A stretch of 64,000 bases of DNA from an uncultured Planctomycetales bacterium. GTDB taxonomy: Bacteria > Omnitrophota > Gorgyraeia > Zapsychrales > Fredricksoniimonadaceae. This document shows, one piece after another, positions 1-64,000 of the stretch (position 1 is the stretch's first letter; every line of letters begins with the position of its first letter). The stretch lies in the NCBI GenBank assembly GCA_964583975.1, contig CAZOXU010000004.1, forward strand, positions 70,100 through 134,099, written 5' to 3'. Under the pieces are notes generated by a model that saw nothing but the letters and a program-made list of their open reading frames with translations, searched no databases and was not told the DNA's origin. The position numbers and the translations under genes were made by a program.

Positions 1-2
1 GT

Positions 3-1028
3 CAGGGTGAACGTAATGGAAAACCTTCGATGGCTACTCTGGGCAAAGCTTTATGCCAGGTCGAACAAAAAGATGTCCTTAAAACCATGGATGCAGCCCT
101 TAAGGTCCACCAACAATGGGGTGACCGTCAAAATCGAATTTGGGCTCGTGTTAAATTTGTGGTCAAAAAAATGGGCATTGATTGGTATCGTGAGCAAACC
201 GAGCAGGTTCTAGGTAAAAAGCTCGATCTGCCTGATCCTAATCTTGATATTGGGGCTCGCCACATGCATCATGGCTGGATCAAACAAGAAACCAATGGCC
301 TATGGGCTTATGGAGCTTTTATTGAAAATGGTCGTCTTTCTGATAAAGGACCTAATGGCCGACTCAAAAGTATGTGCCGCCATTTAATGAATAAATACCC
401 TGTTGAATTTTTAATTACACCTAATCAAGATGCTCTTTTTGTAAACATTCCTGAAGCTTCTAAAGCAGATTTTGAAGCTGATATGCTTTCCTTTGGCTTT
501 GGCAAACGTAATGGTAAGGCTTACTCAAAGCTTCGCCTGCTTTCAGGTGCTTGCGTTGGTCGCGATACCTGCCGTTTAACCTATACTGATTCAGAGAAAT
601 TTGAACCTTTTCTTGTAGATGAACTCGAAGACATGGGCTGGGGCGATATTCACGAGTCTATTGGAATTACTGGTTGCGAACGTCAATGTTTTAGACCTGC
701 TACCAAAACCATTGGATTGGTCGGTTCAGGTTTAAACCGTTACCAACTCAAACTTATGGGTACAGAAGATGGCCGGCACCAGGGACTTCCCCTACTTTCT
801 GCAGATGGTGATCATATTTACCTAAAATCTATCCCACGCGAACAAGTCGCCAAGGTCATTGATGTCTTATTGAAACATTGGAAAGCCAATGCTAAACCTG
901 GTGAAGGATTAGGTTACTTTAACCGCCGCATAGGCACTGAAGCAATTATTGAATTATTTAAGAATAATCCTATTACAAGTGAACTTATGGCAAGGACCCT
1001 CTCTGCAGATTGTGTAGTGGATCAATAA
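3..1028 (+). CDS. Assimilatory sulfite reductase hemoprotein (siroheme/[4Fe-4S]; Sir/CysI family), 5'-truncated by the window edge
   Basis: The reading frame is open from the window start. A C-x5-C ... C-x3-C siroheme/Fe-S motif is present (ACVGRDTC ... TGCERQC), typical of ferredoxin/NADPH sulfite or nitrite reductases. The stop is TAA at 1026-1028. Confidence 0.8.
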   Translation, partial: QGERNGKPSMATLGKALCQVEQKDVLKTMDAALKVHQQWGDRQNRIWARVKFVVKKMGIDWYREQTEQVLGKKLDLPDPNLDIGARHMHHGWIKQETNGLWAYGAFIENGRLSDKGPNGRLKSMCRHLMNKYPVEFLITPNQDALFVNIPEASKADFEADMLSFGFGKRNGKAYSKLRLLSGACVGRDTCRLTYTDSEKFEPFLVDELEDMGWGDIHESIGITGCERQCFRPATKTIGLVGSGLNRYQLKLMGTEDGRHQGLPLLSADGDHIYLKSIPREQVAKVIDVLLKHWKANAKPGEGLGYFNRRIGTEAIIELFKNNPITSELMARTLSADCVVDQ

Positions 1029-1036
1029 GCTAAAAT

Positions 1037-1819
1037 TTATTCTTTAAACACTCCGTGGACTTCGCTGAAAGCTTTAACTACAGCTTCCAAAAGTTCAATA
1101 GGCTGACTGTACTCACAAAGCACTTTAACCCCTGTTTTATGGCTAAAGCCTTCCATAATAATTTTTTCATGCTGAAAATTCTTACGAACATATAAGATAT
1201 ATTTAATGTGCCTGGTTTGGGCTTTTTCTTGAAGCTTAAGAATGACCAAATCTCCTGGAAGGTCTTGCAAACTAAGACTTACAACAGCCAGGTCTGGCGG
1301 GTTAATACTAATCTTATCGATCCCCGCATAGCCACTATTAATGACTGTTGTAACATAGCCCACTTCTGAAAACATCTTAGCAATCTTATCTGAAGACTCT
1401 TTGTCATCATCAATAATCACAATTTTCTTATGATCAGCTTCTTGTTTCATAGTCATGTAGTGATTTAAAATAATTTCAATCTCGTGCAGAAGAGTTTTAG
1501 GAGCAAACGGCTTACTTAAGATCCCATCAACTTGAAAATTCTTAAAAACTTCAGCTAAATCCAGCCTGGCTGTTAAAACCAGTACGGGATAACGCGGAAG
1601 TCCGTTTAACCCCTTAATATATTTATAGAATTCTATACCATCCATATTAGGCATAGATAAATCCAAAAGAATAATATCAGGCTTTATTTTCTTAAGACAG
1701 TCAAGCCCCTCATTACCATCATGGGCTACAACCACCTTATACCCATGGGTTGTCAAAAACTTGCTGTACAGATTGGCTACTTCGCGTTCATCTTCCAGAA
1801 TCAATATCGTCTTTTCCAT
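1037..1819 (-). CDS. Response regulator with two tandem receiver (REC) domains and no output domain
   Basis: Both halves carry REC motifs (ILILEDE...LLDLSMPNMDG and IVIIDDD...). The start is assigned to MEKTIL because AAGGAG lies about 10 nt upstream; the two earlier in-frame ATGs lack a Shine-Dalgarno sequence. Confidence 0.75.
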   Translation of the reverse strand: MEKTILILEDEREVANLYSKFLTTHGYKVVVAHDGNEGLDCLKKIKPDIILLDLSMPNMDGIEFYKYIKGLNGLPRYPVLVLTARLDLAEVFKNFQVDGILSKPFAPKTLLHEIEIILNHYMTMKQEADHKKIVIIDDDKESSDKIAKMFSEVGYVTTVINSGYAGIDKISINPPDLAVVSLSLQDLPGDLVILKLQEKAQTRHIKYILYVRKNFQHEKIIMEGFSHKTGVKVLCEYSQPIELLEAVVKAFSEVHGVFKE

Positions 1820-2048
1820 AAGAACCATACTCCTTACAGTACCACTATTAACAGTATGACACACTGTCAAGCTAAAAACAGTGCTTTTAGGCTAAAACGA
1901 GAAAGCGCTATCTATTGATTAATTGGAGATTATTACGAATATAAGGCAGGTTATTTCTAGTACATAAACTGTTGGTAATAAATAAGAAACCCCACTTTCA
2001 TTCAAGCGGGGTTCTATATTTATAATGGCCAAATGAATGGCCTAAAGG

Positions 2049-2141
2049 TTAGAGAAGGACATTAGCCTCATCCCAAGTAAACGTAGATTCGTCTTCTTGT
2101 TGACCTTTTTGATCTGATTCTTGATTGTGTGGACCTAACAT
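2049..2141 (-). CDS. Unannotated small ORF (30 aa, MLGPHNQESDQKGQQEDESTFTWDEANVLL)
   Basis: A perfect Shine-Dalgarno sequence (AAGGAGG) sits 9 nt upstream of the ATG in an otherwise empty 470-nt intergenic region. The ORF is below the 60-aa track threshold. Confidence 0.25.
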   Translation of the reverse strand: MLGPHNQESDQKGQQEDESTFTWDEANVLL

Positions 2142-2344
2142 AGGACAATACCTCCTTAAATCTTGCTTGCCCAAAGGTTTTTAACCCTGCGACATGAAAT
2201 AAATATACCCTATTTTTCCTAAAAATCAATAGATTTTTTATAGGCAGGATTGATATAGTAAAATTTTAATAAGAGACAATTTTCAGACTTCTCGATGTGA
2301 TTTTTTGAGATTTGTAAGGCTAATAATCAATAAAAATCTTGGCT

Positions 2345-2677
2345 TTAATTCTTTTTAGACTCTTGCTCTTCCATCCTTAATCGTCCAATGTGCATTAATT
2401 GCCCCATAAATGGACCTAACAAGAAACCCAAGGCAGCCACTCCCGCTCCAACAGAAATAAAAGACATAAGAGCTATAAAAATTTTACCTGAAACAGTCAC
2501 TGGAGTATAAAAAGGCCCCTGACCAGTTGCAATCATACTCATAAAGTAAAATGCATCCAAATAATCCATATTTTCTAAGATATGTACCCCCACCGTACCA
2601 ATCAACATAATAGTGGTGATAACGATCAAAGAATAAAACGCTCTTTTATACGTAGAATGGAAAGGATGTTTTGTCAT
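2345..2677 (-). CDS. Small ion-channel-like membrane protein (two-TM pore-domain type)
   Basis: Two hydrophobic helices flank a pore-helix/filter-like segment (MSMIATGQGPFYTP), as in the Ion_trans_2 family. The selectivity motif is atypical. Confidence 0.5.
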   Translation of the reverse strand: MTKHPFHSTYKRAFYSLIVITTIMLIGTVGVHILENMDYLDAFYFMSMIATGQGPFYTPVTVSGKIFIALMSFISVGAGVAALGFLLGPFMGQLMHIGRLRMEEQESKKN

Positions 2678-2694
2678 GACTGTGCGCAGTTGAC

Positions 2695-4068
2695 TTAAGA
2701 AATGGCTGACAACATGCCTGTAATACGGACAAATTTCTCGCGAGGCTTTTCTAAAGGGACACCTCGTTGAACTTCTGCTGCGTCAATCTTCTTCCAGTCC
2801 GCAAAAGAAACCACCCGTACTTCGCGGTCTTTAAGAAGCTTTAAAACCGCTTCGGTATTAGGAGTTTCACAGGGATTTAGATGTTCTAAATCCATCAAAA
2901 GGTGCCTGACAGTCTCTTCAGAGTCTGGTTTATTGGTCCCTATTATACCTGAAGCTCCCCTTTTGATCCAACCTGCCGCATACCAACCTGTGTAAATATG
3001 TTCAGAATCGGTCACACGCCCCCCTTGGTTGGGGATAACACCACTTTGAGAAGAAAATGGCAAACCTTTAATAGGAATTCCTAAATAACCCACACTTCTA
3101 AAAACTATACCGCAGTCAATTTCCTCAAATTTACCTGTGCCTCTGACCTTTTGATGATTAGGCTCTCCCACCAGTTTATTGATTTCAAAACGAATTTTCT
3201 GTACCCGTCCCTTACCAATGATTTCAACTGGTGAACGTTTGAAATGCAGAACAAACTTTCGTTTACGATTATTAGCCTGGATATCTTTAAAATGGGTCAA
3301 AATTTCAAAATTCTTCTTTTTAGCGGCATTAGCTACCTCAGACAATTCTTGCAAACTTGCTTCATTGAGTTCTAAATCAGCTGGATCAACAACAGGATAA
3401 GCATCAGACAATTCTCCCATTTCTTTGATTTCAGGAGAAGTAAAGGCAGCCTGCATCGGCCCCCTACGCCCATAAACATGTACTTCCTTAATCTTACTTT
3501 CAGCCAAAATCTCTAAGGCATGTTGACTGATATCGGTTTTCTTAAGCTCATCTGGAGTTTTACAAAGAATACGAGAAACATCCATAGCCACATTTCCCTG
3601 ACCAATAATTACAGCTACTTCTTGAGAAAAATCAAAATGATGGTCTTGAAAATCTGGATGGCCGTTATACCAGGCCACAAACTCGGTCGCAGTATAACTT
3701 CCCACTAAATCTTCTCCATTGATCCCCAAATGACGATCAGCCTCTGCTCCAAAAGCAAAGATAATAGCATCATAAAATTTCTGTAATTCAAAAACACTAA
3801 TATTTTTGCCTACAGTCACGTTACCTAAAAAAGTAAAATTAGGATTTTCAGCGGTCTTTTCAAACACCTTAACAACATTCTTAATTTTGGCATGGTCAGG
3901 CGCAACGCCATAACGCACTAATCCAAACGGTACCGGAAGTTTCTCAAACATATCGACCTTAACATTGATCTTCTGTTTTAGAAGTTCATCAGCAGCATAA
4001 AATCCGCTAGGACCACTACCGATAATAGCTACACGTAAAGGACGCTCTGAAGTGCCAAAAGGATGCAT
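2695..4068 (-). CDS. fprA: Ferredoxin--NADP(+) reductase, FprA/adrenodoxin-reductase type
   Basis: An N-terminal FAD-binding GxGxxG motif (AIIGSGPSGFYAA) and a second NADP-binding GQGNVAMD motif are present. The length (457 aa) and architecture match FprA. Confidence 0.8.
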   Translation of the reverse strand: MHPFGTSERPLRVAIIGSGPSGFYAADELLKQKINVKVDMFEKLPVPFGLVRYGVAPDHAKIKNVVKVFEKTAENPNFTFLGNVTVGKNISVFELQKFYDAIIFAFGAEADRHLGINGEDLVGSYTATEFVAWYNGHPDFQDHHFDFSQEVAVIIGQGNVAMDVSRILCKTPDELKKTDISQHALEILAESKIKEVHVYGRRGPMQAAFTSPEIKEMGELSDAYPVVDPADLELNEASLQELSEVANAAKKKNFEILTHFKDIQANNRKRKFVLHFKRSPVEIIGKGRVQKIRFEINKLVGEPNHQKVRGTGKFEEIDCGIVFRSVGYLGIPIKGLPFSSQSGVIPNQGGRVTDSEHIYTGWYAAGWIKRGASGIIGTNKPDSEETVRHLLMDLEHLNPCETPNTEAVLKLLKDREVRVVSFADWKKIDAAEVQRGVPLEKPREKFVRITGMLSAIS

Positions 4069-4093
4069 AAAAAACCTTTCTAATTTTAAATTC

Positions 4094-4513
4094 TTATTTT
4101 TTAACCTGAGTAGCGAGAATTAAATGCTTAATGCCAACTCTGGACGCTGTATCAACAACCTGGACGACAAAATCATATTTAACACTTCGATCCCCGCTAA
4201 TAATAATCGATGGATCTTTATATTTCTTAGCCAATGATTGCAATTTGAATTTAAAAAGATTCATATCTAAACGTAAACTATAACGCTGATTCTCTAGATA
4301 GACATCTCCGCTAGCTGTGATAGTCACGTTAATATCCTTGTTCTCCATAGGACCCTCATTATGAGAAACCTGAGGTAAGGCAATTTTAATGCTAGAACGA
4401 TAAATAAACGGGGTTGTTACCATGAAGATAATTAAAAGCACCAAAATAACATCCGTAAAAGGAGCTATGTTGATGTCAGCAATCAATTTAGAATTTCTTT
4501 CTCGTCGTTTCAT
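4094..4513 (-). CDS. exbD: Biopolymer transport protein ExbD/TolR
   Basis: A single N-terminal TM helix and ExbD-like periplasmic domain are present. The start overlaps the upstream ExbB/TolQ gene by 4 nt. Confidence 0.8.
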   Translation of the reverse strand: MKRRERNSKLIADINIAPFTDVILVLLIIFMVTTPFIYRSSIKIALPQVSHNEGPMENKDINVTITASGDVYLENQRYSLRLDMNLFKFKLQSLAKKYKDPSIIISGDRSVKYDFVVQVVDTASRVGIKHLILATQVKK

Positions 4514-5142
4514 CGTGATTTCTTACCCACCGTTAAATCTAAAAGTTCAGAGGCTGTTAATTCCATCTCTAAAACAAAGATGTCAATCTTACGAACAAAG
4601 TAGTTATAGCTCACAACCGCGGGTATAGCCACAACCAACCCTGCAGCCGTACAGATTAAAGCTTCCGAGATACCTGCTGTCACAACATCCATGCCGCCTG
4701 ATGCGGTATGGGCCACATCATGAAAGGCCCTGATAATACCAAGCACCGTTCCAAACAAACCAATATAAACCGCAGTCCCTCCGATTGTACCAACGATACT
4801 AGTAAAACGCTCAAGTTTGATGGTTTCAATGGTGATTTCACGTTCCATGGCATTAGCAATTACTTTTTCATCATGACCATGAAGGTGCAGTCCAGCCAAA
4901 GCCACTCGAGCAAAAGGAGTGTCAATGTTACGGCAATAATCTAAGGCACTATTGATTTTATTATTAGTTGTTTCTTTACGGATCTGTTCCATTAACTGCA
5001 GGCGACCAACGGAAGTACGACGTTTAAAATACCATAAGCGTTCAATAATGACCGCGATGGATAATATCGAACATATAATCAATACATACATGGTGAAACC
5101 ACCTGTATTGATGATTTCAAAAATATTTTTATCTTGAAACAT
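4510..5142 (-). CDS. exbB: MotA/TolQ/ExbB proton-channel family protein
   Basis: Three TM segments carry the conserved TolQ/ExbB C-terminal motif (GLFGTVLGI...AL.TTA.GL). It is paired with the exbD homologue. Confidence 0.8.
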   Translation of the reverse strand: MFQDKNIFEIINTGGFTMYVLIICSILSIAVIIERLWYFKRRTSVGRLQLMEQIRKETTNNKINSALDYCRNIDTPFARVALAGLHLHGHDEKVIANAMEREITIETIKLERFTSIVGTIGGTAVYIGLFGTVLGIIRAFHDVAHTASGGMDVVTAGISEALICTAAGLVVAIPAVVSYNYFVRKIDIFVLEMELTASELLDLTVGKKSR

Positions 5143-5191
5143 TTGCGCCTCCCTTAATTCATAATCTCATTTAAATTTTAGGAAGATTGTA

Positions 5192-5248
5192 ATGTATTTT
5201 CATTTGCACGTCAAAATCTTTATGGTAATATATGGGCTATTTATTTAG
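5192..5248 (+). CDS. Upstream ORF/leader-like peptide (18 aa, MYFHLHVKIFMVIYGLFI) preceding ilvB
   Basis: AGGAAG lies 6 nt upstream of the ATG. The TAG stop is embedded in the ilvB Shine-Dalgarno sequence (TTTAGGAGGATTTATG). Seven of 18 residues are Ile/Val/Leu. Confidence 0.3.
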   Translation: MYFHLHVKIFMVIYGLFI

Positions 5249-5256
5249 GAGGATTT

Positions 5257-6996
5257 ATGACGAAAAAATCATTAAAAACAACACCCGCAGCCCCTTTGAA
5301 TGGTGCTGGAGCTCTCATTAAATGTTTAGAGAACTTTGGTGTTGAGTACATTTTTGGACTTTCTGGTGGCGCTGCCATCCCAATCTTTGACGCCCTAGTC
5401 GGTTCTAAAATCAAATTAATCCTGGTGCGCCACGAACAAGGCGCGACCCACATGGCCGATGGCTATGCCCGCGCTACTGGAAAACCTGGCGTAGTGCTTG
5501 TGACCTCTGGTCCAGGAGCTACCAACACAGTTACTGGCATTTTAACTGCTCTAATGGATTCCGTGCCCATGATTGTACTGTGCGGACAAACCATCTCCTC
5601 CATGCTTGGTAAGGATGCTTTCCAAGAAGCTGATATTTCTGGCATTACCATGCCCATCGTTAAACATAGTTATTTAGTCAAAGAAACAAATAGTATTCCT
5701 CGTGTTATTAAAGAAGCCTGGCATCTTTGCCAAACCGGCAGACCTGGTCCAGTACTTTTGGATCTTCCTAAAGATGTGACTTCAGCTAACTTTACAGGAT
5801 CAAGCCTAGACCCTGAAATGGATATCCCTGGCTACAAAACTCCAGCAAAACCCAATAAAGCTGATGTGCTCAAAATGGCTAAAATGTTTAAAGGTTCCAA
5901 AAAACCTTTACTCCTTATTGGTCATGGCGCAGTTATTTCAAGAGCCTCAGATGCTGTGAAAAAATTAGCTGAAAAATTAGGCGCACCTGTAACCAATACT
6001 TTATTAGGTAAAGGCTCCTTCCCTGAAACCCATCGCCTTTCTTTAGGGATGCTGGGAATGCACGGAACAGCTTACGCTAATAAAGCTCTCATCAATTGCG
6101 ATTTGATCTTATCGATCGGTTCCCGTTGGGATGATCGAATCAATGGAAACAACAATGAATTTTGCGTGAATGCCAAAAAGCTTCACATTGATATTGATTT
6201 TGCTGAAATCAATAAAATCGTTAAACCAGATGCTTGGGTAGTTGGTAATGCCAAGGATGTGGTTGAAGAATTAATTAAACATGTTGAACCATTAGACACC
6301 AAAGAATGGCTCAAAGAATTAGATTATTACAAAAAAGAATTTCCTTTGAAATATTCTAATGACAAAGGTCTAACCGCTCAATACGTTATTGATTGCTGCT
6401 ATAAAGCAACCAAAGGTAATGCTATTGTGACCACAGACGTAGGTCAACATCAGATGTGGGCTGCCCAATTTTATTTAACTAATCATGGTAATGATTGGTT
6501 ATCTTCAGGTGGCGCGGGAACTATGGGATTTGGCTTCCCCTCTGCCATCGGAGCCCAATTTGGCAGACCCAATGATTTAGTTATTGCTATTGTAGGCGAT
6601 GGTGGTTTTCAAATGACCCTTTGCGAATTATCGACCGTATTCGTTAACAAACTTCCAGTCAAAGTGCTTATTATTGACAATAAGTATCTTGGCATGGTGC
6701 GTCAGTGGCAGGAATTATTCTTTGATAATCGTCTTTCAGGGGTGGATTTAGAAGGTAATCCTGATTTTATCAAATTGGCTGAAGCCTATGGAATCAAAGC
6801 CTTCCATATTAATAAAGCTGACCACTGTTTTGATGTGATGAAACAAGCCATGGAATATAAAGGCCCTTGTGTTATCCATGCGGAAGTTATCAAAGAAGAC
6901 AATGTGTTTCCAATGGTTCCAGCAGGTAAAAGTGCTTTCCATATGATTATTGAAGCACCAACTCATAAATTAGAAAAACCAACAGGTTCAACTTAA
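5257..6996 (+). CDS. ilvB: Acetolactate synthase large (catalytic) subunit, TPP-dependent
   Basis: A TPP-enzyme N-terminal domain, FAD-binding middle domain and C-terminal TPP motif (GDGGFQM...N) are all present. The product is 579 aa. Confidence 0.9.
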   Translation: MTKKSLKTTPAAPLNGAGALIKCLENFGVEYIFGLSGGAAIPIFDALVGSKIKLILVRHEQGATHMADGYARATGKPGVVLVTSGPGATNTVTGILTALMDSVPMIVLCGQTISSMLGKDAFQEADISGITMPIVKHSYLVKETNSIPRVIKEAWHLCQTGRPGPVLLDLPKDVTSANFTGSSLDPEMDIPGYKTPAKPNKADVLKMAKMFKGSKKPLLLIGHGAVISRASDAVKKLAEKLGAPVTNTLLGKGSFPETHRLSLGMLGMHGTAYANKALINCDLILSIGSRWDDRINGNNNEFCVNAKKLHIDIDFAEINKIVKPDAWVVGNAKDVVEELIKHVEPLDTKEWLKELDYYKKEFPLKYSNDKGLTAQYVIDCCYKATKGNAIVTTDVGQHQMWAAQFYLTNHGNDWLSSGGAGTMGFGFPSAIGAQFGRPNDLVIAIVGDGGFQMTLCELSTVFVNKLPVKVLIIDNKYLGMVRQWQELFFDNRLSGVDLEGNPDFIKLAEAYGIKAFHINKADHCFDVMKQAMEYKGPCVIHAEVIKEDNVFPMVPAGKSAFHMIIEAPTHKLEKPTGST

Positions 6997-7013
6997 TTAA
7001 GAATAGAGTCCCT

Positions 7014-7511
7014 ATGAATAAACCTAATACTCATACAATCAGCGTTTTAGTGGCTAACAAACCAGGTGTGTTAGTGCGTATCGCATTGGTCTTTGCACGC
7101 CGAGCTTACAATATTGATTCTCTAGTGGTTTCTCCTACCGTAAATCCTAAATACTCCCGTATGACGATAACAGCTCAAGGAGATCCCGTGACTCTGGATC
7201 AAATTATTAAAAATGTGGATAAATTAGTAGATGTTATTCATTGCAGTGAACATGATCTGACTCATTCTATCGAAAAAGAATTGGCCTTATTTAAAATTAA
7301 AGCTTCTGCTTCAGCCAAAACATTCCTCTCTAAGAACAGCCGTAAATTCCATGTAAAAGTGGATGATTCTACCGAAGGCATTCTTGTGATTGAACAAACT
7401 GGAACAACCTCTGAGCTTGATGAGTTTGAAACCTTACTAAAAAAGTATGATTTGATAGAAATGGTTCGTACTGGTAAGGTACTGATGGCTAAGGGGAAGG
7501 AATCGACTTAG
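7014..7511 (+). CDS. ilvH: Acetolactate synthase small (regulatory) subunit, ACT domain
   Basis: An N-terminal ACT domain (ISVLVANKPGVLVRIALVFARRAYNIDSL) is present, and the gene lies immediately downstream of ilvB. Confidence 0.85.
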   Translation: MNKPNTHTISVLVANKPGVLVRIALVFARRAYNIDSLVVSPTVNPKYSRMTITAQGDPVTLDQIIKNVDKLVDVIHCSEHDLTHSIEKELALFKIKASASAKTFLSKNSRKFHVKVDDSTEGILVIEQTGTTSELDEFETLLKKYDLIEMVRTGKVLMAKGKEST

Positions 7512-7914
7512 CACTCGAGCAAGAAACGATCTTGGGTAATTCTGCAGGTGGCAGCACAATTAAGGCAACCTCAATAGCATCTAAGGAGTGTTGAATAGAA
7601 GTAATTTTGCAACGCTCTGCATCATAAGCCCCCTCTTTTCCTAGATACTGCGAAATAGCTGCTTTCAAAGCCGCTAATTCCAAATACATAATAAACTGAC
7701 GTTCTTGATCTTCATTCAACCCTAAAACTGAAACCAGCATTGGGAAATCAAGATCAAGGATTTCATCTAAAGATTTATTCTTCAAAAATGCTGATAAGCC
7801 TGTATTAGCAGTAATCTCACTAGAACAAGTCACCTTAGCAAATTCAAACCCCAAAAATTTCTCCTGGGCATCTAAACGAAAATTAAGTCCTGAGGAACTA
7901 TCGGAACAAGGCAT
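7489..7914 (-). CDS. IscU/NifU-like domain protein with degenerate cluster ligands (N-terminally truncated relative to IscU)
   Basis: The sequence aligns to the IscU core (PCSD ~ PACGD; KNKSLDEIL...LKAAISQY ~ KGKSLEEA...IKAAIADY). The GCGS and HCS cysteine positions are replaced (TCSS, QFIMY). An in-frame stop lies 2 codons upstream of the ATG. Confidence 0.4.
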   Translation of the reverse strand: MPCSDSSSGLNFRLDAQEKFLGFEFAKVTCSSEITANTGLSAFLKNKSLDEILDLDFPMLVSVLGLNEDQERQFIMYLELAALKAAISQYLGKEGAYDAERCKITSIQHSLDAIEVALIVLPPAELPKIVSCSSAKSIPSP

Positions 7915-7959
7915 GTCTCAAAAGTAACATGAAAAATAGGTATTGGCAAGACTTCTATA

Positions 7960-9825
7960 CTAACGCAAGATATTGTTTAAGACATTGTTGATAAGTTTTT
8001 TGGAAGATTCTTCTTGAGTAGTCTGAGGATCCGAAGTGTTGGATTGAGGCATTTCTGATTGACTTTCCTTGCCTCCTCCTAAAACAGCATTTAAAATATT
8101 CTTAACCTCAGGATTTTTATCTAAAACTTTCTCTAACTGATTAACACCTTCGGCCACAGCAACTTTACGGGTTATATAATCGACATGGGGTCTGTACTGA
8201 ATGGCTGGCACCTTACCTGAAACTTTACCAGGAATATATAAACGATTTTGCCCATCTAACATACCTTGCAATTGCCTTACAGACTTAACTAAATCCTCAG
8301 AGACATCAGGGGCTAAATAAGCATCAACAGCAATACTTGTTACTAAATTAAAATCTACAGTTCCCTTAGCAGCTACAGAAAAGAGTTGTGATTCAACCTG
8401 GGCATCATTAATAGAAACCACCTTATTAAGCACATTGATATTAGATTGAACCTTATCTAAAACAGTCGTCTCACTCGAAAGTTTGGCTTTAACTTTCTCG
8501 GATAAATTAGATTCGATCTGGTTCGAAAGGCCAGGAATGAAACTCAATTTATCCAAAATGGTTTTAAAAAGATTAAATTTCTCAATCTTCGCCCCTGTCA
8601 GAGCTATACGTCCATTACCTTTAAGATTATTCATCATTAATTCCGGCTCAAAACCTTCGCCTGTACCTGTAAAATCCACCGCTATGAGCCCCAATAATTG
8701 AGCGGGCCAGGCGGTTTCATCCAATAAATCTTGTATCTTTAAAGCCTTTGTCTGCAATTGAAAATCATATTTAGGTACGGCCAATAAAGATTTTACTTGG
8801 GCTTTCAAATCTATTTCTCCTGTTCCTACCTGCGCATGAAAATTCTTGACCAATAAATTATTCAAATCAGCATTGGCCTGAATATTTATGTGATCCACCG
8901 CATTGAGAAGCTCTTTAAACTTAAGATAACCCTCATTTAACGTTATATCGATAGATAAACCTTCTAAACCTTTCGAAGAAACATTAACTGTTGGCGCATT
9001 AACAACAATATTACCTTTAATCTCTTGAGGCCACATAGGAATGTTCTTGAACGCTGGCGTAACAGTCTTTAATTTATTCCAATCCCATTGGCTAAGATCT
9101 GTCTTAATTTGAAAACTTGTGACATCAGCACCTAATCGATTTAAATCCAAATTACAACCACCGGTCATATGAATATTAGTTTCTTTTTTGCTCCAAAGAT
9201 TAATATCAATCACAAAATCAAAAGCATCACTTAAGGAGAAATTATTAATTCTTGCTTGAATATCTTCAATAATCACCTTGATCGGCATCTTTGGATTCTG
9301 ATCTTCAAAAGACAGGCTAGCATGTTCTACAGAAATTAATTTAACCTTTACAACCGGAAGATCTATCTTATCTTTCTGCACAGGCTCTGATACGGCAGGT
9401 GCTTGAGTTACGCCTTCTTGAGGCGATGCTACAGAAGAAATAGTCTCGTTTTTATTTTGTATAGAGGAGTTTTGAATCACAGAAATCTTGGGAGATACTA
9501 CAATCACATCAACAACACGGATTTCTTTGTGCAATAAAGGCAAAAGTTCCAAATGTAGTTTAACTAAACCTACGGCTAAACGCAGATCTTGCGAAGCTTC
9601 CCCTAGACTCACATCTTTTAATTTTAAAGATAGGCCTTTGAAAAGATTAAGATCCAAATCAGCATGGCTGATTTGCACCTTACGTTTGGCCACTTGACTT
9701 ATTTGTTGTGTAATTGTTGGTAGGTACTTATTAACATCGAAAGTTTTAATAAAAATATAAAGCCCTAAAGCACCGACAAGAATTAAACCCAGAATTGAGA
9801 ATACAACAATCTTTAGAATTTTCAT
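7960..9825 (-). CDS. AsmA family outer-membrane assembly protein
   Basis: An N-terminal TM anchor is followed by an AsmA-type N-terminal region (...QISHADLDLNLFKGLSLKLKDVSL) and a long beta-rich periplasmic body. Confidence 0.75.
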   Translation of the reverse strand: MKILKIVVFSILGLILVGALGLYIFIKTFDVNKYLPTITQQISQVAKRKVQISHADLDLNLFKGLSLKLKDVSLGEASQDLRLAVGLVKLHLELLPLLHKEIRVVDVIVVSPKISVIQNSSIQNKNETISSVASPQEGVTQAPAVSEPVQKDKIDLPVVKVKLISVEHASLSFEDQNPKMPIKVIIEDIQARINNFSLSDAFDFVIDINLWSKKETNIHMTGGCNLDLNRLGADVTSFQIKTDLSQWDWNKLKTVTPAFKNIPMWPQEIKGNIVVNAPTVNVSSKGLEGLSIDITLNEGYLKFKELLNAVDHINIQANADLNNLLVKNFHAQVGTGEIDLKAQVKSLLAVPKYDFQLQTKALKIQDLLDETAWPAQLLGLIAVDFTGTGEGFEPELMMNNLKGNGRIALTGAKIEKFNLFKTILDKLSFIPGLSNQIESNLSEKVKAKLSSETTVLDKVQSNINVLNKVVSINDAQVESQLFSVAAKGTVDFNLVTSIAVDAYLAPDVSEDLVKSVRQLQGMLDGQNRLYIPGKVSGKVPAIQYRPHVDYITRKVAVAEGVNQLEKVLDKNPEVKNILNAVLGGGKESQSEMPQSNTSDPQTTQEESSKKLINNVLNNILR

Positions 9826-9834
9826 GAAAATTAA

Positions 9835-10107
9835 TCACCTATTTCTTTGATCCCTTAGTCTTTGCATTTGATCTTTAAGACGTTCATTGAGCTCTCTAAC
9901 ATCTTCCTTTGTATCTCTTATTTTCTCAGAATCCATCATTCTATCCCGCCTTAAATCCTTCATTGTGCCTTTATAAGTATCTTCATTTTCACTGACACCT
10001 GATGATTTAAAAAACATCCCAAACCAAGAACCTTCACCTTGGGCCAGTTTACCAAAAATAGCAGCCAAAAGAGCAACTATAAATATACCTATAAATATAA
10101 TACGCAC
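9835..10107 (-). CDS. Hypothetical small membrane protein with charged coiled-coil tail
   Basis: It has an N-terminal hydrophobic helix and an R/D/E-rich C-terminus. It abuts asmA with a 9-nt gap in the same operon. Confidence 0.4.
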   Translation of the reverse strand: MRIIFIGIFIVALLAAIFGKLAQGEGSWFGMFFKSSGVSENEDTYKGTMKDLRRDRMMDSEKIRDTKEDVRELNERLKDQMQRLRDQRNR

Positions 10108-10122
10108 AAAACCTCCTGTTTA

Positions 10123-12162
10123 TTACAGCAACTGTTTCTCTAATATCTCTAGACTCTCTGTAGGTTGCTGACAGACATTGCCTTGACAAACATATGCCTT
10201 ACTTTTTCCTTTAGATAAATGAAACATTATCGATTTATTAGGAATATAGTGTTTATACACTACTCTTTTCATTTGATCAAGCCTTGAATCGTTAATAGAG
10301 CCTTCCAATGTAATATTTAAAGTAGGTCCATAATAAAAATCCAACATAGATAAAATAAAGGTATAGGCTGAAGGGCTTTTTTCAATCAAAGAAGAGAATA
10401 TTTTCATAATACCTTCAAAAGATTTAATCCATCGAGGGTCAGAATCAATGTGATGCAATCTCATCACAACAGCAGCTGCTACTGAATTTCCTGAAGGAAT
10501 AGCTCCATCGTAAATATCTTTAGGATTCGCAATAAGCTTCTTTGAATCTTGAGGCGTCAAATAAAATCCTCCTTTTTCTGTATCCTCAAACAAGTCGAGC
10601 ATTCGCTTAGCCAAGCCTTTTGCATGGTTTAAATATTTCTCATCAAAACTTGCTTCATAAAGATCTAGCAAGCCATTGATCAAAAATGCATAATCATCAA
10701 GCATACCTTCAATCCCTGCCTCGCTCTCGCGCCAGCGATGGTAAAGCTTATCTGAGGATTGTAGATGATTGAGAATAAAATCCGCAGCTTTTCGAGCGAC
10801 TGTTATGTAGGATGCTTCATTAAGAACACAACCTGCTAGCGCGAAAGCCCCTATCATTAAACCATTCCAGTCGGTTAAAATTTTATCATCAAGATGAGGA
10901 CGCACCCGCGTATTACGCAGATCAAAAAGCTGTTGCTTAGCCTTCTCTAACATTTGCTCTATGGAAAGAGGATCTTGATTAAACTCTTGAGATGCTTCTT
11001 CGATCGTATGAGCTTGGTATAAAATATTCTTATTTATAAACTCCCCGTGAGGATCAGAACGAGCATTCCCTTGAGGCTTGACTCCATAAACATAGTTAAA
11101 AATCTTGGCAGTCTCTTGACCCAAAACCTGCTTAATCTCATCTTCTGACCAAATGTAAAATGCCCCTTCACTTTTATGATCTGACCCTGCAACCAAACTA
11201 TCAGCATCTTCGGCGCTATAAAACCCTCCCTGAGCATCTTGCATATCCCTTACAACATAATCCAAAGTATTTTTAGCAATCCAAGCGTATTCTTTATTAC
11301 CTGTTACCTGATACGCTTCTAAGTAAGCTTTAATCAATAAAGCCTGATCATAAAGCATTTTCTCAAAATGTGGAACGTGCCAATAAGCATCCGTAGAATA
11401 ACGATGAAAACCGCCACCTATCAAATCATTAATACCACCCCTGGACATGGCCATCAAACTAGCTTCAGCCATGGCTAAAGAACCTTGATCTTTGTAACGT
11501 TGATGACATCGTAATAAAAATGATATTTGATGACCCATAGGAAATTTAGGAGCACTACCAAATCCCCCATTATTACGATCAAACTGCATGGATATCTGTT
11601 GCTGTGTTCTTTGCAATAATCCAACATCAGGCACTTGGGATGCCACCACTGCTTTTTGGGCTTGCTCATTTAATAATTGTGTAATTTGATCACTTGAAGA
11701 AAGAATATTCTCTCTTTGCTGTTCCCATCCTTGGGCTACGGAATTAAGTACATCAACAAAGCCCGGTGAACCCCATTTAGCATACGGAGGAAAATATGTT
11801 CCTGCATAAAAAGGCTTAGCCTCAGGGGTCAGAAAAACAGTCATTGGCCATCCACCCTGACCTGTCAACATAGTCGTCACAGACATATAAATATGATCCA
11901 AGTCAGGTCGCTCTTCTCTGTCTACTTTGATTGCTACAAAATGTTGGTTAATAATTTTAGCAATATCGACATCTTCAAAACTTTCATGGGCCATGACATG
12001 ACACCAGTGACAAGTCGAATACCCTATGGAAAGTAAAACAGGCTTTTGTTGGGTTTTAGCTTTCTGAAAAGCTTCTTCACCCCATGGATACCAATCTACA
12101 GGATTATTCAGATGCTGAAGCAGATAGGGGCTTTTTTGGCCAACTAGGTGATTAGAAGACAT
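10123..12162 (-). CDS. Thioredoxin-domain protein of the YyaL/DUF255 family (N-terminal thioredoxin fold plus six-hairpin glycosidase-like domain)
   Basis: The N-terminal motif is typical of this family ([47 protein letters not shown]). Confidence 0.85.
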
Positions 12163-15100
12163 CTATTTAGAGGTGGAATCAAACAGGTCCAAAGTTTTTG
12201 CTACTTGGTCTTTTCGATCAGGCGTTGAAACCTTCGAAGAATCTACAGCCGTAGAAGATAAATTCTTTTTCATAACTAAAGAATTTTGAGCTAATTGATC
12301 AATCTTGACCTTTAATTTATTCAAATAGTCATCTGTCTTTTTATAATTAGGCATTAAATCTGCAACATCAGAGAATTTTTGGGCTGCGGCTGGATAATGA
12401 CCAGATTTATAAAGTTTAACAGCCTGGGCATACATATCCTCAACACCATTGGCCAGCTGTTGACGAATTGCTTTTCGTTCATTTTCAAGATTTTGTTGAC
12501 GCTCTTTGACTACCTTTGCCATTTCAATGCGTTCTTTTTCATGTTGTTCAACTAATTTATCAGACTTCATACGCTCTAAACGTTGTTTTTCTTTTTCCTC
12601 GGCTTCTTGCCGTCTGCGTTCCATTTCCTTAAGACGTTCTTGCTCTTTTTGTTTGCGTAACTCTTCAAATCGCTTATCTTCTTTTTCTCTTTGTTCTTCT
12701 AATTCTTTCCTAATCTTTTCTTGCTCTTGCTCTTTTTGCTTATTTAATTCTTCCAAATGTTTATTTTCTTTCTCTTTTTGTTCTTCCAAGGCTTGTTTTT
12801 GTTTTGCCTTTTCCTCTTCTTTTTGTTTACGTAAATCTTCTATTCTTTTATGCTCTTGCTCTTTTTTCTCTTCAATAGCTTGACGACGCTTAGCTCGTTC
12901 TTCTTCTTTTTGTTTACGTAAATCTTCAATCCTCTTACGTTCTGCTTCTTTTTTTTCTTGTGCAGTTTGTTTTTGTTTCTCTTTTTCCTGCTCTTTTTGT
13001 TTTTGTAAATCTTCTTTAGGAGGTTCTATAGGAGTAGGCTTTACTAATGGGGTTTCTTGAGTTAAAGGATTCTCAGGAATATGTTTTATATTAACTTTCG
13101 GATCAACCTGAGCAGCAGCACGTTCCTGCTGAGCTTGCTCTTCTGAGACAGGCTTTACCTTCCTAAAATGATATACTTGATCTTTTTGACGGGCTTGTTC
13201 TTCAGCCTGACGGCGTTTATTTTCGATACGTTGATGTCGTCTTTCTTCCAATCTCAAAGATTCGGACCTACGACGTTCTTCTTGTTGCTGTTGCTCTAAC
13301 AAAAGCCGTTGTCTTTCTAACCCTTGGGTTAAATTTCTTTGCCGTTGTTGTTCTTTGACCCCCAGAACATCAGAAAGGCGTTGCTGGCGTAATCTTTCAG
13401 CCAAATAATTCTTACGTTCACGCTCATCTTCCTTCTTGGCCTTTACAAAGCTTTCTTCGATAAGTCGATCGATCTTTCGTAAATATCCTAATGCTCTATC
13501 GTCACCTTGAGAGGCTAACTCTCCAAATATAATCTTTGCTTGATCATATTTCTTAGAATCATACAAATCAACAGCTTGTTGAAAAACACGTTCTTTTTGC
13601 TGTCTTAATTCCTTATCTTTGGAAGCTTGAACTTGCTTATCCATGATAGATTTTTGTTTTTGACGCTCTTTAATAACTTTGGCACTGTCATCGATAGTCC
13701 TGGCCTGTGAGCGTTTTTCATTTAAAATTTTCTGAGCTTCTTGTTTAATAATTCTTTGTTCATCTTTTTGGGAGTTTAACAAGGCTTCTTGTCCCCGCTC
13801 ATGAGCAAGCTTTTCTTTAACAACCTTTAAATCACTCAAAATACTCTCAAGATCTTTAAATTTATCTTTAGCAGCAAGATAGTTCTTAGCTTTTGTTAAG
13901 TTTAAAATTTCATCATTAACATTTGTTGCTTGCTGGGCCAAACTCATCAAGCGCTCTTGCAATTGGGCAATTCGTTCTTTTTTCTGATTCTCTTGTTGTT
14001 CTCTAAGTTTTCTTTCTTCCTCAATAGCTCTTTCTTTCTTAGCATCTTCTTCAACCCTTCGCTGATCTTCATCAATATGGGCCAAATAATTCGAGGTAGA
14101 CTTATACCCTGGTTGATTATTTTCTATCTCCAAAAATCTCTTTTTAGCTCCTTGAAAATCTTTATTCTTTAACATATTTAATGCTTCTTCATATGTTTGC
14201 TGAAGATACCCTAACCTTACTCTTTCTTTTTCTTTTAAGGCCTCTTGTTGACGACGACGTTCTTCTTCTTTAATTTGTCGCAAAACGTATTCTTTTTCCT
14301 TACGTAAATTATTTAAAATACCATCAACCTTAGCTAATTTGTTTTTGGCTGCAATGGTATCTTTATCATCGGCTAAGGTAGTGATTTCTTGATATAATTT
14401 TGAAGATTTTTCTGCTAATTCGCTTAAAAGCTGCGCTTCATTTATTTGTTCTTCTCTAGATAAATTTGACTGTATTGGTGTCGCTGCAACAACCTCTGCA
14501 GGTTTAGGCTGAGGCTCAGCCTTATGTTGCTCTAATTGTTTTTGTTTGGACAATACTTCTTGTCTTTGAACTTCTTCTTGGCGCCTTTTGACCTCTTGTT
14601 CACGTTTCTGCTGTTGCTCCAATGCTTTTTGTTTTTCCCGTTCTTCGGCTTTCTTTTGTAATTCTTCTTTTCTTTTAGATTCTTCATCTTTTTTGCGTTG
14701 CAACTCAGCAGCTTTCTTTTGAGCTAGTTCTTCTTGCTTTTTAACTATTTCTTGCCGTCTCTTGGCTTCTTGCTCTTGTTTTTGTTGGCGCTCTAAAGCT
14801 TTTTGCTTTTCTCGTTCTTCAGCTTGTTTTTGCTTTTCTTCATTTAACTTCTTTGCTTCTTCTTGTTTACGTTGCTGATCTTGCTCGCGTTGTTTAACCA
14901 ATTCTTCGCTTTTCTTTTGAAGTGCTTCATCGCGGTCTATTCTTTCTAAATAATAATTAACCGATTTGTAGCCTGTTAACTGGCGATCCACTGATTGAAA
15001 TTTTTCGCGAGCTTGAACGTATTGCTTATCCTTAAATAAACTTAATGCCATACTATAGTCCGCCTCGACTCTAGCTAAAAATTCCTTTTTTTCTTGCTGT

Positions 15101-16377
15101 TGTTTACGGATTTCTTCTTGTTTTTGAACTTCAAATTGTTTTCTTCGTTCAAAATCAGCCTGTCGCTGTTGACGTTTTAATTCTTCGGTGCGAAGCCTAG
15201 ATTCAAAAGCTTCTCTTTCGGCAATCTGTTGGTCAATGGCATTAAGAAAGGTATGCGTCAACCTATAATTATCTGCCACTTTCTCAAGATTAAGAAACTC
15301 ATCTCTTGCTTCGGCATATTTCTTCTGACGGAATAACGCTAGGGCTTTTTTGTAGATTTCTTCAGCGGAAGGATTGTCTTGTTTTAAAACAGTTATATTT
15401 TCTTGATTCTGCGCTTCATCTAATTTAATTTTGCGTTCTAATTCCTGCTGGATTTTAGCATCTTGCTGTTGTTGAAAGGCTAATTTCTGTTCTCTATCAG
15501 CCTTTTCTTCTTTGAGTTGACGCTCCAAAGCCTTTTGGTTCTCTATATCTTGTATTTTTTGAGATCGTTCTTGTTGCTTTTGTAAGTCTTCTTGTTGTTT
15601 TCTAAATTGTTCTTCCTGCTTGTTTATATCCTCTTGTTGCTTCTTTCTTGCTTCTTGTTGGGCACGCTCTTGTTCTAACTGCTTTTTTAAAGCTAAATTT
15701 TCTTCTCTGAGCTGCTCTTGCTTTTGGAGCATTTTTTGCTTTTCTAACATCTGGGCTTCTTGAGCAAGGGCTTTATCAATAAGAACAAAATAATTAGAGG
15801 TGGATTTGTAATCGCCCACCAAATCTTCTATGTTTTTAAATAATTCTCTGGATTCAACAAATTTTCTTGCTTTATATAGTTCAACGGCTTTTTGATATTT
15901 TTTGTCTAATTCCTTTTGAAGGCCTTTCTGAATATTTTGTTCTTCAATTTGCTGTCTCTCTTTTTCTTTCTTTAAAGCAAGCTCTTGCTTTCTTAATCGT
16001 TCTTGAGATTTCTTGATGTTTTCCAGTAATTCGGAGCGTTCGGAAATACTAACAGCCTTATCAAAATAATATCGAGCTTGATCAAACTTTCCTTGGTCAG
16101 CCAAACGCAACCCCATATCGTAATATTCGTTAGCACGATCTTCTCTTATTTCCTGCTTTTTAGCCATTGAATCAGCCCTGATCTTATCATTTAGTTTTTT
16201 GATATTATCTTTGGATTCATTGATAAGACTTTTTAAAGTTTCTTGATAAGTGCTGCTGGGAGGTTCTTCGTAATCCGAACCATCTAACTGGTCAGAAGTT
16301 GCATCATAAGTAATAACAAAAGAAGAAGAAATAAATATTAGTGAAGTGATTAAAAAAAGTGGAAGAATTTTTCGCAT
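12163..16377 (-). CDS. Very large (1404 aa) secreted K/E/Q/R-rich coiled-coil protein with about 8 dispersed TPR-like 45-aa modules
   Basis: A signal peptide is present. The module (Y..A..L(Y/F)..KKY..A...F..........YK.T..YL..ID) recurs, separated by long charged heptad-like linkers. It abuts the yyaL gene with a 0-nt gap. Confidence 0.7.
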   Translation of the reverse strand: MRKILPLFLITSLIFISSSFVITYDATSDQLDGSDYEEPPSSTYQETLKSLINESKDNIKKLNDKIRADSMAKKQEIREDRANEYYDMGLRLADQGKFDQARYYFDKAVSISERSELLENIKKSQERLRKQELALKKEKERQQIEEQNIQKGLQKELDKKYQKAVELYKARKFVESRELFKNIEDLVGDYKSTSNYFVLIDKALAQEAQMLEKQKMLQKQEQLREENLALKKQLEQERAQQEARKKQQEDINKQEEQFRKQQEDLQKQQERSQKIQDIENQKALERQLKEEKADREQKLAFQQQQDAKIQQELERKIKLDEAQNQENITVLKQDNPSAEEIYKKALALFRQKKYAEARDEFLNLEKVADNYRLTHTFLNAIDQQIAEREAFESRLRTEELKRQQRQADFERRKQFEVQKQEEIRKQQQEKKEFLARVEADYSMALSLFKDKQYVQAREKFQSVDRQLTGYKSVNYYLERIDRDEALQKKSEELVKQREQDQQRKQEEAKKLNEEKQKQAEEREKQKALERQQKQEQEAKRRQEIVKKQEELAQKKAAELQRKKDEESKRKEELQKKAEEREKQKALEQQQKREQEVKRRQEEVQRQEVLSKQKQLEQHKAEPQPKPAEVVAATPIQSNLSREEQINEAQLLSELAEKSSKLYQEITTLADDKDTIAAKNKLAKVDGILNNLRKEKEYVLRQIKEEERRRQQEALKEKERVRLGYLQQTYEEALNMLKNKDFQGAKKRFLEIENNQPGYKSTSNYLAHIDEDQRRVEEDAKKERAIEEERKLREQQENQKKERIAQLQERLMSLAQQATNVNDEILNLTKAKNYLAAKDKFKDLESILSDLKVVKEKLAHERGQEALLNSQKDEQRIIKQEAQKILNEKRSQARTIDDSAKVIKERQKQKSIMDKQVQASKDKELRQQKERVFQQAVDLYDSKKYDQAKIIFGELASQGDDRALGYLRKIDRLIEESFVKAKKEDERERKNYLAERLRQQRLSDVLGVKEQQRQRNLTQGLERQRLLLEQQQQEERRRSESLRLEERRHQRIENKRRQAEEQARQKDQVYHFRKVKPVSEEQAQQERAAAQVDPKVNIKHIPENPLTQETPLVKPTPIEPPKEDLQKQKEQEKEKQKQTAQEKKEAERKRIEDLRKQKEEERAKRRQAIEEKKEQEHKRIEDLRKQKEEEKAKQKQALEEQKEKENKHLEELNKQKEQEQEKIRKELEEQREKEDKRFEELRKQKEQERLKEMERRRQEAEEKEKQRLERMKSDKLVEQHEKERIEMAKVVKERQQNLENERKAIRQQLANGVEDMYAQAVKLYKSGHYPAAAQKFSDVADLMPNYKKTDDYLNKLKVKIDQLAQNSLVMKKNLSSTAVDSSKVSTPDRKDQVAKTLDLFDSTSK
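12816..12960. repeat. Direct tandem DNA repeat (~88-nt period, 2+ copies) inside the coiled-coil gene
   Basis: An identical 25-mer (cttctttttgtttacgtaaatcttc) occurs at 12816 and 12904, with similar flanks. It encodes repeated ...RKQKEEE(R/K)AK... segments. Confidence 0.7.
14586..14860. repeat. Direct DNA repeat (~180-nt period, 2 copies, ~75% identical) inside the coiled-coil gene
   Basis: The segment 14610-14665 resembles 14790-14845. It encodes duplicated EEREKQKALE(R/Q)QQK(Q/R)EQE(A/V)KRRQE blocks. Confidence 0.6.
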
Positions 16378-16458
16378 TGGATAAATAAATCTTTAAATTT
16401 TTAATATTCTAGCATAGCTTAACCGAGCTCTTACACAAAATTTCATAAATTTATGCGC

Positions 16459-17532
16459 TCAAGAAGCTGCGTGAGGATTTTTATTTTGATCATAAATAAC
16501 TTGGATATCTTTTTCTATATCACAAAACGCATCTGCCACTTTGGGATTAAAATTCTTACCACTACAATTCCTAATTTCAGTCATAGCTTCTTGCATACTC
16601 CAAGCTTTCTTGTAAGGTCTAACGGATGTTAAAGCGTCAAAAACATCTGCCACAGAACAAATCTGCCCGATCAATGGAATATCTTCTCCCTTGAGTCCAT
16701 GAGGATATCCTTTGCCATCATAGCGTTCATGATGGGTCAAAGCAATTTCTTCAGCCATTTTCATAAACGGCGAATTACTACCTGAAAGGATTTTAGCTCC
16801 AATGGTAGTGTGCGTCTTGATTACTTCAAATTCACTGGGTTCAAGCTTGCCTGGTTTAAGCAAAATAGAATCTGGAATAGCGATCTTTCCAATATCATGT
16901 AAAGGTGATGTGTTTAAAATCATATCGGCCTGAGCTGGCGTAAAGCCAACCGCCAACGCAAGTTTTTGACTATAAAGACTCATACGGATAATGTGATCTC
17001 CCGTATCAGTATCTCGTAATTCTGCTGTATTAGCTAAACGACGGATGACATCTAGACGTGTTTGTTTTAATTCCGTTGTTCTTTCTTCAACTTGGGCTTC
17101 TAAAGACAAATTTTGACTTTTTATTTGCTTATACAAAAGTCTAACCTCAATGATGTTGCGACTACGTAAAACAACTTCGCTAGACTGATATGGTTTATGC
17201 AAAAAATCTTTAGCACCACAAGCTAAAGCTTTCAAGCGCGCGCTTTCTTCTTCAGCAGAAAGGATAAGAATTGGCAAATAATCATCCGCCGTGTTCTCGG
17301 CATTTAATTGGGCCATAACATCAAAACCCGTTACCCCAGGCATATTGATATCCAACAATAGCAGGTCAGGTTTCATTTCGTAATACATGTCTTTGGCTTT
17401 GGAAGATTCGGTGGTTATCGTGATATCAACAAAACCAGCTGAGGAAAGAATTTTTTTGAGCATTTGCAAACTAAGGAAATTATCATCAACAGCTAATATC
17501 TTGGCACTTAGAATTTTTTCTTCTGAAAGCAC
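16459..17532 (-). CDS. Response regulator with REC and HD-GYP (cyclic-di-GMP phosphodiesterase) domains
   Basis: REC (KILAVDD...LLLDINMPG) and HD-GYP motifs (HDIGKIAIP...HHERYDGKGYP) are present. The start is reassigned to GTG at 17532, with a perfect AAGGAGG 6 nt upstream immediately after the surE stop. Confidence 0.8.
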   Translation of the reverse strand: MLSEEKILSAKILAVDDNFLSLQMLKKILSSAGFVDITITTESSKAKDMYYEMKPDLLLLDINMPGVTGFDVMAQLNAENTADDYLPILILSAEEESARLKALACGAKDFLHKPYQSSEVVLRSRNIIEVRLLYKQIKSQNLSLEAQVEERTTELKQTRLDVIRRLANTAELRDTDTGDHIIRMSLYSQKLALAVGFTPAQADMILNTSPLHDIGKIAIPDSILLKPGKLEPSEFEVIKTHTTIGAKILSGSNSPFMKMAEEIALTHHERYDGKGYPHGLKGEDIPLIGQICSVADVFDALTSVRPYKKAWSMQEAMTEIRNCSGKNFNPKVADAFCDIEKDIQVIYDQNKNPHAAS

Positions 17533-17543
17533 TCTTGGCCTCC

Positions 17544-18302
17544 TTATTTTAATTTCCACTGACGAAGTTGATTTAAAAAAACTTCGTCGGTTAAATTGCA
17601 ATGCACAGGAGTTACTGTAACATATCCATTCTTTAATGCATAGGTATCAATTGAATTATTATTTACATGCAATGGATTCTTTGCTGACATCCAATAATAA
17701 GGTTTATCGTGAGGACTTACTCTTTTTTGGAATATTCCATGAATAGGATCTATACCCTGTTCGGTAGCCAAAATTCCTTTAATCTTTCCCTGAGGCACGT
17801 TGACGTTTAGAAATGTCCCTTTGGTCAATTTGTTTTTATAAACAAGTTTAGCTAATTTAGCACCCACTTTGGCTGCTTGGGTAAAATTGGGATTATCAAA
17901 AGAATCTAACGATATGGCTATAGAATCAATACCATTAAGTGTTCCTTCTCTAGCACCTGCCACCGTGCCAGAATAAAAAACACTACAACCATCGTTATTT
18001 CCAAAATTAATTCCAGAAACCACTAAATCAGGTTTCTTCTTTTTATAAATGACATCTACAGCAAATTTAACACAATCGGCAGGCTTACCGCTAACAGCAA
18101 ATCCGTGGAATTTATTTTGAGGGGAAACTTTATGAACAAAAAGAGGATTAAAAAGAGTAATTCCATGCCCTACTGAACTTTGCTCATCTTTTGGAGCAAC
18201 AACGGTCACATCCGCAAATTTCGAGAGCTCTTTATAAATAGCATGCAGTCCAGGAGCAAAGATGCCATCATCATTAGTTAGAAGAATTTTCATAAGAGCC
18301 AT
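17544..18302 (-). CDS. surE: 5'/3'-nucleotidase SurE
   Basis: The N-terminal signature KILLTNDDGIFAPGL is present. The start overlaps the cysNC stop by 1 nt; an alternative ATG at 18293 is possible. Confidence 0.85.
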   Translation of the reverse strand: MALMKILLTNDDGIFAPGLHAIYKELSKFADVTVVAPKDEQSSVGHGITLFNPLFVHKVSPQNKFHGFAVSGKPADCVKFAVDVIYKKKKPDLVVSGINFGNNDGCSVFYSGTVAGAREGTLNGIDSIAISLDSFDNPNFTQAAKVGAKLAKLVYKNKLTKGTFLNVNVPQGKIKGILATEQGIDPIHGIFQKRVSPHDKPYYWMSAKNPLHVNNNSIDTYALKNGYVTVTPVHCNLTDEVFLNQLRQWKLK

Positions 18303-20101
18303 TAAATACTATATTCAGGGTCTAACACAACCGCCTTAACCAAAAGGTCTACGATTTTTTTGACCGCAGCTTCGGAGTCTTCATTCTCTATAAGATTCAA
18401 ATCTATACTGCTTTCTAAAAACCGATTGTCCCCAACATTGACTACAAAGGTCCTATTAGGACTATTTAATTTCTTAAGCATATCTAACTCATACTGGTCA
18501 ATATCGGTGATGCTCGTCAGCATAATTAGCCCCGCATCAGTCATGATATGCGCCAATTCTCCTAATTGTTCTAAAGCTTCATACTTACCTAATGTTTTAT
18601 CTTTAGAATCATGGGTGGCCAGTGCTAATCGATTTGAAATTCCAAGAAAATAAACATTCTTATCCAAATTAAACAGTTGTTCTTCGAGAGCCTTAGCAAT
18701 ACGTTGTTTACCAGTATCAATCTTACCTGTAATAATGATAAAAGCAGATTTGTGTTGGTATTTGGAAGCCCGGATATCTGGAGTAATATGACTTCTTTCC
18801 CATCCATATTCACGTTTCTTAATCTGGTTATCTAGTAAACTGGCACTATCAAAAACAGGAGCTAAAATAATACCTCCTCCTGCAATCTCATAGTTATCTA
18901 CTAAAACAAAACGTCCTGTCTCAGCAATATCAGCTACTAAATCAAAGGCAACAGGCTTTAATGTTTCAAAAATGACTTCTCCTACTTCATGACGATCTAC
19001 ATGTGGTTTACGGCTGGCTGCCAACTCTGCCGCATTAAGGACTTGAGTAATTTCAGAAACAATTACAGGAACTTGCTGGGTAGCAATCTTTAATTTGTAT
19101 GTTTTAGACTTCACCAAAGGTTGTTTACCCATCCAAAAAACATTGGCCTTGAATTTGGTAGCCACCTGAGGATTCTTCTGGGTAGGCTTTACCATCACTT
19201 CCCCGGGACGAATATAAATCTCAGTCTCCATAGTAAATCCTGAACTTTGGCCAGCCGAAGCCTCTTTACGTATTGGACCATTGAAATACTCAATCGTCTT
19301 AATTCGATTCTTCTTACCCGAAGGTAGAAAAAGAATCTCATCTCCCACTTTCACTGTTCCAGTTTCAATACGACCAGCCACAATACGTCGCTCATCACCC
19401 TCTTCTGTAAATTTATAGATATCCTGAACCGGCATACGAAAAACTTGGTTTTCTTTAGGAGCAGCCTTTTCGAAACTATCTAAGACTCCTAAGATGGGTT
19501 CACCTTTATACCAAGGCATATTCTTGGACGGACCAATCATGTTATCCCCATGAAAAGCAGCAATGGGAATAAAACATTTAGGCTTCAGATCTATTTCATT
19601 GAGAAATTTAGTGTAGTCAGCTTTAATCTGCTCAAAAACTTGCTTGTCATAACCAACCAAATCCATTTTATTAACGCAAACAGCAATATTTTTAATCCCT
19701 AAGAAACGCATCATATAACCATGGCGTTTGGAATTTTCTTTGATTCCTTCATGAGCATCAATCAATAACAAGGCTGCCTCGGCCCGCGCAGCTCCTGAAA
19801 TCATATTCTTCAAAAATTCGATATGTCCAGGGGCATCAATGATGATGTAATCACGTTTAGCTGATTTAAAAAAACTTCTCGCTGTATCAATGGTGATCCC
19901 CTGAGACTGCTCATCTTTTAGAGCATCAAGCAAGAAAGCATATTCAAAAGGTTTAGCATTACGAACACAGTTGGCTTTGACAGCTTCAAGTTTGCCTTCG
20001 GGTAATGAACCTGTGTCTGCCAATAGGCGTCCTACCAAGGTGCTTTTCCCGTGGTCAACATGCCCCACAATAACCACATTCATTTGTTCACGCTGTTCCA
20101 T
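18302..20101 (-). CDS. cysNC: Sulfate adenylyltransferase subunit 1 (CysN GTPase) fused to an APS-kinase-like C-terminal domain with degenerate P-loop
   Basis: The GTPase motif is intact ([18 protein letters not shown]). The C-terminal domain has GKIDTGKQ in place of the Walker A GLSGSGKS and lacks the DGDN motif. The start overlaps the cysD stop (TAATG). Confidence 0.85.
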
Positions 20102-20982
20102 TACATGTATCCTTCTTTTCGTAACGTCTCAAGACCGCCACCATCTTCTTTATCCTGTGCACGTCCTGAACGCTCAGCAATATTCTTAAATTTACCTTCT
20201 CTAAGTTCTTTGACAATATCTGCCACATTCTTGGCTGTTGATTGAACTGGAGTGGTGCAAGGATAGCAGCCTAAAGATCTATAACGCTGCCCCTTACCCT
20301 GATCAAAATACAAATTAGTAATAGGAATATTCTCACGTTGAATATACTCCCAGATATTTAACTCTGTCCAATCAAGCAAGGGATGAATGCGAATATGAGT
20401 ACCAGGGGCAAAATCAGTTTTAAACTGATTCCAAAGTTCTGGCGGCTGATCACCAACATCCCAGTCACTATTTCTATCTCTAGGAGAAAAGTAACGCTCT
20501 TTAGAACGACTACCTTCCTCATCAGCACGCGCACCTACAATCACCCCAATATAGGGCTCAGTATTCGTATCAACATCATATTTTCCTGTCTTATGGTTTA
20601 ACCGCCAGCGTGGCCATTCCCCTGAAAGCGTCTTTTTTAATGCTTCAGTTTTAAGCGCCTTACAACAAGAAATACGATCAATAGCCCCATCAGGAAAAGT
20701 CTTCTTATCTTTTAATGCTTGAGTATTTTGGCCAACAACCATGTTTAACTTAAAATCCATGGCGAGCTTGTCTCGATACTGGATCATTTCAGGGATCTTA
20801 TAACTCGTATCAATATGAACAAGCGGAATAGGCACGTGACCAAAAAAAGCTTTGCGAGCCAGCCACAATAATACAGTCTAATCCTTACCAATCGACCACA
20901 GCATGACAAGTGACTTAAATTCGCGATAAGCTTCTCTTAATATATAAACGCTTTGTGATTCTAATTGATCTAATTTGTCCAT
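20101..20982 (-). pseudogene. cysD: Sulfate adenylyltransferase subunit 2 (CysD) interrupted by one in-frame TAG at the conserved PP-loop serine (SIGKD*)
   Basis: The CysD alignment is continuous across 20878-20880 in the same frame ([24 protein letters not shown] versus E. coli SIGKDSSVMLHLARKAF). The ORF is otherwise full-length. Confidence 0.8.
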
Positions 20983-20986
20983 AGCC

Positions 20987-21718
20987 CTATTTCTTATTTC
21001 CCTTCCAATTTGGATTATTGTGCAATCCACATTCTTTTTGTTCTGGATTCTCCCACCACCAACGCCCCGCACGAATATCTTCCCCAGGCTTAACAGCTCT
21101 GGTACAAGGAGCACAACCAATAGAAATAAATCCTTGAGCATGCAAAGGATTTACATCAATATTGTTTTCTTTAATATATTTGTGAACATCCTCCAAAGAC
21201 CAATCTACCAAAGGATTCACCTTCACCTTGCCATTAGCTTCATCCCACTCAAATATTTCAAGATTAGCTCGAGTCAAAGCTTGTTGACGTCTAAGTCCAA
21301 CAATCCAAGCATCTACATAAGACAGCGCTCTTTGCAATGGCTCAACCTTACGCACATGGCAACACAACTTACGATTCTCAATACTTTCATAAAATAAATT
21401 AATACCTTTATCCTGGACCATTTTCTCAACCACTTGGGTATTAGGAGAATAGACCCTAAACCTTAAATTAGAATATCTTTTCTGGTTCTTAGCAAGAAGA
21501 TCATACGTTTCTTGAAATAATCGACCGGTATCTAAAGTGAAGATTTCAATATATGGCGCTACCTTAGAAATAATATCAGTAATGACCTGATCTTCCTCTC
21601 CCAGGCTGGTTGCAAAATTGCTCTTATTGCCAAATTCTTGATAGGTCAGCTTAATAATCCCAGCCGCATCTAAACCTTTGGCTCTTTCATTGAGTTGTGG
21701 AATCTTTTCTTTATTCAT
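20987..21718 (-). CDS. cysH: Adenylyl-sulfate (APS) reductase, thioredoxin-dependent, [4Fe-4S] type (CysH family)
   Basis: The PAPS-reductase fold carries the CC...CxxC cluster signature (KLCCHVRKV ... SIGCAPCT) and a C-terminal ECGLH motif. The stop is TAG. Confidence 0.85.
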
Positions 21719-21727
21719 AAATTTTCC

Positions 21728-22153
21728 TTAAATATCGTAACTAATGGCTTTGATCTGTTGACGCTGACGGTTACAAAGATCTTCTAGTGTAACTTTCTTT
21801 AAAGTTTCTACAATACTTTTATCAATATCCCGCCACAAAAGACTGATAGCATCATCCTTCTTGTTCTTACGACGTTCTTCATCAAATGTGCCAAGACCAC
21901 CTAGCTCCTTAACTAAGTTAGACAAATTGATCTGACTAGGCGCCTTAGCTAGGGTGTACCCACCGGCCTTACCACGAATACTATGTACATAGCCTAAACC
22001 TTTTAAGGCAATCAAAATATGGATCAAGAATTTTTGCGATACGCCTGCTTTGCGGCTCAGCCCACTAATCTGGGTTGGCGTGGTGTCTGGCCAATGAAGC
22101 CCAAGCTCCAAAAGCGCTCTGACTGCATAATCCATTCTTGCTGAAACTTTCAT
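21728..22153 (-). CDS. Rrf2-family transcriptional regulator (CymR/IscR-like, lacks the Cys cluster ligands)
   Basis: An N-terminal wHTH (MKVSARMDYAVRALLELG...) is present. Only one Cys is found, which suggests a non-Fe-S CymR-type regulator. It is embedded in the cys cluster. Confidence 0.8.
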   Translation of the reverse strand: MKVSARMDYAVRALLELGLHWPDTTPTQISGLSRKAGVSQKFLIHILIALKGLGYVHSIRGKAGGYTLAKAPSQINLSNLVKELGGLGTFDEERRKNKKDDAISLLWRDIDKSIVETLKKVTLEDLCNRQRQQIKAISYDI

Positions 22154-22256
22154 AAATGAGTCCTTGACTTACGGAGCCACAGGCGACGTCAAGTCAACCT
22201 GGACGAATTTATACCGTTTTGACTGCGACCTAGCAGGCAAAATCGGTATTTCCTTA

Positions 22257-23315
22257 TTAAATATCAAATTCATAGAAAGTCACCTGTCTTAATGAAACAA
22301 AAACCTGATCTTGTTTCTTTAATTTTAAAGCACGAAATTCTTCCTGAGTTATTTCTGCTTGAATAGGATTACCTTCTACAGTTACCAAATCAACTTTAAC
22401 CACGGATCCTGCAGGATTTAAATATTCTACTGTTGCTTTTAAAGAGGTCCCATCTTTAGAATTTCTGGTAATCTCAAACTGATGAGGCCTGACAAATACA
22501 TTGGCGGTTTTACTTTCTTTATTAACATTAGGTAAATCAATGGCTGTCCCACCTACGTAGGCTTTTCCATCTTCCACACGAGCATGGAATAAATTCACAT
22601 TACCTAAAAAATTCAATACAAATTTATTGGCAGGCTTGTGATAAACCTCCTCAGGCGTTCCAGCTTGCTCTACCTTGCCTTTATTCATGACAACAATCCT
22701 GTCAGCAACTTCCAATGCCTCTTCCTGATCATGGGTGACAAATAAGGTTGTAATGTGAAGCTGATCATGAAAACGTCTGAGCCACTGGCGTAACTCTTTA
22801 CGCACCTGAGCATCCAATGATCCAAAAGGTTCATCGAGCAAAAGGACCTTTGGTTCAATGGCCAAAGCCCGAGCCAGAGCAATACGTTGGCGCTGGCCCC
22901 CGGAAAGCTGCCAAGGATAACGATTACCGACCCAGTCTAATTGAATCAATTTCAAAAGCTCATTGACCTTAAGCTTGATCTTTTCTTCCGAAGGTCGAAT
23001 TTTCTTAGGCTTCACACGAAGACCAAAAGCAATATTATCGTAAACCGTCATATGACGAAATAAAGCATAATGCTGGAACACAAAACCAACGCCCCGATCT
23101 TTTATTTTCTGATCCTTAGTATCTGCACCTTGAAAATAAATCTCTCCTTGTTCTGCTGTTTCTAACCCAGCAATGATACGCAGCAAGGTCGTCTTTCCCG
23201 ATCCTGACGGACCCAAAAGAGCAATTAATTCACCTGTTTGGATATTCAGATTGATATTATCCAAGGCCTTAAAGGCTCCAAAATTTTTGGTAATTGATTT
23301 AACTTCAATACTCAT
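22257..23315 (-). CDS. cysA: Sulfate/thiosulfate ABC transporter ATP-binding protein
   Basis: Walker A (GPSGSGKTT), signature (LSGGQRQR) and Walker B (LLLDEP) motifs are present, plus a C-terminal TOBE-like domain. Confidence 0.9.
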
Positions 23316-23317
23316 AA

Positions 23318-24166
23318 TTAATGCGCTCCTTGCCGCGCAAATCTTAATTCATGTTGAAACTTGAACTCCACAATACTTTTAAGGATCAGGGTCACTAATG
23401 CCAACATGGCCAATAAAGAAGCTACTGCAAAAGCAGCAGTAAATTGATACTCATTATAAAGAATTTCAATATGCAAAGGCAAGGTGTTGGTCAATCCTCG
23501 AATATGCCCTGAGACAACTGACACGGCGCCAAACTCACCCATGGCCCTGGCATTACATAAAATCACTCCATACAACAAGCCCCATTTGATATTCGGTAGT
23601 GTGACATACCAGAAAGTTTTAAATCCACTGGCACCTAAGGTAATAGCAGCCTCTTCTTCCTCATTACCCTGAGTCTTCATTAAAGGAATGAGTTCCCGAG
23701 CCACCATTGGAAAGGTTACAAAGATAGTTGCCAAAATAATGGCTGGCGGAGCGAAAATAACTTTTATATCATGCGCCCCTAACCATGGTCCGAAAAGACC
23801 CTGAGCTCCAAACATCAGCACATAGATCAACCCTGAAATCACTGGTGATACTGACAAAGGCAAATCAATTAAGGTTAATAAGAAATTCTTCCCATAAAAG
23901 TCAAACTTTGCGATTGCCCAGGAAGCAGCCACACCAAACACTAAATTCAAAGGGACGGCAACGGCAGCTGTTAACAAAGTTAATCGGATAGCTGCCAAAG
24001 TATTTGGCTCCGTGATAGATTGCCAATAAAAACCCAGCCCCTTATTTAATCCTGTAATTAACACAAGGGCCAAAGGTAATATTAAAAATAAACCTATAAA
24101 AGACAAAGCAATCCCTATTAAGGTCCATTTAATATAGGCTGGTTCTTTGCGCACGTTTGACATCAA
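23318..24166 (-). CDS. cysW: Sulfate ABC transporter permease CysW
   Basis: This is a six-TM ABC permease with an EAA-like loop, located between cysA and cysT. Confidence 0.85.
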
Positions 24167-25014
24167 TTCATTCCTATCTTCTTAGATGTGTACCACTGTA
24201 AAAAGTTTGTAAAAGCTAAGATCGCAAAAGAAATTAAAAGCATCACTACAGCAATAGCTGTTGCACCTGTGTAATCATATTGCTCCAACTTGGTAATAAT
24301 GAGCAATGGAGCCACTTCTGTTTTACCAGGCATATTACCTGCAATAAACACAACCGAGCCATACTCTCCAATACAACGGGCAAAAGCCAGGCTAAAACCA
24401 GTTAAGATTGCTGGTAAAAGCACAGGAAAAATAACCTTTATAAATGTCTGCCAGCGATTAGCACCAAGGCTCGTAGCTGCCTCCTCTAACTCTGGATCCA
24501 GATCTTGCAAAATAGGCTCAATGGTTCGAACAATAAATGGCAAACCAATAAAAATTAAAGCTAACGTAATGCCTAAAGGTGTATAGGCGGATTGAATTCC
24601 TATTTTATACAAGTATTGGCCCATCCATCCGTTGGAAGAATATAAGGTTGTTAAGGCAATGCCAGCCACGGCAGTAGGTAAAGCAAATGGCAAATCGATT
24701 AAAGCATCAACAATTTTTTTGCCTGGAAACTTATATCGAGCCAGAACCCAGGCTATTAAAAACCCAAATACAACATTCACACAGGATGCCACAAAAGCAG
24801 CCCCAAAGCTTAAACGATACGCAGCCAAGGTTCTTTTAGATAAAATCACTTCCCAAAAATCGTGCCATCCCATGGTGGAAGTCTTAAAAAACAATAAGGA
24901 TAGCGGAATTAACACAATTAAACTGAGGTAAAAAACAGTATAACCTAAGCTTAAATTTAATCCTGGTAAGGTTGTACGTGATTTTAGTAAAAACATAATA
25001 AATGAGGAGGACAA
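24163..25014 (-). CDS. cysT: Sulfate ABC transporter permease CysT
   Basis: This is a six-TM ABC permease that overlaps cysW by 4 nt. Confidence 0.85.
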   Translation of the reverse strand: MSSSFIMFLLKSRTTLPGLNLSLGYTVFYLSLIVLIPLSLLFFKTSTMGWHDFWEVILSKRTLAAYRLSFGAAFVASCVNVVFGFLIAWVLARYKFPGKKIVDALIDLPFALPTAVAGIALTTLYSSNGWMGQYLYKIGIQSAYTPLGITLALIFIGLPFIVRTIEPILQDLDPELEEAATSLGANRWQTFIKVIFPVLLPAILTGFSLAFARCIGEYGSVVFIAGNMPGKTEVAPLLIITKLEQYDYTGATAIAVVMLLISFAILAFTNFLQWYTSKKIGMN

Positions 25015-25099
25015 CCCATAAAGGTTGTCCTCAGATAATTTTTAACATGATTAAATTACTAATAAAGTAAGATTTTAGCAATCTAATTTTTTAATATCA

Positions 25100-26035
25100 T
25101 CATGATCTAAAATCTGCAAAAAGATCTGTTGATAGATATCTCTCCCCAGTTGAAGGAATAATGGTTACAATAAGCTTTCCTTTATTCTCTGGACGGGAAG
25201 CTATTTTTAAAGCTGCAGCTACATTCCCGCCAGAAGAAATACCACAAAGAATACCTTCTTCACGTATAAGTCTTTTAGCGGTTGCGAATGATTCATCATT
25301 TGTAACCTGAATTATTTCATCAACAATCTTAGTATCTAAAATTGAAGGAACAAAACCTGCTCCAATTCCTTGAATTTTATGCGGACCAGCCTGTCCACCT
25401 GAAAGAACCGGCGAAGCTGATGGTTCAACTGCAATGGCTTTAAAGGACGGTTTACGCTCTTTAATAACTTGAGAGACTCCGGTAATAGTACCGCCAGTTC
25501 CTACTCCAGCAACAATAAAATCAACCTTGCCATCAGTATCTCTCCATATTTCTTCAGCAGTTGTTAAACGATGAATTTCAACATTCGCCTGATTATCAAA
25601 CTGTTGAGGCATAAAATACTTTTCAGGATCTGAATCATAGATCTCTTTAGCTTTCTTAACAGCTCCCTTCATTCCCTCTGGACCTGGAGTTAGAATCAAT
25701 TCAGCGCCTAATGCTTTTAACAAGGCTCGCCTTTCTAAGCTCATGGTTTCTGGCATAGTTAAAAGTAATTTATACCCTCTAACTGCCGCCACAAAAGCTA
25801 ACGCAATACCGGTATTCCCAGAAGTGGGCTCTACGATTACAGTATTAGCCTTAATTTTTCCAGCCTTCTCAGCTGATTTGATCATATTAAATCCAATACG
25901 ATCTTTAACAGAATGTAGCGGATTGAAAAACTCAAGCTTAGCAACAACCGTTGCTTCTAGCCCCTTAGTTAACTTATTCAAACGAACCAAAGGCGTATTG
26001 CCTATCAATTCAGTTATATCATTTGCAATTTTCAT
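25100..26035 (-). CDS. cysK: Cysteine synthase A (O-acetylserine sulfhydrylase), PLP-dependent
   Basis: The N-terminus ([16 protein letters not shown]) and PLP-lysine region (SVKDRIG) match CysK. The start overlaps the upstream HPr-like stop (ATGA). Confidence 0.9.
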
Positions 26036-26298
26036 ATTCCTGCTCCATCTGTAAGTATTAACGATACTTTATCTATTGTTTTTTGCTCATCTTCTCCTGC
26101 TGCAGTAACCTTCAAAACTGAATTCTTTTCTGCTGCTAAAATCAGCAGATCTAGAATAGAAGCAGCATCAGCAGACTGACCGTTTTCATTAAAGAAAGTG
26201 ACTTTAGAACTAGAGTTTTGAGTTTCTTTTACAATCTGAGCTGCAACTCGTAAATGCAAACCTTGTGGTGATTTAATTTCAATTTCTTTTGTTAACAT
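26032..26298 (-). CDS. HPr-family phosphocarrier-like protein
   Basis: The HPr fold retains the active-site motif GLHLRVAAQ (His15/Arg17 equivalents) and a Ser46-region equivalent (DAASILDL). The product is 88 aa. Confidence 0.7.
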
Positions 26299-26389
26299 AA
26301 AGTGCCCTTTCTAGAAATAGTTAATTGAAATAAAATAATCTTATTTTCAACAACATATTTCCATAGACACAAAAAAGTGCATCTTCATA

Positions 26390-27388
26390 TTAATTACCAT
26401 AAATCTGATCAAAGATTCCCTTATCTGCAAAATGTTTCTTTTGTGCAACTTTCCAACCACCAAAATCATTAATCGTAATTAAATTAACAGGTTTAAATTG
26501 TGAAGAATACTTTTGAGCAACAGTATCTAATCGAGGACGGTAGTAATGTTTAGCAGCAATTTCTTGTCCTTCTTCACTATAAAGATATTTTAAATATTCC
26601 TCAGCAATTTTTTTCGTACCATGTTTTTCAGCTACACGATCCACTACAGCAACTGGTGGCTCTGCTAAGATACTTAAGGACGGGACAACAATATCAAATT
26701 GATCTGGTCCTAATTGATTAACAGCTAAATATGCTTCGTTCTCCCAGGCTAATAAAACATCACCAATTTTTCTTTCAACAAATGTAGTCGTTGAACCTCT
26801 AGCTCCTGAATCCAAAACTGGAACGTTTTTAAACAACAAGCCAATAAATTCTTTTACTTTAGATTCATCACCATCAAATTTTTTCAAAGCATAACCCCAA
26901 GCAGCTAAATAATTCCATCGTGCGCCGCCAGAAGTTTTTGGATTTGGAGTAATGACTGAAACTCCAGGTTTAACTAAATCATCCCAATCATGAATGTTTT
27001 TTGGGTTTCCTTTGCGAACCAAAAATACAATAGTTGATGTATATGGAGTACTATTATTATCTAGCTTGGATTGCCAATTTCTTGATAATAAGTCGCTTTT
27101 CTCAGCAATATTATCAATATCATACGATAAAGCCAAGGTTACTACATCCGCATCTAATCCATCAATAACTGATCGGGCTTGTTTACCACTACCTCCATGA
27201 GATTGATTGACCACCACATCATCTCCGGTTAAAGATTTCCAGTGTGCTGCAAAAGCTTTGTTATAACTTTCATACAGCTCTCGCGTTGGATCATACGAAA
27301 CATTTAAAAGTGTAATTTGTTTGGCCCACACAGAACCTGTGAGAAGTAGAACTGCGAACAATGTTAAAAAAATATTGCGTGTTTTCAT
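26390..27388 (-). CDS. sbp: Sulfate/thiosulfate ABC transporter periplasmic substrate-binding protein
   Basis: It has a signal peptide and the Sbp/CysP fold. The start is set at MKTRNIF because AAGGAG lies 9 nt upstream; the ORF-track upstream extension is rejected. Confidence 0.85.
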
Positions 27389-27404
27389 TTTGAATTTCTC
27401 CTTG

Positions 27405-27474
27405 TATGTCATTCCCGAAAGTTTTAATCGGGAATCTAGTGTCTTGATCCCCGATAGAAACATTCGGGGATGAC
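27405..27474 (-). promoter_or_regulatory. Nested inverted repeats (structured RNA/terminator-antiterminator-like) between the porin stop and sbp start
   Basis: The outer stem tgtcattcccgaaa pairs with ttcggggatgacaa. The inner stem pairs aatcgggaatc with gatccccgat. Each has one mismatch. Confidence 0.3.
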
Positions 27475-27480
27475 AATTAT

Positions 27481-28857
27481 TTAATATTGTAACTGAAACC
27501 GACTCATGACTAAATTCTCAGTTTTACGATTTAAATCTGCTGCTGAAGCTCCACCTTTAAATCTGGTTTGTTCATAATCTAACGATAATTTAAAGTTTTT
27601 ATGTGGGTACCAATTTAAGCCACTTCCCCAAGCATCAGCCTGACTAATACTTGATGTACGAGAAGCAAACCCACTATCAAAAGCATTATTATCAATATTA
27701 AGATGACCATAACGACCAACTACTTCAAAAGCACCCCAAGTACCTTTTGACCAATCAAAATTCGTACGCGGTGTTATACCTTTATAAGAGGCTACCTCAC
27801 CCGTTAATACATAATTAGAACTGACTCCCCATGCCGTATTACTAAACTGTTCTCTGACAGGTACTGATGCGGTTGTTTTCTGAACTTTTTGTTTAGAAAC
27901 AGCATATTCACCAATTACGCCAAAGGCACCATTGTAATAGTACGCTTGTGGACTTATTCTTATATGAGGCCCATCAGCTGTTACACCCGAACTGTAGCTG
28001 AAAATATTAACCTGACCAGTAGATTTGTAAGTTGGTATAGTTGCTCCTTCCTTATGACCATAGGATCCACCGACACCAACGCCTAATCCTTTTAATTTTT
28101 CAGGACCGGCATTTTTAAATGGCTGAACAAATACACGAGCAACTACATCTTTGTCACTATTACCATCTGTGTCCTGATTCGTTGAAGAAGCTAAATCTGC
28201 TGAGCCATTAAATATACCTGCAGCATAATTGACTGAATCACCAAACAGATCTCCACCTAATTGAAAACCAACTTCACGGTTAGGTAATAAGTTAGAAGTT
28301 AAACCAACTTCTACAAAGTTAGAAACAGCATCAGATTGTAATCGTTCTAATCCTAGTGGTGCTTTAAATTTACCACCACGTAATTTTAATGTAGGATCGA
28401 ATTTAAACTCACCATAGCCATCCACTAGAGTTGATGCACCACTACCAAAGTCTGGCATAAGGTAATAATCAAAATTCTTACCTACTGTTCCACTAAATAT
28501 CAAACGGGCACGTCTGACAGTGAAAGTATCTGTTGTACTATTATCTTTCTGATTATCTTGAAAGAAACGACCATCAGCTTGAACCAATCCTCCAATCTTT
28601 AATTTAAAGCTTTCATCAGGACTTTTAATACTAAAACCATCCTTAGTATTGGCTGTAATTATTGGAACATCTGGAGCTTTCTTTGCAGCTTCTTCCTTAT
28701 CAACTTCGATTTGACGCTTCAAAATAGCTACCTGTTGTTCTAGATCATTTAATCTTTGTTCTAAAGCCGTTGTATCCGCAAACACTGGACTTACGCTTGA
28801 AAATGGTAGTAACACAGTTAAACCTAAAACTCCTAATTTACGCCGAAAAGACTTCAT
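27481..28857 (-). CDS. Anion-selective outer-membrane porin, OprO/OprP (phosphate-selective porin O/P) family
   Basis: It has a signal peptide and the family motif [16 protein letters not shown] (compare OprP FSFKLGGRLQADYGRF). The beta-barrel ends ...RFQLQY with a terminal aromatic residue. Confidence 0.75.
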
Positions 28858-29031
28858 ATTATTAACTCCTGTTTATTTTTTTGTTTCTACTTAACTTATC
28901 CTGTGGAACGAAAGAAAATGATGAACCGAGCCTTAACAACAAGGCTGGCAAGAAGCGCGGGATTGGTGATTTATAATCATTACTAAATTAATCATGTAAG
29001 TAAGTATATTAGATAAAAATTTTTTGTCAAA

Positions 29032-30078
29032 TTATTTTTCAAACAATTTTTCTACTATCTTAGCACTGCCGGAAGGCATGGGGTAGCGATGGAAATCAGC
29101 CTTGCGAACCCATCGTCGTGAAACGGTCTCTTGGGGCTCATTTTGAAGATGACATTGAAACACCGATAAATTGACCCTAAACTCAGTATAAAAATGTTTA
29201 ACCTCAAATAAATGCTGCGCTTGTTTTAACTCAACACCCAATTCTTCCTTCAATTCACGAGCCAGAGCCTCCTCCTTAGTCTCTTTAGGTTCAATCTTAC
29301 CTCCTGGAAATTCCCATAGATCTGCCAGCAACCCCTTTGAAGGACGCTTCTGGATTAAATATTTACCATCTTTCTCTACAATGGCAATGACAGCATGGAC
29401 GTCTTTGATGGTCTTTTTCTTAGGTGTGGGAATAATCTCCTGCACACCTTGCTCGAAAGCGAGGCAGCGGTCTTTTAAAGGACAAATATTGCACAAAGGT
29501 TCCTTATTACGGCAAACCAAAGCGCCCATTTCCATTAAAGCCTGGTTAAAATCTCCGGCCCTTTTTTGAGGAATAACCTTGGTCAAATACTCTTCAATAC
29601 GTTTATCTTGCTTGGTATCCGCATGAGCCTGGATCGCTAAAAGCCTCATGACCAATCGGCGCACATTAGCATCAATAATCACCAGCGGCTGATCAAAAGC
29701 AATACTTAATACAGAAGCGGTTGTGTATGGCCCAAATCCAGGCAATTCCCTGACTCGCTCACGGTCCCGAGGCAGACTTCCCTTATATTGAGCAACCACA
29801 ACGCCCACTGCCTTATGCAAATTCCTGGCTCGGTTGTAATACCCCAAACCTTGCCATGACTTCAATACCTGCTGTATGGGAGTCTTTGCTAATTTAAAAA
29901 TTGTTGGGTAGGTTTTAATCCAGCGTTCATAATACGGGATCACCGCATTAACCGTAGTCTGCTGAAGCATGATTTCAGAAACCCAAATATGGTAGGGATC
30001 CTTGGTATGGCGCCAGGGCAGGTCACGCTTGTTTTTGTCGTACCAAGTTAGGAGTTCTTGGGAGAATGTTTTAGGCAT
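29032..30078 (-). CDS. mutY: A/G-specific adenine DNA glycosylase MutY with C-terminal NUDIX-like domain
   Basis: HhH-GPD and FeS cluster loop motifs are present (WQGLGYYNRARNLH; C...C..C..C at CRNKEPLCNICPLKDRC). Confidence 0.85.
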   Translation of the reverse strand: MPKTFSQELLTWYDKNKRDLPWRHTKDPYHIWVSEIMLQQTTVNAVIPYYERWIKTYPTIFKLAKTPIQQVLKSWQGLGYYNRARNLHKAVGVVVAQYKGSLPRDRERVRELPGFGPYTTASVLSIAFDQPLVIIDANVRRLVMRLLAIQAHADTKQDKRIEEYLTKVIPQKRAGDFNQALMEMGALVCRNKEPLCNICPLKDRCLAFEQGVQEIIPTPKKKTIKDVHAVIAIVEKDGKYLIQKRPSKGLLADLWEFPGGKIEPKETKEEALARELKEELGVELKQAQHLFEVKHFYTEFRVNLSVFQCHLQNEPQETVSRRWVRKADFHRYPMPSGSAKIVEKLFEK

Positions 30079-30430
30079 TATTTATCAGATCAACAAAAAG
30101 ATCAGCAATACGTTCGTGCTGCCCCACAGGCTGGGAGATCGAAAATTCCACATCAGGATACTTCGCTTTAGCCTCTTGAACAATTGCTGGAATATCGTTG
30201 TTCACATGGCGGCCAGAATTTAAGAAGTTGAGCAACACAACAATCTGTTTTGCTCCTTTTTGGACACATATTTCAAGACCTTCGGGGATACTTGGACTCT
30301 CAATTTCTAAGAAGGCAAATTCAAAGACATCCACACCTGTCTTAAATTTTAAGACCTTAACTAATTCAATGACTTCTTCCTTGGTTTTAGAAGAACGACT
30401 GCCATGACTGACTAAAAGAACAGCTTTCAT
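30071..30430 (-). CDS. cbiX: Sirohydrochlorin chelatase, CbiX small-form (siroheme ferrochelatase/cobaltochelatase class II)
   Basis: The motif MKAVLLVSHGSRS... is present and the product is about 120 aa. The start overlaps the nadK stop (ATGA). Confidence 0.7.
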   Translation of the reverse strand: MKAVLLVSHGSRSSKTKEEVIELVKVLKFKTGVDVFEFAFLEIESPSIPEGLEICVQKGAKQIVVLLNFLNSGRHVNNDIPAIVQEAKAKYPDVEFSISQPVGQHERIADLFVDLINNA

Positions 30431-31299
30431 GACCAAACAACCTTTAAAGGATGAGTAGAACGGCGGATACTGGCCTTGGTACCAAAAGAAAATGGCAGGC
30501 ACACATGTGAACCATCAACAAAGATAACCCCTTCTCGCATTAGAGAAGTCACCGACATGGTTTGGGTAGAATTTAATACTGCTCCTTTTAACTTATAGGT
30601 GACCCCATGTCCACGGAACAACTCGCGAGGCAAGTATTGAAATTTCTTGCTTTGCTCCGGAAGGATCTTTCCTCCTGCTGAATAAATCCCCGCTGAAGAA
30701 CCCGCAGCTGTTGATACCCAAACTCCTGATGAACGTTGCTCCTCTTTTAAATTCTTAATCTTCAAATAATAACGACTAATCGCACCAGGATTTTGATGGC
30801 AAATAAGCACATCGTTAAGCGCATGCATGCTTTGAACTCCATTATTAAAATCTAACTGGATACGACTAAAGATTTTGGATGCAAATCTATTCTCTAAAAC
30901 CTTCTCCAACATGCTCTCAAAATTCTTAGGATTACCTGAACAAAAACGACCCACTGACCAAGTTGGGTCTGAATTGACTCCCCAAATAAGCTGTTTTTCA
31001 ACATTACGAGCAGCCTCAAGAAAGGTACCATCGCCACCAAAGGTCATAATCAAATCATACTTATTAAAATTAACATGCGTGCCACGGCAAATCTTAGTAT
31101 ATTTTAAATTCTTACTCTTTAATACGGCCTCTACATAGGAAAGGGCCCAAAAATGATTCTCATGCGTTTTACGGAATCTTTTGATTTCTTCAGAATTAAA
31201 CAATCCTTTGAGCTGATGAGAACGCCGGCGCGTATTAAGAAAATACCCTGCATAGGTACTATTTTTATAAAGAAGTAGGATTTTAGAATTTAATTTCAT
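30427..31299 (-). CDS. nadK: NAD(+) kinase
   Basis: NAD kinase motifs are present (FGGDGTFL, NDVLI, TAAGSSAGIYSAGG). Confidence 0.75.
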   Translation of the reverse strand: MKLNSKILLLYKNSTYAGYFLNTRRRSHQLKGLFNSEEIKRFRKTHENHFWALSYVEAVLKSKNLKYTKICRGTHVNFNKYDLIMTFGGDGTFLEAARNVEKQLIWGVNSDPTWSVGRFCSGNPKNFESMLEKVLENRFASKIFSRIQLDFNNGVQSMHALNDVLICHQNPGAISRYYLKIKNLKEEQRSSGVWVSTAAGSSAGIYSAGGKILPEQSKKFQYLPRELFRGHGVTYKLKGAVLNSTQTMSVTSLMREGVIFVDGSHVCLPFSFGTKASIRRSTHPLKVVWS

Positions 31300-31930
31300 C
31301 TTTAAGGTCCTGATACGATTCTACAATCACATCTGCCTGCTTTAGATGTTTCTTAGGCAAAGAGGTTTCAATAGCAATACATTTTAACCCAGCAGCCTTG
31401 GCCGAAGCAATACCAAAAGGCGCATTTTCAATCACAATCGCTTGAGAAGCTTTGAGCCTCAATTTCTTTAAAGCTTTTATATACGGCTCGGGGTGGGGCT
31501 TTCCATTTTGAACATCACAGCCACACACCGTCACTTCAAAAGTGTCCCATAAATCCTTGGGTAACAATTCCATAGCTTCATGGCGGGACGTTCCTGTAAC
31601 CAGGGCCAGGCGATAGTTCTTGGCTGATAATAACTTAATTAAGGAACGACTGCCTTGGATAAAACGTCGTTTAAATATCTTTTTAAAAAAATGCTCTTTT
31701 TCTTTAAGAAGATTGTGAGCAATCGAGGAACTGAAAACCACCTTATTTTCATTAAATATTTCTTGGACACTGTTGATACCCTTTTGACCTTCTCGCTTGT
31801 AGATATCTTCATGACTTACCTTAATACCCTGACTCGCAAAAATAGTTTTCCAGGCTTTAAAGTGATAAGGCATTGTATCTGTAATAACCCCATCCATATC
31901 AAAAATAACTGCTTTAAAATTATTATTCAT
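31283..31930 (-). CDS. HAD-superfamily hydrolase, subfamily IA (beta-phosphoglucomutase-like)
   Basis: Motif I (VIFDMDGVITDT) and later motifs (GTSR, ENAPFG) match HAD-IA hydrolases. Confidence 0.75.
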   Translation of the reverse strand: MNNNFKAVIFDMDGVITDTMPYHFKAWKTIFASQGIKVSHEDIYKREGQKGINSVQEIFNENKVVFSSSIAHNLLKEKEHFFKKIFKRRFIQGSRSLIKLLSAKNYRLALVTGTSRHEAMELLPKDLWDTFEVTVCGCDVQNGKPHPEPYIKALKKLRLKASQAIVIENAPFGIASAKAAGLKCIAIETSLPKKHLKQADVIVESYQDLKDEIKF

Positions 31931-31938
31931 GGGAAGAA

Positions 31939-32388
31939 TTATCTAGGAGAGGTGGATTTTCTTTGCAATTGTTGGAGGGTTCGTTCTTGATCTCGGACCA
32001 TGAGATCAAGATTTCGCTTTCTTTGATTAAAATTTCTATCCTCGTCTATCTCTTCGCGGGCTAAAGCTTTTAATCTAATAGATTCTTTTTTGCGTTGCTC
32101 TAACTGTGCCTTTTGTTTCTCGCGCGCCAAACGAGCCTCTTCTTTGTTTGCAATCTTAGTCTTTTTTTCATCAGCCATCAATTTGCGATGCCAATCGGTT
32201 AGAAAAGTTTTACGCTCAGCATAAGAGGATGCAGTCCAGTCTTTACCATATGTCTTAGAGAAATTATACCGGACTAAAAAAGTAGCTCTTGTCAGATCTT
32301 GGCCGTGTTCGGATAAATTAATTTTCTCGTAGGCAAGACCAAGACTCGAAACCATAAGAAACAAGAAAAGAAAAATAAATTTCTTCAT
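31939..32388 (-). CDS. Hypothetical secreted basic protein with coiled-coil C-terminus
   Basis: A signal peptide (MKKFIFLFLFLMVSSLGLA) is present. It lies 7 nt downstream of phoR in the same operon. Confidence 0.5.
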   Translation of the reverse strand: MKKFIFLFLFLMVSSLGLAYEKINLSEHGQDLTRATFLVRYNFSKTYGKDWTASSYAERKTFLTDWHRKLMADEKKTKIANKEEARLAREKQKAQLEQRKKESIRLKALAREEIDEDRNFNQRKRNLDLMVRDQERTLQQLQRKSTSPR

Positions 32389-32395
32389 ACTGAAA

Positions 32396-33667
32396 TTATA
32401 TCATATCTTGAGGCAAAAACACAGAAAAGGCAGACCCTTTACCTAACATGCTTGAGACGCTAATTCGACCTCCATGAAGCTCCACAATATGCTTCACAAT
32501 GGAAAGCCCCAAGCCTGTCCCACCGGTTGCCTGGCTACGAGATTTATCAACTCTAAAAAATCGCTCAAAAATACGGTTCAAATATTCAGAAGAAATTCCC
32601 ACCCCATTATCAATCACATCGATCCTGAAATATTGGTCTTCTGGTGTGACCTTTATTTCAATCTTCCCTCCTGGCGGGGTAAATTTAATAGCATTATCCA
32701 GCAAATTGATAAACACCTGCTCCATCCTTTGAGAGTCCATCTTAATCAAAGGCAGATTCGAAGGCATGGTCAAATTTAAAGTATGGTTAAAATCATCTAT
32801 TTGTTTCTTCTTCATTACAACAATAGACTGAATCAAAGCAACCAAATCCCCCTTAACAAAATTCATTTTTATACCTTTAGACTCCAAAGAAGAAAGAACC
32901 AAAAGATCATTAACAAGATTCTCCAAACGCTGGGTTTGCTTAAAAATGATTTCTAAAAACCTTCTACCTTGGACCTTATCATCTATGGCCCCATTATGTA
33001 GGGTTTCCACAAATCCCCTGATAGATGTCAAAGGCGTTTTTAACTCATGAGACACATTAGCTACAAATTCCGAACGCAAACGTTCAAATTTCTTTAATTC
33101 TGTTACATCATGAAACACAGCCACTAGACTGACTAATCCACCGTTGGAGTCTATGACAGGTGAGATTTGCATATTGAAAAACATTTCTTGAAGACGAACA
33201 AGGGTAATTTCTTTAGATAAAATTTTCTTATTATTAAGGACCTCTCTAATGGAAGCATTAATATCCTGGTTAGTGATTATTTCCCAATAAAACTTATTCT
33301 GCCACTTCTCTGAACGCGTCTCAAACATACTTTTAAAGCTAGGACTTAAATGAATTAAACGAGAATCCGCACCAATCACTAAAACCCCCTCAGCCATATT
33401 CGAAAGAATGGCTTGGAGTTTATCTTTTTCATTGGTTAATTCTTGAAGACGCGTTTGTGTACCTTTGGCTAGATCATTGATATTACGAACCACATCTCCA
33501 ATCCTATCAGAAAAAGACAGCCCCATTCGTGAAGAATAGTCCCCCTCATTCATGGCATTAATAACGCGACGAATTTCTTCAAGACGGCGAGTTTGAGAAA
33601 CACATTGGATACTTAAGAAAACGATAATAATGAGAAGAATTACAAATAAGGCAGGAACAAAAATCAT
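32396..33667 (-). CDS. phoR: Sensor histidine kinase (PhoR-like; TM-PAS-HisKA-HATPase)
   Basis: The H-box (HELKTPLTSIRGF), N, G1 and G2 boxes are present. It is paired with the OmpR-family regulator and overlaps it by 4 nt. Confidence 0.8.
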   Translation of the reverse strand: MIFVPALFVILLIIIVFLSIQCVSQTRRLEEIRRVINAMNEGDYSSRMGLSFSDRIGDVVRNINDLAKGTQTRLQELTNEKDKLQAILSNMAEGVLVIGADSRLIHLSPSFKSMFETRSEKWQNKFYWEIITNQDINASIREVLNNKKILSKEITLVRLQEMFFNMQISPVIDSNGGLVSLVAVFHDVTELKKFERLRSEFVANVSHELKTPLTSIRGFVETLHNGAIDDKVQGRRFLEIIFKQTQRLENLVNDLLVLSSLESKGIKMNFVKGDLVALIQSIVVMKKKQIDDFNHTLNLTMPSNLPLIKMDSQRMEQVFINLLDNAIKFTPPGGKIEIKVTPEDQYFRIDVIDNGVGISSEYLNRIFERFFRVDKSRSQATGGTGLGLSIVKHIVELHGGRISVSSMLGKGSAFSVFLPQDMI

Positions 33668-34362
33668 TCAACATCCTTAAAACGGTATCCAATACCACGG
33701 ACCGTTTCAACGTAATCTTGCGCTGGACCTAGTTTTTTACGTAAACCACGAACGTGAACATCCACAGCCCGATCAACTATAAACTTACCTTCTTTCCAAA
33801 CCCCATCAAGGATTTGCTCGCGGCTAAAAACTCTACCTGGTGATCTTGAAATAAACTCCAAAATACCAAACTCAATGGTCGTTAATTCGATAGGATTATT
33901 TCTAAAAGTAACCTTATGTTTAGGAATATCCAAAATTAGCGCCCCCCATTGTCGACTTTCTTGAACAGCCACCTCTTCCTGAGAACCATCTGACCTGCGA
34001 AAGACAGCTTTGATACGGGCCAAAAGTACTCCTGGACTAAAAGGCTTTGGCAAATAATCATCAGCCCCTAAAGAAAGACCAATGACGATATCGGCCTCTG
34101 TTCCTTTAGCCGTGATCATAATAATAGGGATTTTCTTTGTTTTGGAATCTTCTTTGAGTTGACGGCAAACCTCTAGACCATCACACTGCGGCAGCATAAG
34201 GTCTAGCAATACTAAATCTGGCTTTCGACTGGAAGCCATATCAAAAACCTGCTCTCCATCAAATAAGGAAAGCACTTCAAATCCTTCGCGTTCGAGATTA
34301 TAACGGATTAACTCATTAATATCTTTATCGTCTTCTACAACCAATATTCTTTTTTTAGCCAT
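33664..34362 (-). CDS. phoB: OmpR/PhoB-family response regulator
   Basis: It has a REC domain (ILVVEDD...LLDLMLP) and a winged-helix trans_reg_C domain (...RGIGYRF). Confidence 0.85.
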   Translation of the reverse strand: MAKKRILVVEDDKDINELIRYNLEREGFEVLSLFDGEQVFDMASSRKPDLVLLDLMLPQCDGLEVCRQLKEDSKTKKIPIIMITAKGTEADIVIGLSLGADDYLPKPFSPGVLLARIKAVFRRSDGSQEEVAVQESRQWGALILDIPKHKVTFRNNPIELTTIEFGILEFISRSPGRVFSREQILDGVWKEGKFIVDRAVDVHVRGLRKKLGPAQDYVETVRGIGYRFKDVE

Positions 34363-34433
34363 TGATGCTCTCCTTTGATCTAAAGTTTAGTCTATTTGGA
34401 TCAAAGAATGGTTAAAATTTAGTTAAGATTTGG

Positions 34434-34814
34434 TTAAGTTAACTCTGCAAGCCAATATCCCAACGCGACCGCCCCAATCCCGCACACTAATTGCAAAAAT
34501 ATGTTTAAAAAAGCTAGGCTCCACTGAGAAGTTCGAAGGAGATAAAAGGTTTCCATACCAAAGGCAGAAAATGTGGTAAAGCCACCTAAAACACCGGTAA
34601 ACAAAAACAATCGTCCTGGTTCAGCTAATAATTGTTTATGGGTTCCCAACCCGCCTAGAAACCCAATAATAAAACATCCAACCACATTAACAAGCAACGT
34701 TGTGTAAGGAAAAGTAGCTATGGGATAAACACGAGCGACACCTAATATACATAGATAACGACCAACTGAACCTAATAATCCACCAACTCCAACTAATAAA
34801 ATATCCTTTAACAT
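34434..34814 (-). CDS. crcB: Fluoride ion channel CrcB/FluC
   Basis: It is a 126-aa protein with four TM helices and the CrcB signature (GGLLGSVGRY ... GFLGGLGT ... TFSAFG). Confidence 0.85.
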   Translation of the reverse strand: MLKDILLVGVGGLLGSVGRYLCILGVARVYPIATFPYTTLLVNVVGCFIIGFLGGLGTHKQLLAEPGRLFLFTGVLGGFTTFSAFGMETFYLLRTSQWSLAFLNIFLQLVCGIGAVALGYWLAELT

Positions 34815-34822
34815 GATTTTAA

Positions 34823-35317
34823 TTATACCTTATCTTTGGCTATCAAGTCTTTTAATTTGGGCCAGTGTTCTTCAGCCATAATATAGCCGACACAATGCTT
34901 TGATGTACACCGACATGGGTGGTCTTTATACTCATCAAAATCATCATAACCATAATTATAAAAGAGCTCTTCTCCTTTAAGGATGTCTTTTATAGCAATG
35001 ATCCAAATATGGCCCCTGATAATATCTACCTCACAATTGGGACTACAAGAATGGTTAATGTATTTCGCTATATTGTAAGAAACATGGCCATCAATGTCAT
35101 AACGCTTATTAAGTTCAAACAAATATACAGCCCCCAACTCTTTATGCTGTTTAGCATATTTAACAAGCTCGGGCCCCCGCCTATCTGATTCAGCCTTGGT
35201 TATTTTCTCTCCAACATACTCCACGATCCTTGTGTCCTTAGGGATAAACTTTTTAGCATAAATACCCATTCCATGAATGGTTGATTTCTTTTTAACAATA
35301 TAAGGATTTGATTTCAT
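34823..35317 (-). CDS. SET-domain protein (lysine methyltransferase fold) with post-SET cysteines
   Basis: SET motifs are present (GMGIYA..., NHSCSPNCE, ELFYNYGYD) together with a C..C...C post-SET segment. Confidence 0.75.
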   Translation of the reverse strand: MKSNPYIVKKKSTIHGMGIYAKKFIPKDTRIVEYVGEKITKAESDRRGPELVKYAKQHKELGAVYLFELNKRYDIDGHVSYNIAKYINHSCSPNCEVDIIRGHIWIIAIKDILKGEELFYNYGYDDFDEYKDHPCRCTSKHCVGYIMAEEHWPKLKDLIAKDKV

Positions 35318-35322
35318 ACGAA

Positions 35323-35742
35323 TTAAAATATTTGTGGACGAATATTCTTAAAGAACACTTTGTCCTTAGGGTGGGTTAAAAGGGCTTCAACATCATCAGG
35401 ATGAACCCAGCGAGCTTCTGGGTGATTAGGGTCTTTAGGCTCAAGCTTCAATTCATCAGTCTGAAAAAGAAACATATGGATCTTTTTAAGCTCTCTTGTA
35501 TCATCACGACCATCTAAACCTATTTTGTATCGCACATAAGAACCTAATTCTTTAACAAATGTAAGTCTAAGAATTCCGGTTTCTTCTTCAATTTCACGGA
35601 TAGCCGCTGTTTTGGCATCTTCGCCTGGTTCAATATGACCTTTAGGTAAGGACCACGAATCCCCACGTTGGTTAACTACTAGCACCTTTTTCTTCTTGCT
35701 AATAACTACCCCACCAGCTGTTTCAGTTTTTTTCTGTTCCAT
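35323..35742 (-). CDS. NUDIX hydrolase
   Basis: The Nudix box [22 protein letters not shown] is present. The start is assigned to MEQKK. Confidence 0.75.
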
Positions 35743-36385
35743 AATACTTCTGCCCCATCTCAATACGTTCTTTGCCTTTTGAAATACGATAGAGATTGGT
35801 ATCTCTTAATGAATATACGCATCCACAATATTCCTGCTGGTAGAAGTTCTCTCGCTTGGAGATTTCATACATCCTCTGCGATCCACCTTCTTTTCTCCAA
35901 TTGTAAGTCCAATAGGCCATACCTTCATAACGTTCAGCAGCCCTTAAGCCGCAGCCATTGATTTGATTCATATCCTTCCATCGAGAGATCCCTAAGGAAG
36001 ATGTGATCACCTTAAAGCCATGCTCATGAGCGTATAGAGCTGTTCTTTCAAAACGCATATCAAAACAAGCTGTGCAACGAATCCCACGCTCGGGCTCCAT
36101 CTCTAAACCCTTAACCCGCCCAAACCAATTGCTAGTGTCATAATCAGCATCCACAAAAGGAATATTCATTTTCTGGGCAAATTTAATGTTCTCATTCTTA
36201 CGAATTTCATATTCTACTCTAGGATGGATATTAGGATTGTAGAAAAAAATGGTCAAATTAATTCCAGAAGCAATCATCGCTTCCATTAATTCGCCAGCAC
36301 AAGGAGCACAGCAGGAATGAAGAAGCACGTCTTTATGTCCTTGAGGAACTTCTAAAATTGTTCTTTGAGTTAAGCTCATAAACAA
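35723..36385 (-). CDS. queH: Epoxyqueuosine reductase QueH (DUF208)
   Basis: The Cys pattern (HSCCAPCA ... CTAC ... EYCGC) and the length match QueH. Confidence 0.85.
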
Positions 36386-36441
36386 AAAAACCCTTGGGAA
36401 TACACAAGGATTTCTCTATTAAAAATCGTGATTAAATTGAA

Positions 36442-36464
36442 AGGCCCGGTCTTAAACCGGGCCT
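36442..36464 (-). terminator. Rho-independent terminator downstream of the cold-shock gene
   Basis: The stem aggcccgg/ccgggcct with a 7-nt loop is followed on the minus strand by a U-rich tract. Confidence 0.6.
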
Positions 36465-36472
36465 GAGAGATC

Positions 36473-36673
36473 TTACGCTTTAGTTACGTTAATGGCTTGT
36501 TCGCCTTTTGGTCCTTGCTGAATTTCGAATTCTACAGCTTGACCTTCTTCTAAGGTTCTGTAACCTTCGCTTTTGATTGCGGTATGATGTACAAACACAT
36601 CTTTACCATTTTCTGGTGTAATAAATCCATAACCTTTTTGATTATTAAACCACTTTACTTTACCTTTTGCCAT
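36473..36673 (-). CDS. cspA: Cold-shock protein, CspA family
   Basis: The sequence [18 protein letters not shown]...VFVHH contains the RNP1/RNP2 motifs. The start is trimmed to MAKGK. A leader of about 140 nt is present. Confidence 0.9.
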
Positions 36674-36815
36674 TACTACTTCCTCCTGTTTTATTGCCCT
36701 CTGGTAAATAGCGTGCAAAACTTTAATTGCACATCAACTATTTACCTCTTTCGACTGAAAAGTATGCCCTAGTTTTCGTTTTTTGTCAAATATTTTAACA
36801 CCAAAACTAAGGGTT

Positions 36816-37316
36816 TTATTGCCCAACATTTTCGGTTTGAGCTGTCGGATTAGCAACTTCCGTTGTTTCATTTAAATGTGCTGAAAGAGCCTTCCATGTT
36901 CTTGGTCCAACCTTACCATCGGCTTTTAAACCGTTTTGAGCTTGAAATTCTTCAATGGCTTTCTTGGTCTTAGGACCAATTGTTCCATCAACTTTTCCTT
37001 TATAAACCCCAGCATTCTTTAAAGCCTGTTGGATTTGTTTTGGAGTTGGTTTATCACCAACAGCTTGAGCAACAACACCAGCAGCCATATCTCCTGAGGT
37101 TTGAGGAAGAGCTTCAGCATTATCCACAATCACTGGAATAGCGCTCGCATCCATTTTACCTTCTGCGGTTAAGTCTGTCATAGAAACGACATTCTCGGAA
37201 ACCACACCATTACTCATATTATCTAAAGCGGCATCTTCAGATTTCTTCTTCTTTGAACAGCCGATTAAAGTTGTTACCATGAAAACCGCAACCAAAACTA
37301 ATACAAATTTTCTCAT
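36816..37316 (-). CDS. Lipoprotein with C-terminal peptidoglycan-binding (PG_binding_1) domain
   Basis: It has a lipobox (LIGC) and a C-terminal motif (QQALKNAGVYKGKVDGTIGPKTKKAIEEFQAQNGLKADGKVGPRTW). Confidence 0.7.
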   Translation of the reverse strand: MRKFVLVLVAVFMVTTLIGCSKKKKSEDAALDNMSNGVVSENVVSMTDLTAEGKMDASAIPVIVDNAEALPQTSGDMAAGVVAQAVGDKPTPKQIQQALKNAGVYKGKVDGTIGPKTKKAIEEFQAQNGLKADGKVGPRTWKALSAHLNETTEVANPTAQTENVGQ

Positions 37317-37430
37317 AAAAATTTCCTCAAATAATTTAAAAACGTTAATAAAATCTTTATCTTTTTTTATCTTACGCTTGATTTATGCATTGTCAATTTT
37401 CTTTATAAAAAATTTTCAACTTAAAATCTT

Positions 37431-37991
37431 TTACGAATCTCTTAAAAAATCTGCACTAAGGCCAAAAAGATACCATAAATTTGCCGCAATATGAACTTTC
37501 TGTTTTTCTAACATAAATATCAATTCTTTAGCCTTTGTAGGATGAACCAGGATCACTTCAATATCCTCCCCTGCTTCTAAAGCTTGTTTAGGGTTAACAT
37601 TTTCTGCAGCGTGTTCATCAACTTCGACACACACAATCAAAGCATTGTCATCAATCAAAGAAGCGCCTGTCTTAAGGACAGGGCTTACATCCACAATCTT
37701 TCCTGTATAACCGGTTTCTTCTTTTAATTCGACCAAGGCCTGCTGCGGATCATTAAACCCAAGTCCTGCCGGAAATGATAAAATATAACCCTCGATAGCT
37801 GGACGATACTGCTTGATTAAAATGACTTGTTTTGAATGGATCAATTTAGCTACTACAATCACGCCCACTGATGAGCGTTTTCTGCGGATACTTTCCCAAA
37901 CTGTCGCTCTGCCATCCTTGGCTTCATAAATAGACTCATAAACAGAAAGCCATTTTCCCTCATAAACAATTTTCTCTGAAATCTTTTTCAT
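37431..37991 (-). CDS. NUDIX hydrolase (ADP-ribose pyrophosphatase-like)
   Basis: The Nudix box (FPAGLGFNDPQQALVELKEETGY) follows an N-terminal beta-region typical of ADPRase-type Nudix enzymes. Confidence 0.7.
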   Translation of the reverse strand: MKKISEKIVYEGKWLSVYESIYEAKDGRATVWESIRRKRSSVGVIVVAKLIHSKQVILIKQYRPAIEGYILSFPAGLGFNDPQQALVELKEETGYTGKIVDVSPVLKTGASLIDDNALIVCVEVDEHAAENVNPKQALEAGEDIEVILVHPTKAKELIFMLEKQKVHIAANLWYLFGLSADFLRDS

Positions 37992-38092
37992 AGGATTAGT
38001 ATAGTCAAAAAATTGATGATCACATTATTTTTTACAATAAAAAAACCCTGTACCGTGTGGTACAGGGTTAAATGAGACTGATAATATAAAAA

Positions 38093-38338
38093 TTAAATAC
38101 GAAATTTCTTAAAAACTATTCTCTCTGCCTCTAGCCAATCTTGTACATCGTTACCATGGCTGTAACCACGCTCAACATATAACTCGTAGGCTTTAAGACG
38201 TATTGCTTCTTGGATATCTGGAGAATCTTTACGAGCAGCCATACCATTTTCTTTTTCATGGCTATCTATGGCTTGGGCAACTGCTTTTCTAACGGTAGAT
38301 TTAGGCTTGCTGATATTTTTTTCGTTTTTCATACCCAT
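38093..38338 (-). CDS. DUF2934-family small protein
   Basis: The conserved motif is present (EAIRLKAYELYVERGYSHGNDVQDWLEAER). Confidence 0.6.
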   Translation of the reverse strand: MGMKNEKNISKPKSTVRKAVAQAIDSHEKENGMAARKDSPDIQEAIRLKAYELYVERGYSHGNDVQDWLEAERIVFKKFRI

Positions 38339-38411
38339 CTCCTTGGTTTGATTAGAACGAACTAATTATCCTACCTTTTATAAGGGTGTCAATGATCTTT
38401 TTATACCCACC

Positions 38412-39632
38412 CTACTTGGAACCATCCTCTACATAATCCAAATCTTTGCCGTGAGTTTCAGCCAAGCCCGCCAAGGCCCATAAGGCAATAATGACACAAA
38501 ACAAAGCTAAAATCCACCCCGCATTGATAATGCCATAGGAGCCCTTTAGGGATTGAAAGCTTAACGTCAGCGGAACTACCGAACCTCTCACAAAATTAGG
38601 AACAGTGGTGGCTACTGTTGAGCGAATATTGGTCCCAAACTGCTCAGCTGCAATCGTGACAAATACAGCCCAATAGCCGCTAGCAATCCCTAGACCCATA
38701 CAATACAAATAAAAAACCCCTAAACTTTGCGTAGGACAAAATAAATAAAGCCCCATAAATATGGCATTTAACACCATAAATAAAGCCACGGCTTTTTTAC
38801 GACTGGCCCAAACTTGCGAAAGCGAGCCACTGATTAACCCACCCAAAGACAATCCTATATAAGAAAACATGACTGCTTTAGATGCTTGCGGCAGCTGCGT
38901 CATATGTAAGGCTTTACCAAACTCTGGTGAAAATGTAACCAAAATCCCAACCACAAACCACAAAGGAATACCGATCAAAATACAGCGCAAATACTTCAGG
39001 ATATTAGCTGATGATTTAAAAATTAATAACAGATTGCCTCTCTGGACAGTCGTAGACTTAACCTGATGGAACATTCCTGACTCGCTAGCCTTAATACGCA
39101 AAAGCAATAAACCAATCCCCAGGGCCCCACCTATAAAATAAGCCATTCTCCAATCAAACAAGTCACCAATGAGAGCCGCTACCACTGCCCCAAGAATTCC
39201 TACCACAGAAACAATCATCGTTCCATAAGCCCTAGTTTCTTTAGGCATAACTTCTGCGACCAATGTAATACCTGCTCCTAATTCACCCGCTAAACCAACA
39301 CCCGCAATAAACCGTAAAATAGCATAGGTATCTACACTATTTACAAAACCATTTGCAATATTAGCTAGTGAGTACAGCCCGATCGATCCGAGCAACACCG
39401 AAAGTCTGCCTCGCTTATCTCCTAATATTCCCCAAAGAATTCCTCCTAGGAGCATACCGCCCATTTGCATATTCAAAAGAAGCACACCTTGGGACAGCAA
39501 TTCTTCCTCAGGCACCCCAATAGCTTTGAGACTTTTGACACGCACAATACTAAAAAGAATCAAATCGTAAATGTCTACGAAATACCCTAAGGCCGCTAAT
39601 AAAATGGCAGGAAAAACTATTTTATTTTTCAT
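38412..39632 (-). CDS. MFS transporter
   Basis: It has 12 predicted TM helices and an MFS loop motif (GDKRGR). Confidence 0.8.
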   Translation of the reverse strand: MKNKIVFPAILLAALGYFVDIYDLILFSIVRVKSLKAIGVPEEELLSQGVLLLNMQMGGMLLGGILWGILGDKRGRLSVLLGSIGLYSLANIANGFVNSVDTYAILRFIAGVGLAGELGAGITLVAEVMPKETRAYGTMIVSVVGILGAVVAALIGDLFDWRMAYFIGGALGIGLLLLRIKASESGMFHQVKSTTVQRGNLLLIFKSSANILKYLRCILIGIPLWFVVGILVTFSPEFGKALHMTQLPQASKAVMFSYIGLSLGGLISGSLSQVWASRKKAVALFMVLNAIFMGLYLFCPTQSLGVFYLYCMGLGIASGYWAVFVTIAAEQFGTNIRSTVATTVPNFVRGSVVPLTLSFQSLKGSYGIINAGWILALFCVIIALWALAGLAETHGKDLDYVEDGSK

Positions 39633-39659
39633 AAGGCAATAATTTAATCATGCTTCCTG

Positions 39660-40304
39660 TTATTCTTCAATCAAAACCTTGGTTCCAATAGGAATATAAT
39701 TATACAGCTCTTCAATATCCTTATTTTTCATACGCACACAGCCTCCTGAGACGGATTGACCGATTAATTCAGGATAAATAGTGCCATGAATCCCATATTG
39801 CGGAATATTAAAACCCAACCAACGCGTGCCTAGAAAGTTCTTAGGACTGCCTGCTGGGACAATGTCGCCGTGATGAAACCAAATAGGATTGGGATATCGA
39901 CTGCGAATTTCAAACTCACCTAATGGAGTTGTTGTTTCTGCCTTACCCGTAGAAACCGGATAGACCTTGATGAGGCGTCCACCAAGCTTAACTTTCAATT
40001 GATTTAAATGCTTACTAATATAAATTTGAAATGGTTTGGTCAAAAGAAGTAAATACTTATCCTCTCTAATTATATTACTTTTTAAGGAATTCTTTTTTTT
40101 GATTAACTCAACGGTGGTCCCATGGGCCTTGGCAATTTTAGCTAAAGTGTCGCCGGGTTTGACGCGATAATAAGCCGCCACCTCAGAAGGCTCATCCGAA
40201 TAGACCAAGGCCAACCCATCAGCTGGAACTGAAGGCTCAGCCTGTTGCGCATAGGCCAAAGGACTAAATAGTAAGATGAATAAGAAGCTTATTAAATTCA
40301 TCAT
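39660..40304 (-). CDS. L,D-transpeptidase (YkuD) with N-terminal LysM domain
   Basis: A signal peptide, a LysM domain (YYRVKPGDTLAKIAKAHG) and the catalytic motif HGT...SVSGGCVRM are present. Confidence 0.8.
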   Translation of the reverse strand: MMNLISFLFILLFSPLAYAQQAEPSVPADGLALVYSDEPSEVAAYYRVKPGDTLAKIAKAHGTTVELIKKKNSLKSNIIREDKYLLLLTKPFQIYISKHLNQLKVKLGGRLIKVYPVSTGKAETTTPLGEFEIRSRYPNPIWFHHGDIVPAGSPKNFLGTRWLGFNIPQYGIHGTIYPELIGQSVSGGCVRMKNKDIEELYNYIPIGTKVLIEE

Positions 40305-40352
40305 AATGATATTCTATAACTAAACGAACAGGGATTTCTATAACTGATAAGA

Positions 40353-40586
40353 TTATTTTACAGTGATATGAATTTCTGAGTTAAAAAAATTCGTGATGAG
40401 CATGGAGGTCGCCTTACCGGGGTGATGCTTTAAGTATTCGCTTGAGTGAGCTTGGATCCAATCTCTCGCAGCCTTTTCAAACCCTATATCGAATCCACTC
40501 TTCTCGCTTTGAAGCCATTTAAATTTATTGATCTCATTAACGACATCAGGATCTCGAAGAAACTCTCTTTGGTGAATGAACTTCAT
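40353..40586 (-). CDS. Hypothetical small protein
   Basis: The ORF is 77 aa. No confident family assignment is possible from the sequence alone. Confidence 0.35.
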   Translation of the reverse strand: MKFIHQREFLRDPDVVNEINKFKWLQSEKSGFDIGFEKAARDWIQAHSSEYLKHHPGKATSMLITNFFNSEIHITVK

Positions 40587-40731
40587 TTTATTCCTTTATA
40601 AATTTAGGTTGTAGAAAATTATTGATAATTTATACCTTAAGAAAGATCAAAGGTAAACAGGAAAACAAAATAATTAATATTTCTTAGCACGATAGGTTAC
40701 AATGCCTTTAGCTTCATTTACTCATTGGCTC

Positions 40732-41970
40732 TTACTGATATTTAACTGAAAGTAATTTTGTAACCCCTAGTTCATCTCGATAAAGAAAAACGACAGCCAA
40801 TATAAAAAGCAATACCCCAAACGCCACTAAGGCACTAATTCCCTTGGATGGCGGTGTGGGTAGCATGATCTTTTCTTCCTTTTCATTTAAATAATCAGAA
40901 TAAATATGACAAGAAGAAATAATGTAAATTGGTCTTAAAAATAATTGAATAATTCCAACAGCTATAAAGATAGGAAAACCAATCCAGAAATAAATCGAAT
41001 AAATAACTACATTGGTTCCAGCTTGAGGAGGCATAAAATTCAAAGCAATATAAAAAAAGGAATATGTTCCAATATAGGCCGAAATTCCTACAATCCAACA
41101 CAGCACAGAATAAGCAATACGGAGTTTCATAATCTCTTTGAATTTACAACGTACCACTTCTACAGATTGGCGACAAGATTCTACTAAGCCTCTGCCTGTA
41201 ATTAAACTCGGAAGAATACCAATGGTCCCAATTTTCCAAGCGAAATAAAGCGCTTCACTTAAGACGCTATTTCTTACCCCTCTCTTCTTAGGCAAACGTT
41301 TTAAAATTTGCATAACGGTAATCCAGCTATCTATCCATATAAAAATCCATACCGGCCAGACTCTAGGCAAAACCATTCTTAAACATTCAGCGATCGATGA
41401 AGGTCGGCCTTGGCGATTGATAAAATGCACTGCCCCCATACACGAACTAAGAATACTCAAGGGGTACGCTACTATTCCCACACAAAGAAAAGACCACAAC
41501 AAAAACACTATATCTACCACAGAACCTTTAGTAGAGTGTTTGATACTCTCCCATACCTCAGAAGGAATCCACTCTAGAATGTGAATCCAAAGATAATACC
41601 CTGCGCCAATTACAGCCCATTGCAATAAAGCAAAGGTCAAAATTTCTTTTTCCTTCCATATAAGTTTTATAGAGTACGCCGTATAAGAGAAAAATCCTTT
41701 CAATGACTCCGCTTTAGAAGGCTTTTCCTGACCTTTATCAAGAATATAAATTTGCTCCTGCATCTGTGCAAATTGTTTATTAATGGATATAAGATTCCAT
41801 TGTTCTTGAGGATAAGAACCCTCCATCAGCTGAGCTTTCTTCTCAGGCAAAAAGTGAGGATCAATAGCGTGGTCATTCCATAGAGGCTCTTTACTAGAGG
41901 CAAACAAATAAATGACGACTACAACTCCAACGAACACTACAAAAAGAAATATAATCAAAATAGTGTCCAT
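40732..41970 (-). CDS. Hypothetical polytopic membrane protein
   Basis: It has about 8 predicted TM helices, an N-terminal TM followed by a soluble segment, and no recognisable family motif. Confidence 0.5.
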   Translation of the reverse strand: MDTILIIFLFVVFVGVVVVIYLFASSKEPLWNDHAIDPHFLPEKKAQLMEGSYPQEQWNLISINKQFAQMQEQIYILDKGQEKPSKAESLKGFFSYTAYSIKLIWKEKEILTFALLQWAVIGAGYYLWIHILEWIPSEVWESIKHSTKGSVVDIVFLLWSFLCVGIVAYPLSILSSCMGAVHFINRQGRPSSIAECLRMVLPRVWPVWIFIWIDSWITVMQILKRLPKKRGVRNSVLSEALYFAWKIGTIGILPSLITGRGLVESCRQSVEVVRCKFKEIMKLRIAYSVLCWIVGISAYIGTYSFFYIALNFMPPQAGTNVVIYSIYFWIGFPIFIAVGIIQLFLRPIYIISSCHIYSDYLNEKEEKIMLPTPPSKGISALVAFGVLLFILAVVFLYRDELGVTKLLSVKYQ

Positions 41971-41976
41971 AAAATC

Positions 41977-42438
41977 CTATATCTTTTGAATAATACGCCT
42001 CCAGAGGAACATCTCATTGACTGGCTCGCCATTGGGAGGAATTTGATCTTTAGGGGTATAATGTCTGGTTTGCTTGACAATAAAATCGCAGGGAATTTTA
42101 TTGATAATTTTCATTAAATCTTTTTTATTCACACGATCAATTTTCTCAATCACTTCAGATTTTGTAGTGTTTTCTGTAAAAATATAACTTTTCTTAAGAT
42201 CATCTGGCAACTGCTTATAGACGATGAAAAACTTCAGATAGTATTTCTGAAACTTATCCTCTCTCATATTAGCGATCTTTGTCTTATATTTGGCTTTTAA
42301 TTTTGGCAGATTAGTGGTTTTAACATAGATTTTGGCTAAATTTTTGATGGTTCCACCAATCAACAAGTCAAAGAATGAGGCATGACTAGTCGAGGGATAA
42401 GCAAAAAGCAAGATAAAAAATACTAATTTCAAGCGCAT
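41977..42438 (-). CDS. Hypothetical secreted protein
   Basis: It has a signal peptide and a K-rich sequence. It lies 6 nt upstream of the membrane protein gene in the same operon. Confidence 0.45.
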   Translation of the reverse strand: MRLKLVFFILLFAYPSTSHASFFDLLIGGTIKNLAKIYVKTTNLPKLKAKYKTKIANMREDKFQKYYLKFFIVYKQLPDDLKKSYIFTENTTKSEVIEKIDRVNKKDLMKIINKIPCDFIVKQTRHYTPKDQIPPNGEPVNEMFLWRRIIQKI

Positions 42439-42472
42439 GATTGATATTATTTTAGCAGTCCGAGGAGCACTC

Positions 42473-43579
42473 TCAAGCTAATTTATCATATCCTTGGCCA
42501 TACCAAATTCTATAAATAGCCCCGGCATAGTCATCGGAAACCAGCATTGAACCATCGGGCATGACCAAAATATCAACGGGCCTTCCCCAAACCTTATCAC
42601 CTTCTTGCAGCCAACCACTGGCAAAAACTTCATACTCCATAGCTTTATTGCCCTTTAATTTAACTCGCATAATACGATAACCATTCTTTTTTGAACGGTT
42701 CCATGAACCATGTTCAGCAATAAAAATTTGGTTACGATACTCTTTTGGAAAAACTTGCTTGTTATAAAATTTCATACCTAATCCAGCCACGTGTGCCCCC
42801 AATGTTTGAGCCGGGTTTTTCATGGATGCACAGTTCTTATCTTTTCCAAAATCCGGATCAGCAATATCCTGACCATGGCAATAAGGAAAACCAAAATGTT
42901 CACCTTGCTTAGAGGCATTATTTAATTCATCGGGTGGAATATCATCGCCCATCATGTCTCGGCCATTGTCCGTAAACCATATTTCTTTAGTAGACGGATG
43001 CCAATCAAATCCAACCGTATTTCTGACACCTCTGGCAAAAACCTCGCCAGCACTGCCATCCGGCTTGATCCTATAAATACTAGAATAAGGATCAGGCTTA
43101 TCACATACATTACATGGTGCCCCTACGCCAAAATAGAGCCAACCATCTGGGCCAAAAGCCAAATATTTCCATCCATGATGCCCCTCACTAGGCAGCTGAT
43201 CATAAACAATCTTAGGAGGCAAAGGTGCAGACAAATTTTTTTCAATATTATCGAAACGCAAAATACGGTTAACTTCAGCCACATACAAAGACCCGTCACG
43301 AAAAGCAACCCCATTGGGCATGTTTAAACCTTGAGCAATCGTATACTTCTTATCAATTTTGTTATCAGCGTTTTCATCAACCAAAGCATAGACCTTTCCC
43401 TCTGTGCGGGTTCCCACAAATAAAACTCCACTCGAAGAAAGAGCCATGGAACGCGCATTCGCTATGTCGGAAGCATACAAATCAACATGAAATCCAGGGG
43501 GAAGTTTGATCAAATCAATCGGTAAGTCTCTGGCATATGTAATGGATGAAAAAACAAATAAAAAAAGAATTAAAAACAT
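42473..43579 (-). CDS. PQQ-dependent sugar dehydrogenase (soluble glucose/sorbosone dehydrogenase, GSDH beta-propeller)
   Basis: GSDH family motifs are present (LPPGF..., GLNMPNGVAF, EHGSWNR). The start is trimmed to MFLILF, which carries the signal peptide, and GGGGG/AAGGGGG lies 5 nt upstream. Confidence 0.8.
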   Translation of the reverse strand: MFLILFLFVFSSITYARDLPIDLIKLPPGFHVDLYASDIANARSMALSSSGVLFVGTRTEGKVYALVDENADNKIDKKYTIAQGLNMPNGVAFRDGSLYVAEVNRILRFDNIEKNLSAPLPPKIVYDQLPSEGHHGWKYLAFGPDGWLYFGVGAPCNVCDKPDPYSSIYRIKPDGSAGEVFARGVRNTVGFDWHPSTKEIWFTDNGRDMMGDDIPPDELNNASKQGEHFGFPYCHGQDIADPDFGKDKNCASMKNPAQTLGAHVAGLGMKFYNKQVFPKEYRNQIFIAEHGSWNRSKKNGYRIMRVKLKGNKAMEYEVFASGWLQEGDKVWGRPVDILVMPDGSMLVSDDYAGAIYRIWYGQGYDKLA

Positions 43580-43598
43580 TGTGGCCCCCTTCGCTAGA

Positions 43599-43850
43599 TT
43601 AACGGTGTGAGCAACCAGGCCAACAGCATGGCCTGCGTTTTCCCTCTTTAAGGTTCGAGCAACCCCATTCAATCCGCTTAGCTCTAGTTTCTTGTTTTTT
43701 TGCTGATAGGATCCAGCATATCCACTCATTGCGTGCCAGTGGCGTAATGCTCTCCCATGTCTCTAAAGCTTCCAAGTTATGAGTCAATGCTTTCTTAAAA
43801 TCTATGGGCAGCTCATGAATTGTTCCACCGGAAATTTTTTTATTGCCCAT
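43599..43850 (-). CDS. YdeI/OmpD-associated family protein
   Basis: The C-terminal motif is present (KKQETRAKRIEWGCSNLKEGKRRPCCW). The start is trimmed to MGNKK to avoid overlap with dedA. Confidence 0.55.
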   Translation of the reverse strand: MGNKKISGGTIHELPIDFKKALTHNLEALETWESITPLARNEWICWILSAKKQETRAKRIEWGCSNLKEGKRRPCCWPGCSHR

Positions 43851-44523
43851 CTGATTTGTCTTTCTTAAAGAAAAGAAAATAAATAGTTGGAATCCCAATG
43901 AATAAGAAAAGAACTGCGCCAGCAATCATAATTTTAAAAGAAAACAAATCCTGTATGCTTTCCACCTCCGCTAATTTCCCACCCAGGAATGCTATCACAA
44001 TAGCGCCAGGTATCATGCCTAAGATAGTCCCCAGAAAGAAGTCTCGAAATTTAATGGTGGAAATACCACAAATATAATTAAGAATTTCATATTGAATAAC
44101 AGGAACTAATCGTAAACAAAAAACCGTCACAAATCCTTTTTTAGCAAGCTTTTGAGCAATATCTTCCCATCTTCCTTTGATATATTTATCTACAAATTTT
44201 CTTCCTAGAGATCGGGCGATCCAGAACGCCACACTGGTGGATAACGCAATTGATACCATAATCGTCACAAATCCCCAAAGAGGACCAAACAACAGACCAG
44301 CTGATAAGGAAATTGGAGCATTGGGCGGAAAGATGAGAATGGTATTAGCAATATAGACTGCTATATAAACAACGAAAGCCCAATTTCCAAAAGCACCTAT
44401 TTTTTCTTTAATATATGCAGGTGTTAAGAATTTAAAACTAATGCTCTCAGAATGAAAAATCCACCAGACGACTAATAGCAGTCCTATAAAAATAAGGATG
44501 AATTGCAGTTTGCGATTATTCAT
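43840..44523 (-). CDS. DedA/TVP38/TMEM64-family membrane protein
   Basis: A SNARE-associated domain with the characteristic re-entrant loops is present (...FPPNAPISL... FCLRLVPVIQYEILNY). Confidence 0.8.
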   Translation of the reverse strand: MNNRKLQFILIFIGLLLVVWWIFHSESISFKFLTPAYIKEKIGAFGNWAFVVYIAVYIANTILIFPPNAPISLSAGLLFGPLWGFVTIMVSIALSTSVAFWIARSLGRKFVDKYIKGRWEDIAQKLAKKGFVTVFCLRLVPVIQYEILNYICGISTIKFRDFFLGTILGMIPGAIVIAFLGGKLAEVESIQDLFSFKIMIAGAVLFLFIGIPTIYFLFFKKDKSDGQ

Positions 44524-44589
44524 TAAACTTTCATATTATTGTCTTAACTTTTCAAGCTCGTTTTTACTGCTCTCACGTCATTCTCCCCT

Positions 44590-45141
44590 TTAATTCTCCC
44601 AACGCTGAGGCACCTTGCGAACCTTAGTTATGTCATATCCTTGCTCTGCGAGCATACTCAGTAAGCGCTGATAATCTTCATCGGGGATTTGAGGAGTACG
44701 CGCCTGGATCCAAAAATAGTCCCGCTTATTGCGACCAATGATGGTTTGATTATAATCAGGGCTAAGGTAGGTAATAAGGAATTGTGCTTTAAACGGCCAA
44801 ATAAAACGCATGCCCCACGTGGAATTATTGATCTTGTCTACAATAAAACCCCTTGGATTGAATTTCTTTTTGGGTCCATCAAAATTACCTTCATTGAAAG
44901 TAAAAATCGTATTAACTGAACCATCTGCAAGAAGCTGGTATTCTTCAATGGCATTGTAGGCCTTCTTTTCAATAAAAGTTGGAATGCAAGCAATGACATA
45001 CCAAGGCCCCATATAACGTTTAAGATCCACCTGATCAACTGTCTTCAATGGTGGCAGTGAAGTAGCACATCCAGCCACTGACAACGATAACAAAATCACC
45101 ATCAATTTCTTAATTATTAAATTGTTAGAGTTTTTGAACAT
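44590..45141 (-). CDS. blc: Outer-membrane lipocalin Blc
   Basis: It has a lipobox (VAGC) and lipocalin SCR1 motifs (YMGPWYVIA). Confidence 0.8.
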   Translation of the reverse strand: MFKNSNNLIIKKLMVILLSLSVAGCATSLPPLKTVDQVDLKRYMGPWYVIACIPTFIEKKAYNAIEEYQLLADGSVNTIFTFNEGNFDGPKKKFNPRGFIVDKINNSTWGMRFIWPFKAQFLITYLSPDYNQTIIGRNKRDYFWIQARTPQIPDEDYQRLLSMLAEQGYDITKVRKVPQRWEN

Positions 45142-45199
45142 TGTGTTCTTTCTTTGCTTAATTTAAACTTCTTTTTAGCAATGCATCTCTCCCTAGTTA

Positions 45200-45853
45200 T
45201 TATTTACTATAACGAGCCATGCCACCGAAACGCTCATCACAATCTTTACGAACCTCATTAATGTATTTAAGATTCAGCTGCTGGATCTCTTTTTGTTCGT
45301 TTTCATTTAACCAAGACAAATAACGTTGTGGCTCCTTGGGATCAGGATCAATAACCTTATCAGTCTTGATCGCTGCTGTGACTGAAGCAATATCTTCCTT
45401 AAGCATTTTCTTATCTTCCTCGGACAATTCCTGGTCCGTCTGTAATCGTTGATTGAGATTGTTCGCCACCAAACGGTAAAAATACCCTTTAGACTGATGT
45501 GTGCAATTCATAATGTTGTCCATACCGTTTTGACAAGTTGCTGAATTGGCACCGGCACATGTCACCTGCGTCCCCCATTCACCTTTAATTGGATTACTAG
45601 TTGGGGTTAATTCAAAATTGCCAGTGTTCTCATTGGACAGAATAGATCCATCCTTGGATCTTGATCCTGACTTAGGCAAAGATGATGCCATTCCATCCAT
45701 CTGTTGCTTAGCGCGTTTGACCTGTTCGGTTTTTTGGTTTGCCTCATTGATTTTACCTGTAGCTTGATTGACCACATCCCAAAGACCCGCATGCGCAGGA
45801 ATTGAGGATAAACATATACACAACATCAACACGGCCCTCATAAAAAATCTCAT
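45200..45853 (-). CDS. Hypothetical secreted protein with one copy of a Cys-framed ~120-aa repeat domain
   Basis: It has a signal peptide. The pattern C..C..C...KGY...L..NL...L.......K....EDIA......DPDP.EP.RY..W...E...Q.......R.DC is shared with the adjacent paralogue. Confidence 0.5.
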   Translation of the reverse strand: MRFFMRAVLMLCICLSSIPAHAGLWDVVNQATGKINEANQKTEQVKRAKQQMDGMASSLPKSGSRSKDGSILSNENTGNFELTPTSNPIKGEWGTQVTCAGANSATCQNGMDNIMNCTHQSKGYFYRLVANNLNQRLQTDQELSEEDKKMLKEDIASVTAAIKTDKVIDPDPKEPQRYLSWLNENEQKEIQQLNLKYINEVRKDCDERFGGMARYSK

Positions 45854-45866
45854 ATTTAATCTCCTT

Positions 45867-47216
45867 TTATAAACCAGATGGTTTGCTATTACATTCCTTG
45901 ATAATCTTATTACTAAAATCTAAATGCTGCTTATTAATAGCGGCACGCTCGGCATTGCTTACGTAATCGTACCAGCGGTATGGATTATTAGGATCTGGTG
46001 ATTCAGGACTGTCCTTACCTTGCGCTTGAGCAGCACGCCATGCAGCAATATCCTCTTGCCACTCCTTACGTTTCTGATCAGAAACTCCCGAGGCAGCTTT
46101 CAATTTATTTTCAAGAGTGTCAGCAGTAACCTTCGCCAAATGACCTTTAAGCGCATCAGCACACCCTTTATCACGGCGCAAAGCCAACAGGTTAGTTGAT
46201 CCTCCACGACCTTTATTTAAATCGTCATAATTCTTATCAGTATTAACCGGCTTAGCCCTCTTATTAGCCGGAGATTTAGATCTATCTACCAATCCCCCAC
46301 TCTTAGGCGTATTTCTTGTAGGTCCGGTCTTTTGACATTCAGCAATCGCCGCCTGACTTTGTTTAGAATATTCCGTATTGAGCGCCATCTGTTCATCCGT
46401 AGTCAAACGCATCAATGCTCTCGTAGGATTACTCGGATCAATGGCTTTTGGCATCATAGCGCCTGATGTAGGCAATTCGCGGATAGAAGCAATGTCTGCT
46501 TCCCAATCCGCACGTTCTTTGGCCGATAGGTTCGCAGCATTCATCTTCTTCTCCATCATATCCGCCATGATTGTAAAACGAAGAGTGCTAATACCTTTCA
46601 GACAGTCAAACGGCTTTACTTCGTTTGCTCTCTTCTCACGGAGCTGGGCAATAGCTTGCTCACATGTAAGCGTCTCTTGATCCTGCATCATCTCTGTACG
46701 CTTGCCGGTTCCCATATGATCCGCACCCATACATTTGTTATAAATCTTTTTATAAAAGGCCCCATAATCAGCATTAATGCAAACCTGATCTTCCTCAGTT
46801 AAACCTGAAACATTCTGGTTATCAGATTTCTTTTTCTCAGATTCCCTGACCATAGCCAACTCTTCTTCAATTTTCTTGCGCTTGCGATCAGTTAATTGTT
46901 CTGTCTTTAATTTCTTCTCAAGCAAATCACCCGTCAATTTCATACGATAACCCTTAAGTGGTTCCATACAATGGTCAGCTAATTCCATGTAATCCATACA
47001 AGTAGCGCTGCGCTTGCCTTCGCAACTTCCTGTTTTGTCATGGTCTTCTAAATGTAAAGGACGGTCAGGATCCTCTGCAGCCTTGCCTTTTCCCTTGGTG
47101 ACATTCTTAACATCTTGGGCAGCTGCCTTAATTTGATCAAATAAACCAGCCTGCGTTTGCGTTGCAGGAAGGGTTAAACAAAACATCGCCAACATAACGG
47201 GAATTAAATATTTCAT
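45867..47216 (-). CDS. Hypothetical secreted protein with two copies of the same Cys-framed repeat domain
   Basis: It has a signal peptide (MKYLIPVMLAMFCLTLPATQTQA). N- and C-terminal copies of the domain match the 45200-45853 gene (...KGYRMKLTGDLLEKKL... and ...KGHLAKVTADTLENKL...DPNNPYRWYDY). Confidence 0.5.
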   Translation of the reverse strand: MKYLIPVMLAMFCLTLPATQTQAGLFDQIKAAAQDVKNVTKGKGKAAEDPDRPLHLEDHDKTGSCEGKRSATCMDYMELADHCMEPLKGYRMKLTGDLLEKKLKTEQLTDRKRKKIEEELAMVRESEKKKSDNQNVSGLTEEDQVCINADYGAFYKKIYNKCMGADHMGTGKRTEMMQDQETLTCEQAIAQLREKRANEVKPFDCLKGISTLRFTIMADMMEKKMNAANLSAKERADWEADIASIRELPTSGAMMPKAIDPSNPTRALMRLTTDEQMALNTEYSKQSQAAIAECQKTGPTRNTPKSGGLVDRSKSPANKRAKPVNTDKNYDDLNKGRGGSTNLLALRRDKGCADALKGHLAKVTADTLENKLKAASGVSDQKRKEWQEDIAAWRAAQAQGKDSPESPDPNNPYRWYDYVSNAERAAINKQHLDFSNKIIKECNSKPSGL

Positions 47217-47290
47217 TCTTGTTCTCCTTGATTTAAAAAAACTGGATAGTTGTGCTGAGGCTAGCCAGCCTACTAAGATTCTAGACAATA

Positions 47291-47641
47291 TTACATAGCC
47301 CTGACAGCCATCACCTGAATAGATGCTTGTGGAATTTGTAAGTGAGGATGATTTTCGAAAGCTTTAACAGCTGCCTCATGCGATTCTGCTTCGATCATAG
47401 AATATAAACAGATATCATTCCTACTATCTGATATGCCCTGAGCAGTTGCCTGCTTAGTTTTGCCGCAAACCTCGGTAACCTTAATCATCTTGGCATGCTC
47501 GCTCATCCATTTTTGCCACTCTGCTTTCATTTTTTCTTCAGCAGCCTTTCTAGTATTTGGATCAGTCTTACCCCAATCTGACATTACAGCAGCTGGTATT
47601 TGATAAAAAACCATAAACTTATTCAATTTTGATTCATTCAT
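47291..47641 (-). CDS. Hypothetical protein (116 aa)
   Basis: The start is trimmed to MNESK because GGAAAGGAAG lies upstream, directly after the neighbouring gene's stop. No confident family assignment is possible. Confidence 0.45.
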   Translation of the reverse strand: MNESKLNKFMVFYQIPAAVMSDWGKTDPNTRKAAEEKMKAEWQKWMSEHAKMIKVTEVCGKTKQATAQGISDSRNDICLYSMIEAESHEAAVKAFENHPHLQIPQASIQVMAVRAM

Positions 47642-47657
47642 AGCTTCTTCCTTTCCA

Positions 47658-48113
47658 CTATTTTTTCTTCTTAGCAACTGTCTTTTTCTTAACCGTTGTC
47701 TTTTTAGCCGCAGATTTCTTCATGTCAGTTTTCTTGGCAACTTTGGCAGGCGCTGGAGCTGGCACGGTCTGAGAAACAACGGGTTTTATAGAGGTATCAA
47801 CTTTAGGCGTTTGACCGCCTCTTCGACGCGCGAAACATTCTTTGCAATATACCGGACGATCTGCCGTTGGCTTAAAAGGAATCGAGCACGCTTTCTTGCA
47901 GTCTGCGCAGATCACTTGAAAAAGATTCTTGGAAGGCTGTTGAAAAACAGGTTTATGGACAACAGGTGTCTGGGGCGCTGGCCTGGATGATTGTCCACTA
48001 TTAGAAAGTTTATTTAAAATCATATCCACTTTACGATTTAAAGAATTTAACTGTTCTTGGATCTTAGAAATGGAAATTAATGTGTCGGATGGTTTTAATG
48101 TTTGTTGGTCCAT
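47658..48113 (-). CDS. CxxC-x17-CxxC zinc-ribbon protein with N-terminal coiled coil and Lys-rich tail
   Basis: The zinc ribbon is ICADCKKACSIPFKPTADRPVYCKECF. The C-terminus is KKTTVKKKTVAKKKK. Confidence 0.55.
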   Translation of the reverse strand: MDQQTLKPSDTLISISKIQEQLNSLNRKVDMILNKLSNSGQSSRPAPQTPVVHKPVFQQPSKNLFQVICADCKKACSIPFKPTADRPVYCKECFARRRGGQTPKVDTSIKPVVSQTVPAPAPAKVAKKTDMKKSAAKKTTVKKKTVAKKKK

Positions 48114-48123
48114 AGTCTCCTTT

Positions 48124-48714
48124 TTAAGTGTTCAAATGAAGATGCATTGCCACATGACGCTGTAAATCTAAAACGCCAATTTTTTTAAATGAGCTTACCC
48201 AGAAAACTTCTCTATCACCCACCCCAAGAGCCTTTAAGATCTCGTCTTTTCTTGTCTCGAGCTTCGGGACAGCAATCTTATCAATCTTATGCACAACAAA
48301 ACTATACACAAAGCCAGAATGTTGAAGCCAGTCAATCATCATCCGATCGAGATTGGTTGGGCCAGCTACCGCATCAACAACCACATAGATCATCTGAAGA
48401 CTTTGCCTGTCTTTAAGATAGCTTTCAACGATGCCGCCTAACTCGTCTTGTGCTTTGGGACCACCGACCGCAAAACCATAACCCGGAAGATCCACAAGCC
48501 AACGGCCAGCAGATACTTCATAAATATTGATGGTGCGTGTCTTGCCGGGCATTTGAGAGACCTGCGCCATATTCTTTTTTTGGCACAGCGTATTGATAAG
48601 GGTACTTTTCCCTACATTCGAACGTCCCAGAAAGCAAACTTCAGCCTTGCTTCGTTCAATCCTTTGGACCTCAACTTCGGTTTTAAAATACTTTGTGTTG
48701 TGTAAAAAATTCAT
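48124..48714 (-). CDS. engB: Ribosome biogenesis GTP-binding protein EngB (YihA/YsxC)
   Basis: The G1 motif GRSNVGKSTLIN and the DLPGYGFA motif are present. Confidence 0.85.
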   Translation of the reverse strand: MNFLHNTKYFKTEVEVQRIERSKAEVCFLGRSNVGKSTLINTLCQKKNMAQVSQMPGKTRTINIYEVSAGRWLVDLPGYGFAVGGPKAQDELGGIVESYLKDRQSLQMIYVVVDAVAGPTNLDRMMIDWLQHSGFVYSFVVHKIDKIAVPKLETRKDEILKALGVGDREVFWVSSFKKIGVLDLQRHVAMHLHLNT

Positions 48715-48773
48715 CGCTCCATCCTACTGTCCCTCTAACGTATGGTCAATGAATTACTCCAAGATAAAATAAT

Positions 48774-48798
48774 AAAGCCCATCTTTTGGATGGGCTTT
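48774..48798 (-). terminator. Rho-independent terminator downstream of the OLD-family ATPase gene
   Basis: The stem aaagcccatc/gatgggcttt with a 5-nt loop is flanked by A/T runs on both sides, so it may act bidirectionally. Confidence 0.6.
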
Positions 48799-48904
48799 AT
48801 TATTCATATTGGCTCCCCCTAGGAGACGAGTTTATGAACTTTCTAGGATCAATTGATCATCAAATATTGATGGCTTTAATTAATGCAACCAATACCAAAA
48901 CCAT

Positions 48905-50806
48905 TTAACTTATCTTCTTAGAAACATGTAAATGAACTGGATCTAAAAGTTCTTTAAATTCAACCGTGTTAAGATATTGACTTATAGGCTGCTTATTTGC
49001 TAACGCTTCATAGATGATTTTAATAACTCCCTGTTCCTTGCTTTCAACGCCTTTTAGTAATTGCTTGGCAGAATCCAGATAGAAACCTTCCAATTCATCA
49101 GAAAGAATGAACAAGCGTGCGCTAGATCTCAATTCATTTAAAAGAACTCTCACTTCGGGCGCTAACTTTTTATCAATCTGATTTATATTCTTATATTTAC
49201 CTGAAATGTTAATCTTTGATTTCAAAGAATTAACGGAATCCTTGAGTTCTTTCTTAAATTCTAAACTTGTAAGATACTCTGATAAACCTTCTCTTAGAAA
49301 ATCAAAATCACTTAAAACGCAATGAGGGATTGACACTTCTTTTAACTTTTTCGCATACTTCCAGAATTCCATCTTACCGCCACAATTAATAATTGAAATA
49401 TTATATTCATCTAACCAACCTTCTCCCCACCCTTTCTCAACACCACACTCCTTTGCAATTTCTTCCAAAATATACTTATCTCCCCCTTCAACTAAAATAA
49501 CAAGATCAGCAAAAAACATCTCAGTATTCTGTGATTTTAACAATATTTGTCTTTCTTTAACTTCTGAAAAACTAGTATTAGTTGCTACCGTTCCTTTGTT
49601 GAGATCTTTTCGAACAACAATAACATTAAGATTATTCTTTGTAGTCGCAATAAATTCTGAAGAATGTGTAGTAAGAATAACTTGATTTTTACCCTCATCC
49701 AGAAAATGGTCCAATCGCTCTGATATGACTCTTCGCCCATGTGGATGTAAATATAACTCTGGTTCTTCAATTGCCAACAAGGAACTCCCCCCAGAATTAT
49801 CAACTTCTTTAGTATAAAAATCAAAAAGGCCGATTATAACAGCACTTTGAAGCCCAGCCCCTTTATCTTGTAATTGACTATTAAACCCATCATCAACATA
49901 TATCAAAGCACTCTTATATATATCTTGCTTTTTATCTGGATTTAATTGAATGGAAATTTTAGTATTAGGGAAAGCAACTTGCACCTTACTATTATTAATT
50001 TTAGTTTCTAAATTCTTAAAAACTTCTGTAGATGCTTTCTTTACTTCGTTAAATGCAGTTTGTAACTTCGTATTTCCAGAATCAATTGTTTTTCTTAACA
50101 ACTTACCATACCAACTGTAATTACTAATACGTAGTTGTGCTTGTGGATCCCTAAAAGACGGGATTATTGCACTTTTAATTAATTCATTTCTAATTGTTGC
50201 TTTAAAAGCAAGAACCCAAGAAGAAGAAACATTCTCTCTATATAAGAATCTAATATCTTTTTTAATCCCTTTATCTGTCTTTTGAGCCAAAAAACAATAC
50301 GCAAAATGATACTTATCTTCAAGTTGGCTTTTAAAAGTTGTTTGATTCCATAATTTTGGATTTATATATTCAGAATCATAATTAATATTTTCTTCATCAA
50401 AATTAAAAAGAGCTATTAAATCATCAGGGATTTTATTAACCGAATGTCTTATTGCTTCTCTAGTTTTTGGCTTCTTATTCTCCCATTCTGTTACCTTGGA
50501 ATGAATTTTATAACCATAACAAGTATGAATTTCTTCATAATTTAGTTTTTCATGAACAGATCTTGTAAGTTCAGCAAAAATCAATAATCGTTTTGACTGG
50601 TCACCATTATAGAAATCATTATCTGTAATATTTTCAAATTTTTCATAAGTTGGGGTACTATCACCTAAAATTAAATCAATTGCCTTTAAAATATTACTCT
50701 TCCCAGAATTATTTCTACCAACAATTACATTCTTGCCCTGAGTAAATTTTAAATCCAACTCTTTAATCGAACGGTAATTCTGGATATAAACCCTTGATAA
50801 ATACAT
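48905..50806 (-). CDS. OLD-family ABC-type ATPase with C-terminal Toprim nuclease domain (GajA-like architecture)
   Basis: The ATPase motifs are Walker A (VIVGRNNSGKSNILKAI), signature-like (KGAGLQS), Walker B (LLAIEEPELYLHP) and H-loop (TTHS). The C-terminal Toprim has ILVEGGDKY and ...LSDFD. The product is 633 aa. Confidence 0.8.
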   Translation of the reverse strand: MYLSRVYIQNYRSIKELDLKFTQGKNVIVGRNNSGKSNILKAIDLILGDSTPTYEKFENITDNDFYNGDQSKRLLIFAELTRSVHEKLNYEEIHTCYGYKIHSKVTEWENKKPKTREAIRHSVNKIPDDLIALFNFDEENINYDSEYINPKLWNQTTFKSQLEDKYHFAYCFLAQKTDKGIKKDIRFLYRENVSSSWVLAFKATIRNELIKSAIIPSFRDPQAQLRISNYSWYGKLLRKTIDSGNTKLQTAFNEVKKASTEVFKNLETKINNSKVQVAFPNTKISIQLNPDKKQDIYKSALIYVDDGFNSQLQDKGAGLQSAVIIGLFDFYTKEVDNSGGSSLLAIEEPELYLHPHGRRVISERLDHFLDEGKNQVILTTHSSEFIATTKNNLNVIVVRKDLNKGTVATNTSFSEVKERQILLKSQNTEMFFADLVILVEGGDKYILEEIAKECGVEKGWGEGWLDEYNISIINCGGKMEFWKYAKKLKEVSIPHCVLSDFDFLREGLSEYLTSLEFKKELKDSVNSLKSKINISGKYKNINQIDKKLAPEVRVLLNELRSSARLFILSDELEGFYLDSAKQLLKGVESKEQGVIKIIYEALANKQPISQYLNTVEFKELLDPVHLHVSKKIS

Positions 50807-50808
50807 TT

Positions 50809-51744
50809 CTAACCTTTCAGATTTATAAAACGCTCATAAACCTGTCTTAGTAAAAATACAGCATAATCAACGTCTTTAATATTCGATAAGAAATAATCGC
50901 TAATATGTTGATTGTAATACTCGAAACTCTTTTCTCTGTAGATAACTTTATTCTCAGGATCTTTTAAATCTTTTGGCTGAGTTCTTCCAAACCATAAAAT
51001 AATCTTAGATTTTTGAATATGAACTCCACACATCACAGAATTATCTATTTTAAACCCCACATAAGCTCTTTGAGGACTTTCATAAAGCCTACTATCTAAC
51101 TCTAGTATTCTATCTCTTAACTTTTGATAAACTTCTTTTGTAATGGGCCAATTAGATTTGAAATGATCTTCAACCGAATATTTTTTGACCTCCTTAGCAA
51201 CCTTTTCTAAAGAAGAACCCAATTTAGATACAGTCTTAATCGACTCAGCACCATCAAAAGAAACCAGTTCATTTAGAGACACCGATCCATCCTCATATTT
51301 CTTGATCTCCCATAACTCCATAGGAAGATCTTTAAAATTTGTTGCTTGTCTCTGATAATTAGTAAAAGAAGGCGAAACGAATATGACTCTGGACTGCGTC
51401 CAATCAACCTGATCTTTCTTAAGATGATTCTTTTGACGCTCGTTATATTCCAAAATAAAATCGGCTTTATTATTCAAAAGCAAAGCTAAATATGCAAACC
51501 CTTGATCAATTACTGAAAAGTTCTTATTTTGCTTATATTCAATAATAACGAAAGATTTCGTCTCCAGATCAAAAGCTAGTGTATCAACCCGTAAGCCATG
51601 AAGTTGGAACTCAGAACGCACATACTCAAGCCCAAAGAACAGCTCTACATTACTTTCAATCAAATCTTTGATCTCATTCTCTGAAAGAAAGGGTTTTTCG
51701 GAAAGTTTCTTTATCTTACTTTTATCAAAAACATAGTGAGCCAT
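50809..51744 (-). CDS. NucS/DUF91-like PD-(D/E)xK nuclease-fold protein with uncharacterised C-terminal domain
   Basis: The N-terminal segment ENEIKDLIESNVELFFGLEYVRSEFQLHGLRVDTLAFDLETKSFVIIEYKQNKNFSVIDQGFAYL follows the NucS-type pattern (E..L..G...R.....G.ID.LA.D..G..VVIELK......V.GQ...Y). The stop lies 2 nt from the ATPase start. Confidence 0.6.
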   Translation of the reverse strand: MAHYVFDKSKIKKLSEKPFLSENEIKDLIESNVELFFGLEYVRSEFQLHGLRVDTLAFDLETKSFVIIEYKQNKNFSVIDQGFAYLALLLNNKADFILEYNERQKNHLKKDQVDWTQSRVIFVSPSFTNYQRQATNFKDLPMELWEIKKYEDGSVSLNELVSFDGAESIKTVSKLGSSLEKVAKEVKKYSVEDHFKSNWPITKEVYQKLRDRILELDSRLYESPQRAYVGFKIDNSVMCGVHIQKSKIILWFGRTQPKDLKDPENKVIYREKSFEYYNQHISDYFLSNIKDVDYAVFLLRQVYERFINLKG

Positions 51745-52005
51745 TAAAACCTCCTTTTGGATGATTTAGCATATCATAAAGGTTACAATTTAGGATGGTT
51801 TTTAGCCCTACAGTATTTCTTTCCTAACGTAACGTTCGTTGATATACTTTCCGCATGGGAAAAGCCAAAGAAAACCAATACAAAACGAGTAACGAAGCCC
51901 TCGAAGCTTCTATTTCAAGGGGAAGATGAAGAACGTTTCTAAATATCCCTATACACTGCAATGGTTTCCGACAGAACTTTACCCATTCTCCTCATTTCTT
52001 TTTAT

Positions 52006-52326
52006 TTAATGTAAATCATTATTAACTACAACGGCTCTCTCACCATTCAAAAAAATACTCTTCCCATCTAAATGATTGTCAGCAATGTAACTATACTTAC
52101 CGTTATCTAAAATTCCCCTAGGGTCATTAGAGCTACTCTGACCTTTATTTTCTTGAACCTGCTCCTCCTTGAATGTTGCAAATTGTTCACCTTTTTTTCC
52201 AGAAAAACCTTTAATCCACCCCACAATTCCCATTAAAGAAGCAACAAGAATTATTATAATGAAACCATTCTTAGGATTTCTTTTAAAATCTTTAAACATT
52301 TTCTTAAATTCTGCATAAGACCACAT
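52006..52326 (-). CDS. Hypothetical small single-pass membrane protein
   Basis: It is 106 aa with one TM helix (GFIIIILVASLMGIVGWI) and lies inside the AT-rich island between the defence-like pair and tRNA-Asn. Confidence 0.4.
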   Translation of the reverse strand: MWSYAEFKKMFKDFKRNPKNGFIIIILVASLMGIVGWIKGFSGKKGEQFATFKEEQVQENKGQSSSNDPRGILDNGKYSYIADNHLDGKSIFLNGERAVVVNNDLH

Positions 52327-52483
52327 AATACCCCCCTTATGTTTGCTAATACCATAATTGGATTAATAGTACTTAACCAAAATTCCTTGTCAAACAATTT
52401 GAATTCCTAACCATTTAAGAATACAAGACCGGTTGACATCTAATAATAATTTAGTATAATTCTCGCCTAGTCAAAAGTCTTAT

Positions 52484-52557
52484 TCCCCTGTAGCTCAGTT
52501 AGGTAGAGCAGCGCGCTGTTAACGCGCTTGTCCGAGGTTCGAGCCCTCGCGGGGGAG
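52484..52557 (+). tRNA. tRNA-Asn (anticodon GTT)
   Basis: A cloverleaf is present. The acceptor is TCCCCTG/CGGGGGA with one G.U pair. The D-arm is TAGCTCAGTTAGGTAGAGCA. The anticodon stem GCGCG/CGCGC carries the loop CTGTTAA. The T-arm is GGTTCGAGCCC. CCA is not encoded. Confidence 0.85.
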
Positions 52558-52567
52558 TTTATATAAC

Positions 52568-52607
52568 AAAAAACCCTATTCTTGTAATTTAAGAATAGGG
52601 TTTTTTT
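52568..52607. terminator. Bidirectional rho-independent terminator between tRNA-Asn and recR
   Basis: The stem ccctattctt/aagaataggg with a 7-nt loop has an A6 run on one side and a T7 run on the other. Confidence 0.7.
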
Positions 52608-52635
52608 GTTGCTTCCAATTTTTCTTAAGACTCTC

Positions 52636-53229
52636 TTAAAACTCTCTGCGGGAATTCAGCGACATAGTAAGCGTAGACAAATCCACGTACTCAACCGCTG
52701 ATCCAACAGGAATCCCTAGGCCAATACGACTAACCTTAACCCCTGTTGGTTTAAGTATCTTTCCTAAATACAAGGCTGTGATCTCACCTTCGGTATCTGG
52801 GTCGGTTGCAATCACCACTTCTAAAATTCCTTCTTCCCCAATCCTGCTTAATAATTTACCCACATTTAAATCTTCCGGACCACGCCCTTCAGTCGGAGAA
52901 ATATTGCCCAAAAGCACATAATAAACACCTTTAAAGCTGCCGGTGCGTTCAATCGCCAAAAGATCCTTAGGACTTTCCACAACACAGATCATCTTACGAT
53001 CACGACCTGGATCTGAACACACCAAACAAAGCTCATGCTCAGTTAAATGATTACATTGTTTGCAAAAGCGCAAACCTTCTTTTAATTGGATAATCGAGTC
53101 AGCCAAGGCTTTAACATCCTCAGTTTTCTGAGCCAACATCCAATAGACAATGCGTTCCGCACTTCGGCGTCCCACACCAGGCAATTTGCTTAAATTCTCT
53201 AATAAATTTTCGATTAATTTAGGATACAT
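52636..53229 (-). CDS. recR: Recombination protein RecR
   Basis: HhH (LPGVGRRSAERI), C4 zinc finger (CKQCNHLTEHELCLVC) and Toprim domains are present. Confidence 0.9.
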   Translation of the reverse strand: MYPKLIENLLENLSKLPGVGRRSAERIVYWMLAQKTEDVKALADSIIQLKEGLRFCKQCNHLTEHELCLVCSDPGRDRKMICVVESPKDLLAIERTGSFKGVYYVLLGNISPTEGRGPEDLNVGKLLSRIGEEGILEVVIATDPDTEGEITALYLGKILKPTGVKVSRIGLGIPVGSAVEYVDLSTLTMSLNSRREF

Positions 53230-53282
53230 AATATATGTGTACGGGCTGGGTTACCCAGCCCACTACGAAGCAGGATTTCCTC

Positions 53283-54905
53283 TTATTCGTTATGCCACTC
53301 TTTAACCACCTTGCCACCAAAAAGATTCAAGGCATCTTCTACAATGGGTTGAGATTCTTTAGGAATGGATTCATCGATGGATTTAAAAACAAGATGAATG
53401 GATTGTCCTAACTTCTCTGTAAAAATCTTTTCAACGATCGATTGATTGTCTTTCATCGATAATGTCTCTTTGCCAAAACGGTGTTCTTTTAAGAAACCTA
53501 AGGTCAAAAACCCATCCTTAAACGCACTGGGATTAGCCTCTTGCAAATAAGTAGCCAAAGACATTTTTCGACGCGACACCTCATGGGTCAAAGAATTCCA
53601 ATTTTGTTGAATAAAATCCAAGGATACCCCGCCTGCTGTATCTAATTTCTCTACCTTGATGGCTGGCTCGCTCACAGCAGCTTTGACCGCAGGTTTCGCT
53701 GCAGACACCGCTGGTTTGGCCACAGGCACAGCCACTGAAGCTGCTACAGATGATATCGCTGCTTTGGGCGCCGCGGCAGCTGCTGCGGGTGCTGTGCCGC
53801 TTGTCCCCGCAGAAGGTTGACTCAAAATAATCTTGGCCAAGGCCAGCTCCAAAGGCATACGCATGGTTTCCATAATTCTGGATGTCTCCTGCGCCTCGAT
53901 AAACAACTCAATGGCCTTTAAAATTCCTGCTATAGAAATCCTTTGAGCCTGGCTCGATAAGCGTTCCTTAACATTCTTAGGGTAATCGATGAGATTGTTG
54001 AGCGCAGGCCCACCAATCTTGGCAATCATCATATGACGAAAATGTTCAGTCAAATCTTTGCAAAGCTGCTTTAAATCTTTACCTGCCTCGATAATCTGGT
54101 TTAAAACCGTCATGGCCTTAGGCGCATCGCGATCCACCAGGGCATCGGTCAATTCAAAAAGGTATTCCATCTCCACAATGCCTAGCATGGAAAACACATC
54201 GGACGATTCAACACCCTTTTGTCCTAAAGCACTTAGCTGATCGAGAATCCCTAAAGCATCGCGCATACTGCCACCCGCGGCCTTAGCAATGGCAAAAAGG
54301 GCTTCATCGGCGATTTTAATCGATTCTTGTTTGCTGATTTCTTTTAAGTTATTGCTGATTGTTTCTAAAGGTATGCGTTTAAAATCAAAACGCTGGCAAC
54401 GTGAAAGAATAGTTGCTGGGACCTTATTGGCTTCGGTCGTTGCAAAAATAAAGATCACATGTTCAGGAGGTTCTTCTAAGGTCTTTAAAAGCGCATTAAA
54501 GGCTTCCGCTGTCAGCATGTGGACTTCATCGACAATGTAAATCTTATAACGGCCATAGCTTGGTGCAAATTTAACATTCTCACGTAAGGCGCGGATTTCA
54601 TCAATACCACGGTTGGAAGCTCCATCGATTTCAATCACATCAAAGCTGTTGCCCTTGGCAATTTCCTGGCAGGCAAAACATTCACCACAAGGTTTAAGTG
54701 TAGGCCCATTTTGGCAATTTAAAGATTTAGCTAGAATACGCGCGCTCGAGGTCTTTCCAATTCCACGCGGACCACAAAACAAAAAGGCATGAGCAATGCG
54801 CTTGGTCTCTACGGATTGTTTGAGGATCTTGATGATATGGTCTTGGCCCTGAAGTTCATCAAAGCTTTGAGGACGGTATTTGCGGGCTAAAACGAGATAC
54901 GACAT
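53283..54905 (-). CDS. dnaX: DNA polymerase III subunit gamma/tau
   Basis: The AAA+ clamp-loader Walker A (GPRGIGKTS) and a zinc module (C..C..C) are present. The Ala/Pro-rich linker matches tau. Confidence 0.9.
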   Translation of the reverse strand: MSYLVLARKYRPQSFDELQGQDHIIKILKQSVETKRIAHAFLFCGPRGIGKTSSARILAKSLNCQNGPTLKPCGECFACQEIAKGNSFDVIEIDGASNRGIDEIRALRENVKFAPSYGRYKIYIVDEVHMLTAEAFNALLKTLEEPPEHVIFIFATTEANKVPATILSRCQRFDFKRIPLETISNNLKEISKQESIKIADEALFAIAKAAGGSMRDALGILDQLSALGQKGVESSDVFSMLGIVEMEYLFELTDALVDRDAPKAMTVLNQIIEAGKDLKQLCKDLTEHFRHMMIAKIGGPALNNLIDYPKNVKERLSSQAQRISIAGILKAIELFIEAQETSRIMETMRMPLELALAKIILSQPSAGTSGTAPAAAAAAPKAAISSVAASVAVPVAKPAVSAAKPAVKAAVSEPAIKVEKLDTAGGVSLDFIQQNWNSLTHEVSRRKMSLATYLQEANPSAFKDGFLTLGFLKEHRFGKETLSMKDNQSIVEKIFTEKLGQSIHLVFKSIDESIPKESQPIVEDALNLFGGKVVKEWHNE

Positions 54906-55801
54906 TATAAACTTTTCCTTAATGCTTGTTCCAAGTTGGGATATTTAAACTGATAACCTGCATCTAAAAGCGCCTGGGGCATCACATGCGCTCCTTCAAG
55001 CAACAATTCCTTACCCATTTGTCCAAACAAAGAATGAATCACAAATGCTGGAACAGGAAGTATGGTTGGCCTAAAAAGAACCTTGCCTAATGTTTTAGTA
55101 AACTGTTTATTGGTAACAGGATTCGGTGCCACAAAGTTCACCGGACCGCTAATTTGGTCATGATCGATAATATAATCAATGATTCCAGGTATTTCATCAA
55201 GTGCAATCCAACTCATTTTCTGGCGACCTGAACCTAAACGTCCACCTAATCCAAAATAAAAAAGCGGCAACATTTTAGTCAGCGCCCCACCTCTATTGCT
55301 CAACACTACCCCAAAACGCATATGGATCAGGCGAACTCCATAGAGGATCAAATCTGCTGAGGCATTTTCCCATTCCTGACAAACCTGAGCCAAGAATCCG
55401 TGACCCCCTCCACTATGTTCATTGATCGGCACCTCGGGGTCATGGTTGCCATAAAAACCAATGGCTGAGGCTACAAAAACGATCTTGGGACGTCGATTTA
55501 AATCTTTAACTGCATGCACCAAAAGCTTAGTGCTATTAATACGGCTCTTTAAAATTTCTTTCTTATATGCTTTAGTCCACTGATGCGCACTAATATTCGC
55601 TCCAGCCAAATGGACAATGACATCATGATCTTCCAAGGCCGCTGCATCAACAGTTTGTTCTTCTAAATTCCAGACAATCGTATTCTTATTAAATAATTTC
55701 CTATGGCGAGAAATCTCATTGACCTCATGCTTCTGGGCCAAGAAATGCTCTTTTAAAAACCTACCCACCAATCCTGATGCCCCGGAGATAGCAATCCTCA
55801 T
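54905..55801 (-). CDS. TIGR01777-family NAD-dependent epimerase/dehydratase-like protein (YfcH, C-terminal DUF1731)
   Basis: It has a Rossmann GxxGxxG motif (ISGASGLVGRFL) and a conserved C-terminal DUF1731 region. Confidence 0.8.
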   Translation of the reverse strand: MRIAISGASGLVGRFLKEHFLAQKHEVNEISRHRKLFNKNTIVWNLEEQTVDAAALEDHDVIVHLAGANISAHQWTKAYKKEILKSRINSTKLLVHAVKDLNRRPKIVFVASAIGFYGNHDPEVPINEHSGGGHGFLAQVCQEWENASADLILYGVRLIHMRFGVVLSNRGGALTKMLPLFYFGLGGRLGSGRQKMSWIALDEIPGIIDYIIDHDQISGPVNFVAPNPVTNKQFTKTLGKVLFRPTILPVPAFVIHSLFGQMGKELLLEGAHVMPQALLDAGYQFKYPNLEQALRKSL

Positions 55802-55824
55802 AGAAAAACATTATCCTGTAGAAA

Positions 55825-58083
55825 TTAAAAATCGTAAAGGGGTTTTCTTTGATTCGGGGTGTTTAAACTGAAATTGGAGTTATTTTTTGCTCCCTTAGCC
55901 TGCACTTTGGATGGAGCTTCAGTCTTGCCTGAAGAACTCTGAGGGTCCTTAGGCTTAGAACGCATAGATAATGATATTCTTTTTCTGCTTAAATCAACTT
56001 CAACTACCGTGACCTGTACCTTTTGTCCAACTTTTAACACCTCGGCTGGGTCAGACACATACTTATCTGAAATTTCACTGATATGGACTAGACCATCTTG
56101 ATGAACGCCAATATCGACAAAAGCCCCAAACTTAGTGACGTTGGTCACAATGCCAGGCAATTTCATTCCTGGAGTTAAATCTTCCATGGTTTGCACATCT
56201 TCTTTGAATTGAACTGGGTCAAATTGCGCGCGCGGGTCTCGACCAGGCTTGGCCAATTCTTTAACAATATCCATAAGCGTGGGTAAACCTATTTTGTCAC
56301 TGACGTATTTGGCTGGCTGGATCTTCTTTGTTAAACTCTCATCACTAATAAAATCCCCAACCTTACATCCCAAATCCTTGGCCATCTGATCAACCACCCA
56401 ATAGCTTTCCGGGTGAACAGCGCTAGCATCGAGCGGGTATGGGGCATTGCGGATACGTAAAAACCCGGCTGCCTGCTCAAAAACCTTGCCTGAAAGTCTG
56501 GAAACCTTTTTGAAATCTTCGCGTGAAGCAAAAGCTCCGTGTTCGTTACGATATTCCACAATCGACTTAGCTAAGGCCGGACCTAAACCTGAGACATACA
56601 TTAACAGCTCTTTACTGGCGGTATTGATCTCCACGCCGACCTGGTTCACGCAACTGATGACCACATCATCCAAGCTCTTCTTAAGCAAGGTCTGATCAAC
56701 ATCATGCTGATACTGACCGACCCCGATCGATTTAGGATCAATCTTAACCAACTCGGCTAAAGGATCTTGAAGACGCCGGCCGATTGAGACAGCTCCTCGC
56801 ACCGTTACATCATGATCAGGAAATTCTTCCCGAGCCACATCCGAGGCAGAGTAGATCGAGGCCCCGCTTTCATTGACCATGACCACCTGAATATTAGGCA
56901 GCTTCAAAGAACGAACAAACGAGTCTGTCTCGCGCGAGGCAGTACCATTACCGATGGCAATACATTCAATGTTAAAAATCTGAGATAATTTCTTAATAAC
57001 CGAGGCAGCCTGCTCTTTTTGATCATCGGATTGGCTTATATAGACAACTGTATTATTTAACAGTTTACCTTGAGCATCAAGGCAGACAACCTTCGAGCCA
57101 GTCCTAAATCCTGGATCGATCGCTAACACATTTTTCTGTCCCAAGGGTGAAGCCATCAACAACTGGCGCAGATTGTCCACGAAAACCTTGATCGCTTCCG
57201 CGTCAGCCTTTTGTTTGGTCAGCATCCTTATTTCAGTCTCAATAGACAACGACAGCAAGCGCTTAAAAGCATCTTCGAGCGCCATCTGCACCTGAGCGCT
57301 GCAAGCATTATTACCTTTGATAAAGATATCTTTTAAAAGATCCAAAGCCTGGGTTTCTTCTACCCTGACTCGCAAAGTCGTAAACTCTTCCTTTTCACCC
57401 CGGCGCATGGCCAACACACGATGCGAAGCTGCTGATTTCACAGGCTCTTGCCAATCAAAGTAATCCTTGAATTTACTGCCCTCTTCTTCCTTACCCTTAA
57501 TGACCTTGGATTCAAAAACCCCTTGGTCCAAATATAGTTGTCTGATCCGGGCGCGAGCCGGTGCGTCTTCATTGATCCACTCAGCCATGATGTCCCTGGC
57601 TCCAGCCAAAGCCTCTTCAAAGGCCTTAACCTGCTTCGGCTCATCAATGTACTTGTGAGCTTCAGCTCTAGGATCCACTCCATCTCGCTGTTCAAAAAGC
57701 AGCAAGGCGAGAGGCTCTAAGCCTTTTTCCTTGGCAATAGTGGCTCGGGTGCGCTTCTTAGGCTTATAAGGCAGATACAAGTCTTCTAAAACTGTCATGG
57801 TGGCAGCTGCCTCGATCTTAGCTTTAAGCTCCTCGGTCAGCTTACCTTGCTTATTAATCGACTCTAAAATAGCCCCTCGGCGCTCATCTAATTCATGCAA
57901 TTGTTGCAGGCGGTCACGAATCTGGGTAATGGCAACCTCATCTAAATCTCCGGTTGCTTCTTTGCGATATCTAGAAATGAATGGTACGGTGCTGCCTTCA
58001 GCTAAAAGGGCTGCTACGGCAATGACTTGTTTTTCTCGGAGTTTTAACTCTTGAGTGACTTTGACTATATGCAGAGGATTCAT
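55825..58083 (-). CDS. tex: Transcription accessory protein Tex (HTH-YqgF-HhH-S1)
   Basis: The Tex N-terminus (AALLAEGSTVPFISRYRKE) and the C-terminal S1 domain (GMKLPGIVTNVTKFGAFVDIG) are present. The product is 752 aa. Confidence 0.9.
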   Translation of the reverse strand: MNPLHIVKVTQELKLREKQVIAVAALLAEGSTVPFISRYRKEATGDLDEVAITQIRDRLQQLHELDERRGAILESINKQGKLTEELKAKIEAAATMTVLEDLYLPYKPKKRTRATIAKEKGLEPLALLLFEQRDGVDPRAEAHKYIDEPKQVKAFEEALAGARDIMAEWINEDAPARARIRQLYLDQGVFESKVIKGKEEEGSKFKDYFDWQEPVKSAASHRVLAMRRGEKEEFTTLRVRVEETQALDLLKDIFIKGNNACSAQVQMALEDAFKRLLSLSIETEIRMLTKQKADAEAIKVFVDNLRQLLMASPLGQKNVLAIDPGFRTGSKVVCLDAQGKLLNNTVVYISQSDDQKEQAASVIKKLSQIFNIECIAIGNGTASRETDSFVRSLKLPNIQVVMVNESGASIYSASDVAREEFPDHDVTVRGAVSIGRRLQDPLAELVKIDPKSIGVGQYQHDVDQTLLKKSLDDVVISCVNQVGVEINTASKELLMYVSGLGPALAKSIVEYRNEHGAFASREDFKKVSRLSGKVFEQAAGFLRIRNAPYPLDASAVHPESYWVVDQMAKDLGCKVGDFISDESLTKKIQPAKYVSDKIGLPTLMDIVKELAKPGRDPRAQFDPVQFKEDVQTMEDLTPGMKLPGIVTNVTKFGAFVDIGVHQDGLVHISEISDKYVSDPAEVLKVGQKVQVTVVEVDLSRKRISLSMRSKPKDPQSSSGKTEAPSKVQAKGAKNNSNFSLNTPNQRKPLYDF

Positions 58084-58108
58084 AATTTGGTGTGTATCAT
58101 AGTATAAA

Positions 58109-58129
58109 AATTAGTGCCTGGCACTAATT
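58109..58129. promoter_or_regulatory. Perfect 21-bp palindrome (aattagtgcc-t-ggcactaatt), candidate operator in the tex / fibre-locus divergent intergenic region
   Basis: The inverted repeat is exact (10 bp + 1 + 10 bp). It cannot be an intrinsic terminator because both flanking genes point away from it. Confidence 0.4.
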
Positions 58130-58317
58130 TTCAGTACTAATTTCCATAAAAAGCGTTCCCTCGATTGGCACATCCATCATCTACATGCTATATTATCAAT
58201 AGTAACATCGTTCTTTTCTGAAAAAGGCATACCATCTCGAAAGAGTGGGACGCAAAACCGTGAGTCTAAAGGCAATTTAAAACGCCAATGACTGTCTGGC
58301 TACCAAAGGGAACGTAT

Positions 58318-58542
58318 ATGAAAAAAATACTCGCAATTGCCGTAACCCTATATGCTCTAACAGTTTGCAACACAGCCTGGTCTGATACAAAAACCTTTCA
58401 ATTAAGCGTTACCATTCCACCACATGTCACGTTAGTTACAGCTCAAAATAATCAACGCGTCTCTAGCGAACAAATGGTCCAAAAAGATCAAATGATGCGC
58501 GATCACCGCATGCAATTAGTAAGCTCTATGGTTGTTCCTTAG
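58318..58542 (+). CDS. Small secreted protein with donor-strand-like N-terminus, paralogous to the N-terminal part of the 62035-62649 subunit
   Basis: It has a signal peptide (MKKILAIAVTLYALTVCNTAWS). The segment DTKTFQLSVTIPPHVTLVTA matches ADTRTFTVSATIPPPSGVSLTA of the paralogue. It overlaps the convergent OMP gene end by 17 nt. Confidence 0.4.
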   Translation: MKKILAIAVTLYALTVCNTAWSDTKTFQLSVTIPPHVTLVTAQNNQRVSSEQMVQKDQMMRDHRMQLVSSMVVP

Positions 58543-61219
58543 AAACGTCTTGGTCTTCGGTCTTGATTTTAAGCGGAATATGGAAAAGATAGGTTGTTCC
58601 CTCTACCACCTTAACTTCATTCTTTAACTTCACCTGCGGAATCATATTGATGGGTAGACTATTAATATCGATCGTCAACACATGCTCGCCAGCTGCAATA
58701 TCTCTAAAATAAAAAGCTCCTTGAGCATCGCTCACAGAACTTTGTTTCTTATCTACAATAATCCGAGCCCCCTTGACAAATTGATCGGTCTCATCAGGCA
58801 CATTGTTCTCATTTTTGTCAACAAACACCAGACCATAAATCCCGGTTTGACTATTTAAACCAAAATCCACCTTGGTATTTCGCCATTGTTTAACATTGAT
58901 CTCCTGGCCAGTGGCTGTAGAAAATACCGTACCAGCTGGGATGGTATCGCTTTGAGGAGCTACTAAAACACTCTTGGCCTTTACATCCATGGTGTAATAA
59001 CCATTCTCATCTGTTGTTGCATGATTATCACCTACCTTAACTTTCACATTCTTAATACCCTGCTCGCTTGGGTTATAGAGACCATCACCATTTTTATCTT
59101 TATACACATATCCGCTAATTTTGCCATGCGGATTCCAACCACGTCTTAATACATCAAAACTCATGCGCATCCCTAAGCGTACATCCAAATCGTTATAAGG
59201 CAAATTACCTTCAATCTGTGGCCACACCTTACGAGCTCGGCCGTCTAAAAAGAAACTGACATCATTGGCAGGATTATAAGATAGCCCTGCCGATACTCCT
59301 GCACTGTCTTCACCAGCCAAATAACTAGACGTACCAGCCACACCATTTTCTTTACGATAAGACGCATCAAAATTTCCAGAAAGATGCTCTGTGAATTGTC
59401 GATTATAATAAAAGCCGGTGTTTAAAACAGCTGGGTTTAAATCATTTTCTGAAGCCAGCTCATGGACCCAAGAATACTCATAATTGGCATACATGGACAA
59501 TCTATTAGTCAAAGGAACCTGAATACCAGTTAACACGGAATTACGGTCATACTCTGAAAGCGAAGAAAATTCATACCTATTTCTTTGCATGGCACCCCCA
59601 AAGTAGGCATAAACATTCTTAAATCTTAAGAAATTAAAAGTCTTAGAAATCCTTTCATCTAATCCAACATTACGCCGAGGTGAAATCTCCCCTGGTGTAT
59701 GCACATAAAAAAGACTGGTATCTGAGAAGAAATCTTTGATTAAAGGAATACGCACACGCCCCGATGCATCCAGGTTTAAGGCATTCGGATTGTTAGGATT
59801 AAAAAATAAATACTGACGATAGACATCCAAGGTTGTTTCTTCTGAAGCCCGGGCCCATTGCGTACTGGTGGTCCACATCGTCCCTATTTCGCCTTGATTC
59901 GAAGGCACTGCAGAAACCGTTGTAAAATTTTTATTAATTTGTCGAAAATTAAGTGCGGTCGTAAAATTTCCTTTTTTCCAACGCGCCCCTGCCAAAGAAG
60001 CCTCATGCCCATCGCCTCTGGCATATTCCCCGTTCAAATAGGTATTGAAGATCTTCTTTCTGGCTTCCACGGAATAAACCTTCTTCACTAAATTTTCTTC
60101 ATGCTGGGAACCAAAACCTTCAGCGGCATTGATCGAAATTTGATTATCATAATCTTTGGGAAACAGAGTCAATTTATAAGCATTGATATAGGAATTTAAT
60201 TGTGATGAACTGCTTTGATTTAAAAGAATCGAATAAGGTCTTTTCTGCCCGTAATCATAAGATAACCCTACAAGATCATGAAACAGATCAACATCCGCAA
60301 ATACACCGCGCAGTGTCGTACTTGACATGGTTAAAGGTGAGGTTGTTCTATTAGAATCAAAAGCCCGCAAATTAAAATTGCTGGTTCCATCAACAGGAAT
60401 CTGGTTCAACCCCAGGGTGTATGAAGTAATCAAAGATCTGCCATTGGTGGTCTCTTCGCTCATGGATGTATCTAAAAATCCATAGGGCGTTTGACCTTCT
60501 AAGCCAAAGTTTTGTAAGAAACTATAGCTTCTTTTCTTAAAATCTTCTCCCTTTGCCCCGTAATAGTACGTGTTCCAATCATTAGAATAGAAGAAACGAA
60601 ATGGGTCTTCATATTTTTGTGCCGCTTGCTCAGCCCTATCCTTCGCTTCATCGGGATTTGGGGGGAAAACCACCCCCACATAGATAGTACGTCTCCCCGC
60701 ATCATCCCAAATATTTAGAAATGTGCCTCCATACTTAAGCGCATCCACCTTAATTTGATTATGATCAAGTTTTTGGACATTGATAAAGCCTTCATCCATA
60801 ACTAAAAAACGCTGAATATTTTTAACCTGAATAATGACCGACGTTCGATAGATCAAACGTATGGAAGGTTTTCCTGGTGAAGAGCTTATAATTTCATCAA
60901 TGGATATAACCTTAATTTCATTAGGCTCTTGCGCCACAGCACTGCTGCTCGTTTTAGTAACAGCGCTTTGGGACAAATCTAAAGCAGCTTCATCCAAAGA
61001 TTTCTCTATAAGCTTCGTACGTCGTGAATCCTTACTTTTACTTACGTCAGGCGTTTGAGGAAGGCGTGCTGGTATTTCTACAGGCATGACTGGCCTTACA
61101 ATCGTGCGTGGAACAAAATAAAAATATTCTCTAGGCAAATTTTCTGCCCATGCAGGACACCCATAGCTAAAGAATATTGCTAAAGCCAATATGGAACATA
61201 TGAATTTTCTAAATAACAT
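58526..61219 (-). CDS. Large outer-membrane protein (possible usher-like) with two C-terminal Cna-B/carboxypeptidase-regulatory-like beta-sandwich domains
   Basis: It has a signal peptide and a long beta-rich middle region. The C-terminal repeats are GKISGYVYKDKNGDGLYNPSEQGIKNVKVKV...ENGYY and GIYGLVFVDKNENNVPDETDQFVKGARIIV...AQGAFYF. Confidence 0.55.
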   Translation of the reverse strand: MLFRKFICSILALAIFFSYGCPAWAENLPREYFYFVPRTIVRPVMPVEIPARLPQTPDVSKSKDSRRTKLIEKSLDEAALDLSQSAVTKTSSSAVAQEPNEIKVISIDEIISSSPGKPSIRLIYRTSVIIQVKNIQRFLVMDEGFINVQKLDHNQIKVDALKYGGTFLNIWDDAGRRTIYVGVVFPPNPDEAKDRAEQAAQKYEDPFRFFYSNDWNTYYYGAKGEDFKKRSYSFLQNFGLEGQTPYGFLDTSMSEETTNGRSLITSYTLGLNQIPVDGTSNFNLRAFDSNRTTSPLTMSSTTLRGVFADVDLFHDLVGLSYDYGQKRPYSILLNQSSSSQLNSYINAYKLTLFPKDYDNQISINAAEGFGSQHEENLVKKVYSVEARKKIFNTYLNGEYARGDGHEASLAGARWKKGNFTTALNFRQINKNFTTVSAVPSNQGEIGTMWTTSTQWARASEETTLDVYRQYLFFNPNNPNALNLDASGRVRIPLIKDFFSDTSLFYVHTPGEISPRRNVGLDERISKTFNFLRFKNVYAYFGGAMQRNRYEFSSLSEYDRNSVLTGIQVPLTNRLSMYANYEYSWVHELASENDLNPAVLNTGFYYNRQFTEHLSGNFDASYRKENGVAGTSSYLAGEDSAGVSAGLSYNPANDVSFFLDGRARKVWPQIEGNLPYNDLDVRLGMRMSFDVLRRGWNPHGKISGYVYKDKNGDGLYNPSEQGIKNVKVKVGDNHATTDENGYYTMDVKAKSVLVAPQSDTIPAGTVFSTATGQEINVKQWRNTKVDFGLNSQTGIYGLVFVDKNENNVPDETDQFVKGARIIVDKKQSSVSDAQGAFYFRDIAAGEHVLTIDINSLPINMIPQVKLKNEVKVVEGTTYLFHIPLKIKTEDQDVSKEQP

Positions 61220-61228
61220 ACATCATGG

Positions 61229-62032
61229 TTAATCCTTGGTTTGTTCCAAGCTTAACTGACCCGAGACCCCTTTCGTTAAACTTAATTCTTTCGTTAGAAC
61301 ATTTTCATCAGATAAATCTATGTTCATGACGATCGAATATCGACCAGGACTTAGGTTTGAAGGTAGTGGCAATTCCCATGAAACGCTTGCAGCTGCAGGG
61401 ACATACAATTTCTTTAATTCTCCACGGTCCTTAACCAACCCCCCTTCATCGGTAATGTAATACACCATGCGCGGCAGGATGGTTAGGGCACTAGTATTGG
61501 TAAAATCTCCGACAATATTCTCACCTTTAATCGTAACATTATCTACTGAAGCTCGTCTTGGGGCATTTTTAGGCTCAAAAAAGAACAAACATCCCACCCG
61601 TACGATAATGTCCAAACCGGAAACATCTTTCACGTTCTGACCGGATCGCTCAAAAAACAAAACACCATAGTGGCCGCTGTTAATTCCTTGCGGAACACTA
61701 ATGCTGTAATCTATTTTTTGTTTAGCAAAGGCAGGTAAGGTGAATTCTTGAGGCGTATAACTAACCCAAGAGCTAGCCGAGGCAGGCCCTACCCCCGCTG
61801 GAAGAAATTTCTTGGTTCCTTCAAAAGGGGCTTCATACTGAAAATCTTCCCAATATACCTTTACACGAATAGATTCGGCAGAAGTATTGGAAATAAGAAG
61901 AGATTTATTGATGTGATCTCCTCCTTCAACAGCTAAAACGACCTTGCCTTCTTCTAGGAAAAGCTGGGCGTTAGCTGTTGAAGAAAGAAACACAATCAAA
62001 CAAAAAACAAGGTTTAAGGTAAACCTATGCAT
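61229..62032 (-). CDS. Periplasmic two-domain Ig-like protein, putative PapD-like pilus chaperone
   Basis: It has a signal peptide. The N-domain resembles the PapD_N pattern (GKVVLAVEGGDHINKSLLISNTSAESIRVKVYWED versus RvIf.g.eks.tltv.N.gd.pvlvq.Wvd). Confidence 0.4.
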   Translation of the reverse strand: MHRFTLNLVFCLIVFLSSTANAQLFLEEGKVVLAVEGGDHINKSLLISNTSAESIRVKVYWEDFQYEAPFEGTKKFLPAGVGPASASSWVSYTPQEFTLPAFAKQKIDYSISVPQGINSGHYGVLFFERSGQNVKDVSGLDIIVRVGCLFFFEPKNAPRRASVDNVTIKGENIVGDFTNTSALTILPRMVYYITDEGGLVKDRGELKKLYVPAAASVSWELPLPSNLSPGRYSIVMNIDLSDENVLTKELSLTKGVSGQLSLEQTKD

Positions 62033-62034
62033 TA

Positions 62035-62649
62035 TTAACTCACCGTAGCTGTCACAACCAGCGAACCTGTATAACTACCTACTCGATCAGCAGCTGAAAA
62101 CACTTCAGCGCCTGCGGGTTCTCCTGTGGCTGCAGGATTTAATTCGATACCGGTATACATACGGAAAGTACCTGTACCTAATTCTGCAGGAGTAATATGC
62201 TCTGCAGTTAAATCCTTTAATAATTTCTTAGGTCCATGGGCAGCCAGATTCGTTTCTGTTGTTCCGCTAACCTTAACAAAGGTAGCCACTGTTTTCCATC
62301 CTAAACCATGCCCACCTACAGCAGTATTAGGATTAGCTCCTTCTGTATAAGATACGGTAACATCTGTTGAACCAGCACCAGCAATAGGACCTGCATTAAT
62401 CACAAAGTAATGATCTGGTCTGTAGATTTGATTGGTCAAATCATATGTCATGGGATCAAAATTTAAAGCTGTTCCTGTGACTAATGTCCAAACATTGGTT
62501 GCAGCATTCACACTATGTGCTGTAAGACTGACACCTGATGGTGGTGGAATCGTAGCAGAAACTGTAAACGTCCTTGTATCTGCCATTAATGATCCTGTGG
62601 ATCCTAGAAGAAATCCACTTATTAGTACTAACCTCAGTATTTTCTCCAT
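62035..62649 (-). CDS. Secreted pilin-like subunit with N-terminal donor-strand-like segment
   Basis: Alternating hydrophobic residues follow the signal peptide (TFTVSATI). The protein is beta-rich and Gly/Thr/Ala-rich. It lies 2 nt upstream of the chaperone-like gene. Confidence 0.45.
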   Translation of the reverse strand: MEKILRLVLISGFLLGSTGSLMADTRTFTVSATIPPPSGVSLTAHSVNAATNVWTLVTGTALNFDPMTYDLTNQIYRPDHYFVINAGPIAGAGSTDVTVSYTEGANPNTAVGGHGLGWKTVATFVKVSGTTETNLAAHGPKKLLKDLTAEHITPAELGTGTFRMYTGIELNPAATGEPAGAEVFSAADRVGSYTGSLVVTATVS

Positions 62650-62671
62650 TCTTTCCCCCTTTGTTGATGGT

Positions 62672-64000
62672 TTAGTTTTGATTTAATGAAATTCTAACCG
62701 GGGCTACAAAATCACCCGTTGGCATACCTAAATAACCTTGTAACTGAAAAACAACAACAAATTCAACTGGCCCACCTTGAGCATCCGAAGCATAGATGGG
62801 ATACTCGCCAGTTTCAACACTTGCAAAATCTTTGTAGCGGGTACGTCCTTTCTGATCAGGGTTCTTAAAAACGACTTTAAAATTAAAATGGCTCTTATCA
62901 AATTGTTGGCCTTGCTTGTTGGTCAAAAGTGACGGTACATTTTGAAGGACTTGATAGGGTTTACGCAAATTAGAATGGACCACTACTCTCACCTCTTTTT
63001 CCTGGCCGGGCGAGGCAGCTAATACATGTCCGAAACTTACCCCCTCTGGTGGCAAGCCGACATCTATAGTAAAGATGGGTTTTACTTCACAATCAATGTC
63101 TAAGATAAACTCTTGAGTTGCAGCTGAGGTCTCTATGGTGTATTTGACCTTCCCCACATATTTACCGGCATCAGCAACTTGAAGCTTCTGGGGATCTACT
63201 AAGAAATAAACAACCAGGTCATCAGCATCTGCAATCCCTGAATAAATCAAGGTTCTTTTGCGAGATAAGGCATCAACAGATCTTACATTGCCACTATTAG
63301 TACCTTCAATAGAAATTCTTAGCGCATCCAAAGGCAACTCATTATTAAGCTCGTTAAACATAGAGCTAAATTCCTGATAAATTTTGATATCCCCACTACC
63401 ATTATTTGAAAATGAGATCCTAGAAAAATCAGCCTTCTCCTGGCTGCGATCATTGGGTTCAACATGAATTCTTTTTAAATCCCGACCTCCACTAACCGAA
63501 ACTTGTAGATGAGAGGAACCTTCCAGAAATAGATCAACTACCGATTCACTCTGACCACCAGCGCCCATAGCACGAACTGTAAATACCACCCTGCCTCGGT
63601 AATTACCACTGCCACCCACCAATTGAGGAACCACGTTATAGGCGACCATAAAAGAATCACTTTCACCTTTTTGGCCAGAAGTGTACAAAAGCTGTTCACT
63701 GTAGCTTAACCTGTCAGCATTTTGCATATAAAGTGTTCCTGAAGAATTGGAGCTTACCAAAGAGACTGTTTGGATTGCAGACAAATTCAACGGCTGTCCT
63801 TTATCATTAATCACAGGACCATCGACCCGCTGAAAGACTTGATATTTTGTTCCATCATTTGAATTGATTCTAACTTGAACTTGTCGGGTGTTTTTGAGAC
63901 CAGGCAGCACTCGCTCAAATCTAATACCGTTACCACCTTCAATAGGATTAACACTTAAAAGTAGGCCTGCATAGACTGGCGTAGATAGGATTCCAATCAA
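62672..64000 (-). CDS. Large beta-rich secreted protein (possible fibre tip/adhesin), N-terminus beyond the window
   Basis: The frame is open to the window edge. The sequence is repetitive, beta-strand-rich and Gly/Ser/Asn-rich. It is co-directional and 22 nt upstream of the subunit gene. Confidence 0.5.
   Translation of the reverse strand: MIGILSTPVYAGLLLSVNPIEGGNGIRFERVLPGLKNTRQVQVRINSNDGTKYQVFQRVDGPVINDKGQPLNLSAIQTVSLVSSNSSGTLYMQNADRLSYSEQLLYTSGQKGESDSFMVAYNVVPQLVGGSGNYRGRVVFTVRAMGAGGQSESVVDLFLEGSSHLQVSVSGGRDLKRIHVEPNDRSQEKADFSRISFSNNGSGDIKIYQEFSSMFNELNNELPLDALRISIEGTNSGNVRSVDALSRKRTLIYSGIADADDLVVYFLVDPQKLQVADAGKYVGKVKYTIETSAATQEFILDIDCEVKPIFTIDVGLPPEGVSFGHVLAASPGQEKEVRVVVHSNLRKPYQVLQNVPSLLTNKQGQQFDKSHFNFKVVFKNPDQKGRTRYKDFASVETGEYPIYASDAQGGPVEFVVVFQLQGYLGMPTGDFVAPVRISLNQN

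Follow-up and report, generated by a model that had tools for sequence, protein, structure and literature searches.

The low-GC segment of ~3.8 kb that separates engB from a tRNA-Asn gene in the 64-kb stretch of DNA analysed here (the window) carries two adjacent genes that, judging from their sequences, belong to defence-associated families. We consider it likely, with a probability of about 0.72, that these genes represent two independent single-gene anti-phage modules that are adjacent by chance and stacked in a recombination hotspot. The first gene codes for a 311-aa protein that by sequence is a member of the already catalogued candidate family PDC-S18, while the second codes for a 633-aa OLD-family nuclease. 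Since PDC-S18 and OLD genes are usually apart in other genomes, the locus is better viewed as an ordinary mini defence island than as a new two-gene system.

Assignment of the 633-aa protein (48905-50806, minus strand) to the OLD family is based on Pfam, PADLOC and PDB matches as well as on a 30-sequence alignment (A2), and agrees with the earlier description of an ABC ATPase with a C-terminal Toprim domain. The ABC ATPase region covers residues 1-386 (49649-50806, minus strand; AAA_15, 5e-43) and the Toprim nuclease domain covers residues 431-502 (49301-49516, minus strand; full OLD-like_TOPRIM profile, 1.4e-14). Residues that are invariant in A2 include Walker A G30, G35 and K36, Q320 and S321, Walker B E347 and E348, and H381 of the ATPase, so that the Walker motifs, signature motif and H-loop of an ABC-type ATPase are all represented, along with E440, D500 and D502 of the Toprim domain, and the protein is presumably an active nuclease. 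By context and by its closest solved structure it appears to be a class 1 OLD. For example, its sole full-length relative in the PDB is class 1 TsOLD (6P74; 1.8e-21, or 2.6e-26 with a profile), and like P2 Old, TsOLD and Vc OLD it combines both domains in one polypeptide and is not accompanied by a helicase, a reverse transcriptase or AriB. While no other OLD is represented among the PDB matches, TsOLD is nonetheless a distant relative (E ~1e-21, mainly over residues 312-525) and is shorter at 528 aa. Class 1 OLD genes are also usually described as isolated from other candidate defence genes, which is a descriptive trend and not a formal criterion (PMC10568477), and the window OLD departs from this trend by lying 2 nt from the PDC-S18 candidate.

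The PADLOC models rank Old (3e-53) first for this protein and GajA (2e-49) a close second, and AriA (3e-43) matches the ATPase as well. Together with weak N-terminal NCBIfam matches to retron Eco8 and PtuA models, these scores would be expected if the protein were a remnant of a Gabija, retron Eco8-type or PARIS system whose partner is lost or located elsewhere. However, this is very improbable and largely refuted, as the NCBIfam matches are far under cut-off and confined to the Walker A region, and neither a GajA nor an AriA chain is present among the PDB sequence matches. GajA does share the ATPase-Toprim architecture, but no gajB occurs immediately downstream of the window OLD, where a hairpin and then engB are found with no helicase directly 3', and the large ORFs across the window include neither a UvrD-like helicase (GajB) nor a reverse transcriptase. 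The suggestion that the ATPase could be a fragment of a full Gabija with its helicase elsewhere thus finds no counterpart within these 64 kb. Retron-associated (class 3) OLDs differ in having an adjacent reverse transcriptase and msr/msd ncRNA, and no Rfam match to a retron ncRNA was obtained at E <= 0.1 in 48000-53300. PARIS (class 4) differs in that Toprim is split from the ATPase as AriA/AriB, whereas it is fused in the 633-aa protein, whose neighbor is a PD-(D/E)xK protein and not a Toprim protein; AriB is likewise missing from the window. Additionally, close homologues are solitary in well-assembled genomes (L190-L192). The earlier statement that the locus matches neither Gabija nor PARIS therefore stands.

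The 311-aa protein (50809-51744, minus strand) matches the PADLOC model for PDC-S18 (PDLC04945) from end to end, with residues 1-303 aligned to model positions 1-301 of 302 at E = 3e-100. PDC-S18 is one of 145 “guilt-by-embedding” single-gene candidates in PADLOC (Payne et al. 2024, bioRxiv 10.1101/2024.01.29.577857); our literature search returned no paper naming it and no entry in the text supplements of that preprint. The family comprises >6000 clusters of about 307 aa and is spread over CPR bacteria, Bacteroidota, Proteobacteria and archaea. As was originally predicted, the N-terminus carries a NucS/DUF91-type PD-(D/E)xK nuclease domain (about residues 20-165; 51250-51687, minus strand) with invariant D54, E69-x-K71 and Q81, and the protein is a putative nuclease on these grounds. 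The C-terminal part, which had been left unplaced, is a DUF5655 domain (about residues 190-311; 50812-51177, minus strand) that scores above the Pfam gathering threshold, has a YdhG/YjbR/MotA-like alpha/beta “double-wing” fold and is presumed to be a DNA- or ligand-recognition module. An AF2 model of the protein has a pLDDT of 87.5.

Resemblance of this protein to the repair nuclease NucS/EndoMS raises an alternative in which only OLD defends, with the 311-aa protein being an accessory or repair factor such as a mismatch/branched-DNA nuclease or a type I restriction-modification (R-M) helper. We regard this as unlikely. The similarity to NucS/EndoMS is at the fold level only, as the C-terminal domain is different, Pfam finds no NucS_N domain and NucS_C, at 20.2 bits, stays under its gathering threshold of 24. 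Service to an R-M enzyme could be read from the genomic setting of the family, which is enriched in type I R-M subunits, in keeping with how the candidate set was defined: 13 ResIII/HsdR-like and 10 HsdM proteins are found among 138 immediate neighbors, the closest homologue (59% identity) begins 6 nt after hsdR, and Acinetobacter plasmids have the order hsdM-hsdS-DUF5655-hsdR. However, ~65 of the 78 scored homologue loci are not adjacent to R-M genes, and the window copy also has none nearby, being located beside OLD and outside any R-M, BREX or DISARM system. A patchy distribution, a foreign low-GC composition and gain or loss as a single gene are features of mobile defence cargo and not of housekeeping repair, and members of the family are also found on plasmids. 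Shedu SduA is a further point of comparison, but the 311-aa protein has no PADLOC Shedu match and a different C-terminal domain.

MdgA, MdgB and PDC-S11 are analogous in design, as each likewise consists of a single polypeptide in which a PD-(D/E)xK-type nuclease at the N-terminus is joined to an accessory domain at the C-terminus, in their case DUF4268 in place of DUF5655. MdgA and MdgB are tested single-gene nucleases (bioRxiv 10.1101/2025.02.28.640651), and we conjecture that PDC-S11 is the family to which MdgA belongs. The profile similarity between PDC-S11 and PDC-S18 is marginal and confined to the nuclease core (E 0.016), with D63/E77/K79 of the former corresponding to D54/E69/K71 of the latter.

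The layout of the two genes is that of a closely spaced minus-strand pair, as had been proposed. The 311-aa ORF, which is preceded by a strong Shine-Dalgarno sequence (AGGAGG, 5 nt before its ATG), is followed by the 633-aa ORF, and the sequence at their junction, TAG-AA-ATG, confirms the 2-nt spacing. The ribosome-binding site of the downstream gene falls inside the upstream gene, and this operon-like arrangement is compatible with translational coupling; the two genes are probably co-transcribed. Downstream of the pair, an inverted-repeat scan together with the sequence itself locates a hairpin with a perfect 16-bp stem, a 5-nt loop and a following T-rich tract at 48768-48804 (minus strand), upstream of an engB promoter-like site. 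The terminator had earlier been placed at 48774-48798, a narrower span. As a consensus terminator scan did not list this hairpin, we only infer that it terminates the pair, a function that is probable.

The 2-nt spacing and single downstream hairpin are what would be expected if the two nucleases formed a genuine system and cooperated, which would amount to a new class of OLD with a NucS-like partner in place of the helicase. In such a system the PD-(D/E)xK protein could recognize and cut foreign DNA with OLD processing the ends, or the partner could be a sensor that licenses OLD. We think this improbable, as conserved pairing of OLD and PDC-S18 is lacking. Among PDC-S18 homologue loci (80 fetched, 78 scored), an OLD gene lies within ±8 kb in 0 of 78, by phmmer and by an OLD profile alike, and from the OLD side PDC-S18 is present at only 1 of ~32 close OLD loci, the sampled loci being mostly metagenomic fragments with short flanks. 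That one locus, L086, does provide a second close adjacency with a 9-nt gap, but its order is OLD then PDC-S18, the reverse of that in the window. The partners also do not appear to be co-inherited, as the two PDC-S18 proteins share 40% identity against 52% for OLD and the two OLDs fall in different sub-clades. Furthermore, the sister locus L091 (80% aa identity) has an intact OLD with no partner, and it is collinear with L086 except for an indel of ~920 nt that corresponds exactly to the PDC-S18 gene. The best reading of these sequences is that the window and L086 pairings are independent juxtapositions. The co-occurrence on which the original prediction of an undescribed defence system depended is thus essentially missing, and the full-length PDC-S18 match and the single-gene indel also speak against that prediction.

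There is nevertheless a looser pattern around these OLD genes. The slot that holds PDC-S18 in L086 carries PDC-S11 in a third lineage (L089), and by raw count a stand-alone PD-(D/E)xK nuclease adjoins a clade OLD in four independent lineages among ~33 loci: the window and L086 (PDC-S18), L089/90/93 (PDC-S11) and L082 (Mrr_cat). This may reflect a mild functional association of OLD with stand-alone PD-(D/E)xK nucleases. In favor of cooperation, PDC-S11, which is NucS-like, follows OLD in L089/90/93 with gaps of 14-21 nt, a NucS-like gene occupies the downstream slot at 4 of 5 loci of one OLD sub-clade, and Mrr_cat follows OLD in L082, whose OLD is the nearest relative of that in the window. However, L089/90/93 constitute one lineage, with PDC-S11 proteins that are 90-94% identical. 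The neighbors of the 32 close OLD homologues are heterogeneous, with many clade members residing within R-M, BREX or ietAS islands and others beside type III Res, type I S subunits, AbiJ, BrxL, an HmaC/SspC-like protein, Mrr_cat or PDC-M24. Both families are known to occur within or next to R-M, BREX and Hma loci, so that the two genes would be expected to meet by chance in defence islands. It is doubtful that clade OLDs have an exchangeable “partner slot” for PD-(D/E)xK nucleases (PDC-S18/DUF5655, PDC-S11/DUF4268 or Mrr_cat) in which the enzymes cooperate, with a reader-nuclease cutting first and OLD then processing the damage or amplifying it. If true, this would constitute a new class of OLD that is modular and only loosely coupled.

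The segment between engB and tRNA-Asn is compositionally foreign and occupies a variable locus. Its GC content of 0.32 is the lowest of 302 windows of the same size (mean 0.386, sd 0.023), its genes have GC3 values of 0.22-0.30 versus 0.37-0.43 in engB, recR and dnaX, and its tetranucleotide distance is within the top ~4%, all of which bears out the earlier impression that the cassette is more AT-rich than these flanking genes. The right-hand boundary is formed by tRNA-Asn (GTT; 52483-52558, plus strand; ARAGORN, and Rfam tRNA at 62.8 bits), with the island on its 5' side. The proposal of a horizontally acquired island beside a tRNA is thereby supported in composition and position, but the island contains no integrase and a repeat scan found no flanking att-like direct repeats. 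Its position, in a genome that is Omnitrophota-like, is best read as a recR/tRNA-Asn junction that is prone to recombination. Also inside the island is a 106-aa ORF with one hydrophobic helix (52006-52326, minus strand; GC 0.32, GC3 0.26), near which a promoter-like TTGACA-16-TACTAT occurs at 52393-52366. A search of 1.84 billion representatives gave a single real homologue of this ORF (45% identity), and it is missing from all related loci, so its description as an orphan is effectively correct; relative to the direction in which the pair is transcribed, however, it lies upstream of the cassette and does not follow it. We treat it as a near-orphan of uncertain operon membership.

If the two genes are indeed independent modules, each would have its own mode of action. 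In the first, the NucS-like domain of the PDC-S18-family enzyme would cut DNA through D54/E69/K71 while the DUF5655 domain would provide DNA or substrate recognition. By analogy with MdgA and MdgB, the enzyme would be a self-contained restriction-type nuclease and possibly a DNA-modification-dependent, type IV-like one, although modification dependence is established for MdgA and MdgB and only an analogy for the PDC-S18 family. In the second module, replicating phage DNA would be nicked or degraded by the two-metal Toprim nuclease of the class 1 OLD under the control of its ABC ATPase, a mode of action demonstrated for Vc OLD, P2 Old and TsOLD; class 1 OLDs are able to defend alone (PMC12392090). 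Both modules are presumed to have a defence function in the host.

The main value of this analysis is negative, in that an apparent new OLD-partner system is more simply described as two catalogued single-gene modules that are stacked, which spares cloning on a wrong hypothesis. Additionally, the large PDC-S18 family now has a concrete anatomy, consisting of a NucS-like nuclease with a predicted active site joined to a YdhG/YjbR/MotA-like double-wing domain. Finally, L086, L091 and L089 provide a clean natural case of single-gene defence cassettes that are exchanged at one slot beside an OLD gene.

The segment between engB and tRNA-Asn (tRNA at 52483-52558) carries two minus-strand genes, encoding a 311-aa protein (50809-51744) and a 633-aa protein (48905-50806). 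Inspection of the sequence places them 2 nt apart with a junction of TAG-AA-ATG, and a weak AAAGG ribosome-binding site for the 633-aa gene sits within the end of the upstream gene. A perfect hairpin with a 16-bp stem and a 5-nt loop, followed by a minus-strand T-rich tract, is found downstream at 48768-48804; from its sequence it is a plausible terminator, and it is not among the terminators listed by a consensus terminator scan. The tight spacing and common hairpin of the original prediction are therefore present, as is its AT-richness relative to engB, recR and dnaX. Island GC is 0.32 versus 0.386 ± 0.023, the lowest among 302 windows of the same size, and GC3 is 0.22-0.30 versus 0.37-0.43 in engB, recR and dnaX. 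Tetranucleotide distance is likewise elevated (0.285 versus 0.176 ± 0.047, with 6 of 151 windows equally or more distant), and the segment is compositionally foreign. Also within the low-GC island is a minus-strand 106-aa ORF (52006-52326) with one hydrophobic helix and its own promoter-like site at 52393-52366. Its description as an orphan holds up, since a search of 1.84 billion representative proteins gave a single real homologue (45% identity). As a near-orphan that is missing from all of the related loci, this ORF was rejected as a third component. Elsewhere in the window, at positions 12001-16000, the AT skew is strongly negative (-0.26 to -0.43), well beyond the values found in the remainder; a minus-strand 1404-aa TPR-containing ORF (12163-16377) lies there.

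The 633-aa protein is an OLD-family ATPase with a C-terminal Toprim domain, as predicted, with Pfam matches to AAA_15 (5e-43, aa 1-386) and OLD-like_TOPRIM (1.4e-14, aa 431-502). Across 30 aligned relatives (46-61% identity), no substitution is seen at Walker A G30, G35 and K36, at Walker B E347 and E348, at H381, or at the acidic Toprim positions E440, D500 and D502, so the enzyme is probably active. OLD classes are defined by genetic context: class 1 is a single gene, class 2 has an adjacent GajB helicase (Gabija), class 3 is a retron with a reverse transcriptase and ncRNA, and class 4 is the split AriA/AriB of PARIS (PMC10568477; PMC12392090). No UvrD-like helicase, reverse transcriptase or restriction-modification (R-M) gene was found among the large ORFs of the window, nor did Rfam give a retron RNA at E ≤ 0.1 in 48000-53300, and unlike in PARIS the ATPase and Toprim domains share one polypeptide. 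The only solved OLD that was matched is the class 1 enzyme of Thermus scotoductus (TsOLD, PDB 6P74; 1.8e-21 by sequence, 2.6e-26 by profile), with GajA and AriA chains absent from both searches. A remnant of Gabija, a retron or PARIS was rejected on these grounds, none of their partners (helicase, reverse transcriptase, ncRNA, AriB) having turned up in the window; the gene arrangement differs from Gabija and PARIS as originally claimed, and a full Gabija with its helicase elsewhere was looked for and not found among the large ORFs of the window. PADLOC gave 'Old' as the best model with GajA a close second, so sequence alone is not decisive, and the protein is best read as a class 1 OLD, an assignment carried by genetic context.

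The 311-aa protein matches the PADLOC phage defence candidate model PDC-S18 from end to end (E 3e-100). Pfam places DUF5655, its C-terminal domain, above threshold and NucS_C below threshold. The proposed NucS-type PD-(D/E)xK nuclease signature is borne out by D54, E69, K71 and Q81, which are invariant in 34 homologues. An AlphaFold model built from the homologue alignment is confident (pLDDT 87.5, pTM 0.78), and no solved structure related by sequence was found. The HMM searches thus uphold the domain architecture of both proteins but not the novelty of this one, which is already catalogued. The family is large (over 6000 clusters at 90% identity, typical length about 307 aa) and occurs in candidate-phyla-radiation bacteria, Bacteroidota, Proteobacteria and some archaea. 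PADLOC PDC models are 145 untested candidates, recognised as genes lying inside BREX, DISARM or type I R-M systems (bioRxiv 10.1101/2024.01.29.577857); a literature search on PDC-S18 or DUF5655 returned nothing informative.

Co-occurrence was examined from both sides. We fetched 80 PDC-S18 homologue loci from different species (43-54% identity), 78 of which were scored because the homologue was called as an ORF. With the window OLD and a subfamily profile as queries, an OLD was present within ±8 kb in none of the 78. The recurrent direct neighbors are instead type I R-M genes, with about 13 HsdR/ResIII-like proteins and 10 HsdM among 138 neighbors. For example, the closest homologue (59% identity) lies 6 nt after hsdR, and the order hsdM-hsdS-DUF5655-hsdR occurs on Acinetobacter plasmids. 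This neighborhood matches the guilt-by-embedding origin of the PDC models. A type I R-M operon on the NDM plasmid pNDM_SCLZS30 of A. towneri (L169, record 1399-9970) has three genes embedded between hsdS and hsdR that encode an HNH endonuclease, a DUF5655 (PDC-S18) protein and a PD-(D/E)XK nuclease.

On the OLD side, the comparison covered about 32 close relatives, namely L082, L083, L167 and L189-L192 together with 25 metagenomic loci whose flanks were usable. Their neighbors are heterogeneous and include type III Res, type I S subunits, AbiJ, BrxL, an HmaC/SspC-like protein, a methyltransferase, Mrr_cat, PDC-M24A/B and proteins of no known kind, with most of the upstream proteins lacking a Pfam or PADLOC match. 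In three of four well-assembled contigs the OLD gene is isolated, with gaps of 160-425 nt on either side. In the fourth (L189:5001-9269), where dnaX and zf_Tbcl_2 nearby give an Omnitrophota-like context, the OLD is 54% identical and two genes come after it, at gaps of 13 nt and 7 nt, encoding proteins of 487 and 260 aa. Both proteins lack Pfam and PADLOC matches and might form a partner pair that has escaped recognition. The nearest relatives, L083:2-3149 and L167:3-3140 (55-59% identity), each follow, at a 2-3-nt gap, the gene for a large protein that is truncated where the contig ends. That of L083 is weakly HmaC/SspC-like and that of L167 is without a match; a conserved upstream partner was rejected because the two are unrelated to each other. 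A PDC-S18 homologue adjoins OLD only in L086, where it lies 9 nt downstream in the reverse of the window order, and a six-frame profile search of cut contig ends recovered no further fragments.

L086 belongs to a tight OLD sub-clade with L089, L090, L091 and L093 (77-94% aa identity), while the window OLD falls in a separate sub-clade with L082 as its nearest relative. The L086 and L091 DNA is collinear up to and through the OLD stop codon; the next ~920 nt of L086 (2153-3076) are exactly the PDC-S18 gene, the slot is empty in L091 (8029-8040), and collinearity then resumes (L086 3077-3253 with L091 8041-8217, 84% identity). OLD therefore persists without PDC-S18, which acts as a single-gene cassette. 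In L089 (8042-9151), L090 and L093, which are one lineage with 90-94% identical proteins, the same slot is filled by PDC-S11, a different nuclease in which DUF4268 accompanies a NucS-like core. With its clean boundaries, the slot illustrates how single-gene defence cassettes are naturally exchanged at a given position. Since the window and L086 PDC-S18 proteins are only 40% identical and their OLDs lie in different sub-clades, the two adjacencies are independent in origin rather than co-inherited. The proposal of an undescribed two-gene system is not supported, given the absence of conserved pairing, an OLD without PDC-S18 in L091, independent adjacencies and a nuclease that is already catalogued. 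PD-(D/E)xK genes do flank OLD in four independent lineages of about 33 loci, a raw count without a background rate, and we regard cooperation between this clade's OLDs and exchangeable PD-(D/E)xK 'reader-nucleases' as quite unlikely.

The names of RecR homologues point to Candidatus Omnitrophota. Among relatives the Tex-epimerase-dnaX-recR block is conserved and the sequence directly beyond recR is variable. For example, beyond tRNA-Asn L170 (7600-9370) and L171 carry a large serine recombinase gene with NikR/NicO/OprB/FTR1 cargo, and in L172 (7600-10700) tRNA-Asn is reduced to its 5' half, after which come a HigB/HTH toxin-antitoxin pair and a transposase. In the window (52483-52636) the tRNA is inverted relative to recR. 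This variability and inversion indicate that the junction is a rearrangement hotspot in an Omnitrophota-like lineage. The expectation of a horizontally acquired island beside a tRNA survives in its foreign composition and hotspot location, but a classical tRNA-3' integrative island is not supported, as the island is located 5' of the tRNA and has no recombinase, integrase or att-like direct repeats. A phage origin was also rejected, neither family being common on viral contigs (one PDC-S18 match in 2.9 million contigs; best OLD match 31% identity).

The OLD of Vibrio cholerae, a nickase, stops phage genomes from replicating, for which its Walker A and Toprim residues are both required (PMC10568477; PMC12392090). 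By analogy with this enzyme, P2 Old and TsOLD, the predicted activity of the 633-aa OLD is nicking or degradation of phage DNA, controlled by its ATPase. The 311-aa protein, for which no cognate methyltransferase was found in the window, would be a self-contained restriction-type endonuclease with DNA recognised by DUF5655. The single-gene nucleases MdgA and MdgB, which carry a DUF4268 accessory domain, degrade modified T4 DNA and spare T4-GT7 DNA, and the catalytic mutant of MdgA is E77A (bioRxiv 10.1101/2025.02.28.640651). The PDC-S11 motif of L089 is D63...E77-x-K79, and this coincidence of E77 suggests that MdgA may be a PDC-S11 family member. MdgA and MdgB provide a precedent that makes a modification-dependent, type IV-like mode plausible for PDC-S18. 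However, a shared C-terminal domain was rejected, as the PDC-S18 and PDC-S11 profiles align weakly (E 0.016) and in the nuclease core alone. Our preferred reading of the locus is a stack of two single-gene defence modules in a hotspot, each of a known kind: one is a PADLOC candidate and the other a class 1 OLD.

Follow-up and report, generated by a model that had tools for sequence, protein, structure and literature searches.

Does a small nuclease-like protein encoded directly ahead of an OLD-family ATPase form a dedicated pair with it, or do the two genes merely share a location? The question is raised by a gene in a stretch of 64 000 nucleotides from an Omnitrophota contig (hereafter the window), for which a first-pass annotation had proposed a NucS-type nuclease as partner of the ATPase and, after contrasting the gene order with that of Gabija and PARIS, had asked whether it is the sensor or the effector. 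The gene order that it described was borne out, the stop codon of the small gene (TAG) being followed by 2 nt and then by the ATG of a 633-aa OLD-family protein. The features concerned are:

50809..51744, minus strand: PDC-S18/DUF5655-family gene, 311 aa (ORF list, PADLOC and homologues), with its stop codon at 50809-50811
51750..51757, minus strand: Shine-Dalgarno sequence AAAGGAGG, preceding the start codon of the 311-aa gene (read from the sequence)
48905..50806, minus strand: 633-aa OLD-family nuclease, an ABC ATPase-TOPRIM fusion (Pfam AAA_15 and OLD-like_TOPRIM)

The ORF is a real gene of a large family with fixed architecture, since more than 6215 homologues were found and nearly all of them are ~307 aa long. 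Inspection of the sequence places a GGAGG Shine-Dalgarno ~5 nt 5' of its ATG, which amounts to a strong ribosome-binding site.

Domain architecture and predicted active site

An AlphaFold model of the full protein, built on 37 homologues (mean pLDDT 86, pTM 0.71), shows two domains and, between them, a linker that is poorly ordered. The parts of the coding sequence are as follows:

51250..51744, minus strand: PD-(D/E)xK nuclease domain, residues 1-165 (AlphaFold model, Foldseek, weak profile matches)
51532..51585, minus strand: putative catalytic stretch from D54 to E69-x-K71 (RVDTLAFD...VIIEYK), invariant in alignments
51190..51249, minus strand: low-confidence linker, residues 166-185 (pLDDT 50-66)
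50812..51189, minus strand: DUF5655 domain, residues 186-311 (Pfam, model of the domain, pI)

According to the secondary structure of the model, the N-terminal domain is built of a beta-hairpin, an alpha-beta-beta-beta-alpha-beta core and an extra beta-hairpin. It extends to residue ~165 and thus well beyond the end at ~105 initially assigned to it; likewise, the peptide quoted in support of a NucS/DUF91 layout (ENEIKDL...GFAYL) is present in the protein, but it occupies residues 22-86 rather than ~30-105. The layout itself stood up to scrutiny. Pfam NucS_C aligned with residues 21-93 (E = 6e-4, 20.2 bits) and scored somewhat higher when the isolated domain was searched (E = 1e-4, 22.6 bits), in both cases below the gathering cut-off of 24 bits; a weak, sub-threshold match to HSDR_N_2 was also obtained. 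The restriction-endonuclease-like fold that had been anticipated is present in the model, for which the best Foldseek matches in the PDB were EndoMS (5gke) and NucS (2vld; E ~2e-4, probability 1.00), followed by SfsA, the Shedu nuclease domain 8ti9 (weakly), Cap4, Card1 and the R2 endonuclease, all of the PD-(D/E)xK type.

The motif residues proved to be strictly conserved. In the 37 homologues (48-59% identity), E22, E30, N32, E45, R52, D54, E69, K71, D80, Q81, G82 and Y85 are invariant. In a wider alignment, which includes proteins from Acinetobacter, Rhizobium, Streptomyces and Clostridium and goes down to 20-23% identity, E69, K71, Q81 and Y85 are still invariant, while D54, E45 and R52 occur without exception in the full-length members. 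The catalytic residues are therefore invariant across phyla in the two alignments, and the expected conservation of a D/E/K triad holds for D54, E69 and K71. The model puts D54 on strand 51-59 and E69 on strand 64-70, K71 coming right after the latter, and places Q81 and Y85 in the helix that follows. These observations support the assignment of residues 1-165 as a predicted NucS-type PD-(D/E)xK nuclease core with an intact D54-E69-K71 metal-binding triad.

The linker carries a conserved E167-S168-I169 motif, of which E167 and S168 are invariant in the 37 homologues. The C-terminal part, initially described as ~190 aa devoid of recognisable motifs, is in fact a DUF5655 domain (PF18899; 27.5 bits for a cut-off of 24), of which profile positions 1-60 of 109 alone were matched. 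The match stops at position 60 because the second half is divergent in the subfamily of the 311-aa protein, which has YYNQHIS where the canonical motif is GHxGxGD; a homologue from another locus, L088, covers profile positions 1-104. Modelled alone, the domain reached a pLDDT of 91.8 and forms a sandwich of a helix, a 5-stranded sheet and a long C-terminal helix. Its fold matches are weak (best E = 0.03, TM 0.45-0.55) and comprise SycT, which is a type III secretion chaperone, PA14_16140, YjbR and a YdhG-like protein; a search of PDB sequences with the profile of the domain returned nothing meaningful. The two domains differ in charge, DUF5655 being basic, with a pI of 9.2 (median in the family 9.0), and the nuclease domain acidic (pI 5.3 in the 311-aa protein, 5.2 across the family). 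As far as composition goes, this charge distribution is compatible with a role in nucleic-acid binding; any role proposed for DUF5655 is a guess, since the fold has no strong structural relative.

The PDC-S18 family and its genomic company

The protein matched the PADLOC profile PDC-S18 (PDLC04945) over practically its whole length (E = 3e-100; residues 1-303 against profile positions 1-301 of 302). The phage defence candidates (PDCs) are a set of 145 single- or multi-gene candidates established on the basis of 'guilt-by-embedding', i.e. of genes located within BREX, DISARM or type I restriction-modification (R-M) loci (Payne et al. 2024, bioRxiv 10.1101/2024.01.29.577857). PDC-S18 is modelled in PADLOC as a single-gene candidate. 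A literature search for PDC-S18 found no mention of it, and DUF5655 turned up in a single paper; the 311-aa protein matched nothing in PHROGs or NCBIfam.

When 1.84 billion cluster representatives were searched with a profile, 2663 clusters (at 50% identity) were retrieved with E <=1e-3 and 451 with E <=1e-30; among the best 150 representatives, nearly all are 300-320 aa long and have the same two domains. The family has a patchy distribution that takes in Patescibacteria, Bacteroidota, Proteobacteria, Firmicutes, Actinobacteria, archaea, plasmids and a few phages, and its plasmid members appear in RefSeq as 'DUF5655 domain-containing protein'. It is not confined to cellular genomes, as a few sequence homologues are found in phage or phage-like records (MT837077, MT836554 and OR850898); Gp54 of Bacillus phage G (BFVD G3MBC4) is a full-length structural analogue (E = 2.6e-13). 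Two copies look like decayed members: one on a Staphylococcus epidermidis plasmid (L175, 5040-5747), annotated as 235 aa, is N-terminally truncated and lacks the D54 strand, and one from Leptospiraceae (L047, 10001-10906) contains an in-frame stop.

The neighbourhoods of 78 family loci were then considered. At 23 of them hsdR, hsdM or hsdS lies within 6 kb, often at less than 60 nt and on the same strand, and the 125 immediate neighbours of family genes include 12 HsdR-like and 10 HsdM-like proteins. The gene of the closest homologue (59% identity) starts 6 nt after hsdR in a type I restriction operon; on Acinetobacter plasmids the family gene is found between hsdS and hsdR, and distant members in Rhizobium and Staphylococcus also adjoin hsd genes. 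Other copies reside beside type II R-M genes together with SIR2, an AAA_13 ATPase or a NACHT protein. Embedding of the PDC kind is thus seen for the family, in type I R-M, and not at the locus of the 311-aa gene itself, since no hsd homologue occurs anywhere in the 64-kb window. The link of the family to defence draws on a minority of loci (the 23 of 78) and on the plasmid cases. The protein is a member of an already catalogued, widespread candidate anti-phage family, and its locus an ordinary small defence islet.

The islet, the OLD gene and the question of pairing

The GC content across 49-51 kb of the window is 0.305, against ~0.40 in both flanks. This low-GC islet measures 3.7 kb, is located between tRNA-Asn/recR and engB, and holds a 106-aa ORF, the PDC-S18 gene and the OLD gene. 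In addition to the two genes listed above, the following features mark it out:

48768..48804, no strand assigned: hairpin with a perfect 16-bp stem (inverted repeat between the OLD stop codon and engB)
52006..52326, minus strand: 106-aa ORF whose N-terminal segment is hydrophobic; upstream end of the islet (ORF list)
52483..52558, plus strand: tRNA-Asn(GTT) bordering the islet (ARAGORN)

The hairpin is likely the terminator of the islet transcript. Upstream of the 106-aa ORF there is a promoter-like site (52393-52366); the ORF itself has no match in Pfam, PADLOC, NCBIfam or PHROG, and its membership of the islet is uncertain. In two related Omnitrophota contigs, the Tex-epimerase-dnaX-recR-tRNA-Asn block is kept and is followed by a serine recombinase and a different cargo, which makes the site of the islet a variable one. 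Named homologues of the Tex protein assign the host to Candidatus Omnitrophota. A search around the islet for flanking direct repeats or an att-like duplication of the tRNA found none, so that an integration event is deduced solely from GC content and from the variable cargo in relatives. The recR-tRNA-Asn site looks like an integration hotspot.

Several other features of the region were noted. The tRNA-Asn(GTT) region of the window (52433-52606) contains a sigma70-like promoter that is perfect (12/12) and a terminator with a 16-bp stem, and the tRNA gene converges on recR. The orientation differs in the two related contigs (L176, 14483-15489; L177, 11835-13566), where the tRNA is oriented as recR, the serine-recombinase gene overlaps the 3' end of the tRNA and different cargo comes after it. 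Elsewhere in the window, a 1404-aa ORF on the minus strand (12163-16377) falls where the AT skew is extreme (-0.3 to -0.4, plus strand); its single match in Pfam is an N-terminal TPR. Two adjacent minus-strand ORFs of 217 and 473 aa (45200-45853 and 45867-47288) have signal-peptide-like N-termini, similar-looking Cys-containing repeats and no Pfam match; they may encode paralogous secreted proteins.

The OLD neighbour scored in PADLOC with Old (3e-53) and GajA (2e-49). Among solved structures it has one strong relative, TsOLD of Class 1 (6p74; E = 1.8e-21); GajA of Gabija did not appear among its PDB sequence matches. The Walker A and B motifs, the H-loop and the TOPRIM acidic residues are invariant among its relatives. 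Under the published class definitions (PMC10568477), it is closest to Class 1 (solo) OLD, having ATPase and TOPRIM fused and neither a helicase nor a retron partner. Class 1 OLD genes are usually not near other defence genes (PMC10568477), which does not hold at the present locus.

The neighbours of OLD relatives are mixed: they include Mrr_cat, an HmaC fragment, HsdS, AbiJ, DUF2130, a DNA methylase, PDC-S11 and unrelated proteins. Several close relatives adjoin defence genes, namely an HmaC fragment (L169, 2-3149), HsdS and then DUF2130 (L101, 3601-8256), and AbiJ (L111, 4151-7049). This tucked-in placement echoes the embedded ABC ATPase-TOPRIM genes of Payne et al. (bioRxiv 10.1101/2024.01.29.577857). 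At L088 (125-5687), the OLD gene is followed by PDC-S18 and this in turn by the gene for an 811-aa subtilase (Peptidase_S8). At L091 (2329-8151), L092 and L095, an 888-aa ResIII/SNF2 helicase with a C-terminal TnsA/NERD-like nuclease precedes the OLD gene, which is followed by a gene for a 369-aa NucS-like + DUF4268 protein (PADLOC PDC-S11, E = 4e-159), with gene gaps of 5-20 nt; this arrangement could be a three-gene module. A conserved upstream partner was sought next to the closest OLD relatives (L168, L169 and L101) and rejected, the upstream proteins being mutually unrelated.

Four readings of the locus can be weighed against these data. One of them, a true two-gene system of the PDC-S18 protein with the OLD nuclease, would give the PD-(D/E)xK protein the part of a sensor or co-effector (cf. 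GajA/GajB and AriA/AriB) and would constitute a new OLD class; the genomic surveys are largely against it. No OLD-like ORF was detected up to 10 kb from the family gene at any of the 78 family loci (E up to 10), and a PDC-S18 gene was present at a single one of 81 OLD-relative loci, L088. There, the two genes are separated by 8 nt and so provide a second juxtaposition; nonetheless, the family gene is downstream of OLD, in reversed order relative to the window, and its product belongs to the other C-terminal subfamily, with the GHxGxGD motif. The L088 and window juxtapositions are for these reasons independent. The 2-nt gap, the common strand and the shared islet do speak for a pair, as does the fact that other close OLD relatives tightly precede different PD-(D/E)xK proteins; however, gaps of <=2 nt are common in the window even between functionally unrelated genes (e.g. 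dnaX and the epimerase gene), the genes upstream of the closest OLD relatives bear no relation to one another, and both families are already modelled in PADLOC as single-gene systems. The notion of a dedicated, Gabija- or PARIS-like partner of the ATPase, further weakened by the position of the closest homologue after hsdR, could not be sustained, and we regard a two-gene system as unlikely. We conclude that PDC-S18 and OLD are independent modules sharing an islet and not an obligate pair. The two genes are probably co-transcribed, and the 2-nt spacing together with the second, independent juxtaposition leaves some room for cooperation. Small PD-(D/E)xK proteins are found beside OLDs of this clade in three guises: PDC-S18 (window and L088), PDC-S11 (L091, L092 and L095) and a Mrr_cat protein (L167). 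It is a long shot that solo OLDs of the clade repeatedly recruit a tightly coupled protein of this kind, and that they would thereby make up a modular two-nuclease system, again a new OLD class, with interchangeable NucS-like partners.

A different reading takes the protein for an accessory or 'guard' of type I R-M, for instance a back-up nuclease that would act when Hsd is inhibited, so that the window copy would be an orphan without its host system; PrrC, which accompanies EcoprrI, offers an analogy. This proposal fits the operons of Proteobacteria, Bacteroidota, Patescibacteria and Firmicutes in which the gene is placed tightly behind hsd genes or between them, and also the weak HSDR_N_2 matches of the N-terminal domain. 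Yet 55 of the 78 loci have no recognised hsd gene within 6 kb, hsd homologues are absent from the window, and elsewhere the gene is found beside type II enzymes, SIR2, NACHT or AAA_13 proteins; a guard function is in our estimation improbable. The chance that the protein is a housekeeping NucS/EndoMS-type endonuclease of mismatch or branched-DNA repair is slighter by far. Such an enzyme would agree with the best structural matches and with the spacing of D, E, K, Q and Y, which we take to resemble that of NucS, but NucS_C remained below its gathering cut-off, the N-terminal domain of NucS is missing, and the whole-family profile retrieved no PDB sequence at E up to 10. Moreover, the gene sits in a low-GC islet at a variable site, and the family is patchily distributed, with members on plasmids and in defence operons. 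Overall, the locus is best explained, probably although by no means certainly, by a stand-alone two-domain PDC-S18 nuclease, a candidate single-gene anti-phage module that landed beside an independent Class-1-like OLD.

Taking the gene, its fold, its conserved residues, its family membership and its genomic associations as observed, we infer nuclease activity, a role for DUF5655 and a defence function along the following lines. The stand-alone PDC-S18 protein would be a Mg2+-dependent DNA endonuclease in which DUF5655, by binding a phage cue or nucleic acid, may determine target choice or activation. Acting without a partner, the protein would serve as an anti-phage module that works in a restriction-like, and possibly type-IV-like, manner. 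The family would travel through defence loci, most often type I R-M operons, and in this Omnitrophota genome its gene presumably came to rest next to the OLD gene within the islet.

On this account the window contains a small defence islet with two independent candidate nucleases and not a new Gabija- or PARIS-like pair. What remains of interest is the candidate family itself and, with weak support, the possible cooperation of solo OLDs with small PD-(D/E)xK proteins. The family is large (2663 clusters), its predicted active site is intact and its association with type I restriction operons is strong. Learning the target of DUF5655 would add a new single-protein restriction-like mechanism and would account for a gene that is a common 'passenger' at type I R-M loci.

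Comparison with known systems

The closest counterpart is PDC-S18 as defined in PADLOC, with which the protein shares the full-length HMM match, the length and the two-domain architecture; the family is likewise found at type I R-M operons. The window copy differs in that it is not embedded in a host defence system and is located beside a solo OLD, and its subfamily departs, with YYNQHIS, from the canonical GHxGxGD of DUF5655. With NucS/EndoMS (2vld, 5gke), the protein has in common the PD-(D/E)xK fold type of the NucS C-terminal domain and the motif pattern R-x-D-x-L-A-x-D ... V-I-I-E-x-K ... Q-x-x-x-Y. In contrast to NucS, it does not have the N-terminal DNA-binding domain (Pfam and model), the core starting at residue ~22 after a short beta-hairpin; its nuclease domain is N-terminal instead of C-terminal and has DUF5655 attached; and its context is mobile or defence-related rather than that of repair.

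Shedu (SduA, DUF4263) has a similar single-protein design, in which a NucS-like nuclease is combined with a swappable accessory domain, and its nuclease domain (8ti9) is a weak fold match as mentioned above. The accessory domain is C-terminal in the 311-aa protein, unlike in Shedu, and neither DUF4263 nor SduA profiles matched the protein in Pfam and PADLOC at E up to 1. PDC-S11 carries an N-terminal nuclease domain of the PDC-S18 type but has DUF4268 in the place of DUF5655 (PADLOC cross-match, 6.7e-8), and hhalign pairs the RxDxLAxD and VIIExK motifs of the two profiles. The N-terminal domains are linked by profile methods only, BLASTP of PDC-S18 against the DUF4268 protein having returned nothing. 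Profile comparison suggests a constant nuclease with exchangeable accessory domains, a design that may be akin to that of Shedu. Type IV and Mrr-like stand-alone nucleases also resemble the protein, as each combines a small PD-(D/E)xK nuclease with a putative DNA-reader and occurs beside hsd genes; they differ in that the 311-aa protein has no recognised reader of modified bases (SRA, PUA or EVE-like). A dependence of the 311-aa protein on DNA modification is pure conjecture.

As for the two systems invoked at the outset, the likeness to Gabija lies in the neighbouring gene, which encodes an OLD-family ABC ATPase with TOPRIM as GajA does. A UvrD-like GajB is lacking, however, the neighbouring genes being engB and the 106-aa ORF, with no helicase in or beside the islet. 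PARIS splits the ATPase and TOPRIM parts over AriA and AriB, whereas they are fused here on one 633-aa polypeptide, and the small gene encodes a PD-(D/E)xK protein and not a TOPRIM one. The locus differs from both systems in that its small gene is no conserved companion of the OLD gene; among solved structures, TsOLD, of Class 1, comes closest to the OLD protein.
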